Positions 1 to 64,000 of a stretch of DNA of 64,000 nt are shown piece by piece (positions within the stretch are counted from its first letter, which is position 1; the number at the start of each line of letters is the position of its first letter). This DNA is from Prorocentrum cordatum (taxonomy: Eukaryota), in the NCBI GenBank assembly GCA_963575745.1, contig CAUYUJ010000314.1:186001-250000 (forward strand), read 5' to 3'. Position numbers and translations under genes: made by a program. The notes under the pieces are model-generated. The model had not been told where the DNA came from, did no database searches, and saw only the letters and a list, made by a program, of their open reading frames with translations.

Positions 1-1155
1 CGACATCAACAACATCATCACCACTGTAATAAGCATCATCATCATAATCATCATAATCATCATAATCATCATCATCAGCATCACCATCATCACCATCATA
101 ATCATCCCCGTCATTAACATCAGCATCATCATTAGCCTCATCATCATACTCATCATGCTCATCATCACCATTGCCATCGTCATCGTCATTACAATGATGT
201 TTGCCGTCGGCATTGTCATCATCATCACTGCCATCGGATATCGTCATCATTCAAACTCATCATGCTCATCGCCACCGTTCTCATAATCAAAATCATAATC
301 AGCATCATCATCACCATCATCACCATCATCATCAGCACCATCCTCATCAGACTCATCATCAGCATCATCATCATCTTCATCGCCATCATCGTCGTTATCA
401 TACTCATAACCATCATCTCCTTTATCATCATACTACTAATCAGCATCGCCATCAGCGTCATCGTCGTCATCTCCATCATCATCCTCGTCGTCGTTGTCGT
501 CGTCATCATCATCACCATCACCATCACCACCATCACCACCGTCATCACTATCATCATCATCACCAGCATCACTATCATCACCACCATCACCATCATCACC
601 ATCATCTTCACCATCGCCATCAACACCACCACTAGCAGCATCACGACCACCATCACTATCACCATCACTATCACCATCACTATCATCACCACCATCATTA
701 GCATTAGCATCATCATCATCATCGTCGCTGCCGTCACCATCACTATCATCACCATCATCACCACCACCATCGTCATCAGCACCATCATCACCATCATCAT
801 CATCAGCAGCATTACCACCACCATCACCATCACCACCACCACCATCACCATACCATCACCACCACCACCACGATCATTATCAGCATTATCATCATCATCA
901 CAACCATCATCATCATTGACATCATCAACATCACCTTCCACCATCATCATCATCATCACCACCATCATCACCATCACAATGACCACCATCACCATACCAT
1001 CACCACCACCACCACCGTCACCATCATTATTACCATCATCATCACCACCATCATCATCATCATCATCATCCTCGTCGTCGTCGTCGTCGTCGTCATCATC
1101 ATCATCATCACAACCATCAGCATCACCATCACCATCATCATCATCAGCATCAGTC
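1..1155. repeat. Degenerate (CAT/CAC)n trinucleotide microsatellite
   Basis: Continuous catcat/caccat array; produces poly-His/Ile/Ser pseudo-ORFs. Confidence 0.97.
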
Positions 1156-1279
1156 TCAGCATTGTCCTTGCCTCGAAGCCGAGGCCTCAACCACGCGAAG
1201 CTCGGCTGCGCCAGGTCACGGGACCGCTACATCAAGACGTATCCGCAGGATTGGCTTCGGGGGCGCTTGCGCTTTTTGC

Positions 1280-1745
1280 GTGGGGTCAGGTGTTTTGGTT
1301 CTGGTTTTTTTGTTTTTGAGGGTATTGCTTTTTTTTATTCTTCTTTTTTTTTTTTTTGTTTTTTTTTTTCTTTATTTTAATCTTTTTTGTCTATCTTCGT
1401 TTTGTTCTTTTTTTTTCTCTTGTTGTTTTTTGTTCTGTTCTTTATTTTGTTTTTTTTTTTTTATTTTCTTTTTTGCTGCGAGGGGTGGGCGTGTTGGTTG
1501 GCGATGGGGGGGGAGGCAGGGAAGGGACAGGAGGGAGACGGAGAGGGAGAGGGAGAGGGAGAGGAGAGATAGAGGGAGAGGAGATGGGGAGGTGGAGAAG
1601 GAGCGGTAGGAGCAGGAGGATGGAGGAGGAGGAGGAGGGGGAAGGAGGCTGGACGCAGTCGGATGTGGAGGAGGAGGAGGAGGAGGAGGAAGGAGGAGGA
1701 GGAGGAGGAGGAAGTGGAGGAGGAGGAGGGGGAGGAGGAGGAGGC
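1280..1745. repeat. T-rich tract followed by (GA)/(GAG)n purine tract
   Basis: Low-complexity composition seen directly. Confidence 0.9.
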
Positions 1746-3003
1746 GGCGCAGCTCATGAGGGAGCTCGGCTGCCGAGGCCCCGCGGGCATTCTCGAACCG
1801 TTTGGGAGTACCCTGCGCGAGGCAGGCCAGCTCCTCGGCCCTGGTCGCAAGGCCTCAGCGGAGGAGGCTCGGCGGGAGCTCATTGTGCGCCGTGCCCCTG
1901 ATCTGGCCAAGCGGTGGGTCAGCGCGCGGGCAGGGCGCAGGGCTGCGGCACTGCGGCACATCCCGGACCCACGGTCTGCGCGGAGGTTCGTGATGCTGCT
2001 CGCAGGCGGTCGGCACGGCGGGAAGCTGGCAGACACTGGACCCCTGGAGTCACCACCCACCAAACCACCCCAACCCAACCCGAAGGCCTAAATTTGCCTT
2101 CCATTTCCAGTTGGGGGGGTCGGGAAACGTCGAAAAAACACATGTGGAACCCTTACCCCCCCCAACCCGAAATCTGGGTCTTCGGGTTGGGTTGGGGTGG
2201 TCTGGTAGGTAGTCATGGAGGTGTCTGCTTCTTCGGGCTCTGAGCCCGATGCGAAGGTGGAGCCGCACAAGATGAGGCGGACCTTCCAGAATGTGTGCAC
2301 CATGTCGAGCGGCGGCGGCGAATACGTCGAAGAGCGCTTGAATGACATTGAGGGCTTGGTCATCCAGCTTCGTGCGGACTTGCTGCAGCAGGTGGCCGTG
2401 GCAGACAGCTACACCAGCCAGCAGGAGGCGCACACACTCATGCTCAAGGAGGTCGCGAAGAAGGAGCAGGACTGGGACGCAAAGGAGCAGTCTTTCCTGA
2501 CCCAACTTGCGACACCCAGCGAGCAGCAGCAGGATGCGAAGGAGGAGCGTGCTGCACTCAAGATCCCCGTCACCAGGCAGGAGCAGGCCACGCAGTCGCT
2601 CACGGAGGACGGAGATGCCAAGCAGCAGCCGTTATTGTCGGAGCTCACCACGCTTGGTGAGCAGCTGCACACCGCAGTCAAGGATATGTTTGCGCAGGCA
2701 GCTCTCACCTCGAAGCAGGAGGCGTGCGAAGGCGAGTCGCAGATTGATTCTGCATACGAAGAGTGCGCAGTGGCATTTAGACATCTAGAGTCCAAGCAGC
2801 TCAGACAGCAGGTGCAAGAGGTGGCCACACTTGGAGCTACTGCCCGTGATTTGGAGTCGCAAAGGGAGCAGCTCCATTTTAACAATCAGTCGAACAGTTT
2901 GGCTTCGGATTGTACGCGTAGTGGGTGTAGCTGTGCATCCACGCTTGCTGATTCAAAGAGCGATGCCAGACGCAGCAGATTCTTGTCTGGCTGGCAGGGG
3001 TGA
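1741..3003 (+). pseudogene. Coiled-coil ORF of unknown function interrupted by a MITE (possibly a retroelement ORF1/gag remnant or host exon)
   Basis: ORFs 1663..2091 and 2215..3003 share a frame; removing 2050-2220 gives ...GPLE|VSASSGSEPD... and then heptad-like E/Q/K/L/A-rich sequence. Confidence 0.5.
2050..2215. mobile_element. 166-bp MITE, family M1 copy 1, 5-bp TSD TGGAG
   Basis: Perfect 22-bp inverted core ACCACCCCAACCCAACCCGAAG (2064-2085 / 2180-2201) inside ~36-bp imperfect TIRs; TGGAG at 2045-2049 and 2216-2220; second copy at 35870. Confidence 0.93.
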
Positions 3004-3589
3004 TCCCTCGTCCAATCCCCTGTCTATAGGGTCTGTAACCCCAGCAGAGTAGCTAGCCGAGGTCTCCAGCTCACGGCACTCACACTCCCACACCCTCCCA
3101 GTCCCTTCCCTTTTGCCCACGCTTATTGTGCGGATCTTACACAAATCCTCGATCTGCGACCGCGTGGGTGGCAATGCCCAGCACGAGCGCTGATTGTTCG
3201 CATGCCGTTCAACGCGTAAACTGACGCCATGGGTCAGAGATGCTGGAGAAAATGCCCCATCGGGCGCGCGTGGGCCGCATTGGGGGGCGGGATGGGGGCG
3301 GGAGGAGGGTCCAGGGGCAGGAGAGGGGACAGCGTGCCGCGGAGGGGTCCTAGCGTGACGCGGGTCTGTTGGTCACGCCGCCGGCGGGGGCGCCCAGTCC
3401 GCGGGCGGCAGGGGCGGCGTAGGCAGGGGCCCCAAATCCCAAGGCTGGACCTAAACGGTGCTTTTTGTGATTTCGTGGGCCGTTTGCGTCTCGACTTCGT
3501 TTTGCGGTAGAGGCGGATTCGAGACAAAAACAAGGGAAAACGAAAACAAAACGAAAAAGAACAACGCCGTTCAGGTTCAGAAAACGGGA

Positions 3590-4335
3590 CGAAGTGCACG
3601 CGCGCACGTCGACGCGCGCGCTTGCGGGGATCTTTCAAAAACTTTGGGTTTCGTCGGGTTTGAAAGTCGAATGTCCCGAAGCCATTTTTTGGCATGGTTT
3701 TGCAACAGCAATTTTCAAAGCAAAAACCTGCTCCCGCGCTCCTGCGAGTTCTTAAGAAAGCCACATGCTTTCCAACATTTTCAATCATTTTGGCCAAACG
3801 GGCCTCCCGCGCCGCATGTCGACATCATTCGAACGCCCTTGCGCCCTTGCGCGCGTGCTGGGGGTGGCACGATCCGTGTCAACCAATCCCATGCCGGCCA
3901 TTGTTGTGCGTCGGCCGCGCGCGCATGTCGAACTCTTTCCAAAACCGTCATCACCGACGCGAGGACGCCGACATCGTCGTCGGCGTGATCAGCGTCGGCG
4001 CCTTTACTGGCCTTGCCGTTGTCGATGTCATCATTGTCACCAGCATCGCTACCACCATCATCGTGTACCATTGTCGACGTTGCCATGATATCGCGCCCGC
4101 CCAAGTCGCCGACTCGCACTGAAGTGCCCGTTGGGAAGTGCCCAGTGGTCAGCGCCACCGCGGCCGCGTCGGTCGCGCCAATCTAGCTGGCCGCTTCGCG
4201 CGCGAGCATGCGCGGGCCGGCGCGGCCTCGGGGATGCACCAGCCAACGCCGAACACTCATCGCAATCGCTGCCGCATGGGTTTTGCAAGGCAAATTGCGG
4301 GTGGGTGGGTGGGATGGTTGCACGAGCAGTGGACA
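3590..4335 (+). repeat. Dispersed repeat, diverged inverted copy at ~57375-58115
   Basis: Shared blocks such as gcactgaagtgcccg...gtgcccagtggtcagcgccaccgcggccgc and gcgggtgggtgggtggg match the reverse complement of 57375-57660. Confidence 0.8.
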
Positions 4336-5708
4336 TGACAACGCACTGCGAACAGATATCAGTTGCACCCCATATATTTCCGCAGGCCAGAAGATGTTCC
4401 TCTTGAGCTCAGCAGGCAACACAGGTCCCCGCGGTGATTGTCGAACTTATCAACGTTATGGGGAACGTGGGTGGACGTGCGCCCGCTGTGCCGTTCGAGC
4501 TACCCAATGTTACGGGGGGGAGTATGGGAGTGGGCAGGGTCCACAATGACGATCGAGCCTTCCATGGCTTCCATTGTTCTGAAGGTGTTTTGGGAGTGGG
4601 CGAGACTTCGCAGTGGCGCTCGAGGTGGTGTTGCATATGGCGATGATGGTAAGGAGGAGGAGGAGGAGGCGGAAGAGAAAAAAGAGGAGAAGAAGGAGGA
4701 CGAGGAACAAAAACGAGTCCTCATCTTCGCATAATCATAGCAGCACGTTTCACGTGCAGGGCACAATGGGTCTCATTTTCAATGGGTCCGCGAGGTGAGT
4801 TTACGCTATACAATCATTTCAACGAAATAAAAAGGAGCCATTGCTTCCCACCCTGGAGAGTGATTCCGCCAAGCGGAACATAGGATCCGCTAGATTTTCG
4901 CGAGCCCGAAACATTATCCAATCTATCCCGTTGTGTCTACACGTGCCTCTCCAATCTGTGTATGCATATTCAGAAATAAATACGTGCGCCGCTGGTGTCT
5001 TGCTTCTTGGCCTGCGTCACATGTGCCTGATTCTGGCGCTCCAGCCTCCAAGTGCGAAGGGCACCTCCACGTCAAAACCTTGAGGATCTTGGAGCCGTGG
5101 CACCTCTTCAGTCCATCTGAATACTGCCTAGAGCGGTGTTGGGGCTTTTGTTGTCCCTTACCACGTCTCCCTCGAACCATCCCCTACCTCTCCCTCGTAT
5201 TCGTCCTCGTCCATCGTCCTCTCCTGCAGTTTTCATGGCTCCGTCCGCACCGCCATCCTCGTCAGCTGCTGCCGCTGGTGCTCTTTCCTTGCGCGATGAG
5301 GAGGAGGAAGAGCAGGAGGAGGAGGAGGAGGAGGAGAAGGAAGAGCAGGAAGAGGAGGCAGGAGGAGGGAGACAGGAGGAGGGGGCAGGAGAAGGGAGAC
5401 AGGAGGAGGAGACAGCAATAGGAGGAGGTTTTCTAGGAATTCCTTCGGATCCCATGGGATCCCCTGGGTTCCTAAGGATCCAGTTGGATTCTGCGCTGGA
5501 GGTTTCTGTAGGACCAGCATACGACCATCCTCTTCCCTCTTATTCCTTGTCCTGCCTTTCCTCCTCTTCCTACTCGCTCCTCTTCCGCCTCCTTCTCCTC
5601 CTCCTCCTCATCCCCCTCCTCCTCCTCCTCCTCCTCCTCCTCCTCCTCCTCCTCCCCCCCTCATGATCAGGAATAGGAACATGGAGGAGGAAGAGGAGGA
5701 GGAGGAGG

Positions 5709-5808
5709 NNNNNNNNNNNNNNNNNNNNNNNNNNNNNNNNNNNNNNNNNNNNNNNNNNNNNNNNNNNNNNNNNNNNNNNNNNNNNNNNNNNNNNNNNNNN
5801 NNNNNNNN
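5709..5808. other. Assembly gap (100 N)
   Basis: N run. Confidence 1.
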
Positions 5809-7400
5809 TTCCATATGACTGACTTAAGCAAGGCGTCTAACATCATGACGTCACGCTACGTATACAAATGGAAGTTTGTCAAGAACGAAAAGGGCGAAAT
5901 GGAAAGGACGATCAGGTTACGCTTGGTACTCCGTGGCTTCATGGACCTTGAAGCCTTTGATGTCGAAACCTTCTCTGCACGGCAAGGAGGTCAAGCCAGA
6001 GACTGCTCGCAAGTTCTGCTGCATGCAACAAAGCTTGGATCATCGCTTCCCTGGACATCAACATGGCTTTCTTGAAGGGACTGACCTATGGCGAGCTCGC
6101 CGCGGCAACGGGCGAGAAAGTACGTGTGGTGTGTTTCACACTACCACCTGGGTCAGCAGCTGTCCTTCGCACACTGCCAGGCTTTGAGTCATATGACGAA
6201 TCAAAGCATTGTCTCCGGTGTCTGAAACCGGGGACGGGCACGAAGGATGCTCCCAGGGCATTCTCGCTGAAGCTCAGGTCCATCACTAGGAGCTTTGGGC
6301 CACAGCCTACTTCATACGACGAAGAGTTCGAGATGAGCCCAAACCTCTTGACAGCCAAGCACGTTGATGACATCAATATGACTGGGAAGGAAGAGGCTAT
6401 TGACAAGTATGTCAAGTGTGTTGAAGATACGTTTGGGAAGTGCAAACTGAACAAGCACACATTCACAAACTGTGCCGTTCGGTATAACAAGACCGATGAT
6501 GGAGCGTCACTCTTGATCAGGACGAATACATCAAACAGCTTCGTCCTATCACACATCCAGAACTCACAGGAGCTGATCCTGAGAGCAAAGCGACAAAGAC
6601 GATTTCTGATATGTTCGTCAGTCTTCGTGGCGCTCTAGCCTATGCGTTGATCACGCAGGTATGGCTGATGGTCTATGTTGTCTCACTACAACGTATCCAG
6701 GAACCGACAAACATTCAGGTACGACGACTAAACGCGGTTACCAGAAAGCTACAGGCAGGTCCGAAGAAGATCGTGTATCAAGCTATGACCCCAACAGGAG
6801 AAGTCGACCTGCATAGCGATTCTGGCTATCGTCGTCTCAACGGAGATGAAGACGACGAAGTCAAAGGCTATGGTATCCGCGGGGCTAACCTGCTGAGGCG
6901 TGGCCACACACAAGCGGGGAAACCCGTCGTGCACCTGGTGGACGCATACTGCAAGTCTCATCGACTGCAAGTGCGTTCGAGCTACTCTGCGGAAACACTG
7001 GCAGCAGCCCACAACTTGGAAGACTGCTACCCGACCATTGTAACGCTCCACGAGCTACACTCGGGACCATTGACCCCCACACAGTTAAAGAACATATTGG
7101 TAATGGGTGGTCTATGTATCAAAGTCACTCTGACTATTGATGCCGAGTCTGTCTTCAAGTCTTTGTCTAGCAAAGATCTGAAGAAGCCCACAGAATGTAC
7201 TCTGCTTGGGCATATCAGCTGGATCCGCAGATGATGGAACGCGGAATCGTGGAAAGCGTCCAATGGTGTGACACGCGGGATATGACTGCCGACGGTCATA
7301 CCAAAGGTAGTATTGACCGCGCGTTGCTCCTACAAGTAATGGCCGGCCAGCAATCCTTCAAGCACGAGCTGAAGAAACATACGCCGTATAGGGCGGGCAG
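5809..7400 (+). mobile_element. Ty1/Copia pol 3' part (RT + RNase H), frameshifted, 5' end lost in the gap
   Basis: SRYVYKWK...IRLRLVLRGFMD; AFLKG; LKPGTGTKDAPRAF; HVDD (6360-6371); RNase H motifs LHSDSG, RSSYSAETLAA, IDAESVF, WCDTRDMTADGHTKG, spread over ORFs 5815, 6063, 6611 and 7195. Confidence 0.92.
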
Positions 7401-7641
7401 GTCGTCTCAGGACGGCCTTGCCTCCCGAGCCAGCGGGGAAACCCGCGGGCAGGTGCGCTTTAGTAGCGAGGAAACTCGCCGGTAGCGAGGCTACTCGCGC
7501 GCCCTTTCCTTGTAGGCAGCCGCTGCTGCTTAGCACTGTTTTTCCGCATAATGTAGAAGTGCGGTACCTGCTCGTCTCCTCCCCCTCCGACTTTAAACGG
7601 AAAAGGTTAAAGGCGAGGTATAAATCGAGCATGTACCGCTG

Positions 7642-7659
7642 CCGTGCCTGGCTCAAGCC
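7642..7659 (+). other. SL-like motif in the 3' non-coding (putative LTR) region of the Copia element
   Basis: CCGTGCCTGGCTCAAGCC, nearly the same as the SL variant CCGTAGCCTGGCTCAAGCC at 26629; TATAAA at 7619-7624. Confidence 0.45.
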
Positions 7660-8381
7660 GGGCCCGGCCAAATATATGACTGTGCCTCACTGAGGCGCAC
7701 GACTTGCATCAGAGATCGGAAAATACCTTTTCCATTGACGAAGCCCATCCTATCCTTTACTCCAGATCCCATGCTTCGTCTTGCACTCTTGCTCATGCGA
7801 TATGAGCCAAAGCCTGGGATATGGCAACGCTTAAAGCGTAACACATACCTAAGCTTACCAGCTTGTTTTCGACTAGACTCCGCCCCCTTCTGTTCAGCGA
7901 CAGGATCTTGGCCCCACAGGGGCCTCGGACGCGCGCCCGCCGCGAAGGGGCAGGGCCCATGCGGCTCTCTCTGGGGGCCTGTAAAACTCTCATCGAGACA
8001 CGTGCTTGAGATGGATCGGTCGCGGCTGCCCGCACAAGCAAGTGCCAGATACAGGCTGGGCTATATAGCCGCCTTCGCCCCCCCCCCCCCCCCCCCCCCC
8101 CCCCGGAGGATTACACTTAAAGGTGCGGCTCTTAGTTGGGCAGCTGAGCCCTGCTAGCTTTAAATGTTGCTGCTGTGCTATGGTTAGTTGGGTGTTGCCC
8201 ATGCCTGTCGCTTCGTGTCCGAATGTAGTTGCTGCGTAGACGCTTATGTTGCAGACCTTCCCCTGGCGTCTTTTCCTGCCGCCCCGATGCGGTTGGGGTT
8301 GCAAAGGTAGCGCACGACGTGGCGCCGCCGTGTGGAAACATGCCAGATTTGACGGTGTAGGTTTAGCGTGTGGACGAGCAC

Positions 8382-8403
8382 TCCGTTCCATATCTGGCTC
8401 AAG
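8382..8403 (+). other. Degenerate spliced-leader relic
   Basis: TCCGTTCCATATCTGGCTCAAG: 22 nt, with 5' TCCGT and 3' TGGCTCAAG matching the dinoflagellate SL. Confidence 0.65.
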
Positions 8404-8417
8404 CTCGAAAAGCATTT

Positions 8418-8507
8418 CGGAGGAGAGCTGCTGCCGCAGTTGGTAGCGGAGCGGGTTGCCCCGGAGGAGAGCTGCTGCCGCAGTTGGTAGCGGAGCGGGT
8501 TGCCCCG
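8418..8507. repeat. Perfect 44-bp tandem duplication
   Basis: cggaggagagctgctgccgcagttggtagcggagcgggttgccc x2. Confidence 0.95.
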
Positions 8508-8599
8508 CTGAACGGCCCACGGGGGCCTAGGCGAGGCGCCGTGCGGCGGCCTGCCTCCCGGCTCTCCCGCGCCCTTGGCGAGGGCCCGGCTCTGGGGTC

Positions 8600-10740
8600 C
8601 GACAGGCGTGGCATCCGCGGCATGCCCGAGGAGGGCGATGACGACAAGGACGCGTCGCTGGCAGTGGTTCCAGGAGCGAGCCCAGCAGCGGCAGCAGCAG
8701 CGACTTCGTCAACGGGGGCTACAGCGACGCCGGGGATCACGACCGAACAGCTGGCGGAGCTAGTGAGAAGCGTAGTCTGGGAGACTACGGGGGCACCAGC
8801 GGCGCCAGTGACAGTGGCGACCCCGAGAGCAGAGACAGCAGCAGACCGCGAGACCGATCCTTGGCACCGAGGCTGCGACCCCTGGAAGAAGAACATTGCC
8901 GGCAGCACTGCCGGCTACCAGGCAGCAGCTCCCGTGACAGACGGCGAGGACGATCACCCGAAGAAATCGAACACCAATTCGTGGCAGGAGTCTGGGTGGC
9001 ATAATTGGTCGAGCGGCGGTGATTACCCATGGTGGCGAGATGATTGGCGTCAGCCGTCCTGGTCAGGTTGTGGCAGAGGTGACTTCTCGGATCCACCAGT
9101 CTGGCCCAGGTGGAGTCATTATCGTCAGTGGCTCCCGAAGTTTACGACGTCGGGAAACCAAAACAGACGTGACAGTGCGGCGCCGATCAGAGAAATTCCT
9201 CAAGCTGTTTGGCTGGAACATGCAAGCCCGATTAGATGATATGAACGAGATCGTGCTGACGGGTAAGGGCTGGATCGACGCTGTGCTACAGAGAATGGAC
9301 ATGATGATTGGCGAAAGGGAGGGCGACGACCTTGGCGCGCTGGCCGCAAGGCACTGTTCGAGGCGGTCGGAGAGCCCAACGAGTTATTCAGTACGTCAGC
9401 AGGCAGGAGGCCCAACCCACGGAAGCAGAAGGCAACGATATGTGGCTCTCGACGAGGCTGGAGGGCTTTCTTCTCGAGGAGGGCGCCGGCCTCACGGCCC
9501 AAGGCATGCAGAAATTCCGTACCCTCACCCAGGGGCGCCTAGAATACCAGAGCGTGGCCTGGGCCCTGAGATAGACTCGGCAGGATCTGAGTGGCTGCTT
9601 CCAGGTAGGACACCTGCCAGTTCGATGTCCGCGGCCCTTGGCACGACGGACGAAGGTCTCGGCCATGCCGACCAGTCTGCTCCCTCCTCCTCTTTTCCCC
9701 CGGTTCGGTCGGAGGCTGAAGGTGGTTCGGAGGGGAATGACGAGTCTGAGTATGACGAAATGTTAGGAAATCCGTCAAGAGGGAGACGAGGCCGCCCTGA
9801 TGGCAAATATCGAGGACTCGGACTTGTGCGAGGACCAGATCGACGGTGCCTTGGCCATGATTGCGAGCCGTCCGACGGGCAGGACATGGAATCACATCAC
9901 GGATATCAAACGTGCCGCCTAGAAAGATCGGGGGTACTACGGCGGCCGAGGAGCAGCATCGCCGTCGGCGCGTGCTTTTCCAGACAACCGGCAAGGTCTT
10001 GAAGGTCGCGGTGATCGAGGCGACCGGGTTCGACAGCGTCCGAGACTCACCATCGAGCAGCAATTGAAAATCACCAAGTGCAGCACCTGTCGCCAGAAGG
10101 TCACTGGAGCCGCGGGTGTCCGAATAATCGCAGCGCGGACGCGGCCCAGGGCAGAGGGGGCGACGACCGTCAGGGATTGTCCGCGTGCTCTTTCATCGGG
10201 TTCGAGGGCCAGGAGGACTGCCGTGCCCGGGCGACCCTGGAGGCGAAGGACGCCTGGCGAGGTCTGCAGGAGGAGATCACGACAGACAGCAACTTCCTGA
10301 TCACCAAGACGACGCAGGCTCTGGTGGACCTGTGAGCTGGGGGCGATCTCGTCGGCGTCCAAGCCCTGAGCGGGGAGGCGGCGGCGCTGGCACATCTCGG
10401 GCTCCAGTGCGTGGAGATGCCGACGCAGTGCCGCAAGCAATGTGCTGCCCATGGCGCGAATATTACCGCTGCTGTTTTGTTTCCGCTGTTGGGCGGGGTG
10501 CTCGTCGAGACCGCCGTCCTGGCGGGCGACGATCCGCGCGTCCTGAGCGTGAGTCTGCTAGACTTCTTGGCCTGCGTCCCGGGCCCCTCGGCCAATGACG
10601 CGAAGCTGGGGGCCCTGCGCGCAGTCGCGAGGGTGGGCAAGCTCAGCCCGGGCCACCGCGTGGCAGATATCGCGCGGCCTCTGCGGCGCTCAGTGTCTGT
10701 TCTGAGCTCGTCCCTCCAGCGCCGTCCGTTTTAAAAGCAG
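8600..10740 (+). mobile_element. Decayed Copia-type gag-protease
   Basis: W-rich N-terminal region and DPPVWPRWSHYRQW; gag-like helical segments across frameshifts; CCHC knuckle CSTCRQK/GHWSRGC (10079-10119, one frameshift); ALVD protease-like motif near 10320 followed by VLAGDDPRVLSVSLL. Confidence 0.75.
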
Positions 10741-12299
10741 GACTCGTTTGAGTTCGCCGGGGGCCGAGTCACGGAGATGCCAGACGCCCTCCTCTTCCTT
10801 GTCCCGTGCCTCATCGCCTTCAGAATCGGGTGGTCGACGCCAAGTCGAGATTTTGGGCGCGACTCGTTCCGAGCAGTGGCCGACAGTAGGACGAGTTATT
10901 CGTTGAAGGCGTTGAGGGCTCTGAAGGACCTCGAGAGGGGGCTGGTCTGCGCGTTCATCTGGCCCCTCAGGTCACAGGCCCAGACTGCCGGCGCAAGATC
11001 GCGGGTCGAGGCTCCAGTGCCGCCGGAGCATGCTAAGTTGCCCAACGCATTGGGGGAGACGGGCCTTCTGGGAACTCTGCAGATCCCCGCGGCTCCTCCC
11101 TCATCCTGGTGGGCTTCGTCGCTGTGAGTTGTCTGACCGCGGCCCATTTGAGCTCGAAGTTCTCAGGGGTAAATTCAGCCTCTCACGCTCAGTCTCCCGA
11201 CTTGCTACGCGTCTCAGTTCGGCACGAACATGAGGTTAATCTCAGTGGCCGCCACCTTGACGACGGCGCTGACGGTGCCAGGAGCAGCAGCTCCGGGCAA
11301 TAACGCCAGGAAGCCAGTGTCTCACGAGGCCGCGCAGGAGGTGCCGCGGCGGCTTCGCAGCATTCAGAAAGCGACCATGAAAACGGACGGCGGGAGCGCC
11401 GACCAAGGCGCGGCCGGGAGCGTGACTCCGTCGGGCACGTTACCGCCAATCGAGGGGGGTGCCCTAGGTTGGGCACGGCAGGCAGCGGCAGCGCCGACGC
11501 TGCTTTTAGCGGCGAGTCCGCCGACCGTCCCGGGACCACCGAGGAAGCAGCCGCCGCCAAAGTTAGATCCGAGGGCGGTGCCGCCCACGCTTCAGGCGCT
11601 GCAGCCGAGCGGGCCTCCGAGGACGCCGCCGCCTGTCCCAGACTGTCCGCGTGCAGGCGAGAGGACCGAGGCCGGGCCCAAGGTGTTGTCCCCGGTGGCT
11701 CCACCACGATTATGGGCAGCTGTCCTACGGACCCTGGGGAACGGGTGACTCGCTGCCAGGCGCTGGCCCAGCGGCCCCAGTTGCGGGTTTCGCGCGACGG
11801 GGCCCCTGGCTTGAGCGCGGCCGTATCTCCAGCAGCCAGCCGGGCGGAGTTCCTTATTTTGGACCAGCCGCCCTGCCAGCGCCCGCGCGCGGAGTTGACG
11901 GCTGCGCGCTTTGCGGGTGGGTGCGGTGTACAAGCTGCACGATTGGTGGCGACACGCCGCGCGGCATATGGCGGCCATAGCGCAGGAGGTCGTGCACCAA
12001 GCCGTCCAGGACCTCGTGGCAGGGCACTCCGGGGCCATCGGGGTGCTGGACAGAGCTGGCTTCCAGGCCCGCTGAACTTGCAGCGGCGCCCGCGGGGCTT
12101 CGTCGCAATGGCCTCGCCGCACGCGGGCGGTTCATCACCTTCTACTTCCGCTTCGCCCACGCAGTCTCCTTCCTCGTCCTTCTTTACGCCGTTCCCCCCC
12201 CCCCCCGCATATCAACTTCACCGTCATCATCAGCAGCACCAGTGCCAGCAGCACGCATTTTGAGCAGCAAGTACCAGCGAGCAGTTCCGATGCTTCCGG

Positions 12300-12590
12300 A
12301 GGGTGGTGATGATGAAGGTAATGATGTTGCTGATGGTGCTGATGCTGAGCTGGTGATGATGGTGATGGTGCTGCTGCTGCTGATGCTGATGCTGATGATG
12401 ATGTGGAAGAGGACAGGTATGATGCTGACATCGAAGCTAGTGGTGATGACATCACGACGGTGATGGTATCATGAGGATGACACTTGTGTTGCTGATGATG
12501 ATGCTGCTGATGATGATGATGATGATGTTGATGATGATGGCTATGACGAGCCTGACTACGAATATGACAACGATTACGAGTATGACCATG
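12300..12590. repeat. (GAT)n degenerate microsatellite
   Basis: Seen directly. Confidence 0.9.
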
Positions 12591-12874
12591 CTTACAAGTA
12601 TGAGCACGGTCGAGCATCTGATACAGAAACCTCCCTCCGAACAGCTGGGCCAGCGTTTTTTTGCCAACTTGCCAGAACGTTCACCCAGTTTCTTGGGCAC
12701 GCTCGCTTCTTCAGGGTCAACAAAGTGGCCCAGGGCTGCTCTAAGAAACGTCTGGGAAACTGGCCCATATTTCTTAAACGTCAATCTTTTTGATGAGCTG
12801 TATGACTACAGATCTGACTGTGAATGTGAGCATGTGTAACATGTGTTTGATGAGGAGGACGATGAGGATCAGGA

Positions 12875-13200
12875 TGCGGGAGGCAGGTGGCAGAAGGCAG
12901 GAAACCAAAGGCCAGGAGGCGGGTGGCCGGGAGGCAGAAGGCCAGGCGGCAGGAGGCCGGGAGGCAGCAGGCAGGAGGCCGGGAGGAGCAGCAGCAGCAG
13001 CAGCAGCGGCGGCAGCAGCAGCAGCAAAAGCAGCAGCAGCAGCCGGAGGAGGCAGGAAGCGGCCAGATGTGGCAGGAGGAGGGTGCGGAGGAGGCAGGAG
13101 GCAGGAGGCAGCAGGAGGCAGCAGGAGGGCAGGAGGGCAGGAGGGCAGGAGGGCAGGAGGCAGCAGCAGCAGCAGGAGGAGGCGGGAGGCGGCAGGTGCC
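12875..13200. repeat. (GGAGGCA)/(GCA)n low-complexity repeat
   Basis: Seen directly. Confidence 0.85.
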
Positions 13201-13850
13201 TGCTGCAGGTCGGCGGTCGCTTGGGCGGGCCTCGGGCCCCGGGCCGGCGTGCCGCCCGTCTCCGAGCACGGACGTCTCTCGCGAGCTCGACGCCGCGGCC
13301 CTCGCGGGCTCGAGGCCTCGCGGCCGTCGAGCGGCGACGCACGCTGGGCACACCTGCGACTGTCGTGGGAGCGAGTTTTCTGTTCTGGACGTTCTTGGCT
13401 TCACTCGGGGCCTGTTTTTGTCGCCGCCTCGGCGATGACGGGCGCTGCCGGGGGGGAGAAGGGGGGGGGGAAAGGGCTGGTAGCGTCACGATTCGGGCCG
13501 CGCCGTCTGGGCATCAGGCACCCCTGGCCATTCCCAGATGGGGCAGGCGCGAATCGTGACGTTCCCGGGGGGGCTGGGGGGGGGGCGGGGAGGGCGGGGG
13601 GGGTGGGACGTCCCCGGTCATATCATTGGCGCTATTGCCACAATCGTTGACACGGGCGCTCTTTGGCTTCAGGAGGCCCACGGGAGCTTTCGGCTGGACC
13701 CTTGACCTCCTGGCGCTTCAGGGGCCTCCGGCTCCTTCGCCGCCACGGCTGGCACGCAGCTCGGAAAAGACGCCGGGACGAAACCTAGGCGAGGTCGGGG
13801 GACCCGTTCCGAGCGGATGCCGCCCACGCCTCCAGTGCCACGGAATAACA

Positions 13851-14056
13851 TCGGGGGAGCGTAAGACCCGGGTTTGCCAGGACTCGGGTTCGCCATCGTT
13901 TTTTGACGACCGCGCCTCGGATTTTGACGAGGAGGAGTTTCGTGGGGTGTCTGCAGCGGGAGGCCTCGTCAAAATGCAGGCTCGGCCTCGTCATTTTTTT
14001 GACGACCTCGTCGGGGATTTCCGAGTCCCCCGTACCCGGGTCTTACGTCTCCCCGA
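13851..14056. mobile_element. 206-bp MITE, family M2, 5-bp TSD TAACA
   Basis: TIRs tcgggggagcgtaagacccggg / cccggggtcttacgtctccccga; TAACA at 13846-13850 and 14057-14061; internal TTTTGACGA motif repeated. Confidence 0.85.
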
Positions 14057-14197
14057 TAACAATGCGTTTTTCTGTTTCTTTTTTCAGTTTTTCCCAACCC
14101 TCCTCGGTTGGGTATCCGTTTCAAATCGAGCACCGCGGTGGCGTCTCCCTCCTTCTCCTACCGCCTCCCGCCTCCGCCTGCCCTCTCCTCGCCGTTC

Positions 14198-14884
14198 CTG
14201 GGGGGCTGCGATCTGCGAGACTGTCGCCACTTTCGAGGGCTGCTGGTGGGTCCAGCGGAGTGAGGCACCGCGCGGACTTGAGGTAGGCCTCGCCATCCCT
14301 GGGGGTCTGCGATCTGCGAAACTGTCGCCACTTTCGAGGGCTGCTGGTGGGTCCAGCGATGCACCGCGCGGACTTGAGGTAGGCCTCGCCGTCCCTGGGG
14401 GGCTGCGATCTGCGAAACTGTCGCCACTTTCGAGGGCTGCTGGTGGGTCCAGCGATGCACCGCGCGGACTTGAGGTAGGCCTCGCCGTCCCTGGGGGGCT
14501 GCGATCTGCGAAACTGTCGCCACTTTCGAGGGCTGCTGGTGGGTCCAGCGATGCACCGCGCGGACTTGAGGTAGGCCTCGCCGTCCCTGGGGGGCTGCGA
14601 TCTGCGAAACTGTCGCCACTTTCGAGGGCTGCTGGTGGGTCCAGCGATGCACCGCGCGGACTTGAGGTAGGCCTCGCCGTCCCTGGGGGGCTGCGATCTG
14701 CGAAACTGTCGCCACTTTCGAGGGCTGCTGGAGGGTCCAGCGATGCACCGCGCGGATTTGAGGTAGGCCTCGCCGTCCCTGGGGGCTGCGATCTGCGAAA
14801 CTGTCGCCACTTTCGAGGGCTGCTGGAGGGTCCAGCGGAGTGAGGCATCGCGCAGACCTGAGCGGGACTTCGCCGTCCCTGGGC
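14198..14884. repeat. 96-bp tandem array, about 7 near-identical units
   Basis: Unit gcaccgcgcggacttgaggtaggcctcgccgtccctggggggctgcgatctgcgaaactgtcgccactttcgagggctgctggtgggtccagcgat; translates as a 32-aa repeat. Confidence 0.97.
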
Positions 14885-16074
14885 GGCCATGTCATGTTGT
14901 TGCTGCCCCGCCGACGTTTCGAGCCCCTTGCGCACAGTCTCCTTTTGGGACCTTGCGTCTTCCTTAGTGACTCAGGGGCTTACTTAGTTACTAATCGTTT
15001 TTCCCTTGATTGGGGACCTGCGAACCTTCCGACCACCGCTCGCAGAGGTATATGCGTCCATGTCACGTCGCCGCCTTCTCGTCAAATCTTCGAAGCTACT
15101 CCTGCCCCGGATTGCGCAGGGGTTGGGTACGTCGCAAAGGTAATTGCACTCTGGCAGCCTGTCTCTGGCACCCTAGGTGCCCTTTCGGTTCGCAGGGCCG
15201 TCATAAAACGTCTCGGGATGAAGAACTGGTCGTTAGGGTGGGGTCCACAGGTACGGGGGCCCGCGTCGCGAAAGCACCGCACCGGATCACTCTGACTACG
15301 ACGGCCAAGTGAGAAGAGGAGGAGGAGGAGGAGGAGGAGGAGGAGGAGGAGGAGAAGGAGAAGGAGGAGGAGGAGGAGGAGGAGGAGGAGGAGGCAGGAG
15401 GTAGGAGGCAGCAATGGGAGGAGGCCGGAGCAGGAGAGGGGGGAGAAGGAGTGCAATGATGAGAAGGAGCACAATGGGGAGGAGGAGAAGGAGGAGGAGG
15501 AGGCAGGAGGGAGCTTCTCCTCCTGCTGCCACAGCGGCCAAGCGAGGTTGGCTTAGGCCCTGCTATCTCCCTGCGTTCGTTGCCAGTTCGCGCAGGGGAC
15601 GAAACGCCAGGACAGCGGATCTGAGGGGTTCTCCAGGGGAGAAGCTACGCTGCCACCGCACTTAGTGAAGCCACGCCGCGCGTCTCCGGGCCATGGTTTG
15701 CCGAATGCGGGCGCCAGTAGAACAGTCGGCCGATTTTTGCCATCATCTGGATGCTAGAGTCGGCGTATGCGGGGGAGCGCCCAGTTTTCAGCCAGCTCTG
15801 GGGCCCTCGGAGGGCCCCGAGGCCTTGTTGTGTCTTTGCTGCGTCGCCGAAGCTGCTCGAGGCCTGTCGGCTTCCACGTCGCTGTCGGGTCTGCCAGTTG
15901 TCGGTTGCATTGTCGCCGTGGATGGCCTTGCATCGCAACGATCCTCCTTCTCCTCCTTCTGCTCCTCTTCCTCCTGCTCCTCCTCCTGCTGCTCCTCCTG
16001 CTGCTGCTCCCCCTCCCCCTCCTCCGCTCCACGGGTGCGATTTTCGCCTTCTCGTCTCGGCGGTCTATGCGTTG

Positions 16075-17060
16075 GCTCTATGACTAGTGCCCTATGATGT
16101 CTGTGGTGGTTGCGATTTTCGCGTTCCTGTCCTTGTGCTTTGTGGGTGGTGCTCAATAGTGTGTGCCCTAGGATGCCTCTGATGATTGCGTTTCACACAT
16201 TATGGCCCTGGTGCATGGGTTGTGCCTTATGGCTGGTGCCATACGATGCCTTTGATGGTAGCGATTTTTGTAGTATTGCCCGGGTGCTCATTGTATTGCG
16301 CTCTACGATACCTCTGATGGTTGCGCTTTACGCGTTCTGGACTGTGTGGCCTGTGGGTGGTGCTCTATGGCTGGTGCCCTATGATGCTTCGGATGGTTGC
16401 GGTTTTCGCGTTCTGGCCCTGGTGCGCTGAGTGATGCTGTGTGGCTGGTGTCTTGTGACGTCTGTGGTGATTGCGATTTTTCGCGATCTTGCCCCTGCTC
16501 CTTAAGGATCGTTCTGGGTGGCGCTCTATGGCTGGTGCTTTGTGTGATGTCTTGGTTGTTTTGATTGTCGCGTTCTTGCCCTGGTGCACCATGGGTTGTG
16601 CTTTGTGGCTGGTGCCCTGTGGCGTTTCTGCATTGTACGGTTTTTTCGTAATCGCCCTTGTGCCCAATGGGTTGTGATCTATGGCCGGTGCCCTATGACG
16701 TCTCTGACGGTGAGGATTTTCGACCTCATGTGGTCTTTATGGGTGGTGCTCTTGGGCTGGTGCCCTATGGTGCCTTTGATGATCACGCTTTTCTTTCTTG
16801 CATGGTGCCCATGTGTGGTCGTTGATTAATGTTGTCCATTGCGTCTTGGAGGGTTGTGATTTCCTCGTCCTTGTCATGATTGCTTATGGGTGGTGCTCCA
16901 TGGTGACCTGTGATGTCTTGGATGGCTGAGTTTTTCGCGTTCTTGCCCTTGCGCCCTGTGGGAACTGCTTTACGATAGGTGCCTCATGATACCTTTGATG
17001 TTTGCGGTTTTCGCATTCCTGGCCACCCGTGGGTGGTGTTGGTCTATGGTTGATGCACAT
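16075..17060. repeat. Old degenerate ~75-bp tandem array
   Basis: Recurring tatggctggtgccctatgatg...ttgcg(a/g)ttttcgcgttc at ~16079, 16228, 16366, 16441, 16527, 16605, 16680, 16753. Confidence 0.85.
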
Positions 17061-17315
17061 CGCGTGTTCAAAAAAATCCGGGTTGGCGTCCATGTTGACA
17101 GTCATGTCTCTCTGTGCTGCAGAACAGGTCCGTGTGTACTGGAACCCGTTCTCGACTCCCTCCTCGCATCTCCTTGCTCACGCCTTCATTCCCATTGGAC
17201 GCTCATTAGCTTCAGTGGCGCCAACAGAATACAAACAAACCTTGTGACCAGCGACCGGGTTGTCGACACGAGATCCGACTGGACTTCCTGAACAGCTCAC
17301 GTTATGCTGTCATCG

Positions 17316-17336
17316 TCCGTAATCGTTTGGCTCAAG
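17316..17336 (+). other. Spliced-leader relic upstream of an intronless gene
   Basis: TCCGTAATCGTTTGGCTCAAG versus DCCGTAGCCATTTTGGCTCAAG; about 75 nt before the ATG at 17411. Confidence 0.85.
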
Positions 17337-17410
17337 TGGCTGAAGTCTGCAGACAGGGGGGCAGCGCCGCGCGCTTTCGAGCAACCATTGCCAGCTTCCG
17401 TACCCCGACC

Positions 17411-19666
17411 ATGCGTTGCATCTTCATCGCCCTACTCCTCGCAAATGTAGCCGCCGCGGCGCACGCGGAAGGTCCGAGCGGCCCAAATCTCACGGAGTGG
17501 GAAGAGGGCCAGGCCAATGCGTCGGCGGCTGCGGGCGCCGTGGCCGCCAAGCAGGCCAAGATGGCCGCCGTGGACAAGATCGTCACCATGCTGTCGGACT
17601 TGCAGGCGAAGGTGATCAGCGAGGGCGAGACCGAGGCCAAGACCTACAGCGAGTTCGCGTGCTTCTGCAAGGACACCATTAGCGAGAAAACCGCGGCGAT
17701 CAAGGCAGGGGAGGACGACAAGGCGAGCCTCGAGGCCGCGATTGCGGAGGGCGCGGCACTCCGCGACGAGCTCGACACCACAATCGCGACGCTGGTCGAG
17801 ACCATCGAGGAGGCCCACGCCAATGTCACGAAGGCGAAGGAGATTCGCGCCCAGGAGCTCGCCCTGTACAAGGCACAGGCGGCCGATGTTGAGGCCGGTC
17901 TCATCGGGCTGGAGGGCGCGATCAAGGCTTTGAAAGCCTCGAAGAAGCCAGCCTTCGTGCAGTTGCAGGGGGTTGCCAAAACGGTGCGTACAGCAGCGCT
18001 CATAGCCGACTCGCTGGGGCTCATGAAGGGTTCGGCCGCAGGGCCTATCAGCGCGTTCTTGCAGGAGGAGCCTGAGGTGCCTTTCGAGAACTACAAGTTT
18101 CACTCATCAGACATCATCAGTACCCTTGAGGAGCTGGAAAGGTCGTTCAAGGATACCAAGATCAATTTGGATTCTTCTGAGAAGGCGAGCCTTCAGGGAC
18201 ACACCATGTACCTCCAGTCGATGGCTGCCAAAATCAAGGACCTTAACCTCGACCTGGATGCCACCAAGGTCAAAAAGGCGGACACGATTGCTAAGATCAA
18301 GGCAGACAGCGAGAATCTGTCCACTGTCGCTGCGAAGCTGCTTGATGATCAGCAGTACTTGGAGACGCTTGCCCAGATGTGCAAGGACAAGAAGAAAACC
18401 TGGGACCAGCGCTCCAGCACGCGTGCCGACGAGCTGTACACCATCACGCAGGTCATCGGGATCATAGAGGGCGCTGTCAGCAACAAGACCCGTGCGGCGA
18501 CCGTGCGATTCAACCAGGTTGGCGTGAGCCTGAGAATCGCAAACGCCGTCGCCATGGACAGGTCTGCGATGGAGGCGGTTGAAGCCGAAGCAGAGGCTGC
18601 GGAGGAGGGTCAGCCGGTCGCGTTTCTGCAGCGCGTCAGCGTTCGGAGGCACCTCGGCGGGGAACCCGTGGAGGATGGCCGCGAGGTTGTGGTATCATTG
18701 CTCAAGTCGAAGGGCCAGCAGCTAAAGAGCCAGGTTCTCGCTTCGCTTGTCGCCCAGATCTCCGCGGTGCATGGCGACGACCCCTTCGCGAAGATCAAGA
18801 CGCTCATCCAGGAGCTCATCGAACGCCTCCTGCAGGAGGCCTCCAACGAGGCGAACCAGAAAGGCTGGTGTGACAAGGCCACCTCCGCGGCCACGCAGAA
18901 GCGCGACTACTCCGTGGAGGAAATCCGGTCCCTGAATGCTGAGATGGCCGAGCTGGAAGCCTTACGTGACAAGCTCGCCGAGGAGTTGTCTGTGCTCGCA
19001 GACGAGATCGCTGAGTTGGTGGCCAACCGGAAGAAAGCGGAAGAGATTCGCACCAAGGAGAAGGGAGAGAACGAGTTCACCATCGCAGAGGCGGAGGCTG
19101 GTCTTGAGGCCATCAACCAGGCCATGGACATCCTAGACAAGTGGTACAAGACGAATGTCAAGAACGAGGTCTCGTTGGCACAGCAGGGTCCTGAGAAGGA
19201 TGCGCCCGACGCGGGCTTCGATAATTTCGAAGCTTACAAGGGTGCACAGGCCGAGTCGGGCGGCATCATTGGAATGATGGAGGTCATCGCCTCAGACTTC
19301 AGCAGAACCATCACCGAGACTCAGAAGGCGGAGGCCGCGGCGGAGGACGAACACATGGAATTCATGACTGAGACAGGCAAGTCTCTGGGGGAGAAGAAGG
19401 CGATCGAGGCGCAGACGACCACTGAGAAGGACAACGCCGTTGAGGACTTGGAGGCCGCGAGTGACAAGCTGCAGTCCAACAACGATATCTTGCAGGCATC
19501 CATCACCGAGCTGATCGAGCTCAAGGCCGCGTGCATCGACACTGGCATGAGCTACAGCGACCGCGTGGCTAATCGCGAGGACGAGATCGAGGCTCTCAAA
19601 AAGGCCCTGTGCATCCTCGGCGCTTATGAGAAGTACGGCCCAGATGGAGCCCGCGACGCGTGCTGA
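17411..19666 (+). CDS. Secreted, internally duplicated coiled-coil precursor protein (751 aa); candidate extrusome/trichocyst matrix-type protein
   Basis: Uninterrupted ORF with strong GC3 bias; signal peptide MRCIFIALLLANVAAAAHA; two homologous halves with conserved Cys (FACFCKD / KGWCDK; LAQMCKD / LKAACID); AFVQ/AFLQ linker motifs. Confidence 0.92.
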   Translation: MRCIFIALLLANVAAAAHAEGPSGPNLTEWEEGQANASAAAGAVAAKQAKMAAVDKIVTMLSDLQAKVISEGETEAKTYSEFACFCKDTISEKTAAIKAGEDDKASLEAAIAEGAALRDELDTTIATLVETIEEAHANVTKAKEIRAQELALYKAQAADVEAGLIGLEGAIKALKASKKPAFVQLQGVAKTVRTAALIADSLGLMKGSAAGPISAFLQEEPEVPFENYKFHSSDIISTLEELERSFKDTKINLDSSEKASLQGHTMYLQSMAAKIKDLNLDLDATKVKKADTIAKIKADSENLSTVAAKLLDDQQYLETLAQMCKDKKKTWDQRSSTRADELYTITQVIGIIEGAVSNKTRAATVRFNQVGVSLRIANAVAMDRSAMEAVEAEAEAAEEGQPVAFLQRVSVRRHLGGEPVEDGREVVVSLLKSKGQQLKSQVLASLVAQISAVHGDDPFAKIKTLIQELIERLLQEASNEANQKGWCDKATSAATQKRDYSVEEIRSLNAEMAELEALRDKLAEELSVLADEIAELVANRKKAEEIRTKEKGENEFTIAEAEAGLEAINQAMDILDKWYKTNVKNEVSLAQQGPEKDAPDAGFDNFEAYKGAQAESGGIIGMMEVIASDFSRTITETQKAEAAAEDEHMEFMTETGKSLGEKKAIEAQTTTEKDNAVEDLEAASDKLQSNNDILQASITELIELKAACIDTGMSYSDRVANREDEIEALKKALCILGAYEKYGPDGARDAC

Positions 19667-20172
19667 GTGGTGTCGGCAGCGGTTGGATGGACTGGTGGAT
19701 GTGGTGTGTGACGGCAGGAGGGGGGGAGGAGCAGGATGAGGAGGAGAAGGATGAGAAAGGAAGAGGGGGAGGAGGACCCGATCGAGGTGGTGGCGGTGGA
19801 GGTGGTGCCATGAGTGTCGCGTTCTACCCAGCAGATGCGGAGGACCACCCCTGGTGTCTGCAAGATAAAAGCAATATCACGATCGCGGGCACTGCGCCAG
19901 TTCCAACCACAGGCTCACTCACATCTCATTCAGCACATCAGCGTCGAGTCGTCAAATTCTCAGCAGCATGCTCCGCCTGCCAGGGGCCTCGCCGGGATCA
20001 TGTTTCGTACCCCTCCTGCGCTGGATTCTCGTTGTGCTGCCGCCTCCCCATTGGTTACTCACGCCTCCCCTCTTCTCTCTCTCTTTCCCGAGGCCTCCGC
20101 TGTCGTGAGTCTTGTTGCAACCTGGACCTCCAGAGGTCTAGACCCATTCCCCAGGACCGGTCTCTTTTCAGT

Positions 20173-20361
20173 TGACGAACGAACAACGCACACCCATACC
20201 CATAGGGGGGTCGTTGGGAGGAGGACTGGCTATGGGTATGGGTGCGGGCTGTCGGACCCTGGGCAACGCTCCCGTTCGAGCGGGGAGCCCCATCCGACAA
20301 CACGCACCCACAGCCCTCTCCGACCCCCCTGTGGGTATGGGTGTGCGTTGTTGGTTTGTTA
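20173..20361. mobile_element. 189-bp foldback MITE, family M3, 5-bp TSD TCAGT
   Basis: TIR tgacgaacgaacaacgcacacccatacccatagggggg / cccccctgtgggtatgggtgtgcgttgttggtttgtta; TCAGT at 20168-20172 and 20362-20366. Confidence 0.85.
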
Positions 20362-20499
20362 TCAGTTGGGTCTCTGACGGCCCTGGGGGGCCTGGTGAGG
20401 GCCCCATGGCGGCCAAGAACGGCCAAGAGCCCTCCGCCGTGATGCTCTCGCGACGAGAGGAGGCGGGGGCCCCTTTCCTGCCTCCTACCTCCTGCCTGC

Positions 20500-20980
20500 C
20501 GCTTACCTATCTATCTTTCTATCCATCTTACATATATAAATAGGTACATCTATCCACACATACATAACTGTATCTTTCGATACATAGATATAGCGACATG
20601 TATATCACATAGATCTATATCTATTATAACCTTCTCATTTCTGTATATATGCATATATATACACACCTATCCATACCATCAGGGCACACATCGCATGACG
20701 CAGCTACACATATACACATTTCACATTACATACCTATGTACCTCATATGTTTGTATGCATATATGTCTTTATACCGATCATTAGTTACATGAGCATGTTT
20801 TATATAGGCATGTTCGTACATCCAGATTTGTATATTCACATATGTTTATCCATCTATCTACCGATATTTAATTACACTTATAAGCTATCAATCGACGTAT
20901 ACATATGTATATATATATATATGTCACGTTCAGTACATCTGTATATCTATGTATATATATATATATATATATGTATGTAT
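20500..20980. repeat. AT-rich (TA/TATC/TACA)n degenerate microsatellite
   Basis: Seen directly. Confidence 0.9.
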
Positions 20981-21886
20981 CGGAGGTTGGGGGGTGTGTC
21001 CGACGTGAAACGGAGACCCCCCCCTACCGGGAAATCGATTTCGGTTTCGGGTTCGTGTCGTGCGTGCCGTGCGTGCGTGCGTGCGGGCGAGGCGAAGCTG
21101 CGTGGGCGGGCGAGAGGAAATCCTTCTGTGGCTGGGCCGCGGCCGGACCAAATGATTCTCCTCCGGCGGCCGGTGGCGCGCGGTGTCCCGCTGGTGTCCC
21201 GCTGGTGTCCCGAAATCCTCCTGTGGCTGGGCCGCGGCCGGACCAAATGATGCTCCTCCTGTCAAACGGTGTCCCGCGGTGTCCCGCTGGTGTCCCGCCG
21301 TGGGCTGCGCATTTTAAAAAATCGCCGCTTGCGGCGAGCCATCCAATGCAAGTCTGCATGCAAACCGACATGCAGACCGACAAGCACATCGAAATGCAAA
21401 TCGATTTGCACATCCAAATGCAAATCGTAAGGCGCCGTGGGCGCCGCGGCGAGCTTTCCAATGCACGTCGACATGCACATCGAAAAGCAAATCGAAATGC
21501 ACATCGATATGCAAATCCAAATGCAAATCGGAAGGCACATCGCAGGCGCCGCTGGCACCAAGCTTTGCTCGTGCCTCGAGCGCCGGACCTGCAACCAAGG
21601 CAGCATCGGGTGGCGCCGCGATCAGTCACTGTTGCACCGCAGCACGCACGTTCGACCACGTCGACTAGCGCTGAGGTGAGGTTCGCGCGATTGATTAGCG
21701 CACGCGGGGACAGCGGTTGACGACAATGTTAAGTGCGCTTCGCCAATGTCGCCACATCACATCACGCTCAAGTGCACAATCACTCTACTCACGAGACTCC
21801 GCCCCACAGGCATTGTCAGAACAATATCACCAGTTTTGCCCATGCCCCCCAACCTCCTTATCACCCGCAGGGTGGTCGTATAGGTA
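20979..21886 (+). mobile_element. Composite Helentron/DINE-like element, family H1 copy 1
   Basis: Perfect 13-bp subTIR GGAGGTTGGGGGG (20982-20994) / CCCCCCAACCTCC (21845-21857), then hairpin CACCC-GCA-GGGTG (21862-21874) and tail GTCGTATAGGTA; internal short repeats. Confidence 0.75.
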
Positions 21887-21892
21887 ATGACA

Positions 21893-22640
21893 TACATCGG
21901 AGGTGAGGGGGTGAGATCGAAGTGGAACGGAGAGCCCCCCTACCGGGAAATCGATTTCTGTTTCGTGTTCGTGCGTGCCGTGCGGGCGAGGCGAAGCTGC
22001 GTGGGCGGGCGAGAAGAAAGTCTCCTGTGGCTGAGGCGCGGCCGGACCAAATGTCTCCCTTCCGGGCGGCCGGTGGCCCGCGTTGTCCCGCCGGTGTCCC
22101 GCTGGTGTCCCGTGTGGCTGAGGCGCGGCCGGACCAAATGTCTCCCTTCCGGGCGGCCGGTGTCCCGCGGTGTCCCGCCGGTGTCCCGCGGTGTCCCGCG
22201 GTGTCCCGCGGTGCCCCGCGGTGTCCCGCGATGATGATGATGATGCTGATGATGATGTTGATGATGATGTTGATGATGATGATGATGATGATGATGCTGG
22301 TGATGCTGATGATGATGCTGCTGATGATGCTGATGATGATGTTGATGTTCATGATGATGATGGTGGTGATGCTGATGATGATGATGCTGCTGATGATGAG
22401 GACGATGATGATGATGATGATGATGAGCATCGAGTGAGATCGAGTGTGACATAGATCGAGTGAGATCGAGTGAGATCGATTGTGAGATCGATTGTGAGAT
22501 CGATCGAGGGAGACCGATCGAGCGAGACCGATACTGAGATCGATAGTGAGATCGATAGTGAGACCGATCGAGTGAGACGTTGGTTCCCCCCCCCCGAACC
22601 TCCTTATCACTATCACCCGAAGGGTGGTCGTATAGGTATC
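21893..22640 (+). mobile_element. Family H1 copy 2 (head-to-tail with copy 1)
   Basis: Same ~300-bp head, (GGTGTCCCGC)n, (GAT)n, (GATCGAGTGA)n, CCCCGAACCTCC, hairpin CACCC-GAA-GGGTG (22614-22626). Confidence 0.8.
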
Positions 22641-23178
22641 TATCTATATATCTGCCTACTTACCTACCTACTTACCTACCTACGTACCTATCTGTCTACC
22701 TCCTGCCTGCCTCCTGCCTCTGCTCCCTCATGCTCGGGTGCCACGACCCGTGCCACCGTGGCGGCTTCCGTGTGCTCTTGGGGGGCCCAGTGTAGCGGTG
22801 TCATGCGCAGGCCCAGTTGCGCAGCTGTGGCGACTTTGGTGCGCGCCTGGGGCCTGGCGGAGTGACAGACGCCCTACGCAGGCTCAGATGGGACCCCGCT
22901 CTTCCCTTGGTGCCGCTGGCTGCGCAGCTGTCGCCATATCCGTGTGCTCCTGGGAGGTCTCCATTCCTTTTGGCCCCATCCTTCTGTTGCATCACTCGTA
23001 TTATCTGGTCTCTGAACTTCTTTCCTTCTCTTGGTCATCGCTGTTTTGCCGTCTTTTCCGCTTCATGCCATATTCTACGGTGCTGCCTCATATTTGTTCG
23101 TGAGGCGTGCAACGCGTATGCCCCATTTTGCAGACTGCTCAGAGGATTGCGTTCCTTGTAATATTTTCACCGGGTCGG

Positions 23179-23825
23179 GATACCTATACGACCACCCTTC
23201 GGGTGATAAGGAGGTTCGGGGGGGGGAGGATGCAGCGTCTCACTCGATCGGTCTCACTATCCATCTCACTATCGGTCTCGCTCGATCGATTTCACTCGAT
23301 CGATCTCACAATCGATCTCACTCGATCTATCTCATTCGCTCGGTCTCACAATTGATCTGATTATCGATCTCACAATCGATCCCACATTCGGTCTCACTAT
23401 CGATCTCACTACTGGTATCACAATCGATCTAACATTCAACGTCATCATCATCAACAACAACACCACCATCTCCATCGTCATCGGGACACTGTCATCTTCA
23501 CATCATCATCGTCGCCATCATCATCAACGCCATCATCATCAGGCCATTATCATCAACGCCATCATCATCTCATCATAGTCATCATCATCATCATCGGGAC
23601 ACAGCCATCGTCATCATCACCATCAACATCATCATCATCGGGACACCATCATGGTCACCATCATTTTCATCGTCAGCATCATCAACAACAACATCGGGGC
23701 ACCATCATCATCATCAGCTCATTATCATCATCAACATCATCAGCAGTATCATCATCACCAACATCATCATCAATATCATCATCGGCACACCATTACCATC
23801 ACCATCATCATCACCACCGTCATAG

Positions 23826-23884
<59 letters not shown>

Positions 23885-23968
23885 GGGAGACCATAATCAT
23901 CATCAGCACCATCATTACCAACATCATCATCAACAACAACTGGCAGAAGCATTATCATCATCGTCATC

Positions 23969-24019
<51 letters not shown>

Positions 24020-24509
24020 ACAACATCAACATACTCATCATCACCAGGACACCATCATCGTCATCATCACCACCATCAACATAACCATCATGATAATCAT
24101 CAACAACATCATTATCGGGACACCGACGGGACACCGACGGGACACCGGCGGGAAACCGCGGGCCCAGAAGGGAATCATTTGGTCCGGCCGCGCCTCAGCC
24201 ACACGGGACACCGACGGGACACCGGCGGGACACCGCGGGCCCCCGGCCGCCCGGAAGGGAGTCATTTGGTCCGGCCGCGCCTCAGCCACACGGGACACCA
24301 GCGGGACACCGGCGGGACACCGCGGGCCCCCGGCCGCCCGGAAGGGAGACATTTGGTCCGGCCGCGCCTCAGCCACAGGAGACTTTCTCTCGCCCGCCCA
24401 CGCAGCTTCGCCTCGCCCGCACGGCACGCACGAACACGAAACCGAAATCGACTTCCCGGTAAGGGGGCTCTCCGTTCCACTTCGATCTCACCCCCTCACC
24501 TCCGATGTA
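23179..24509 (-). mobile_element. Family H1 copy 3 (inverted)
   Basis: Reverse complement of the copy 2 architecture: hairpin 23193-23205, (TCACTCGATC)n, (CAT)n, head block 24120-24509. Confidence 0.85.
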
Positions 24510-25344
24510 CATTGATGGATGCAGTTCGTTCGCATCAGTCAGGTTTTTCATATTGCATTTCTTCGGTATCTCTGTCAAAAATCTTTCTTTCTCGTGCATC
24601 TTGACTCGCGCAATAGCACCTCTGGTGTGCTGGATGTGGTAGTCGGGTGGTGCACAGAGGGGGCGGAGCAGGCGTGGACGAGGAGGACGAGGGGGAGGAG
24701 GAGGACGAGCAAGGGGACGATGATGTGGCTTCTGATGGTGGCTGTGATGATGGTGAGGGCGATGAGGAAGCGAGGCGGAGGATCCGAGGCGCAGATGCGG
24801 CGCAGAGGAGTACGCGGAGTGAGGAGGGTGAGGACGGTGGGCGAGGATCGCAGGCCAATCTGGGCCCGACCGATCGCTGCGCCGGGCCGCATCACCAGGG
24901 CGGCGCGCGCGCCCGAGGTAAGGGCGCCAAGACGGAGTTCGTTGCGTGCACACAGGCTTCCTCTCCCCTCTGCCTCTGTCCTCCGTCTCTGTCCCTCTCC
25001 CCCTCTGGCGCTCCCTCCCAGTCTCGCCCTCTCTCTCTCTCTCTCCTGCCCCCTCTCTCTCTCTGAGCTGCTGAGCTGTATGCGAGACCGCCCTCGGAGA
25101 GGTCAGCGCTGGCGTGCCCAGGGATCTCGGAGCTGGCCCAGCGGTGATCCAGCCGCTCGCCGGGTCCAGGGGCCGAGAAGCTCCCGAGCTGGCCATGGCC
25201 AGGCGCCAAGGGCGGCCCGCGGGCGCGCGCGGCGCTGCCTGCGTCTCGGTTCCCGGTTCGATGCCTCGATGCGTGTCAGTTGCCCCCCTCCCCACACGGG
25301 CCCTCGGAGTGGCAGGAGCTCCGTACTCCTCCTCCTCCCAGGGC

Positions 25345-25552
25345 TCATTTCGATTCCTCCGATTCGATGCGATTCGATTTCGATGGCTTTCGATTCCGAT
25401 TCGATTCGACTTCGGATTCCGATTTGGGCTCCGATGTCTCAATGGAGGCCTACTAGCCTGCCGATTTCCGCCGATCCGACGTTTCTCGACTCGGCTGCCG
25501 ATATCCTCCGATCCGATTTATTTCGATTGCCGATCCGATCAATCGATTCGAT
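25345..25552. repeat. (CGATT/CCGAT)n degenerate pentamer repeat
   Basis: Seen directly. Confidence 0.85.
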
Positions 25553-25569
25553 CTTGGGCCCTCCAGTCC

Positions 25570-26626
<1,057 letters not shown>

Positions 26627-26627
26627 G

Positions 26628-26659
26628 TCCGTAGCCTGGCTCAAGCCATTTGGCTCAAG
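26628..26659 (+). other. Tandem (double) spliced-leader relic
   Basis: TCCGTAGCC-TGGCTCAAG followed by CCATTTGGCTCAAG. Confidence 0.92.
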
Positions 26660-28130
26660 GCCGTTTTCTCCAGCCAGGGCCGCCGCGCGCCGGGCCGCCC
26701 TCCGCGCGCATGCAGGCCTCCTCGGGGCTGAAGGGGACCAGCGTTGGTCTCTGCGGCTTGAGGCGACGCCATCAGCGTCGTAACACCGAGGTCTACTTCA
26801 TCGAGCTCTTCCTCATCGCCCTTGGGTGGTGCATGGGAGCGAGGCTCGACTTCTTGGTGCCGTACCAGTACGTCGGAGGTGACCTGGGCCTGAGGATCCA
26901 TGAGTTCGTCAGGCGCGGCGAGTGGGACAATGTCCGCATCCCAATACTGGGGGAGCCTTGGTCCGCCACCTTCCCCATCGCCGGGCAACTGGGATTCTCC
27001 GGAGGTGGTGCTCGACACGGAGACGCTCGTGCTGAGAGCTACAGCTCCCTTGACGGGCACAATACCGATGCCGCCAGCGCCACCTTCTCCAGCGTTCAGG
27101 CCGATCAAGATGCTCAAGCGCTGGAAGAAAATCAGCCCAGAGATGCAGGTCAGCGACGCCAAGGAGCAGAAGAAAACATTTGTACTCAGCCACACGGCGC
27201 ACAAACGCAGGAAGCGCAAGGATAAGTTCGCCAAAGTCAGGGACGGCACCACCGAGGGTTCTGGGGAGCGGCCAGGCCCTCGCGGCTGCGTCGAATACTT
27301 CATTGGCGACCTCTCCATCAACGGGGACGGGGACGGCGATCATGGTTAACATCGGCGACATGAAGGCGCCTCTGCCTCCGCTCCCCATGATGATGAAGGA
27401 GGAGGGGGGCCCTCGCCCCGTTGCGCGGGAGTGGATCTAAGCCGGTCCCTAAGCGTTGCGTTTGAGGGGGGAGGGATTGGGCTCGTCCCGCCTGGCATTC
27501 TGCACCTCGTAGAGGAGAAGACCAGGCCTACCATGGTTTGCAAGAGTCACGGCTTCAATGTCGACGCAAAGACGTTCATGCCAGCAGATCAGTACACACG
27601 TTGGAGGAGGTCACCGATCGAGAGCGGCGTCGAGGGCGAGTTCGAGCCCACTTTCGACGACATCATCAATGGCAAGTTCGACAATTCGGAGGGCATTGTC
27701 CCGCCCGCCATCAGCAACACCGAGGAGTACTTCCAGCCCTCCTTCGCGGGCGACTTCGCGCCCATCCTGAAGAGTGACACCGAGGGCGACTTCCAGCCCC
27801 TTTCCAAGAATGACTTCGAGGACAACCTCGAGCCCACCTTCAACTTCGACGCCGAGGGGCTCGCCACGGGCGGCACTGCGGACCGCTTTGCGTCCGACGT
27901 GGAGGTCTTCGGCGACCCCGACAAAAAGGGCCACATCGGGCCCGAGCAGGGCGGGAAGAGGCAGTACACGGAGGACCAGCTCGCGACCCTGGGCACTGAT
28001 CGTTTGGCGGTCCGGAGGCGCTTGGGCTACATAGCTTGAAGAAGATCGGCACGGCCTCCATGTACATCATAGGTCGTTGCATTGACTACTTCATCAACGT
28101 GGAGAATAATTTCGAGCCATTTTCGGTTCA
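26660..28130 (+). pseudogene. Fragmented retro-copied coding sequence downstream of SL relics, with a PAM2-like motif and acidic repeats
   Basis: Coding-like GC3 bias over ORFs 26650, 26900, 27180 and 27431 in shifting frames; FNVDAKTFMP at 27554-27583; EG(D/E)F(E/Q)P repeats at 27630-27860. Confidence 0.55.
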
Positions 28131-28699
28131 ACCCGGGCGTCTCAGTCCCGCGCGGCCGCCGCGATTAGGAGCCTGGGCGTGCGCGGTGCACTGCAAAAAA
28201 CCCTCCTCTTCCTCCCTCTGGAGGCCGTCCTCACCGACGCCAACGAGAGCTGCAACGTGGCCGGCCGGGAGAAGGCCGCCATGCTGGAGCCGGGTGACGC
28301 CATGGCGGAGATCTTGGAGGAGGCTCCCCGACCGTGAGGGGTGGGTGGATAGAAGAGGAGGAGGAGGAGGAGGAGGAGGAGGAGGAGGAGGAGGAGGAGG
28401 AGAGGGAGAGGAGGAGGAGGAGGAGGATGAGGAGGGGAGGAGGAAAGGAGGAGGAGGAGAACAAATCATAATAATACCAATAAGAAGAAGACGAAGAAGA
28501 ATAATACGAAGAAGATTTATAATATAAGAATAATAATAAGAAGAAGAAGAGGAGGAGGAGGAGGAGGAGGAGGAGGAGGAGGAGGAGAGAGGATGAGGGA
28601 GGAGGAGGAGAGGAGGAGGGAGGAGGGAGGAGAGAGGAGGAGGAGGAGGAGGAGGAGAGGAGTGGAGTGGAGTGGAGTGGAGTGGACCCCGTTGCGGAA

Positions 28700-30620
28700 G
28701 CAAGATCTCGTTACTAAATGACCACATCACGCCTGGCCGCTCGAACGTCGAGACGATTGCTCGGCTCGGCTCAGGACTTTAGGCTGTAACCGCCGAGAGA
28801 TGCTGTCAAGAAATTCGCTGCCGTGCTTGGACATTTCTTCCCCCACATGGGACTTTGAGGGATCGCAAAACCTTATCTGCAATCCCCCCGCAAACACTAC
28901 AGAACCAGACCTAAAGGGTCGGGTGGACATTCAGGGTGTGCGTAGTGTGTGCCCAGCCCCCCGCTGTATGAATTCTGGTCCCTCTGGGGGGCGAGAAAAT
29001 GACCCCGTCAACATTATATAACGCTGGGCACTCTGATGCCCGAAACTCACCGGCTGTGGCTAGGGTAGCCGAGCCTTGGCAACGCAGGCGCCGCCGACGA
29101 CATTCGGCTACGCGGTGTGATGACATGAGAGCAGAGACGTTATCAGCAGCAGAAGGGGGAGGGGGAACGGAGGAGGAGGAGGCGGGACCTCACGGGCACG
29201 CTTCTTTTCCTCGATCTCTGCTTCTTGGGTTGCCCAGATGCTGTCCAGGCTCGCTCTCAACAGTCTCATTGTGATGAGGTACGTTTTACGTTCATGCAAC
29301 AATGCTCTCGATCTTTCAGCCTGGGGCAGGCGGGCTTTAGCGGCAGCATATCCAGCAAATTCGTCTGCTAATGCATTGCCCAAAACCAGTTGGCGAATGG
29401 CACGACCTTCGTATATGTTTTCCCCGCTCATATGGGAGTGGGTCCAAATCACAGCAATCTTGTGGTGCAGCCTACTTTTCATTAAGTCTACAATTTTGTG
29501 CCATACGTCAGCGTCCTTGCCCGTTGGATTTTCATATCGCTTCTCGTACCATCCTTTTGCTACCATCTCGCAATCCGCCGTGAAAATCACAAGCCTCCGA
29601 GTGGTCCAGATAGCCATATACAGCGCCAACAGTTCACCGTGTGCGACGACCTGTCTGGGGCCAGCCAGTGGGCCAAATATGGTGCCTGTGATCTCGATCG
29701 TTGTGATGAGCCTGGACACGACGACGATGGCGACCCCAGCTCTCCGAAATCTTGTGAGGGCCGAGTCGGGGCCCCCTCTCGCATCCCCGAAGATAGTGAT
29801 GGGCTCCTCTCTGGAACCGTTCCCAAAAACTCCAGCGGCAACCTCGTTGATCCCCGTGACAGCCCAGTCGTCGGCCCCTGGCGGGGCCGTGACCGCAGTC
29901 CAAGCCTTCGGGAGAAGGCCCCTGAGCCAGTAGCATTCCGCTAGGTTGATTTGGGTCATCGCCTCGGGGACCAAGGACTCTGAAGCACCATATGGGAGAG
30001 CTCTTGTGTTGGCCTCGCACTCCCACGCTCTGTGCATGGCCGTCTCGGGCTTGGCCTTGCACTTGTCGCAGTGCACGGGGGCGGTATACTTAGTCATCGT
30101 GTCCTTCTTCCTTTGGCGTGGCCAAAAGCCCCCGGTGCCAATATTGGTTGACGGCCCTGCAAGTCGGGGGCAATTTTCCAAGTGACTGACTTGTCGCAAC
30201 AATAATCTGAAAGAAGCATTGTCCACCCCGTGCTCAGTACCGCCTCCACAATAGTGGCTGCTCGCTTGCTTCCATACAAACAGTTCTGCCAACCTGCGGA
30301 TGCCTTTCAAAAGCTCTGCATGGGAATCTACAAAATGGTTCTCTGTATAATTCGAGATTGGAAACTGCCACTCCTCCGCCGTGTCGTGTAGTGACGCATA
30401 TGACCATACCGAGGCCTCGATTGGGTCCCAGTTGATCCTCAACAGTGTGAGGATGAGAAGGAACGCCCGCATTGGGGAGGACGAAGTGGCCCCATGCCAA
30501 AGTACCATTGCCACCCCAATTGGGGGCGGAGGAAAGCGACCTGAGGTGTTGCACGAGACGGTTCGCGCTCAGAGTGGTGGGAACTTTCAGGTAGAACGCC
30601 AGTTGTTGAGGCGGCGAGGG
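28700..30620 (-). mobile_element. 5'-truncated, decayed non-LTR retrotransposon (post-RT region, Zn finger, RNase H, C-terminal Cys motifs)
   Basis: ORF 29108..30514: LTLLRINW; CDKCKAKPETAMHRAWEC; IFGDARGG; GPLAGPRQVVAHGEL; WTHSH; GNALADEFA; downstream HTTHTL...VWFCSVCGG...LKVPC. Confidence 0.9.
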
Positions 30621-32386
30621 GTCTCGAACGTACGCGCCTTGGTTATTACCATCAGCGTGACCATCCTTTCTTTTCCGTCTTTAAACTCTCTTGTTGCTCC
30701 CTGCTCCGTCCCTCCGCCGTCTCTCCTCGCGCTCCATCTCCCTCTTCTACTTATTCCTCCTGTGCTCCCTCCGCCTCTTCGTTAATCCTGCGTTCACCTC
30801 CCCCTCCTCCCCCTGAACGCGTCTTATCCCCATCGATGCTTTCTCCGCTTTTCCCTCCTGCTCCGTGAGGGCGACCCCGTTGTCAAGCTGGCGGAGGCCC
30901 TGGAGGTCGATCAGCTCGACTTTGAGAAGGCGTCCTCTTCTTCCTCCTCCATCACCTCCACCTCCAACTCCCCTTGCAACTCCGCCCCCGCCTTCTGCAC
31001 CTAAACTCCCACCTCGATCTCCAGTACATCTATTGCTCCCCCTCCGCCTCGGCCTCTCTCTCTCTCTCTCTTGCGCTCTCTCTTCTTCGACGCGCACCTT
31101 CACCTCTACACTTCCCTTCCTCTTCGGTCCTGTGCTGTGGCTGGCCGCGGCTCTCCCGTTTGTTCGCATTTGTTGCAGGAGGACTTCGTCTTGCGTCTTT
31201 GGTAGTGGCCAGTGGCATGCATGCACAGATGATAGAAATTCATTTTCATGTGCATCCTCTTCCGCCCTTCTTCTTATTGTGCTTATTGTGCCGCTGCTGC
31301 TGCTGCTGCTGATCCTCTTCTTCAGTTCCTGCGCGAGCAGGCGACGTCTTGACAGGTGTCGATCTGACATCACACGGCATAGATCCAGATTCACCCCCAG
31401 GTGGGGCACAGATGGCATTCCATGGAAGCGCGTGGCGTACAACTTTTTTGGTGGAGGGGGAGGGGGGGTCCTCCCCTCCTTTCCCCTGGGGAGAGAGGTG
31501 CGGAGCGGCAGGGAGGCAGGAGACAGGGGTAGGAGTTGGAAGGGCCCGATCGCTCAGCGAATGTGTTGGGCCTAAGCGGTCCTTAGTTGTACCAAGAAAG
31601 CGGAGCACAGGCGGAGCAGGGGGGTCCTCCTCCCCTTTCCCCGGCAGAGCCATCCTGGCACCCTCCTGCAGCAAAGCTGAAGCTCAGGCTCTAGTCTGTA
31701 ACTGTGGCTTTTTCAACCTCACACGCCGCATCGGCGGATTGTTGCATCTGAAGCTTAGATTTAGCAGGAGCTTCACGAATTGAGGGTGGTTCGTTCTCAA
31801 CATGTGGCTCTCACCTTGGTGCCGCGCACATTCGTCTTTCAAAGTTTGCAGAAGCTTCACGGATGGACGGCAGGCCGTTTTCAAGATGTGGTTCTCGCTT
31901 TGGCGATGCGCGCATTCCTCCGCAAAGTTCGCGATCGCTTCGCGGACGGCGGGCGGATCCTTGTCAAGACGTGGCCCTCGCCGGAGCGCCGGGCACGTGT
32001 GTTTTGACAGTCTGCGCGGGCTTCGCGAGCGGAGGACGCGCCGCTGTCAAGATGCGGCTCCCGCCGCAGCGCCGCGCACGTGCGGCCCTGAGAGCTTGCC
32101 ATGCGCTGCATGGGCGGAGGGCGGGCTGCCTTCAAAGCGTGGCTCTCGCCCCGGCGCTGCGCGCGCGCCGCTCAAGAGTTCGCGCGGCATGCGCGCGGAC
32201 GGAGGGGCGGCTCCCGTGCAGAGGCGTGGCTCCTGCCCGAGCGCCGCGCGCTCGTGTCTCGGGAGCGTGCGGGGGCGCTTCGCGGGTGGAGGGTGAAGCA
32301 AGCGGTGGTCGGCGTGTGGCTCCGGCCCACTCGCCGCCCGCCCGCCTGCGCCTCTTAGATGCGCAGGAGGTTCACGGACGGGCGGC

Positions 32387-32545
<159 letters not shown>

Positions 32546-33088
32546 TGCATGTCGCCGGAGTGCCGCGCGCATTCGCTGCAACAGAACAGTCTGCAGGAGC
32601 TTCTCGGACGGAGGGCGGTTCGTTTTCAGAATGTGGTTCTCGCCTCAGCGCTGCACACATTCGTTTCAAACGGCTGCGAGAAGTTCACGGGTGGGGGGCG
32701 GGTCGTTTTCACAATGTTGTTCTCGTCTTTAGCGCTGGTGCGCATTCCTTGCAAGCGTTTGTAAGAGCTCACTGCATGGAGCGCGGCTGGCTTTCAAAAT
32801 GTGGTCGTCGCCGTAGCGACGAACTTATTTGCTTGAATCAGCAGGGAGAGTTTCACGGATGGACGGCGGCTCGTTTTCAAAAACGTGGTTCTCAATTGAG
32901 CGCCGCGCACATTCGTTTTTCAAAGTTGTATGAGTTTAACGGAAGGATGACAGGTCGTTTTCAGTGTGTGACTCTCGTTGTAGCCCCGTGCTTCTACGTT
33001 TGAGAAAATTGGCATTACGGAAGAGCTTTCCGAATGGAGGGCAGCTCTTTTTCAAGTGTGGTCCTCACCTGAGCGCCGCGTACATAAG

Positions 33089-34270
33089 TTTTTCCCATCC
33101 ATCTTGTGGTGTTGGGTCCTCGTTTTGAAGAGACGGTCCCCGCGTTCCTCCTCCTCCTCCTCCTCCTCCTCCTCCTCCTCCTCCTCCTCCTCCTCCTCCT
33201 CCCTACCGTCCGCATGCGTCCCGCACACCCAGTACAGCGTCTTGTGGCCCTATAGGGAGCCCCACCGAAGGTCCCAGTGCTACAGTCCGCATGCGTCCCG
33301 CACACCCAGTACAGCGTTTCGTGGCCCCAGGAGCTCCACCGAAGGTCCCAGTGCTACCTCCGCATGCGTCCCGCACACCCAGTACAGCGTTTCGTGGGCC
33401 TCCTCCCCCTCTTCCTTGCGTTTCACCCACCCAGTACAACGTTTCGTGGCCCAATAGGGAGCCCCACCGAAGGTCCCAGTGCTACCGTTCGCATGCGTCC
33501 CGCACACCCAGTACAGCGTTTCGTGGCCCCATAGGGGGCTCCACCGAAGGTCCCAGTGCTACAGTCCGCATGCGTCCCGCACGCCCAGTGTAGCGTTTCG
33601 TGGCCCTCCTCCCCCTCCTCCTTGCTCTTCGCCGACCCAGTACAGCGTTTCATGGCCCCATAGGGAGCCCCACCGAAGGTCCCAGTGCTACCGTCCGCAT
33701 GCGTCCCGCACACCCAGTACAGCGTTTCGTGGCCCCATAGGGAGCCCTACCGAAGGTCCCAGCGCTACCGTCCGCATGCGTCCCGCACACCCAGTACAGC
33801 GTTTCGTGGCCCTCCTCCCCCTCCTCCCTGCGTTTCATCCACCCAGTACAACGTTTCGTGGCCCAATAGGGAGCCCCACCGAAGGCCCCAGTGCCCCCGT
33901 CCGCATGCGTCCCGGAAGTCCAAGTTGGCATTTTCACCCAGCCAGTGCAGCGTTTCGTGGCCCCATAGGGGGCTCCACCCAATCCACCGAAGCCCCACTG
34001 GGACCGTCCGCATGCGTCCCGGTAACTCAATTTGGCATTTTCACTCACTGAGTAGACCGCTTCGTGGCCCCATAGGGAGCTCCACCGAAGCCCTCAGTGG
34101 GACCGTCCGCATGCGTGCCGGAAATCCAATTCGGCACACCACCCACACAGTACAGAGTTCCCCCCGCCCAGTGCAGCGCTTCGTGGCCCCAAAGGGAGCT
34201 TCACCGAAGCAGATATTCACAATTACGGTACCCACAACTGCATATGGTTGGGACCTTCGCCAAGATAATT
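33089..34270 (+). mobile_element. Composite Helentron/DINE-like element, family H2 copy A
   Basis: TTTTT-CCCATCCAT head (60 nt shared with 52350), (CCT)n, ~77-bp satellite, 3' block GTAC...ATGGTTGGG-ACCTTCG...TAATT shared with 55150-55192. Confidence 0.8.
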
Positions 34271-35120
34271 GTAAGGTTGCAGAGGGACGGCGGGTGGATT
34301 TCATAATGTTGCCTTCGCTTGAGCGCCGCGCTTGTTCGTTTGATAAAAGATGCTAGAGCTTCACGGAGAAAGGGCTGGTCGCCGTCAACATGTAGTTATC
34401 GCTTGTGCGCCGCCCACGTAAGTTTAGAACAGCTCACAACATGTAAACGAAATTCGTATGGTTGACGTCCCACGAATGGTGTCCCGGCGCTGTTTAGGAT
34501 TGCCTGTGCGCAACAGTCACGTTGATTCGCGTTGTTGAGGTCGCAGGAATTGTGTTCTGGCACGATTCAAGAAGATCGTCAGGACGCAACAGTCAACTTG
34601 GTTTGCGGCGTGGAAATCCAACGAGTGGTTTTTTGGCGCGATGCAAGATTCTCAGACGGTTGTCTTCCAATGGGGCACTTCCGGCAGTGAAGAAATATTC
34701 TTGTAGGGGCCTATGAAGAGGGATCTTGGGACGAGATGTGTTGCAACATCGTGGATGCGTCTTGGATTTGCACGGTTCCTCCTCCTCCTCGTTCCTCGCT
34801 CCTCCGCGCTCCTCCCTCCTCGTTCCTCCCTCCTCTCTCCTCGCCCCTCGCTCATCACTTCGAACTCCTCACTCCTCCTCCTTTCCCTCCTTGTCCTCCT
34901 CCTCCTCGCTCCTCACTCCCTCTCCTCCTCCCCGCTCCCCGCTCCTCCGCGCCGCCTCCCGCCCCCCCCCTCCGCGCCGCCTCCCGCCCCCCTCTGCCGC
35001 AGGTCGCCAGCGACGGGGACCCCTGAGCGGCCGCGGCCCAGGGGATGCGGTCGGCCCTGCTGGGCACGGCCGCACCGAGGTTTGCGATCGAGGTCGGTTC
35101 GGGGAGGGCAAATCGGCCAC

Positions 35121-35275
35121 GCGCAGAGGGGGGGGGGGGAGGGGGGAAGGCTTCCTAGAAGCACCCCTGCTTCTGAAAAGCGGCGGGCTCTGTCTGTAGA
35201 TGTGAGGCCCCGCGCCCTCCAAGAAGCAGAATCGTTCTAGGAAGCCTTCCCCCCTCCCCCCACTCCCTTGTGCGC
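35121..35275. mobile_element. 155-bp MITE, family M4, imperfect 5-bp TSD GCCAC/GCCGC
   Basis: TIR gcgca...gggggaggggggaaggcttcctagaa / ttctaggaagccttccccctccccc...tgcgc. Confidence 0.72.
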
Positions 35276-35869
35276 GCCGCCAGGCTAATGTTCTTCGTTT
35301 CTGTTGCCTTTTCTTGTGCATCCTGGGGAAGGGTACCCCGAAGGATGGTTCTTCTGATCTGGCGGAGGGGCTCGTGTTCCTGAAGGGTGGTTCTTCTGTG
35401 CATGCTTGGAGCAGGCAGCTCTGACTGCAGGTCGACCGTGCCAAATCGAGGATACCCTGGCGTCCTGTCTATCCCGCGCTGTGCAACCCGCATGCCGTTT
35501 TTGGTGCTCTGGGGCCACGCTGCCGTCGCAGGAGTCTTGTGTGTCCTCTCTGGTGTTCTGTCCAAGCAAGTCCGACTGGACGGTCAGGAACTTGGCTGCC
35601 CTGATGCGCCCGGTTTGAATCGCACGCAGCACGTGCCGTGCTCCAACCATTCGTGCCAACACGCTGCGTGTTGGCTCAGCATGTTTGCCCATGTTTTGGC
35701 GAACGCATCGCGCCAAACGTGCGTGGTCAACTTCCGTGTGGGCCTCCGCGTCAAGACGCTGCGTGCTGCGTGCTGCGTACCCGGGGCAGCTAAGCTACGG
35801 AAAGGAATTTTGGCCCGGCGTGTCGCTCCGCCGGTGCTGGCCCACCACGCTGCGGCGCGACGCTGTAAC

Positions 35870-36036
35870 TCACCACCCGCCAAACCACCCCAACCCAACC
35901 CGAAGGCTTCAATTTGCCCTCCATTTCCAGTTGGGGGGGGTCGGGGAACATCGAAAAAACACATATGGAACCCGTACCCCCCCCAACCCGAAATTGGGGT
36001 CTTCGGGTTGGGTTGGGGTGGTCTGGTAGGTAGTCA
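35870..36036. mobile_element. 167-bp MITE, family M1 copy 2, 5-bp TSD GTAAC
   Basis: Highly similar to 2050-2215; GTAAC at 35865-35869 and 36037-36041. Confidence 0.93.
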
Positions 36037-36869
36037 GTAACCCTTTTTCTCACTCCCAGGCGTCCACGCCCCGAGCTCTGCCCCACCTCCCGCCCCGCGG
36101 GGCGGGGCGACACGCCGCCCGCGTGCAGGACATCGCGAGTCGCCGGGGTCGCAGTGGTGACACGCTAGGCAAAAGCTCCCGACCGCACTCCGAGCGGGCG
36201 CGCGCGCGTGCGCGTGCGCGCGCGGGCCGCGCGGGAGGTGCGAGCGAGCGCCTCCGGCGAGAGCAGAGGAAGCGCCTCACCGCTCCGAGTCGACAGGCAG
36301 CGGCCTCCTGGATGGGGTCCGGGTAGACGGGGTCAGAGGACCGCGTTGCATCGCCGATGAATCGGCGACGCGACGGCGCCGTCGGCGCGGATAGAGTCGG
36401 GCTCCACATCCGGCGGTGCATCGGCGATGCGGCGCGATCCTCCGACCCCAGATGTTCGGACCCCAGCTGGGGGGCCTGCACGAGGGGCCTCGCCCGCTCG
36501 TCTCGGGCGAGCGGTGCCCGCGAGGCCCCTGGTGGCACAGGCGATTTGTCCGCCCCCGTTTTCCTGATCCGCCCCGGAGAAATCACACGCATGTCAACCT
36601 CAGAAGGCCTTTAGTTTTGCATCCCCCCTGTTTCTCTCGGCGGGGAGCAAACTCGCCCCTCCTCCTGCTACTCCTCTTCCTCCTCCTCCTCCTCCTTCCT
36701 CCTCCTCCTCCTCCTCTTCGCCCTCCTCCTGCTCGTCCTCGTGGTCGTTATCATAGTCGTCGTTGTCGTCGCCCGTCGTCGCGGCGGAGATTATTTTCCT
36801 TCTGTTGTCAGCTGATCGACTTTACTACCTTGCTTAGGCCCTTGTTGAACGCAACTGCCCAGCTTTCGC

Positions 36870-36990
36870 GCCGAAGACCGCTGGGAACCGCCAAAGACCG
36901 CCGGGGGAACCGCCGAAGACTGTCAGAAGACTGCCGAAGACCGCCGAAGACCGCCGGAAGACCGCCCAGAGACCGCCGAAGACGGCCCAG
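36870..36990. repeat. ~10-11-bp tandem repeat (GAAGACCGCC)n
   Basis: Seen directly. Confidence 0.85.
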
Positions 36991-37059
36991 GAGCAATGGG
37001 TAATCAGGGGGGCATGGTCGAACACGTAGCCGTGCATCCCCCCCGCCATCTAAGGACTA

Positions 37060-37552
37060 CTCCCTCCTCCCTCCTCCCTCCTCCCTCCTCTCCTCCCTCC
37101 TCCCTCCCCTCCCTCCTCCCTCCTCCCTCCTCCCTCTCCTCCTCCTCTTTCCTCCTCCTCCTCCTCCTCCTCCTCCCTCCTCCTCCCTCTCCTCCTTCTC
37201 ATCCTCTCCTCCTCCTCCCCTCCCTCCCTCCCCCCTCCCTCCTTCCCTCCCTCCCTCCCTTCCCCCCTCCCTCCTCCCTCCCCCTCCCTCCTCCTCCTCC
37301 TCTCTCCTCCTCCCCTCCCTCCCTCCCTCCTCCCCCTCCAGCCCCCCCCCCCCTCCCCTCCCTTCCCTCCCTCCCTCCCTCCCTCCCTCCTCCCTCCCTC
37401 CATCCCTCCCCCTCCCTCCCTCCCTTCCCTCCCTCCCTCCCTCCCTCCCTCCCTCCCTCCCTCCCTCCTCCCTCCCCTCCTCCTCCCTCCTCCTCCTCCT
37501 CCTCCTTCTCCTCCTCCTCCTCCTCCTCCTCCTGCTCCTCCTCCTCCTCCTC
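37060..37552. repeat. (CCT/CCCT)n polypyrimidine tract
   Basis: Seen directly. Confidence 0.97.
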
Positions 37553-38914
37553 TGTGGGGCCGTCCTCCCTGGACTTTCTGGCTCCCCGTGCCGTCCAGTC
37601 TGCCTCCCCGAGAGCTCGGGTCGCTCCTCAGAGAAGAGGGGGGGGCGTCGGGAGTGCACCTTCCGGGGGCTGTTCGGGCGCACCCCTTGCGAGGGTGAGC
37701 GTTTCCCCCCGCATCGCATGTCCCGGAGTTGGGCCCAGGATGTCTGCTTCACTTGGGGTCCCCCCCAACAGAAACATCGGGGAGGGGGGTCGCCAAGTCC
37801 CTCGCGGTGTGGCTCCCCGCAGCTGTTCTGAGCGTTTTGCTCGCCTCTCTCGACGAGAAGGGCGGCCCGAGCGCAGACTTCGGAGTTCCGCGCGGACCTC
37901 TTAGGTCGGCGCTCGGTCCGCGCGGCGGCGCCTCCAGCGCCGCCCTGGCGCCGTCCGGGCGCCCGGGGAGGGTGTCCAGCGCCGATCCCCAGGACTCCGC
38001 GGGGACCTCCGCAAGGCCGTGTCCGTACAGCTCCGAGAGAGCGCTCGGGGGCACCGAAGGCTCGAGCTCGCCAGAACTCGGATCAGCCGACGCTTTTGAC
38101 GGGCCCGTCCTGGACTCAAACGGTCCAGCTTTCGTGGGAAGTCTGGGTTTGTACAGCTCCCAGGAAGTTCGGGGACACGTACGACCCGAGTTCGCCGGAA
38201 CTCGAGTTATAGCTGACGCTTTTGCCGGGCCTGTCATGGATTCAAGCGGTCCAGCTTTCGTGGGATGTTTGCAGCAAGCGCCCGCGTCAAGTTTCAGATG
38301 GGGCCTCGTCGTTTTTCTGACGGCCCCGTGAGGCCACCTCCGAGGCCTCTTCTCCCTTTCCCCCTCGGCCCTGGCGAGCAGGTTGGAGGGAGTGGAAGAA
38401 GAGGGGGAGGGGGTTACGGTAATTAGGTTCGCGTCCCGTCGAGCGGCGGCGACCTCGCCGTCGGCTTGCATCGTTGAGCGCCGCCAGCGACCCAGAATCG
38501 GTCGCTGTTGAACGATCTGACGTTTCGGAAACGGCCAATCGTCCAAGTTTGAACGATCCCCGCGGTGTCAGGGACCACTGCCGGGGTCGACACGACACGA
38601 GCCTGCCGTAAGATGGAGAAGGGAGGAGGCAGGACGACCCCTGGCTGGGCCTGGGAAGGGCCCAGGAGCTGTGTATACGCCCTCCTGGCCAAGCCAGGAG
38701 GGCGAGGTGTATACACCGCTGCTGGGTTCAGGATGGGCCTGGCCAGGGAGCAGCGGATAACTGTGTGGGGCGTTCCAGAGAGGGCCCTGCCTCCGAGGAT
38801 CGGAGGAGCTGCCAGCCCTTCCTCGGCGGAAGAGATGATGTGACTCCACGAGATGGAAGCGTGCTTGGGTTCAGGGTTTCCGGCATCGCCCATCTGCAGA
38901 GATCTTCGCGCCCC

Positions 38915-39890
38915 GAGGAGGGGGGAGGGGGGAGAAGGATGAGGATGAGGATGAGGATGAGGATGAGGATGAGGATGAGGATGAGGATGAGGATGAGGAT
39001 GAGGATGAGGATGAGGATGGAGGATGGAGGAGGAGGAGGAGGAGGAGAGGTAGGAGGAGGAGGAGGAGGAGGAGGGGCGGAGGAGGAGGAGGAGGAGAGG
39101 AGGAGGAGGAGGGGGGAAAAGGAGGGGGGAGGAGAGGAGGAGGGGGAAGGAGAGGAGGAGGGAGGATGAGGAGGAGGAGGAGGAGAGGAGGATCGAGGAA
39201 GAGGAGGAGAGGAGGGGGGAGGGGGGGAGGTGGATGATGATGAGGAGGAGGAGGAGGAGGAGGAGAGGGGAAGAGAGGAGGAGAGTAGTAGTCGTAGTAG
39301 AGGAGGAGCAGGGGAGGAGGATGAGGAGGAGGAAGGAGGAGGAGGAGGAGGAGGAGGAGGAGGAGGAAGGAGGAGGAGGAGGGGGAGGGGGAAGGGAGAG
39401 GGGAGGAGGAGGAGGAGGAGGAGAGGAGGAGGAGGAGGAGGAGGTCAGGAGGAGGAACCCTTCCCTTTGAATAGCGATATACGGAAGCTGATGAGAGGGG
39501 AGGAGGAGGAGGAGGAGGAGGAGGAGGAAGGAGGAGGAGGAGGAGGAGGAGGAGGAGGAGGAGAGGAGGAGGAGGAGGAGGAGGAGGAGGAGGAGGAGGA
39601 GGAGAAGGAGGAGGAGGAGGAGGAGAGGAGGAGGAGGAGGAGAGGAGGAGGAGGAGGAGGAGGAGGAGGAGGAGGAGGAGAGGAGGAGGAGGAGGAGGGG
39701 ATGATGATGATATGATGATGATGAGGAGGAGGAGGAGGAGGAGGAGGCGGAGGAGGAGGAGTAGGGGGAGGAGGAGGAAGAGGAGGAGGGGGAGGAAGAG
39801 GAAGAGTAGGAGGAGCAGGAGGAGGAGGAGGAGGAGGAGGAGGAGGAGGATGGAGGGGAGGGAAGAGAGGAGGAGGAGGAGGGAGAAAAA
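38915..39890. repeat. (GAGGAT)n and (GAG)n purine microsatellite
   Basis: Seen directly. Confidence 0.97.
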
Positions 39891-40530
39891 CGGGGGGGTG
39901 CGGGGGGCGGATGTCCCACGTCGCGCCCGGAGAGCGTGCGGGCGGGGGCTGCCTCTTCGCGGCCCCACGGCCTCGGGGGGCCTTTTTCTCTTGAGGGGGG
40001 AGGGGCCTCAGAAGGGCTGGACGACTCCTCGTCGAAGTCGGCGTGTGGGGACCCAAGCTGGATCAATCCAGGTGCGCGCAGGTAAACCGAGGTACGCCCA
40101 GGTAAATCTGGGCAAGTCCAGGCAGCCTCAGAGATTTCCAGGGAAGTTTGGAGCACATCGCGGCCGCTCCAGCGCGAGTCGGGGGGTCACTTCTTCGGGG
40201 GAGGGGGGTCGACTACACGTAAGCGTGACCTTCCGCCCGTGTGGCCCCTGGTGCGGGCCCATCGGGGCCCCCCGATCGCCGAACGCGATGCGGCAGTAGC
40301 GTCTTGCGCGCAGATTGGGCCCCCCGCGGCACTCAAGAAGCCTCGCACCAGAGGTCACTCTCACCACTCCTGCGCGTGGCCGAGAGGGGGCTCCTGGCAG
40401 GGCTCGACCAGCACGGTGCTCTGGCGATCTCGCGGGCCGTCTTCGTGTCGACCTCGGCTCGCAGCATGGGGCGGGGCGGAGGCAGAGCGAGGGAGGAGGG
40501 CGGCAGAACGAGAACGGGGACTCCCGTGTA

Positions 40531-40695
40531 CACCTTAGGCGATGCTTAAGAAAACCTAAGTTTTCGGCCAGAGTCTCGATTATTCTTAACGTTTCAATGT
40601 AAATCCTAAGATTTGAATGGAAATTTTGGGTTTTTATTCAAGTTCTGAGACTATGAATTTCTTAACCCATGATTTCTAAAGCATTTCGCACGGTG
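40531..40695. mobile_element. 165-bp AT-rich MITE with TA TSD (Tc1/mariner-type)
   Basis: TA|CACC..GCGATGCTTAAGAAA ... TTTCTAAAGCATTTCGCACGGTG|TA. Confidence 0.7.
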
Positions 40696-41299
40696 TAGGT
40701 CGATCCCTGGCTCGGGAGTTCGGGAGGCCATCAAGAAACGATCCCGGGAAGGGATCGGCGGGTCCGGGGCCCACGCGTGGGGAACCGAAGGGCAAGAGGA
40801 GAAGCCATTGGCTTCAGGAGGAGCGTTCCTCCTCCCATCACCGTTCCCACGATCACCCATCCTTCGCCTCGTCCTCTTTCCATTTGCTTGCGCTGCTCGT
40901 GTTTTTTCTTATACTTCTCTCTCTCTCTCTCCCCCCACTCGTTTGTTTGTTTCTCTTTCTCTCTCTGCCCCTTTTCTTGTTTCCCTGTCTCTCTCTATAG
41001 ATATCTCTCTCTATATAGATACACATACACATATTAATCTCTCTCTCTCTCTCTCGCCCTCTTCTCGGCTCGAGAGTTTTGCTCAGACCGAGCTGCGACG
41101 CAAAGCCCCCAGCGCAGCTTTCCCCCTCGCATGGCGAGACTGGACGCGCCCCCATCCCACGGTGTGACTGATCGGAGCCACCTCCGTATCTACTGTGCGT
41201 GCCGCCGTGGCGTCAGGTCAGCGCCGCCCGCGCCCTGCTGCCACTCCGCCACCCACGCTCTCATGTAAGGGCCGCCACGCCTCACATCCCGAGAGCTTT

Positions 41300-42282
41300 C
41301 TCACGCGACAGGAGGCCTCCGTTGTTGCTCTCCAAAGCAGTGGCGGCGCAGACCGGGCTGCTGCAGCATGCAACGAGCCAGTCCATCAGCGTCTCTCCAA
41401 GCTTGAGCTCATCTACCACGAACACCGGGTCCATCAGCCACGACTGCGCCGCCATCTGATGACATTGCGCGGGCGATTCATGATCAAGTACACCATGCTG
41501 CATCACGTCCATATGCAACATCGGGCAATTGTTGCGACCTACCAGGGTCAAAGCCCTTGGCACTCACATTGACCCCCTCATCAGTCTTGATGCGTCTAAC
41601 TGGGACGTTCCCATTTCCCTGGCCCCCACCGAGGCCGATGCTGCAGCATCATGCGCCAGTAGCATCTCCACCATATTGTCTGACCCCACGTCAGTACCTT
41701 CGCCGTACTAGTACAAGGGCAGCGAGTACCAGAGTCTCAGTAAGTTCTGCGCCTTCATCGAACGCCCCCCCTCGAACACAGGCGACTGTGAGATGTTCGT
41801 GGGCATCTTCAAGGAGCTGGCCCAGTACGCGATCAGCGCGTACGGGCTTGGGCAAGTCTGGGCCGCATGTGGGCCTGACGGTATGACAGTGCGCGACCAG
41901 TGCACGCTCATCGTCGCGGATCATCGTCGCGGATCAACACCACGGCCTCACTTTCGCCTTGGACGGTATCCTCCAGGACCACGAGCAGATGCAGGCTGCC
42001 AAGGCGGATGACGCGGAAGAGGCCTACCAGACGCAGGCCCTCCTCGCCGTCGACGTTGAGTACCACACGGTTGCGGATTACGCCGACGCGTACCCGTGCG
42101 ACGTTGACTGTATCTGCGGCCTCGGCGCCGCCCCCGTGACTGGCTTCGCCCATGGCCGCGCCTCCTACGACGCTCCGCTCTTCATGACCGCGGCCCCGGC
42201 GCGCCCCGCCGACCTCTTGGCCGTGCCAGAGCCCACCGGGGCCAGCGCACCGTGCGAGGAACCCTTTGGGACTCCGTCGTGA
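41300..42282 (+). pseudogene. Frameshifted coding-like fragment of unknown identity
   Basis: GC3-biased stretches YQSLSKFCAFIERP..MFVGIFKELAQYAISAYGLGQVW and LDGILQDHEQMQAAKADDAEEAYQTQALLAVDVEY in different frames. Confidence 0.4.
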
Positions 42283-43023
42283 CACCTGGCCCCCGTCTAC
42301 AATCAGGGCGCGTAGAAAGGATGCCCAAGTTTCCAAGGTCACCCGTGCATCCTTTCCCCCTCGACCCATCTTTGGCAACTTTCGCTGGCCAGCCCTTCAG
42401 GGAGCCCTTGGGGCGGGCTCACCCTGTGGTTGCGCGGTGCGACGCCCTTGTGGGCCGAGCCCTAAGGATGCTGGACGGGCAGGCCACCTATGGCCGTCCT
42501 CGGGTTCGTTTTTGTCGTCCACACACTCATGGGGGCCGCGGCCCGAAGCACTCGCGACGGGCCGGGCGCACTTGCTCCTTCTTGGGCACGTCCTCCTTGC
42601 CTTCCCTCTTGCGGCTGCGCGCGGCATTACGGATTTCAGATAGGCAAGGCACTTTTGGCCGTTTGGCCGTCCCTTTAGCAAGGCACTTTTGGCCGTTTGG
42701 CACTTTTGGCCGTTTGGCCGTTTGGCAAGCTTCCTCGGGCCCGTTTTGGCCGTCCTTTGAGCCACCCGGGCCGCCTCGCCTCGCCTCCCCCGCCACCCCG
42801 CCACCCCGCCTCTGCCCCCCCCGCCGTGCCTCGCAGCCCACGAGCTCGGACAGGCCGGCCTGGTGACCCCCCCGTGCGCGTCTCCGCTCCTTCCCCCCCC
42901 CCTCACCCCCCTCCCTGCTGCTCTCGTCCCCCCAGCGGTCCCCCTGCTCTCCCTCCTCCTCCTCCTCCTCCTCCTCCTCCTCCTCCTCCTCCTCCTCCTC
43001 CTCCTCCTCCTCCTCCTCCCCCA

Positions 43024-43590
43024 CTCCAGAAGAAGCTCAAGTCCAAGCAGGACGCCATCAGCAGGCAGGATGCGGCGGTGGCCAAGGCGCAGGAGGCAGT
43101 CACCGCGGCGCAGGCCGCGCTGGAGGCCGAGCGTGAGAAGGGCACGAAGCTGCGTGCTGATGCTGCTGAGCTGGAGGAGCAGGTGCGGGCGCTCAGCGCC
43201 CAGGTGCCCAAGCCTCCCGATGCGAAGGAGTCCGTGGGGGCCCCAGGTGGTGCGCCGAACCTCGATGGCTTGGCCGACCTGCTCAAGGAGCTGGGGGCGT
43301 CGGGCGAAGTCACGGAGAAGTTCTTGGCCAACCCCAAGATCGCGGCGTCTTTCGGCCCTAGGGCTGCGACGCGCGTGCGGCCTGCTGGTGATGGGGATCC
43401 TGGCGGCGTGGCGGCGACGCCGCCTGACGCCAAGAGACTGCGCACGGTGGAGGACAAGGCGCCCGTCGAGCAGCTGCGGGACAGCTTCGCGGCCGCTGGT
43501 GTCCAAGTCCCCACCGAGGAAGCGGAGATCAGGGCCAAGGCGCACCAGATCGCTGCGGCTGCCAGTGCCTGGGCCTACCGTGCCTACTAG
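43024..43590 (+). CDS. LINE ORF1 C-terminal remnant (coiled coil); 5' part replaced by (CCT)n
   Basis: LQKKLKSKQDAISRQDAAVAKAQEAV...AWAYRAY*; stop is 46 nt before the ORF2 ATG. Confidence 0.75.
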   Translation, partial: LQKKLKSKQDAISRQDAAVAKAQEAVTAAQAALEAEREKGTKLRADAAELEEQVRALSAQVPKPPDAKESVGAPGGAPNLDGLADLLKELGASGEVTEKFLANPKIAASFGPRAATRVRPAGDGDPGGVAATPPDAKRLRTVEDKAPVEQLRDSFAAAGVQVPTEEAEIRAKAHQIAAAASAWAYRAY

Positions 43591-43636
43591 GCGCCAGGAG
43601 CCGAGGCTTTGGTTGTTCGGGAGTACCACACTCAGT

Positions 43637-46600
43637 ATGATGATGGGAGTATCTGGTAATACTAAGTACGGGGGCAGTGCGGACACTGTCAAAGGGGTGC
43701 TGACCACGGTCAACGTTTCATGCGCGAGAGGGCTCACCGAGTACCTCGCGGAGGACCCGAAGGGTGACATCTTCGGCGTGCAGGAGCACCGCGTCTTGGG
43801 TGACAAGCTGTGCTCCCTGCAGGGCCAGGTGAAGGACCTGGGTTTCCATGGTCTGTGGGCCCCAGGCGTGGCCACAGGTGGTGGCCCGCTGGATGTCTCC
43901 AGTGGCGTCGCGCTCCTCACGCGCAACGTCATCCCTGTGACGGCGCCGCCCTTCACGCCCTCCCACGTCCTGGAGGAGGCGCGTGTGTTGGCGGGCCACG
44001 TGCACTGGGGCGTGAAGGGTGGCATCATCGTTGTGGTGGTCTACTTGAGGCACTCAGCAGGCATGGGCGATGATAACTCGGACACGGTCCACGAGCTGCA
44101 GCGCTACCTCAGGGTGCTCAACGCGTGCGGGCTGGACTGGGTCGTCATGGGCGACTGGAACATGGAGCTAGACGAGCTGAAGGGGCCATGGCTGGAGCAG
44201 GTGCGGGGCGTCCCGATCGTCCCGTCGGAGCCGACCTGCTGGCAGACGGTGGAGGGCTCCTGCCTGGACTACCTCATCGTGGCGCCGAACCTGGACCCGA
44301 GGCTAGGCGAGGCATGGGTCACGATGGATGCGGTACTGCACCCACACGCCCCCGTGCACGTGAACCTGGCCACGGTCGACCGCGAGGCCTTTGCCAGGGT
44401 CGCCGTCGAGCCGCGGGGGTTCACCGCGGTGCCGCCAGTGGGCGCAGCGCCTTTCCCTCATGACCGAGGGTGGCGGGCGGCGCTGCAGCAGGTCCTCGCG
44501 GCGGAGGAGCCTGGCCTCCTGGCGCAGGCGTGGGGCGCTGTCGTCGGCATGGCGGAGGCCGAGCTCTGCAGCCGCTGGTACCTCACGGGGGTGGAGAGGC
44601 GGCAGCACACTGGCAGGGCGGGCGAGCCTGTCTTCAAGCTGGTCCAGCCGACTTGGCAGCCGCCGAGACGGAGGAAGCTGTACGACCCGAAGGTCAGCGC
44701 CCACATGGTGGCGGGAAGGTGGGCTCGGCATCTGGATGCTGCACGCGCGCGATTGGTCAAGTTGCTCGGGTGCGACCTGGACGACCGCATCGAGAGGGCC
44801 GTGGACCTTATCCTCGAGACCCACCGCTACTACGGCAACGTGGCGAAGTCGCAGCGAGTGCCCGGCCAGCTCTCGGAGGACGTCGTGCAGTGGCTCTTGG
44901 GTGGCGTGGGCCAGATGAGCAAGAGGATGTGGACCGCCCGGGTCGAGAAGATCGTGGCGGAGGCCGAGCGGCTCGCCAGGCGCTACAATGGCGAGCGGGA
45001 GAAGGAGTGGCGTGCGTGGGCGGCCAAGAGCCTCACAGGCGGGGCGAGTGCTGCGCACCGCTTCACGAGGCTACCTCCTGAGGCTGAGGTCCGTGGAGCC
45101 ACCGCGCGGGCCAGCCCGCGCCAGCTGGCTGACCGCGAGCTCGATGGATGGAGGGACGTGTGGACCGTCCATGAGCAGGGCGCCCTGGAGAAGCCCCCTG
45201 GCTTTGACGACTGGGCCGAGCTCCCGCGGATGAGCGTCGGTCACCTCAGACGCGCGGCGCTGTGTTTCAAGGGGCGCACCGCGGTGGGCCAGACGGGCAT
45301 TGCACCGCGGGCCCTCTGGCACCTCAGCGACGTCGGCCTTTACGTGCTGTCGGCGCTCTTCAGCCAGTGCGAGAAGTTGGGGGTGTGGCCGACCGACAGG
45401 GTGTACACAGTGCTGGTGCGCCTGCCCAAGGCGAGCGGAGGGTGCAGGCTGATTGCCCTTGTAAACTCTTTCCTCCGTCTGTGGGCGAAGGCGCGCTCGA
45501 CGATTTCGCGGGCCTGGCTCGACCAGGCGGACGTGCCCAATCTCTGGGGCACAGGTGGAGCTGGCAGGACCTCGACGGCGGCAGCTTGCCACCACAACCT
45601 GACGGCTGAGATCATGAACATCAACGGAGGGCACAGCGTCACTGTGCTCCTAGATGCGTGGAAGGCGTTCGACAGTTTGATTGGAGGCAGGCTGCTGGAC
45701 GAGGCTCGGGCGATGGGGTTTCTACTACGCCTCATGTGGGCCATCCCCAGGTATCACCGCATGCCGAGGCGCATCGAGGCGTTCGGCTCGATGTCGAAGA
45801 GCTTCACGGCGCACCAGGGCATCCTGGCGGGCTGCTCCCACTCGATGGCGGTGCTGGTGGTGGCGACGGAGCGGGCCTTGCGGCGGCTGGCGACGTATGA
45901 CGTGATCCCGCGCACGCTCGCCGACGACACATCAGTCCAGTGGATCGGCACGGATCTGAGAGGCGTGCGCGTCTTGTGGCAGGCCGTCAAGCGCTTCAAG
46001 CATGAGGTCGGGGACGTGGGCCTCTTGCTGCAGGAGCCCAAGTCGGGCTACGTGGCGACGTCCAAGCAGAGCCGCGATGCAGCGGCGCAGTTTGGCAGGC
46101 GACTCAGGATGGGCTCGCAGCCGCACATGGGGAACCTTGGTCACGACCTGAATGGGACCAAGGCCTGCAGGAAGGTCGTCAACGCCAGGCTCAAGAACGT
46201 GAGGCCGCGGCTGAGGCGAGCGGCGAGGCTGCGACGTGCTGCTGGAGGGCGTGCGGCGTGCCTGTGGCAGACGGGCCTGCTGCCAGCTGCCGCCCATGGA
46301 GCGGCGGTGAGCGGGGTGGCCCCCTCCGAGCTGGCCGTGATGCGCTCGGAGGCGGCCCGACTTGCTGGGGCCAAGGGCCGAGGTGGCAGCAGCGCGCTCT
46401 ACCTGGCCAGTGAGCGGAACCCTCAGTACGACCCAGTCTTCGCGGCGACCGTCGAGCCGCTCATGCACTACGCTGCGGTCGTGTGGCAGCAGGCGGTGTC
46501 CATGAGCGCGCTGGAGAAGGCCTGGCGCGTGACGCTGGACAAGGTCGAGGCGGGCGAGGACAAGCTGACGTGGGCGTCGGCGCGCGGGCCGCTCAGGGTG

Positions 46601-48604
46601 GTCGCCCTGTCGCTCAAGCGGATCGGCTGGGTGACGCTGTCGTCGGTGCTGATCCAGCCTGACGTGGGGCCAGTGATTTCGCTCTTAGCCACTTCGCTTC
46701 GCTTTTTTTCGAGATCTCCTGAGGCAGGGGATCCAGCGTTGGCAAATACGCCAGATTGCCTCTTACCACGATGCCGCCGCGCCTCTTTGGCCGCGAGGCC
46801 TGCGAGCTTGTGTGGGGGCGGGAGGGGGGCGGCGATGACTGTGGCGGGGAGGGTCGGAGCTCTGCGCAGTCTGTGGTCCGGCTCTCTCTGGCCGAAAGCT
46901 AAGTTGTATAGCAAAGGAATGTGTGATGATCAGAAGTGTCGAGCGTGCCCGCGCGAGGCTGAGACGCTTGGCCATTGTTTCGTTGCGTGCCCAGCGCTGA
47001 CGCAGCGCTTGTTAGACGATGAAGAAGACTGTGGTCTTGGTCCCAAGTTGGCCGCAGCTCGCGACACCATGTTGGAGCACGGGCCGATTGGGGAAGGCCG
47101 CCAGGATGGAGATTATTTTGCCCTCTCGGTCGGGATCCCCAGGTGGCCCAAGGTTGCAGTGCCGCAGCCTCCTGAGTCGCCTCCTTGTTTCTTTTGGGGG
47201 GATTGGGGGTCGGATCCCGAACAGTGGAGTGATTGTGTTTTTACTGATGGCTCGGGATACCACAACGAGTATCCTGAGCTCCGTCGGTGTGGATGGTCCG
47301 CTGTCATGCTGAATGCCAATGGAGTCCCCACTCGCGCGTTGTATGGCGGGCTTGCTGGCGCACAGCAGACAGTGGGCCGTGCTGAGCGTGTTGCGGGCCT
47401 CAAGGCCCTTCAGTACATGCCATCGGTCCAGCGCGTGATTTCTGACTTGCTGGAACTTGTGCAAGAAGGCAAGCTGTGGGGCCAAGGAGAAACGGAGGCC
47501 CTCACAGATGCGAGCCGTGCATACCCTGCAGTTTGGCGTCAGCTGGTGGCGCTGAAAAGAACGCCGCCCGCTTTTGCATGGGTCCCGTCACACAGGACTG
47601 AGGATGAGGTTCTCTTCCCCGCTCCTGAGGACCCTCCGCCTCCTCCCTACCTCTGGGTCGCGGGAAATGGTTGGGCCGACTTTTTTGCCAAGCTAGGAGC
47701 CCTCTCGGTCAAGCTCCCAGAGGCCCATGCTAGGTTCTATAAGGACTCGCTGACTGAGGCAGCCCAGTACGCCAAGTATTTGTCTTGGGCGGTCCAGAGA
47801 AGCTGTCAGCTTGACCTGTGGGCTGAGAAGGCTGTCCTGACGGCGGCCCCAAGCAGAGCTCCCAGGGCCAGTGGAGCCAGAATGGTGCTGCTAATACACG
47901 AGCATGACCTCATCGAGATTCGAGGGAGGCTCATGTGTCGACGATGCCGTCGCACAGCGAGGACCGCTGAAGCTCGCCGACAGTTGACGGGAGGCACGGA
48001 TCGACGTTGTGCGCCTTCTATGATTTCCCGAATGCAAGCAAATCTGATCGAGGCTGCCGCCAGTGCCGCCGCGAGGCCGCCGACGGCCCGCTGGAGGTCT
48101 GCGGGGGAGCTGTCTGGTGGCCCTGGGGGTGCTTGTGGGGATGGGGCCTCGGCTGGGTCCGCTCCTGCTGTGGCTGGGCTCGGGGCCGCTGTGGCTGGGG
48201 ACTCGGCTGGGGTGCGCTTGGGGGGGCCTGTGCTTGCCTGCGTTGGCGGGGCTGGGGCTCCTGGCGGGGCTGAGCCTGGGGGCTCGGCGTCTCTGGCCTC
48301 TGTGGAGGCCGTGCGTGTGGGGCTTGCGCCTGCCCGCGAGGGCGAGGCTGGGGCCCCGTTTGGGCGTGCTGCGGGCCCTGGGGAGCCTGCGGCGGCGGAG
48401 TGGTGTCACGCGCCAGGGGGGCGCGACGTCACCGCCACGGGTACGGTCGTCTGGTGGTGCGGGGCCTACGGGTCCGTCAGGGTGGGGAAGGCCTTCAGCT
48501 CCCCCTGCCGTGACCCCAAAGACTTGCCCAAGAGCAGGAGGTCAGTCCTCAGTGCTCTCCAGAGAGGCAAGCACCCCAAGACTGGGCAGTCCCTCACGGG
48601 GTGA
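43637..48604 (+). CDS. LINE ORF2 polyprotein: APE endonuclease, reverse transcriptase, Zn finger, RNase H (1655 aa)
   Basis: APE: TVNV, IFGVQEH, VVMGDWN, CLDYLIV, HAPV. RT: LPKASGGCRLIAL, LLDAWKAFDSL, GILAGC, LADD (45917-45928). Zn finger: CRAC..ETLGHCFVAC. RNase H: VFTDGSG, QQTVGRAE, VISD, WVPSH, GNGWADFFA. Confidence 0.96.
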   Translation: MMMGVSGNTKYGGSADTVKGVLTTVNVSCARGLTEYLAEDPKGDIFGVQEHRVLGDKLCSLQGQVKDLGFHGLWAPGVATGGGPLDVSSGVALLTRNVIPVTAPPFTPSHVLEEARVLAGHVHWGVKGGIIVVVVYLRHSAGMGDDNSDTVHELQRYLRVLNACGLDWVVMGDWNMELDELKGPWLEQVRGVPIVPSEPTCWQTVEGSCLDYLIVAPNLDPRLGEAWVTMDAVLHPHAPVHVNLATVDREAFARVAVEPRGFTAVPPVGAAPFPHDRGWRAALQQVLAAEEPGLLAQAWGAVVGMAEAELCSRWYLTGVERRQHTGRAGEPVFKLVQPTWQPPRRRKLYDPKVSAHMVAGRWARHLDAARARLVKLLGCDLDDRIERAVDLILETHRYYGNVAKSQRVPGQLSEDVVQWLLGGVGQMSKRMWTARVEKIVAEAERLARRYNGEREKEWRAWAAKSLTGGASAAHRFTRLPPEAEVRGATARASPRQLADRELDGWRDVWTVHEQGALEKPPGFDDWAELPRMSVGHLRRAALCFKGRTAVGQTGIAPRALWHLSDVGLYVLSALFSQCEKLGVWPTDRVYTVLVRLPKASGGCRLIALVNSFLRLWAKARSTISRAWLDQADVPNLWGTGGAGRTSTAAACHHNLTAEIMNINGGHSVTVLLDAWKAFDSLIGGRLLDEARAMGFLLRLMWAIPRYHRMPRRIEAFGSMSKSFTAHQGILAGCSHSMAVLVVATERALRRLATYDVIPRTLADDTSVQWIGTDLRGVRVLWQAVKRFKHEVGDVGLLLQEPKSGYVATSKQSRDAAAQFGRRLRMGSQPHMGNLGHDLNGTKACRKVVNARLKNVRPRLRRAARLRRAAGGRAACLWQTGLLPAAAHGAAVSGVAPSELAVMRSEAARLAGAKGRGGSSALYLASERNPQYDPVFAATVEPLMHYAAVVWQQAVSMSALEKAWRVTLDKVEAGEDKLTWASARGPLRVVALSLKRIGWVTLSSVLIQPDVGPVISLLATSLRFFSRSPEAGDPALANTPDCLLPRCRRASLAARPASLCGGGRGAAMTVAGRVGALRSLWSGSLWPKAKLYSKGMCDDQKCRACPREAETLGHCFVACPALTQRLLDDEEDCGLGPKLAAARDTMLEHGPIGEGRQDGDYFALSVGIPRWPKVAVPQPPESPPCFFWGDWGSDPEQWSDCVFTDGSGYHNEYPELRRCGWSAVMLNANGVPTRALYGGLAGAQQTVGRAERVAGLKALQYMPSVQRVISDLLELVQEGKLWGQGETEALTDASRAYPAVWRQLVALKRTPPAFAWVPSHRTEDEVLFPAPEDPPPPPYLWVAGNGWADFFAKLGALSVKLPEAHARFYKDSLTEAAQYAKYLSWAVQRSCQLDLWAEKAVLTAAPSRAPRASGARMVLLIHEHDLIEIRGRLMCRRCRRTARTAEARRQLTGGTDRRCAPSMISRMQANLIEAAASAAARPPTARWRSAGELSGGPGGACGDGASAGSAPAVAGLGAAVAGDSAGVRLGGPVLACVGGAGAPGGAEPGGSASLASVEAVRVGLAPAREGEAGAPFGRAAGPGEPAAAEWCHAPGGRDVTATGTVVWWCGAYGSVRVGKAFSSPCRDPKDLPKSRRSVLSALQRGKHPKTGQSLTG

Positions 48605-49117
48605 CTGGAAGTCTGGGGATTTCCTTTTCCCTCTTAGAGTGGTGTCTGTGAGCAGACGCGTTCTCTTCAGTGCTTCCCTGCTTCCCTCCTCCTCCTCCTC
48701 CTCCTCCTCCTCCTCCTGCCCCTGCCCCCCCTCCCGGGTCCTCTTGCCCCCCCTGCCCCCCTCTCCCTACCTCGCACTCTTGTGGTTGCCCATGACGCAG
48801 TGGAGCCCTTTGTCACTGTGTGAGTCTCAGGTCGGCTAGGACACGCGTCCGCGGATATATCGAACTGGCACAATGGGAAGGGATGTGCGGGAGGGATAGG
48901 ACTTCGGGCGTGGCGCGAGCGCACCTAGCCTGTTCTCCCCCTCCTCTCCTGCCGACCTGCGGCCGCTGGTGGGGGAGACCGGGTGTGGGCCACCGAGGTG
49001 CCCACGCGCGCGCAGCCAGCGGGGGGCCGCGGCCGTGCGCGAAAGAGCGAGAGAGCGAGAGAACGAGAAAAGTAAGGATCATGAGAGGGTTATTTTCTTA
49101 TATATATATATAGCGAT

Positions 49118-49167
<50 letters not shown>

Positions 49168-49539
49168 CCAGCACCCATTCCGAGATTTTAACGCAACGCC
49201 GAAAACAGTCGAAGCAGTTTCATCATCTCCGAACCTGAGCCCTCTGCACGGGCGGTCGAGCGGCTCGCCAAGACGCCAGGCCCGTGACAGGCCGCCTGTG
49301 TTGCAGGGGAGAGCTGAGAGCAGCGCAGCGCTGTGCGCCCTGTCGACCCTCCCCCGCTCCCTTCGCCGGGTCTGTGCGAAAGCTTGCTGTGGGCCTATAT
49401 ATAGGTAGGCTCTGAGGAGGCGTGGCCGCGAAGTCACGCTCTGGCCGCGCAGAGGTCTGCCATAGGCTTATGCACAGTGGCACAGCTTGTGTACAGGCCC
49501 AGGACGGGTCCATGGAAGCGTACGTGCAGGACTCCAATG

Positions 49540-51600
<2,061 letters not shown>

Positions 51601-52349
51601 GACACGTCCGCCAAGCTCTATCTTTGCCTCAGGGAGACAATACATCCTGATGAACGAGTTCGTAGTGCCCTCTTTCGTTCGATCTTTACATGGCTGCTTG
51701 AGTGCGTGGGAGGGACAAGTTCGTCAAGTCGCGACGGCAGACCGCCCTTTGGTCTCTCGTGTTTGTTTCCTCTTCCTTTTTCGCCGCATAGGGTGAGGTA
51801 GCCCGTCCCGGGCCTGACTGCGAAGTCTTCAAGATCGTCCGAAGAGGGGGGGATGCGTATACGGAGTTATCGACGATGTAAGCTGCAAGCTAAAATGCGT
51901 CTCCACTCCCTACACCGCCGCAGCGTCCATCCAGATCTTGCACGTCGCTGCTGTGCAAAGCAACGCCAGTCGAGAGAGCGACGGGGGGGGGGAGGTCGAA
52001 AGGGGGAGCCACATGCCCTGGGGTGTTCGATATTTCCTCACTGCGCTGGAAGGGAAGAGGTACGCAGCGAACAAACGCACGCCCTCCTACCAGGCTCGTC
52101 GTACTGGTGTGTCACGTTGGCGGCACTCGCAGGATTGTCCGGCAGAAGGCGTGGCCGCTCCGCGGGGCAGCTCCTCCACGTGCGCGTGCGGTCTGCAGGC
52201 CGAGGTGCCGTGCTCAGCGTTGCGCTGCGGCACGGCGTCGGGAAGCAGTCCTTGCCAGACGGGACCCCCGTTCAAGAGCTTCTCCATCTGGCGCACCTTC
52301 TTGACCACCTGCCGAAGCGCGATCGTAACCGAATGGATGATGCCATCTG

Positions 52350-52585
52350 TTTTTCCCAACCATTCTGTGGTGTTGGGTCCTCGTTTTGAAGAGACGGTCC
52401 CCGCGTTCCTTCCTTCCTTTCTTCCTTCCTTTTTCCTCCCCCTCCTCCCTTCTCCCATCATCATCATCACCATCATCACCATCATCACCATCATCAGCAG
52501 CAGCATCATCATCATCACCACCATCACCAGCATCAGCATCATCATCAAACTTGTCACCATCATCATCATCACCACCACCACCATC

Positions 52586-52649
<64 letters not shown>

Positions 52650-55192
52650 CCATCGCCGACATCATCATCATCGTCACCATAGCATCGCCATCGTCACCAT
52701 ATTATCGCCGTCATCATCACCATCACCCCTCACACGCTTCGTGGCCCCACAGGAGGATCCACCGAAGGCCCCAGTGGCCGCGTCCGCATGCACCCTCCCC
52801 GCCCACCGCATGCCCATTCTGGCACACCCTTCACACGATTCGTGGCCCCATAGGGCACCGAAGGCCCCAGTTGCCGCGTGCGCATGCGTCCTCCCCGCCC
52901 ACCGCATGCCGATTTCGGCACACCCCTCACACGGTTCGTGGCCCCATAGGGAGCTCCACCGAAGGCCCCAGTGGCCGTGTGCGCATGCGTCCTCCCCGCC
53001 CACCGCATGCCCATTTCGGCACACCCTTGACACGGTTCGTGGCCCCATAAGGAGCTCCACCGAAGGCCCCAGTGGCCGCGTCCGCATGCGCCCGCCCCGC
53101 CCGCCGCATGTCCATTCTGGCACACCCCTCACACGGTTCGTGGCCCCATAGGGAGCTCCACCGCATGCCGATTTCGGCACACCCCTCATACGGTTCGTGG
53201 CCCCAAAGGGAGCTGCACCGAAGGCCCCAGTGGCCGCGTCCGCATGCGTCCTCCCTGCCCTCCTCATGTCCATTCTGGCACGCCCCTTACATGTTTCGTG
53301 GCTCCATCAGGAGCTCCACCGAAGGCCCCAGTTGCCGCGTGCGCATGCGCCCTCCCCGCCCACCGCATGTCCATTCTGGCACGCCCCTCACGGTTTGTGG
53401 CCCCATAGGGAGCTCCACCGACGGGCCCAGTGGCCGCGTCCGCATGCGTCCTCGCCGCCCACCGCATGTCCATGTGGGCACACCCCTCGACACGTTTCGT
53501 GGCTCCATAGGGAGCTCCATCGAAGGCCCCAGCGGCCGCGTCCGCATGCGCCCACCCCGCCCACCACATGCCCATGCCGGCACACCCCTCACACGGTTTG
53601 TGGCCCCATTGGGAGCTCCATCGAAGGCCCCAGCGGCCGCGTCCGCATGGGCCCTCCCCGCCCTCCTCATGTCCATGTCGGCACACTCCTCACACATTTC
53701 GTGGCCCCATAGGGAGCTCCACCGTAGGCCCCAGTGACCGCGTCTGCATGCGCCCTCCCCGCCCACCGCATGCCCATGTCGGCGCACCCCTCACACGTTT
53801 CGTGGCCCCATAGGGAGCTCCACCGAAGGCCTCAGTGGCCGCGTCCGCATGCGTCCTCCCCGCCCACCGCATGCCCATGTCGGCACACCCCTCATACAGT
53901 TCGTGGCCCCATAGGGAGTTCCACCGAAGGCCTGAGTGGTCGCGTCCGCATGTGCCCTCCCCGCCCACCGCATGTCCATTTCGGCACACCTCTTACACGT
54001 TTCGTGGCCCCATAGGGAGCTCCACCGAAGGCCCCAGTGGCCGCGTCCGCATGTGTTCTCCCTGCCCTCCTCATGTCCATTCTGGCACGCCCCTCACACG
54101 TTTCGTGGCCCCATAAGGAGCTCCACCGAAGGCCCCAGTTGCCGCGTGCGCATGCGCCCTCCCCGCCCAGCGCATGTCCATTCTGGCACGCTCCTCACGG
54201 TTCGTGGCCCCATAAGGAGCTCCACCGACGGCCCCAGTGGCCGCGTCCGCATGCGTCCTCGCCGCCCACCGCATGTCCATGTGGGCACACCCCTCGACAC
54301 GTTTCGTGGCCCCATAGGGAGCTCCATCGAAGGCTCCAGTTGCCGCGTGCGCATGCGCCCTCCCCGCCCGCCGCATGTCCATTCTGGCACACACCCCTCA
54401 CACGGTTCGTGGCCCCATAGGGAGCTCCACCGAAGGCCCCAGTGGCCGCGTCCGCATGCGCCCGCCCTGTCCACCGCATGTCCATTCTGGCACACCCCTC
54501 ACACGGTTCGTGGCCCCAGAGGGAGCTCCACCGAAGGCCCCAACGACAGGGTCAGAGTAGGGCCCTTCGAGGTCATTTTGTCAGGAGGGAAGCTATTTAA
54601 CGGCGCCGGTGCAGAGGATACGGTGGAGAGCGTCTTCTGTGGGTGAGGCCGCGGGTGCGGGGGGGCTGGCGCGGTAGTGCAAACTTAAGGCTGCTCTGAG
54701 GGGCTGCGCCTGGGACAACCTGCGCGCGTCACTGGGAACCATTCGGGGCGACCGGCGCGCGTCGCGGACTCCATGCTGCGCTCCGCACAGTACCTCGCTC
54801 GCCCGTCGTCGGTCAGCACAGCGGCCAGCGCCTGTCCCGCTGTCGGCCAGCCAGCTAGCTCTCTTTGCTCTGCGCAGCGGACGACCCGTGCGCGTCACCT
54901 GGACCCCTGCGGGGCAACCAGCGCGCGTCGCGGGGACTCCGCGGTGCGCTTTGCCCGGAGCCGCGGTCTCCAGGGTGGTAGGACAAAGGGGGGAGAAAGA
55001 CTTGAAAGCCCACCATCCCGCTCCGCTCCCCCCCCCTCCCCCTTATACCCTTGCCTGCACTGCCCCGTGCTTCGTTCTTCCGGCGGCGCGCTGCTTATGA
55101 GAGCTACTCGGAGTTTGCGCGCCCCCCTTCTTCGTCTTTATCTCTCAACGTACTCGCAGCTGCGTATGGTTGGGTCCTTCGTCTGGCTAATT
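52350..55192 (+). mobile_element. Family H2 copy B: head, (CCTT)/(CAT)n, ~101-bp satellite (52725-54545), ~600 bp extra DNA, 3' block
   Basis: TTTTT-CCCAACCAT (52355-52363) / ATGGTTGGG (55166-55174) perfect subTIR; satellite core TTCGTGGCCCCATAGGGAGCTCCACCGAAGG shared with copy A. Confidence 0.8.
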
Positions 55193-57059
55193 CTCTTGGA
55201 CGTGGGGCTTCTCGCCGATGTTCGGTTTCATCGATTTTGCCCGCAACAGTATTGTACCTTGGTGCGCAGACCATGGAATGGCTTTTGGGTTGTGGGTTGG
55301 CCAGTCTTACAGGGTGAACGACGCGCTACAGCAAATCAATCGTTTCATCAGTTTCCCCAGACGCCCAAGAACAGCGAACACAACGAATACATGAGCACAC
55401 GTCTGTTTGTATCGTTCGTTCGTTCGTTCGTATGTCTCAGCCGTTTGCGTCCGCGCCTTTTCTTGCCGCGAGCAAGCTCGTTGACACGTTTCCCAGGTTT
55501 TTTTCTTACATTCGGTTCCATCGTTCAGCTGATCGCACGCGGGCGTGCTCATTGAGGCCGTGCGTGTGGGGCTCTCTCTGGCCTGGAGGCACCATCCTTG
55601 TGAGGTGCGTGCCGAAACGGGCGGGGGAACCGCGTGCCGGAGTGCCCGCTGAGGCCGTAGATGGGCCTCCTTACGTATGGCATTTACAGGCTCGTTCGTG
55701 CGAGGGGTGCGTCGACGTGGGCGTGGGGGCCGCTTGCGGCTGGGCCCGCCCAGGCCGTGCGTGGGCCTCGCAAGTGGAGGCGATGCTTCAGAAAGGCGTG
55801 TGCCGACATAGGCAACCGCATTCTGTCGTTCCCGCTCAGGCCGTAGGCGGAGTTCCCTGTGGGCGCGATCCCTGTGAGAGGTGTGCCGACACATGCGTGG
55901 GGCCCGCACATGAGCGTGCTTGATGATTTTTGTGGGATTCCCAATGGGGCGCGATCTTCGTCAGAGGTGTGCTGGAAGCGTTCGGACCGCACGCGGGCGT
56001 GCTCAGTGAGGCCTCAGGCGGGGCTCCTTTTTGGGTGCGATCTTCGTGAGGACTGTGCAGACGGAGTGGCGGTGAAGGTCCGTAACTTGCGGAGATCTTC
56101 GTCGGGCCTCGCAGGGTCTGTTAGTTCGGTGGCTTGCGGGGGCATCCAGTTGGTCTCACAATGTCACCAACCTCGGTGGCCTGCTGGGGTCTCTTGGTAA
56201 GTCCATCCAGCACTTTCGGTAGGGCCAGACCGTATGTCTGTACGCCCTGGAACAGCCCAGCATCGCCAGAACATGGGCGTCAATGCGTTTGAGCGTATTG
56301 ACGCCGATTCCGGACCCCGCTGCTCGGTGACCTGCTGGGCCCCCCAGCGCGCCTCGCAAGGTCACCGGCCTCGGTGTGGGATGCCGTGGCCATCCTGGCT
56401 TGAGCTGTCCTGGGGCCCTATTACGATTGTCGGAAGCGAACCCACCTGCACGTGCGCAAACTCCTCATTCTCTCGTCCCTCCCCTCCATCCCCCCTTCCC
56501 CGCTGCCCCTCACTGTTCCCCCTCTTCCATTGGTGCTTGCGCGGGTCGCATTTTTTCCGGTATGATAGAGGAGTGCGAGACCGATGATGAGGATGAGCAG
56601 GAGGGAGGGGAGGGAGAAGGGCGATGGAGTGGAGGGTGAGGAGGAATGCGACGAATCTGCTGATTAGGAGTGTGGACATTCAATAGGGACAAGCATGATC
56701 TGAAGGAGTTCGAGGAGGAGGACGAGGAGGAGGTGAAGGAGGAGGAACACAAAATGAAAGAGGAAGGCGTACATAAATTTTCGTGGCACCAATTGTCCAG
56801 GAACCTACCCAGACCTTCGGTGTCCGTGAAGCGCGCGAGCAGGGGGAAGGAACGTGGGACCAGAGCAGACGCCGAGAACGACAAAAGGCGAAGGATGAGG
56901 AGGAGGAGGAGGATGAGGAGGAGGAGGAGGAGGAGGAGGAGGAGGAGGAGTAAGAGGAGGAGGAGGAGGAAGAGTTGAAAGGGGAGGGCCGCAAGGACGG
57001 CAATGAGAAACCATAGTATAATAATGTCAGCCAGCATGGGCCCCAGACAAAGTACTCTA

Positions 57060-57342
57060 GCGTGCCAGCTGGTGGCAAATATGTGGTGGAAGCTGTGTGG
57101 TGCAAGCTACCTGGTGAACACGATATGGCGCAATCCACGTGGTGCACGTTCTGCGGTGCAAGCTATGCGGTGTGAGCCACGTGGTGTGAAGTATGTGGTG
57201 CAACCTATGTGGTAGGAGCGAGCTTATTGATCTACGCGGTGTGAGCTATGTGGTGTAGGGTCTGTGGTGCCTACTAGGTGGTGCGGTGTACTGGATGTGA
57301 CCTAAGAGGTGCAATCTAGGTGGTGCAGCCTAAGTGGTGCGA
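57060..57342. repeat. Degenerate ~14-15-bp repeat (TGTGGTGCAAGCTA)n
   Basis: Seen directly. Confidence 0.75.
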
Positions 57343-57374
57343 TTCACCCTCCCGAACTTGAAGTTGTCAACTCT

Positions 57375-58115
57375 ACGGCTCGCGCAATCACCCCACCCAC
57401 CCACCCACCCGCAACTTGGTTTGCAAAACCGATGCGGCGGCGATTGCGATGACTGCTCGGCGCTTGTTGGCACATCGCTGAGGCCGCGCTAGCGCTCGCA
57501 GGCTCGCGTGCAGAGCGGCCAGCAAGTCTGGCGCGACCGATGCGGCCGCGGTGGCGCTGACCGCTGGGCACTTGCCAGCGCGTGTCGCAGGCCGCGCTGG
57601 CGTGCGGGCACTTCAGTGCAAGTCGGTGGCTCGGGCGGGAGTGGTATCATGGCGACGTCGACAACAGTAGACACGATGGTGATAGTAGCAGTGCTGGTGA
57701 CGTGATGACGACAAGGCTAATGACGGCGCCGATGCTGAACACGCCGATGACGATGATAGTGTTTACGTGCGGGTGCTGACGGTTTTGTAAGGATTCTGAC
57801 ATGCGCGAGCCGTCGACCCGCGCGAGTGGACCGCATTCTATTATTTGACCGGGGTCGTGCGTCTCCCCCAGCACGCGCGCAAGGGTATTCGAATGATTCC
57901 GACACGCGCGCGCGATAGGCCCGTTTGGTCGCAGTTGATGCAATTGTTGAAACACCCATGGTTGTCGCAGGGGCTTGCACGAGCGCGCGCGCGCTGTTTT
58001 TTGAGAAGTCATTGTGCAAAACAGTTGGTGGTGCTCGATTCGGGGAGGTCGGCCTCGAATCCCATGCAGATCCTAAGCTTTTTGAAGGAGTTTGGCATGC
58101 GCGCGGCGACGCTCA
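57375..58115 (-). repeat. Inverted diverged copy of the 3590-4335 repeat
   Basis: Shared blocks listed under 3590-4335. Confidence 0.8.
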
Positions 58116-58279
58116 CGTGTGGACTGTCTCATTGCTCCCCTCCCTGTTGCGTTACGTTCCCGTTTCGAATGGAGCGCTGCGGTCGGGTCCTTTCTCCCGC
58201 GTCCCTCCCCCCTCCTCTCTTCCCTCCTCCTTCTTCTCCTCCTCTCGTTCATTCTCTTCTCCTCTCCTGTCGTTTACCT

Positions 58280-58890
58280 GGCTTGCCCTCGCCATCCATG
58301 GGGGGGGTCCGATATGCGAAAATGTCGCCACTTTCGGGGGCTGCTGGGGGGCCCAGCGGAGTGACGCGCTACGCAGATTCAGATTCGACCTTGCCGTCCC
58401 TGGGGGGCTGCGATTTGCGAAACGGTCGCCGCTTTCGATGGCTGTTGGTGGATCCAGCGGAGTGACGCGCTACGCAGATTCTGACTAGACCTCGCCGTCC
58501 TTGGGGGGGCTGCGATCTGCGAAACTCTCGCCACTTTTGCGGGCTCCTGGAAAACATTCGCCGCTTTCGAGGGTTCCTCGGAGGTCCAGCGGGGTGACGC
58601 GCTCCGCAGATTCAGATTCGACCTCGCTTTCCCTAGGGGGTTGCAAATATTTTGCAGGGCTGTTGGGGGTCCCGCACAGCGACTTCCTGAACAGACTCAG
58701 ATTCGACCTCACCATCTTTGCGGGGTTGCGATCTGCGAAACTCTTACCATATTCGAGGGCCTCTGGGTGTCCAGCGGGGTGACGCAATACGCAGATCCAG
58801 GGTCGACCTCACCATCCCTGGGGGGCTGTGCACTGCGACGCTGACGCCACTTCCGAATTCTGGTGGGGGTCTGGCAGAGTGACGTCCCAC
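58280..58890 (+). repeat. Diverged relatives (~105 bp) of the 96-bp array at 14198
   Basis: cctcgccgtcc(c/t)tggggggctgcgatctgcgaaact..cgccacttt..tccagcggagtga recurring. Confidence 0.85.
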
Positions 58891-59654
58891 GCAGCCTTAG
58901 GCTAGCCATGATGTGCTTTCCTGCGGGCCGCCCGGTAACCTGGCGGCGCGCCTGCGAGCATTTCGCTTCTGCGGTACAAGGTGCCAGAATGAAGCGGAGA
59001 ACCTGGCGGGCAAGCTCGGCCTCGCTCGTTTCTTTCACTAGCCTTTGGAACGCCAGAGCGACCTGGCGCGGGCCACGCTGCTTGTCCAGCGTGCCATTGG
59101 AATATGATCGTCCCCCTCCTTCCTCATTCTACCTCTGTCGTTGTGGTCCTCTTCTTCCTTTCACCGTCGCACTGTTGCTGTCGCCTAGGTCTGTCGGCCC
59201 TTTTTGTGTCGTTTTCCTCCCCTTGGTTCGCACCCCCATTTGCTCTTCCAGCTTGGTGCCTCAGTCCTCGTTCTTTTGTTGCTCTCCTGTGAATCGTGCA
59301 TCGCTCGCCCTTCCCATACGGCTCGCACAACCAACGGCCAATTTTGTGTTGTCATCAGCCATACCATTCTGGACCAGCCCCTCTTGAAACTCACTGCGGA
59401 TCGGTGGGCACGTTACAGGGTCATTCGAGTTCGATTGTCGAGAAACTAACGATTGTTGGTCGACGAGCTCGCGGACATTGTGTCATCTGACGAGGATGCA
59501 AGGGGGTCGATGTGGTGCGAGCTACGGTGGAAAGGTGTACGCAGTGCAGTCTATGTGGGGCACGCAAGAGTTGTGATACTTCAAACCTCACAATACGTTT
59601 CCTCCTCTTCCTTCCTCCCTCGTCCCGTTTGTGTTTAGCTGCATGAAGCACGTA

Positions 59655-59960
59655 AATCATTGCAACGCAGTTGAAAGCAACGCAATGCGATGCACATCAA
59701 GGCAACACAATGTGACGCAAAGCAACGCAAACGAACGCAAACCAATGCAACGGAATGCAAAGCAACGCAAAGCGATGCGAATCAATGCGACGTAATGCAA
59801 GACGATGCAAACACATGAAGAACAATTCAAAACAATGCACAATAATGGAAATCAATGCAGAGCAAGGTGAAACATGTCAAAGCAACGCAAAGCCATGGCA
59901 ATGCAAAACAATGTAATGGGATGCGAACAAATGCATAGCACTGCGAATCAATGCACAGTG
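59655..59960. repeat. (GCAAA/GCAAT/GCAAC)n degenerate pentamer repeat
   Basis: Seen directly. Confidence 0.85.
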
Positions 59961-60537
59961 CGAGCCTCGCATCATCAAATTTGTGACCAAACTGGTGCGG
60001 CGACGGACGGTGGCGACGCAGAGTCCGAGTTGCAAGCCTCGCGCAATCAAAATTGTGGCCAAAATGGTGCGGCGACGAGCGGCGGTGACGAGCGGCTAGA
60101 AGCCGGCTGGACCGACGCACAGGCCGACTTCCTTACGATGGAAGTAGCCCTAATGGCAAGCATTGTTTGGGGAATGAGTGGTATCGCGAGATGGAGTGTA
60201 GGCGCACGATGAGCAACTTTCATTTGTTTTAATTTAGAACCACGCCATCCCCTCCCCTTCCCGCCCTGAAGCCCATTTCCCCCCCCCTGGAGTCGGGGGC
60301 CGCTTCTGTGGCATCCGGAGGCTTCCAAGATGCTCCAGCAAAGCCAAGAGGCCGCCAGGACCCAAGCTGACTCCCCAGGACGCCCCAAGGTGGCTTCAGG
60401 ACCGATCAAGCTGCCGCAATGTGATTCCAGAGAGGCCCCGAGAGGCTGCACAGGCGAGGCCTCACGGAGATATCAGAATTCAAAACCCAACGCTTTCTGA
60501 CAGTTTTCAGCCTCCCATTGTTCTCTTACGGGGCGTC

Positions 60538-60712
60538 AAAACGACCACAGCCACTGCTTTTCTTTTGTTGCCGCCTTCCAGCCCGAAGAAACAAAGCAGT
60601 GGTTGTGGTCATTTTCGTTGAGCTTGGCACCAGGGAAATGACCACAACCACTACTTCTTTTTCGGCCGGCTGGAAGGCGGCGCAAACAAGAAGCAGTGGC
60701 TGTGGTCATTTT
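60538..60712. repeat. Nested double palindrome
   Basis: GACCACA(G/A)CCACT motif in alternating orientation four times; inner GCCGCCTTCCAGCC / GGCTGGAAGGCGGC inverted. Confidence 0.9.
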
Positions 60713-61359
60713 CCCGTCCCGCATTTCTCCTGACGCTTGCTCCGGCCGAGATCCAAACGGCCTTCGGCAGCCCATGGCGCCCAAAGGGACTCCCGACCGG
60801 CGGCCAGAGCGGGCCTCCCGAGGGTACCAAGGCGAGGCAGGCCGGCCCCAGGAGGGCAGCAAAGGGCTTCCGGAGGAGGAGCGGGAGGAGGAGAAGGAGG
60901 AGGAGCAGGAGGAGGAGCAGGAGGAGGAGGAGGAGGAGGAGGAGGAGGAGGAGGAGGAGGAGGAGGAGCAGGAGGAGCAGGAGGAGGAGGAGGAGGGGGA
61001 GGAGAATGAGAAGGAGAAGGAGGACGAGGTGGAGGAGGAGGAGGTGGAGGAGGAGGAGGATTACAACCACAGACCCCCTCATAGGGGGCGTACAGGGTCG
61101 ATTTGCCATGACCCCTGCCCTCTTGGGGTGGAGCCCCTATGCACAATCTTGGCCAACCTTCACTTCTCTAGGGGGGCTTCGAAGAGCACGGCTTTGCGAG
61201 ATTCCTGATCTGGCAGGGGGTGGGTGAAGGAAGGAATGAATGAAGGAGGGATGCCGGTGAATAGGATTACGAGGAGGAAGCATGGTGGAGCAACGGGAGG
61301 CGGTTGAGGAGAACGAGGAGGAGGGGGAGGATAGTAGAAGTACGGAGGAAGCAAGAACG

Positions 61360-61810
61360 GATGATGATCTCAAGGATGATGATGGTGATGATGATTATGA
61401 TGATGACGATGATGATGATGATGCTTCTGCTGATGATGACGATGATGATGATGATGATGATGATGCAAGCGACGATGACGATGACGTTGATGATGATGCT
61501 GATGATGAGAATGCTTCTGCTGATGATGACGGTGATGATGGTAGTGGTGGGGATGGTGCTGCTGATGATGCTGCTGCTGATGATGATGATGACGATGCTG
61601 ATAATGAGGATGCAGATGCGGATGATGCTGATGATGGTGATGATGATGATGCTGATGCTGATGCTGATGCTGATGCTGCTGATGATGATGCTTCTGCTGA
61701 TGATGACGATGATGATGATGATGGTGGTGGTGGTGATGCTGCTGCTGATGATGCTGCTGATGATGATGACGATGCTGATGATGGTGATGATGATGATGAT
61801 GATGTGGATG

Positions 61811-61846
<36 letters not shown>

Positions 61847-61936
61847 CTGATGGTGATGATGATGCTGATGCTGATGCTGATGCTGCTGATGATGACGATG
61901 ATGATGATCATCATCATGGTCATGATCATGCTGATG

Positions 61937-61981
<45 letters not shown>

Positions 61982-62172
61982 GTGGTAATCATGATGATGG
62001 TGATGATTATGATGATTGTGTCGATGATGCTGATGATGCTGATGATGATGATGCTGCTGCTGATGATGATGATGCTGATAATGACGGTGGTCGTGATGAT
62101 GACTATGATGACCATGACGATGACGACGATGATAATTCTGATGATGAGGATGAGGATGCTGATGGTGATGAT
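61360..62172. repeat. (GAT/GCT)n degenerate microsatellite
   Basis: Seen directly. Confidence 0.97.
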
Positions 62173-62489
62173 ATAAACAGGAGCATGAGGAGACGGATTG
62201 TGAGGACAGGAGGGGTGAGGGAGGAAGGAAGGATAAGGAATGAAGGAAGGAAGGAGGAAGCAAGGAAAGTGTTTTGTGTTGATGAAGACGAGCGGAGGAG
62301 GCAATCTGGAGGACTATGCGAAGGACGAGGAGGAGGGAGCAAGGAGGGAGGAAACGAGAAGGGATGATGACGACGAGAAGGCGAAGGATGAGGAGGAGAT
62401 GTGGCGATACAATCCCGGGATGAGGAGGAACGAGGAGGAGGAGGAGAAGGACTAGGAGGAGGAACGAGGAGGAGGAAAGAGGAGGAGGA

Positions 62490-63120
62490 GGAGGACCAGT
62501 ATAAATCCAAGAGTCATCAACGATGTTGGAATAAACCCTCCCTCCAAGCTCCCCCTCCATAGGCCCCTACAAAGGTTCATTTCCGCTGAAGGCCCTGAAG
62601 CATGCCAAATATTGTTCTGGGGACTCCAACGCCACGGATCAATCTGACTGTTGCGTCTTGACGATCTTGAATCGCGTCAGAACGCCATTCCTCGGACTAC
62701 AACACCGCGAACCAACGTAACTGTTGCACCCTCAAATCCAGAATCCTTCCAAAACACCTTTTCTTTCACGTTGATGATGGGAAGCCGTTGCAAATTTTAA
62801 AACGATTGCGCGCGACGCTAAGGCGAGAGCCACAGTTTGAAAAGGAACCGCTTTCAATCCGTGAAGCTCTGACACATTTTTAGAAAGAATGCGCGCGGAG
62901 CTGAACCGAGATCCATATTTTGAAAACCACCCGCCCTCATTCCGAAAACGAAGGTACGTGGCGCTGAAGCGAGAGCCACATTGTCAAAACCACCCGCCAT
63001 GAGTCTATGAAGATCTTGCACATGTTCAAAACGAATGTGCGCGACGCTAAGGCGAGAGCCACATTTTGTAAACGGCCCGCCCTTCATCTGTGAAACTGTT
63101 GTCAATGCTTAAGCTTCAGG
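62490..63120 (-). repeat. Inverted shorter copy of the 31748-34790 satellite-bearing element
   Basis: aaaacgaatgtgcgcgacgctaaggcgagagccacatttt units plus the shared unique block. Confidence 0.8.
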
Positions 63121-64000
63121 GTCGTAAATAGTGAGGGAGTCTCAGGCGAATCGCCCGGCCCGCCCTAAAACTGGCCTCGCGGTGCGGCAGGAAGAAGCTA
63201 TTTTTACGGAAGAGGAATGGAGGAAGAACGAGGAGGAGGAGGAGGAGGAGGAGGAACGAGGAGGAAAAGCGCGGAGGGAGGAGAAGGAGAGGAGGGAAAA
63301 GGGATGAGAGAGGATGAATAAGAGGAGAGGCAGAAGAAGTTTGAGCAGGAGGAGGAAGATAAGGAGGAGGAGGAGGATAAAGAGGAGCGGGGGAAGCAGA
63401 AAGGATAATAGCAGGAGTATGTAGGAGGAGGGAGTTGAGTAGAGCGAGCATCGAGGATTGAGGGGTGAGGGAGGATGGATCACGGAGGATGAAAGGGGCA
63501 GGAAAGATCAGGGAGGGAGGAGGCAGAGGACCGACCATTAGGAGGAGGAGGAGGCGGAGTACAAGGACGATGAGGATGAGCAGGAGGAGGATAAATAGTA
63601 ATAACGATCATAATGATGTCAAGACTGCTAACACTAATAATACTAACAGTAATACTAACAATAATGGTAACAGTGCTAAGAATAATAGTCATGAGAACAA
63701 GAATGAGAAGAGGAGGAAACGAAGAGGAGGAGGACGACGACGACGGCGATCGTGGGGGGGGCCTCTCCGGCGGTGCCCGCCGGAGGAGCCTGCCTACGTA
63801 AAGTTCAGCCGGCCAGACGCGGCCCAGGCCGCTCTCCAGGACGGGGGGGGGGAAGCAGGAGGCCCCGCCCCCATCACGGTGTCCAACGCTCTCGTTTGTT
63901 TCCGCCTCCTCCCGCTCTCTCTGTCGTGCTTCCGCTCTCCCTCATCCCACCTGGTATGCTCCAATACTCGCGAAGTGCCTATTCGCAAATGTTCGAAAAA

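What the first reader, a model, noticed from the sequence alone, without database searches (positions are those of the whole stretch)
20979..24509. Family H1: three composite elements with subterminal IRs and a conserved 3' GNA-triloop hairpin (Helentron/DINE-1-like non-autonomous family)
Seen: three copies (20979-21886 +, 21893-22640 +, 23179-24509 -) share a ~300-bp head and a ~45-bp tail but carry different, interchangeable microsatellite cargo. Copy 1 has a perfect 13-bp subTIR (GGAGGTTGGGGGG / CCCCCCAACCTCC). The 3' subTIR is followed by CACCC-GNA-GGGTG, with loop GCA in one copy and GAA in two, and then GTCGTATAGGTA. No TSD is visible and copies 1 and 2 are head-to-tail, about 6 nt apart. 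Known: DINE-1/HINE elements of Helentrons have subTIRs, a microsatellite, central tandem repeats and a 3' stem-loop without TSD, and C-GNA-G loops are unusually stable ssDNA mini-hairpins. Inference: a rolling-circle non-autonomous family that could be spreading the microsatellites that dominate this DNA. I do not know of a description in dinoflagellates but cannot check that.
Basis: partly seen in the sequence, partly recalled or inferred. Interest (0 to 1): 0.8.

Follow-up and report, generated by a model that had tools for sequence, protein, structure and literature searches.

The report
Abundant hairpin-ended repeat carrying satellites
The three repeats are copies of a real, very abundant non-coding mobile element, built like the small rolling-circle "HINE/DINE-1" elements of animals, that sits in a probable dinoflagellate genome, carries different tandem repeats in each copy, and has a nearly unchanged 40-letter end in plankton DNA from lakes and seas.

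Summary
The three copies are real, with refined ends: c1 20980-21884 (+), c2 21897-22636 (+), c3 24505-23183 (-).

They are not a local duplication. A 23-letter tail pattern hit 25 metagenome contigs. In contigs of four public runs, summed depth on head and tail is 10^3-10^4, against 9-140 on c1's interior and about 0 on the flank. Similarity breaks off sharply at both ends.

The anatomy is:
- 5' TC
- a 13-bp subterminal inverted repeat with a nested second repeat arm
- short microsatellites and a conserved core
- variable tandem-repeat cargo (9 of 9 elements)
- a 3' inverted repeat
- the CACCC-GNA-GGGTG hairpin
- ten letters ending ATAGG.

The flanks are A (8 of 8) and TA (22 of 24). There is no consistent target duplication, poly-A or tRNA-like head.

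This is the HINE / Helitron2-Helentron architecture, but the 5' TC and A^T(A) target resemble canonical Helitrons, not the T^T of HINEs. No Rep/helicase partner was found, so rolling-circle movement is inferred, not shown.

The host is probably a dinoflagellate, judging from a neighbouring gene's homologues.

The idea that the family spreads the window's microsatellites holds only for arrays inside copies.

Verdict: a new variant of a known kind, of moderate interest.

The parts
20980..21884 (+). Copy 1 (905 nt; TA follows at 21885-21886). Subfamily with about 90-bp units, 12-mer minisatellites and about 300 nt of non-repetitive interior.
   Evidence: the interior also lies on contigs of runs X1-X3 at summed depth 9-140 and resembles L018
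20982..20994 (+). c1 5' subterminal inverted repeat GGAGGTTGGGGGG, 2 nt from the 5' end
   Evidence: conserved in 8 of 8 heads
21017..21028 (+). c1 inner arm (CCCCCCCCTACC) of the 5' inverted repeat that pairs with part of the 5' subTIR
   Evidence: predicted stem; z -1.49 in c1, -2.61 in L001, not significant in c2 or L005
21040..21118 (+). c1 head: short TTCG-like and CGTG microsatellites, then the conserved core GCGGGCGAGGCGAAGCTGCG
21119..21302 (+). c1 central repeats: two units of about 90 bp ending in GGTGTCCCG 10-11-mers
21358..21542 (+). c1 12-mer minisatellites (ATGCAAATCGAA type)
21845..21857 (+). c1 3' subterminal inverted repeat CCCCCCAACCTCC; the conserved tail starts here
   Evidence: loose ends 'before 21845' in 50, 17, 8 and 25 contigs of X1, X2, X3 and X24
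21862..21874 (+). c1 3' hairpin CACCC-GCA-GGGTG
21875..21884 (+). c1 terminal ten letters GTCGTATAGG (3' end of the element)
   Evidence: loose ends 'behind 21886' in 62 (X1), 34 (X24) and 6 (X3) contigs
21897..22636 (+). Copy 2 (740 nt; TA follows at 22637-22638). subTIRs 21899-21911 and 22591-22603; hairpin 22614-22626 (loop GAA); 6-nt TATCAC duplication before the hairpin.
22026..22230 (+). c2 central repeats: 87-bp unit x2 and CGGTGTCCCG x7
22230..22426 (+). c2 (GAT)n microsatellite, about 66 units
22424..22578 (+). c2 10-12-mer minisatellite (TGAGATCGAG type)
23183..24505 (-). Copy 3 (1323 nt, inverted; TA follows at 23181-23182). Hairpin 23193-23205 (loop GAA), 3' subTIR 23210-23222, 5' subTIR 24491-24503. 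Same subfamily as c2 with longer arrays: minisatellite 23238-23430, (GAT)n 23492-24116, 87-bp unit x3 24116-24377.

Best explanation
The three copies belong to a high-copy, non-autonomous DNA transposon family. Its architecture is that of Helitron2/Helentron-type (HLE2) rolling-circle elements and their non-coding derivatives (HINEs, DINE-1).

Proposed mechanism (inferred, not shown):
1. A Rep/helicase encoded elsewhere nicks the top strand at A|TC, next to the 5' subterminal repeat.
2. It unwinds the strand through the cargo.
3. It recognises the 3' subterminal repeat plus the CACCC-GNA-GGGTG hairpin as the stop signal and cuts ten letters later, after ATAGG.
4. The released single strand is pasted into an A^T(A) step of TA-rich DNA without duplicating the target.

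Only about 130 nt of head and about 41 nt of tail are needed. The interior is therefore free to slip, expand and be swapped, so each subfamily carries its own microsatellites and tandem repeats and copies them around the genome.
For: Shown:
1. The family is dispersed and abundant. There are 25 metagenome contigs with the tail. Summed contig depth in run X1 is 2283-17120 on the head and 12953-38910 on the tail plus next head, against 9-140 on c1's interior and 0-1.5 on the 5' flank. X2 and X3 show the same pattern. X24 covers only the first ~130 nt of the head, part of c1's 12-mer arrays at low depth, and the tail.
2. The boundaries are sharp. Loose ends with heterogeneous continuations lie behind 21886 (62, 34 and 6 contigs in X1, X24 and X3), before 21845 (50, 17, 8 and 25 in X1, X2, X3 and X24) and before 21896 (17 and 4 in X1 and X3). 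Alignment of 8 heads starts at an invariant A followed by TC in 6 of 8. Thirty tails at 24 distinct sites all stop at ATAGG.
3. The anatomy matches published HINE measures from passages of PMC4067079: subTIR 12-15 bp (here 13), 2-4 nt from the 5' end (here 2), about 38-60 nt from the 3' end (here 40), and a 5-10 bp palindrome 8-35 nt from the 3' end (here 5 bp, 10 nt). It also has a DINE-1-like second repeat arm nested in the 5' subTIR, short 4-nt microsatellites in the left flank as in oyster Cg_HINEs, and central tandem repeats in 9 of 9 elements, of differing types across subfamilies.
4. There is no consistent TSD. Four of 6 complete elements have no direct repeat of 3 nt or more abutting both ends, and the other 2 lie in (TA)n. 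The 5' dinucleotide is TA in only 4 of 8.
5. In L005 and L019 the (TA)n run continues in phase across the insertion if the ends are A|TC...AGG|TA.
6. One direct tail-TA-head junction exists in L001, and the window has a near-tandem c1-c2 pair.
7. A Helitron2-like RepHel is on record in a dinoflagellate (Symbiodinium microadriaticum; passages of PMC8788227). The window's neighbouring gene has dinoflagellate homologues.
Against: - No Rep/helicase was found: 0 of 94 window ORFs and 0 of 43 ORFs on the metagenome loci. No copy with coding capacity between these ends was seen.
- The T^T target that characterises HLE2/HINE insertion is not met. The CTRR 3' end of canonical Helitrons is not met either (the end is TAGG).
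- No empty site was seen. No joint skipping c1 is among the joints listed (13 more were not shown).
- The hairpin's predicted DNA folding energy is not better than shuffles (z +0.13 to +0.74).
- Stem conservation in the metagenome set was forced by my pattern. Only two unforced variants were seen: an A-to-G change giving a G-T pair, and a 4-letter loop.
- The TA after ATAGG is so constant (22 of 24) that it could be part of the element or one half of a degraded TA duplication.
Confidence: 0.65

Rival explanations
1. The family is mobile but uses another or unknown mechanism. For example, a different single-strand (HUH-type) enzyme or an undescribed transposase may read hairpin-bearing asymmetric ends. 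On this view the likeness to HINEs is convergent.
For: The partner is unknown. The target and termini fit neither HLE1 nor HLE2 fully. The constant TA at the 3' side but not the 5' side (22 of 24 vs 4 of 8) resembles elements that insert next to a short target word.
Against: Every structural module has a counterpart in HINE/DINE-1 with matching distances. A Helitron2-like RepHel exists in dinoflagellates. No other eukaryotic superfamily recalled by me combines subTIRs, a 3' hairpin and no TSD.
Confidence: 0.17
2. It is a cut-and-paste MITE that duplicates a TA target (Tc1/mariner-like or similar), with the 13-bp inverted repeats as transposase binding sites.
For: TA follows the 3' end at 22 of 24 sites. 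TA precedes the 5' end in 4 of 8 heads. Insertions lie in TA-rich DNA. The element has inverted repeats.
Against: The ends are strongly asymmetric: 2 nt outside the repeat at the 5' end against 27 conserved nt, including a hairpin, at the 3' end. The true termini (TCGGAGG... and ...GTCGTATAGG) are not inverted repeats. Four of 8 heads are preceded by CA or AA, not TA.
Confidence: 0.08
3. It is a SINE-like retroposon moved by a LINE such as the one at 42761-48604, with the hairpin tail as the LINE recognition signal.
For: A LINE-like ORF with an endonuclease domain and a reverse-transcriptase zinc finger lies in the window. Many 3' flanks begin with TA-rich simple sequence.
Against: - No tail or head match lies anywhere else in the window, including the LINE's 3' end.
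- There is no tRNA or Rfam hit on head or tail, and no poly-A.
- There are no variable-length TSDs.
- Head depth equals tail depth, so there is no 5'-truncation gradient. Only 1 of 9 elements is 5' truncated.
Confidence: 0.03
4. It is not mobile: a local tandem or inverted duplication of a satellite-rich block.
For: All three window copies lie within 3.5 kb and none lies in the other 60 kb.
Against: Thousands of contigs in four runs and 25 metagenome contigs carry the same ends with unrelated flanks and different interiors.
Confidence: 0.01

Closest known systems
HINEs (Helentron-associated interspersed elements), including Drosophila DINE-1 and oyster Cg_HINE
   Same: - Non-coding.
- 13-bp subterminal inverted repeats, 2 nt from the 5' end and about 40 nt from the 3' end.
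- A second repeat arm nested with the 5' subTIR.
- Short 4-nt microsatellites in the left flank.
- Central tandem repeats that differ between subfamilies.
- A short palindrome after the 3' repeat.
- No TSD.
- Very high copy number.

Sources: passages of PMC4067079 and PMC7492417.
   Different: Published HINEs insert in T-rich DNA at T^T and are flanked by Ts. This family starts with TC after an A (8 of 8) and is followed by TA (22 of 24) in TA-rich DNA. The host is a probable dinoflagellate, not an animal. No Helentron partner (Rep-helicase-endonuclease) is known for it.
Canonical Helitrons (HLE1)
   Same: - 5' TC (6 of 8 heads).
- A short hairpin about 10-11 nt before the 3' end.
- Insertion between A and T.
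- No TSD.

Features as given in passages of PMC4067079 and PMC11417382.
   Different: The 3' end is TAGG, not CTRR. It has 13-bp subterminal inverted repeats, which HLE1 lacks. The hairpin stem is only 5 bp, against a 16-20 nt palindrome.
Helitron2-like element of Symbiodinium microadriaticum (RepHel CAE7237458.1), placed outside the Helitron2/Helentron split (PMC8788227, passages)
   Same: It comes from a dinoflagellate host and belongs to the Helitron2/Helentron side of the family. It is the only candidate type of partner that I found in print.
   Different: I could not see its sequence or termini, so no link to this head and tail is shown.
Phytophthora 'proto-Helentron' / HLE2-reverse
   Same: It mixes HLE2-type protein or repeats with Helitron-like ends and was reported to insert at A^T. 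It shows that such mixtures exist.
   Different: [quoted passage not shown] It is a long coding element.

Membership tests
HLE2 non-autonomous elements (HINE / DINE-1-like) | 12-16 bp subterminal/terminal inverted repeats, the 5' one 2-4 nt from the end | tested here: met
   13 bp, 2 nt from the 5' end. Perfect in c1, 11 of 13 in c2 and c3. The 5' arm is conserved in 8 of 8 heads and the 3' arm at 24 of 24 sites with small variants.
HLE2 non-autonomous elements (HINE / DINE-1-like) | Stem-loop after the 3' inverted repeat, 8-35 nt from the 3' end | tested here: met
   CACCC-GNA-GGGTG lies 4 nt after the repeat and 10 nt from the end. Conservation of the stem in the metagenome set was imposed by the search pattern.
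HLE2 non-autonomous elements (HINE / DINE-1-like) | Insertion at T^T in T-rich DNA, with Ts at both ends | tested here: not met
   The 5' flank is A in 8 of 8. The 3' flank is TA in 22 of 24. Flanks are TA-rich.
HLE2 non-autonomous elements (HINE / DINE-1-like) | No target site duplication | tested here: met
   Four of 6 complete elements have no abutting direct repeat of 3 nt or more; 2 of 6 are uninformative in (TA)n. No empty site was available.
HLE2 non-autonomous elements (HINE / DINE-1-like) | Ends shared with an autonomous element encoding Rep/helicase (with or without endonuclease) | not testable with these tools
   No genome is held. There is no RepHel in 94 window ORFs or 43 locus ORFs.
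Canonical Helitron (HLE1) | 5' TC and insertion between A and T | tested here: met
   TC in 6 of 8 heads (TG and GC in the others), preceded by A in 8 of 8 and followed by T at 22 of 24 sites.
Canonical Helitron (HLE1) | 3' CTRR end | tested here: not met
   The end is ...GTATAGG at all 30 tails (this stretch was part of the pattern, but the three window copies show it independently).
SINE | Pol III-type head (tRNA/7SL/5S), A-rich or LINE-matching tail, variable TSDs | tested here: not met
   ARAGORN found 0 genes. Rfam found nothing on head or tail. No tail match lies at the window's LINE. No TSDs.
TA-duplicating TIR transposon (MITE) | Terminal inverted repeats at the very ends, with TA on both sides | tested here: not met
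   The termini are not inverted repeats. 5' TA is present in only 4 of 8.

The most novel reading that the evidence does not exclude
This may be the non-coding arm of a dinoflagellate lineage of Helitron-like elements that sits between canonical Helitrons and Helitron2/Helentrons. It has the 5' TC and A^T target of the first, and the subterminal repeats plus 3' stem-loop of the second.

It is among the most abundant repeats in several plankton genomes. Its roughly 41-nt end signal is almost unchanged in contigs whose G+C runs from 30% to 70%, from lakes and seas, which would point to recent spread between hosts.

Its ends also read ..GGAG|GT.. and ..TATAG|G... Copies landing in genes could therefore be spliced out as introns, leaving 7 or 9 letters.
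Probability: 0.2. Interest if true: 0.75.

Novelty: new variant of a known kind. Interest (0 to 1): 0.55.

Why it matters
Dinoflagellate and other plankton genomes are huge and repeat-laden, and their repeats are poorly classified.

A single family with a short, easily searched signature would give annotators a handle on a large class of 'simple repeat' DNA. The signature is about 130 nt of head and about 41 nt of tail. Each subfamily carries different microsatellites and minisatellites.

It would also show one concrete route by which tandem repeats are copied around these genomes, as shown for oyster and Drosophila HINEs.

The mixed termini bear on how the two branches of Helitron-like elements diverged: Helitron-like target and 5' end, Helentron-like repeats.

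The near-identity of the tail across very different contigs raises the question of horizontal spread.

None of this changes the basic picture of transposon biology. It extends a known kind to a new host group with a changed target.

Tried and rejected
- Whole-genome search was not possible: no genome is held, and the metagenome records are not searchable as genomes.
- The tail pattern gave 0 hits in viral contigs. It gave 1 hit in prokaryote genome contigs, a 1-kb contig of the same lake series binned into a Sphingomonadales MAG, which I read as mis-binning.
- Rep/helicase search by Pfam: 94 window ORFs (4; 90, chosen as stop-to-stop ORFs of 130 aa or more whose four commonest residues make under half; 142 of 235 ORFs were dropped as low complexity) and 43 of 157 locus ORFs (the longest). 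None matched. Split or short exons would be missed.
- Rfam at gathering score found 0 matches. At E up to 1 there were 29 sub-threshold hits, all on TA or GAT repeats. ARAGORN found 0.
- Folding: the hairpin is predicted but is not more stable than shuffles. The energy model may not credit GNA loops.
- Stem covariation was not testable.
- Empty sites: none among the joints listed. Parts of the stretch without cover, or runs with small shares, are not used as evidence.
- Host: a 21-letter dinoflagellate spliced-leader motif typed from recall gave 0 matches at up to 3 mismatches, which is uninformative. The Atlas gave no taxa for the LINE ORF. The L004 kinase has only a weak named hit, 43% identity to a Symbiodinium natans protein.
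- Earlier findings: nothing for this genome or sequence. Two notes on HINE-like elements in other genomes were not used.
- Literature: no paper holds the head or tail strings. Searches listed no description of a HINE-type family in dinoflagellates. Of the 34 papers holding both 'Helitron' and 'dinoflagellate', 25 were listed and I read passages of two. Repbase cannot be searched here, and supplements were not opened.
- I did not lay the stretch beyond 22235, to avoid the long (GAT)n arrays. The ends of c2's tail and of c3 therefore rest on the window and the metagenome loci only.
Full report
**1. What is in the window**

All three begin TCGGAGGT(TG/GA)GGGGG and share about 300 nt of head. All end with a C-run, (A/G)AACCTCC, TTAT, CACCC-GNA-GGGTG and GTCGTATAGG, followed by TA.

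- c1 has a perfect 13-bp inverted repeat: 20982-20994 and 21845-21857. In c2 and c3 the two arms agree at 11 of 13 positions.
- The loop is GCA in c1 and GAA in c2 and c3.
- Refined ends, fixed by the family-wide data below, are c1 20980-21884, c2 21897-22636 and c3 24505-23183 (minus strand).
- c1 and c2 are head-to-tail with 10-12 nt between them.

The interiors differ:
- c1 has two units of about 90 bp, 12-mer minisatellites and about 300 nt of non-repetitive sequence.
- c2 and c3 have an 87-bp unit (x2 and x3), CGGTGTCCCG 10-11-mers, (GAT)n of about 200 and about 625 nt, and a 10-12-mer TGAGATCGAG-type array.

A sensitive self-blast found no other head or tail in the remaining 60 kb.

**2. 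Is it a dispersed family or a local duplication?**

No whole genome is held for this window. I therefore used public collections.

An exact scan of JGI metagenome contigs with the 23-letter hairpin-to-end pattern (loop letter free) returned 25 contigs from freshwater and marine samples. With a mis-binned MAG contig and the window, that makes 30 tails at 24 distinct sites.

Beyond the 23 letters I had fixed, several features were free to vary:
- The 16 letters upstream are CCCCCAACCTCCTTAT at 12 of the 22 merged groups, and close variants elsewhere.
- c1's last 41 letters are identical to six of the contigs.
- Similarity stops at ATAGG.
- The next two letters are TA at 22 of 24 sites. What follows is unrelated from site to site, though often TA-rich.
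- The contigs' G+C ranges from 0.30 to 0.70.

Six of these contigs also hold heads. Aligned with the window's three, seven of the eight full heads share:
- the onset of similarity at an invariant A
- then TC (6 of 8; TG and GC in the other two)
- the 13-bp repeat
- a C-run arm that can pair with it
- ACCGGGA(A/G)(A/G)TCG
- short TTCG-like and CGTG microsatellites
- the core GCGGGCGAGGCGAAGCTGCG.

The eighth, L021, has lost the stretch between the repeat and ACCGGGA, including the C-run arm.

Laying Logan contigs of four runs on window:20600-22235 at 80% likeness gave 2213, 675, 509 and 432 contigs. In X1 the summed word depth was:
- 0-1.5 on the 5' flank
- 2283-17120 on c1's head
- 9-140 on c1's interior
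- 12953-38910 from c1's tail through c2's head.

X2 and X3 show the same shape. X24 covers the first ~130 nt of the head and the tail at depths of 10^3 or more. It also touches part of c1's 12-mer arrays at low depth (0.9-17.5), and c2's 10-mers at 16.7-81.8. It does not cover the ~90-bp central units.

The tool warns that such depth is not a copy number. I use only the contrast between parts, and the loose ends:
- 62 (X1), 34 (X24) and 6 (X3) contigs run on unlike the window behind 21886, with heterogeneous continuations (agreement 0.37-0.51).
- 50, 17, 8 and 25 contigs (X1, X2, X3, X24) start to match at 21845, the first C of the tail.
- 17 (X1) and 4 (X3) start at 21896, the A before c2's TC.

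Head and tail thus co-occur at sharp shared boundaries.

**3. What kind of element?**

It is non-coding. No Pfam family other than a LINE and a faint Copia fragment elsewhere was found in 94 window ORFs. Only two protein kinases next to elements were found in 43 ORFs of the loci.

It is not a SINE:
- no tRNA
- no Rfam hit on head or tail
- no poly-A
- no match of the tail to the window's LINE
- head and tail equally deep
- only 1 of 9 elements 5'-truncated.

It makes no regular target duplication. Of six complete elements, four have no direct repeat of 3 nt or more abutting both ends. The other two lie inside (TA)n, where the test is blind. TA precedes the 5' end in only 4 of 8 heads.

In L005 and L019 the (TA)n run is in phase across the element if the ends are A|TC...AGG|TA. 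That fits insertion at an A^T step.

The true termini are not inverted repeats. The repeat lies 2 nt from the 5' end, but 27 conserved letters, including the hairpin, lie outside it at the 3' end.

**4. Comparison with what is known**

Passages of Thomas et al. 2014 (PMC4067079) define HINEs by:
- 12-15-bp subTIRs, 2-4 nt from the 5' end and about 38-60 nt from the 3' end
- a 5-10-bp palindrome 8-35 nt from the 3' end
- frequent microsatellites or tandem repeats
- T-rich (T^T) targets and no target modification.

DINE-1 adds an inverted repeat whose 5' side is nested in the 5' subTIR, a microsatellite, a core and central repeats.

Passages of the oyster study (PMC7492417) describe the same modules, with 4-nt microsatellites in the left flank and different central repeats per element.

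HELIANO (PMC11417382) summarises HLE2 as 12-16-nt inverted repeats plus a 3' stem-loop after the right repeat and T-T insertion. It summarises HLE1 as 5' TC, hairpin plus CTRR, and A-T insertion.

The present family meets every structural HINE/HLE2 measure: 13 bp; 2 nt; 40 nt; 5-bp stem 10 nt from the end; nested repeat arm; left-flank microsatellites; core; central repeats in 9 of 9 elements, of differing types across subfamilies.

It fails the T^T target. Its 5' TC, A (8 of 8) and T (22 of 24) flanks and hairpin spacing are those of HLE1, but its 3' end is TAGG, not CTRR.

I therefore say it works like a HINE and do not file it as a strict member. It is a variant with mixed termini.

Such mixtures have precedents in the Phytophthora proto-Helentron. 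A Helitron2-like RepHel from Symbiodinium microadriaticum has been placed outside the Helitron2/Helentron split (PMC8788227, passages). I could not see that element's ends.

**5. Host**

The 818-aa ORF at 17210-19663, 1.3 kb upstream of c1, has 208 homologues at E up to 1e-5. The listed hits include five MMETSP transcript entries and many contigs of about 2.3-2.5 kb.

The two hits that name an organism are both dinoflagellates: Prorocentrum cordatum (57% identity) and Protoceratium reticulatum. A dinoflagellate host is thus likely for the window.

The hosts of the metagenome contigs are unknown. The one weak hint is 43% identity of a neighbouring kinase to a Symbiodinium natans protein.

**6. 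The hairpin**

The fold tool predicts the 5-bp stem with a 3-letter loop in all three copies. The energy of the 51-61-nt tails is no better than shuffles (z +0.13 to +0.74).

The abstract of a 2026 review seen in a search listing (PMC13037366) states that GCGNAGC-type DNA mini-hairpins are extraordinarily stable. Standard energy tables may not credit this.

Loop letters at 24 sites are C 13, A 7, T 4 and G 0. The G and A of the loop and the stem were fixed by my pattern, so their constancy is not evidence.

Two unforced variants were found. One has a stem A-to-G change that keeps a G-T pair. The other has a 4-letter loop and a changed terminal letter. Covariation remains untested.

**7. Microsatellite spreading**

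Inside copies the claim holds. All nine elements with visible interiors carry tandem arrays, of these kinds:
- (GAT)n
- (GA)n
- (CATT)n/(GAAT)n
- 9-, 11- and 12-mers
- 29-105-bp units.

In X1 and X2, contigs that leave the window's c2 after CGGTGTCCCG continue into (GAT)n (loose ends at 22113 and 22200).

The window's other large (GAT)n/(ATC)n arrays lie in 1-2000, 26001-27000, 49001-53000 and 61001-63000. They have no family ends nearby. They also lack the GTGTCCCG word that punctuates the arrays of c2 and c3: 26 of 27 occurrences are inside the three copies. The family is one carrier, not shown to be the source of the window's microsatellites.

**8. Mechanism and confidence**

That this is a real, dispersed, very abundant mobile family I hold at about 0.97.

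That it moves by a Helitron-like rolling-circle route I hold at 0.65, on architecture alone. That route would be: Rep nick at A|TC, helicase unwinding, stop at the subTIR-hairpin signal, cut after ATAGG, and insertion at A^T(A) without duplication.

The direct tail-TA-head junction in L001 and the near-tandem c1-c2 pair fit either read-through concatemers or insertion next to an existing 3' end. They do not decide between these.

Rivals and their weights:
- another or unknown single-strand mechanism, 0.17
- a TA-duplicating MITE, 0.08
- a SINE, 0.03
- a local duplication, 0.01.

**9. An untested side reading**

The ends contain ..GGAG|GT.. (GTGAG in c2 and c3) and ..TATAG|G... Helitron-derived and many other transposon-derived introns are on record, and dinoflagellates are rich in them (PMC12130899, passages).

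Whether copies in genes are spliced could not be tested.

**10. Novelty**

No paper in the held library contains the head or tail strings. My searches listed no description of a HINE-type family in dinoflagellates. Repbase and supplements were not searchable.

I rate it a new variant of a known kind, interest 0.55. It is ordinary in principle. Three things make it notable: its abundance, the near-invariance of its end signal across very different plankton contigs, and its mixed Helitron/Helentron termini.

Noticed in passing
window 42761-48604 (+): A 1947-aa open frame of a LINE-like retrotransposon. Pfam finds Exo_endo_phos (E 1.1e-06) and zf-RVT (below cut-off). Atlas neighbours are RVT_1/Exo_endo_phos clusters. 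Its 3' end does not share the H1 tail.
   Followed up: partly
window 17210-19663 (+): An intronless 818-aa ORF of a large conserved family (precomputed PF27870; 208 homologues). The listed hits include many contigs of about 2.3-2.5 kb. The two hits that name an organism are dinoflagellates (Prorocentrum cordatum, Protoceratium reticulatum). Function unknown; some sources call relatives coiled-coil or chromosome-segregation ATPase-like.
   Followed up: partly
window 1-2000, 26001-27000, 49001-53000, 61001-63000: Large (GAT)n/(ATC)n arrays, hundreds of nt each, without H1 ends or the GTGTCCCG word. Their origin is open; they may be coding or independent microsatellites.
   Followed up: partly
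window 5709-5808 and 5961-6635: A 100-N assembly gap, and next to it a faint Copia-type reverse-transcriptase fragment (RVT_2, E 9.4e-05, below cut-off).
   Followed up: no
L001 1-60: A tail is joined to a head by just TA (..GTCGTATAGG TA TCGGAGG..). This is a precise head-to-tail junction, either of two copies or of a concatemer.
   Followed up: partly
L023 (minus strand) 1450-1840; also L017, L024: Two tails 288 nt apart, each preceded by the same about 70 nt. The first is followed by sequence shared with five other contigs. This may be a locally duplicated tail-bearing unit or nested truncated copies.
   Followed up: no
L026 (VHBC01000063.1, 1044 nt): A contig binned into a Sphingomonadales MAG is 99.9% identical to eukaryote-like lake contigs carrying the element (L015, L017). 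It is probably a binning error.
   Followed up: partly
L016 (minus strand) 340-990: A 5'-truncated copy that starts at the inner C-run arm, carries a (GAGAAGAAT)n array, and sits in a GGTAAT/GATGAT minisatellite.
   Followed up: partly
window c2/c3 arrays and L001 220-900: The word GGTGTCCC / GGGACACC recurs in the central repeats of unrelated subfamilies. It punctuates the (GAT)n of c3 and forms palindromic GTGTCCCGGGACAC units in L001. It may be a conserved internal site.
   Followed up: no
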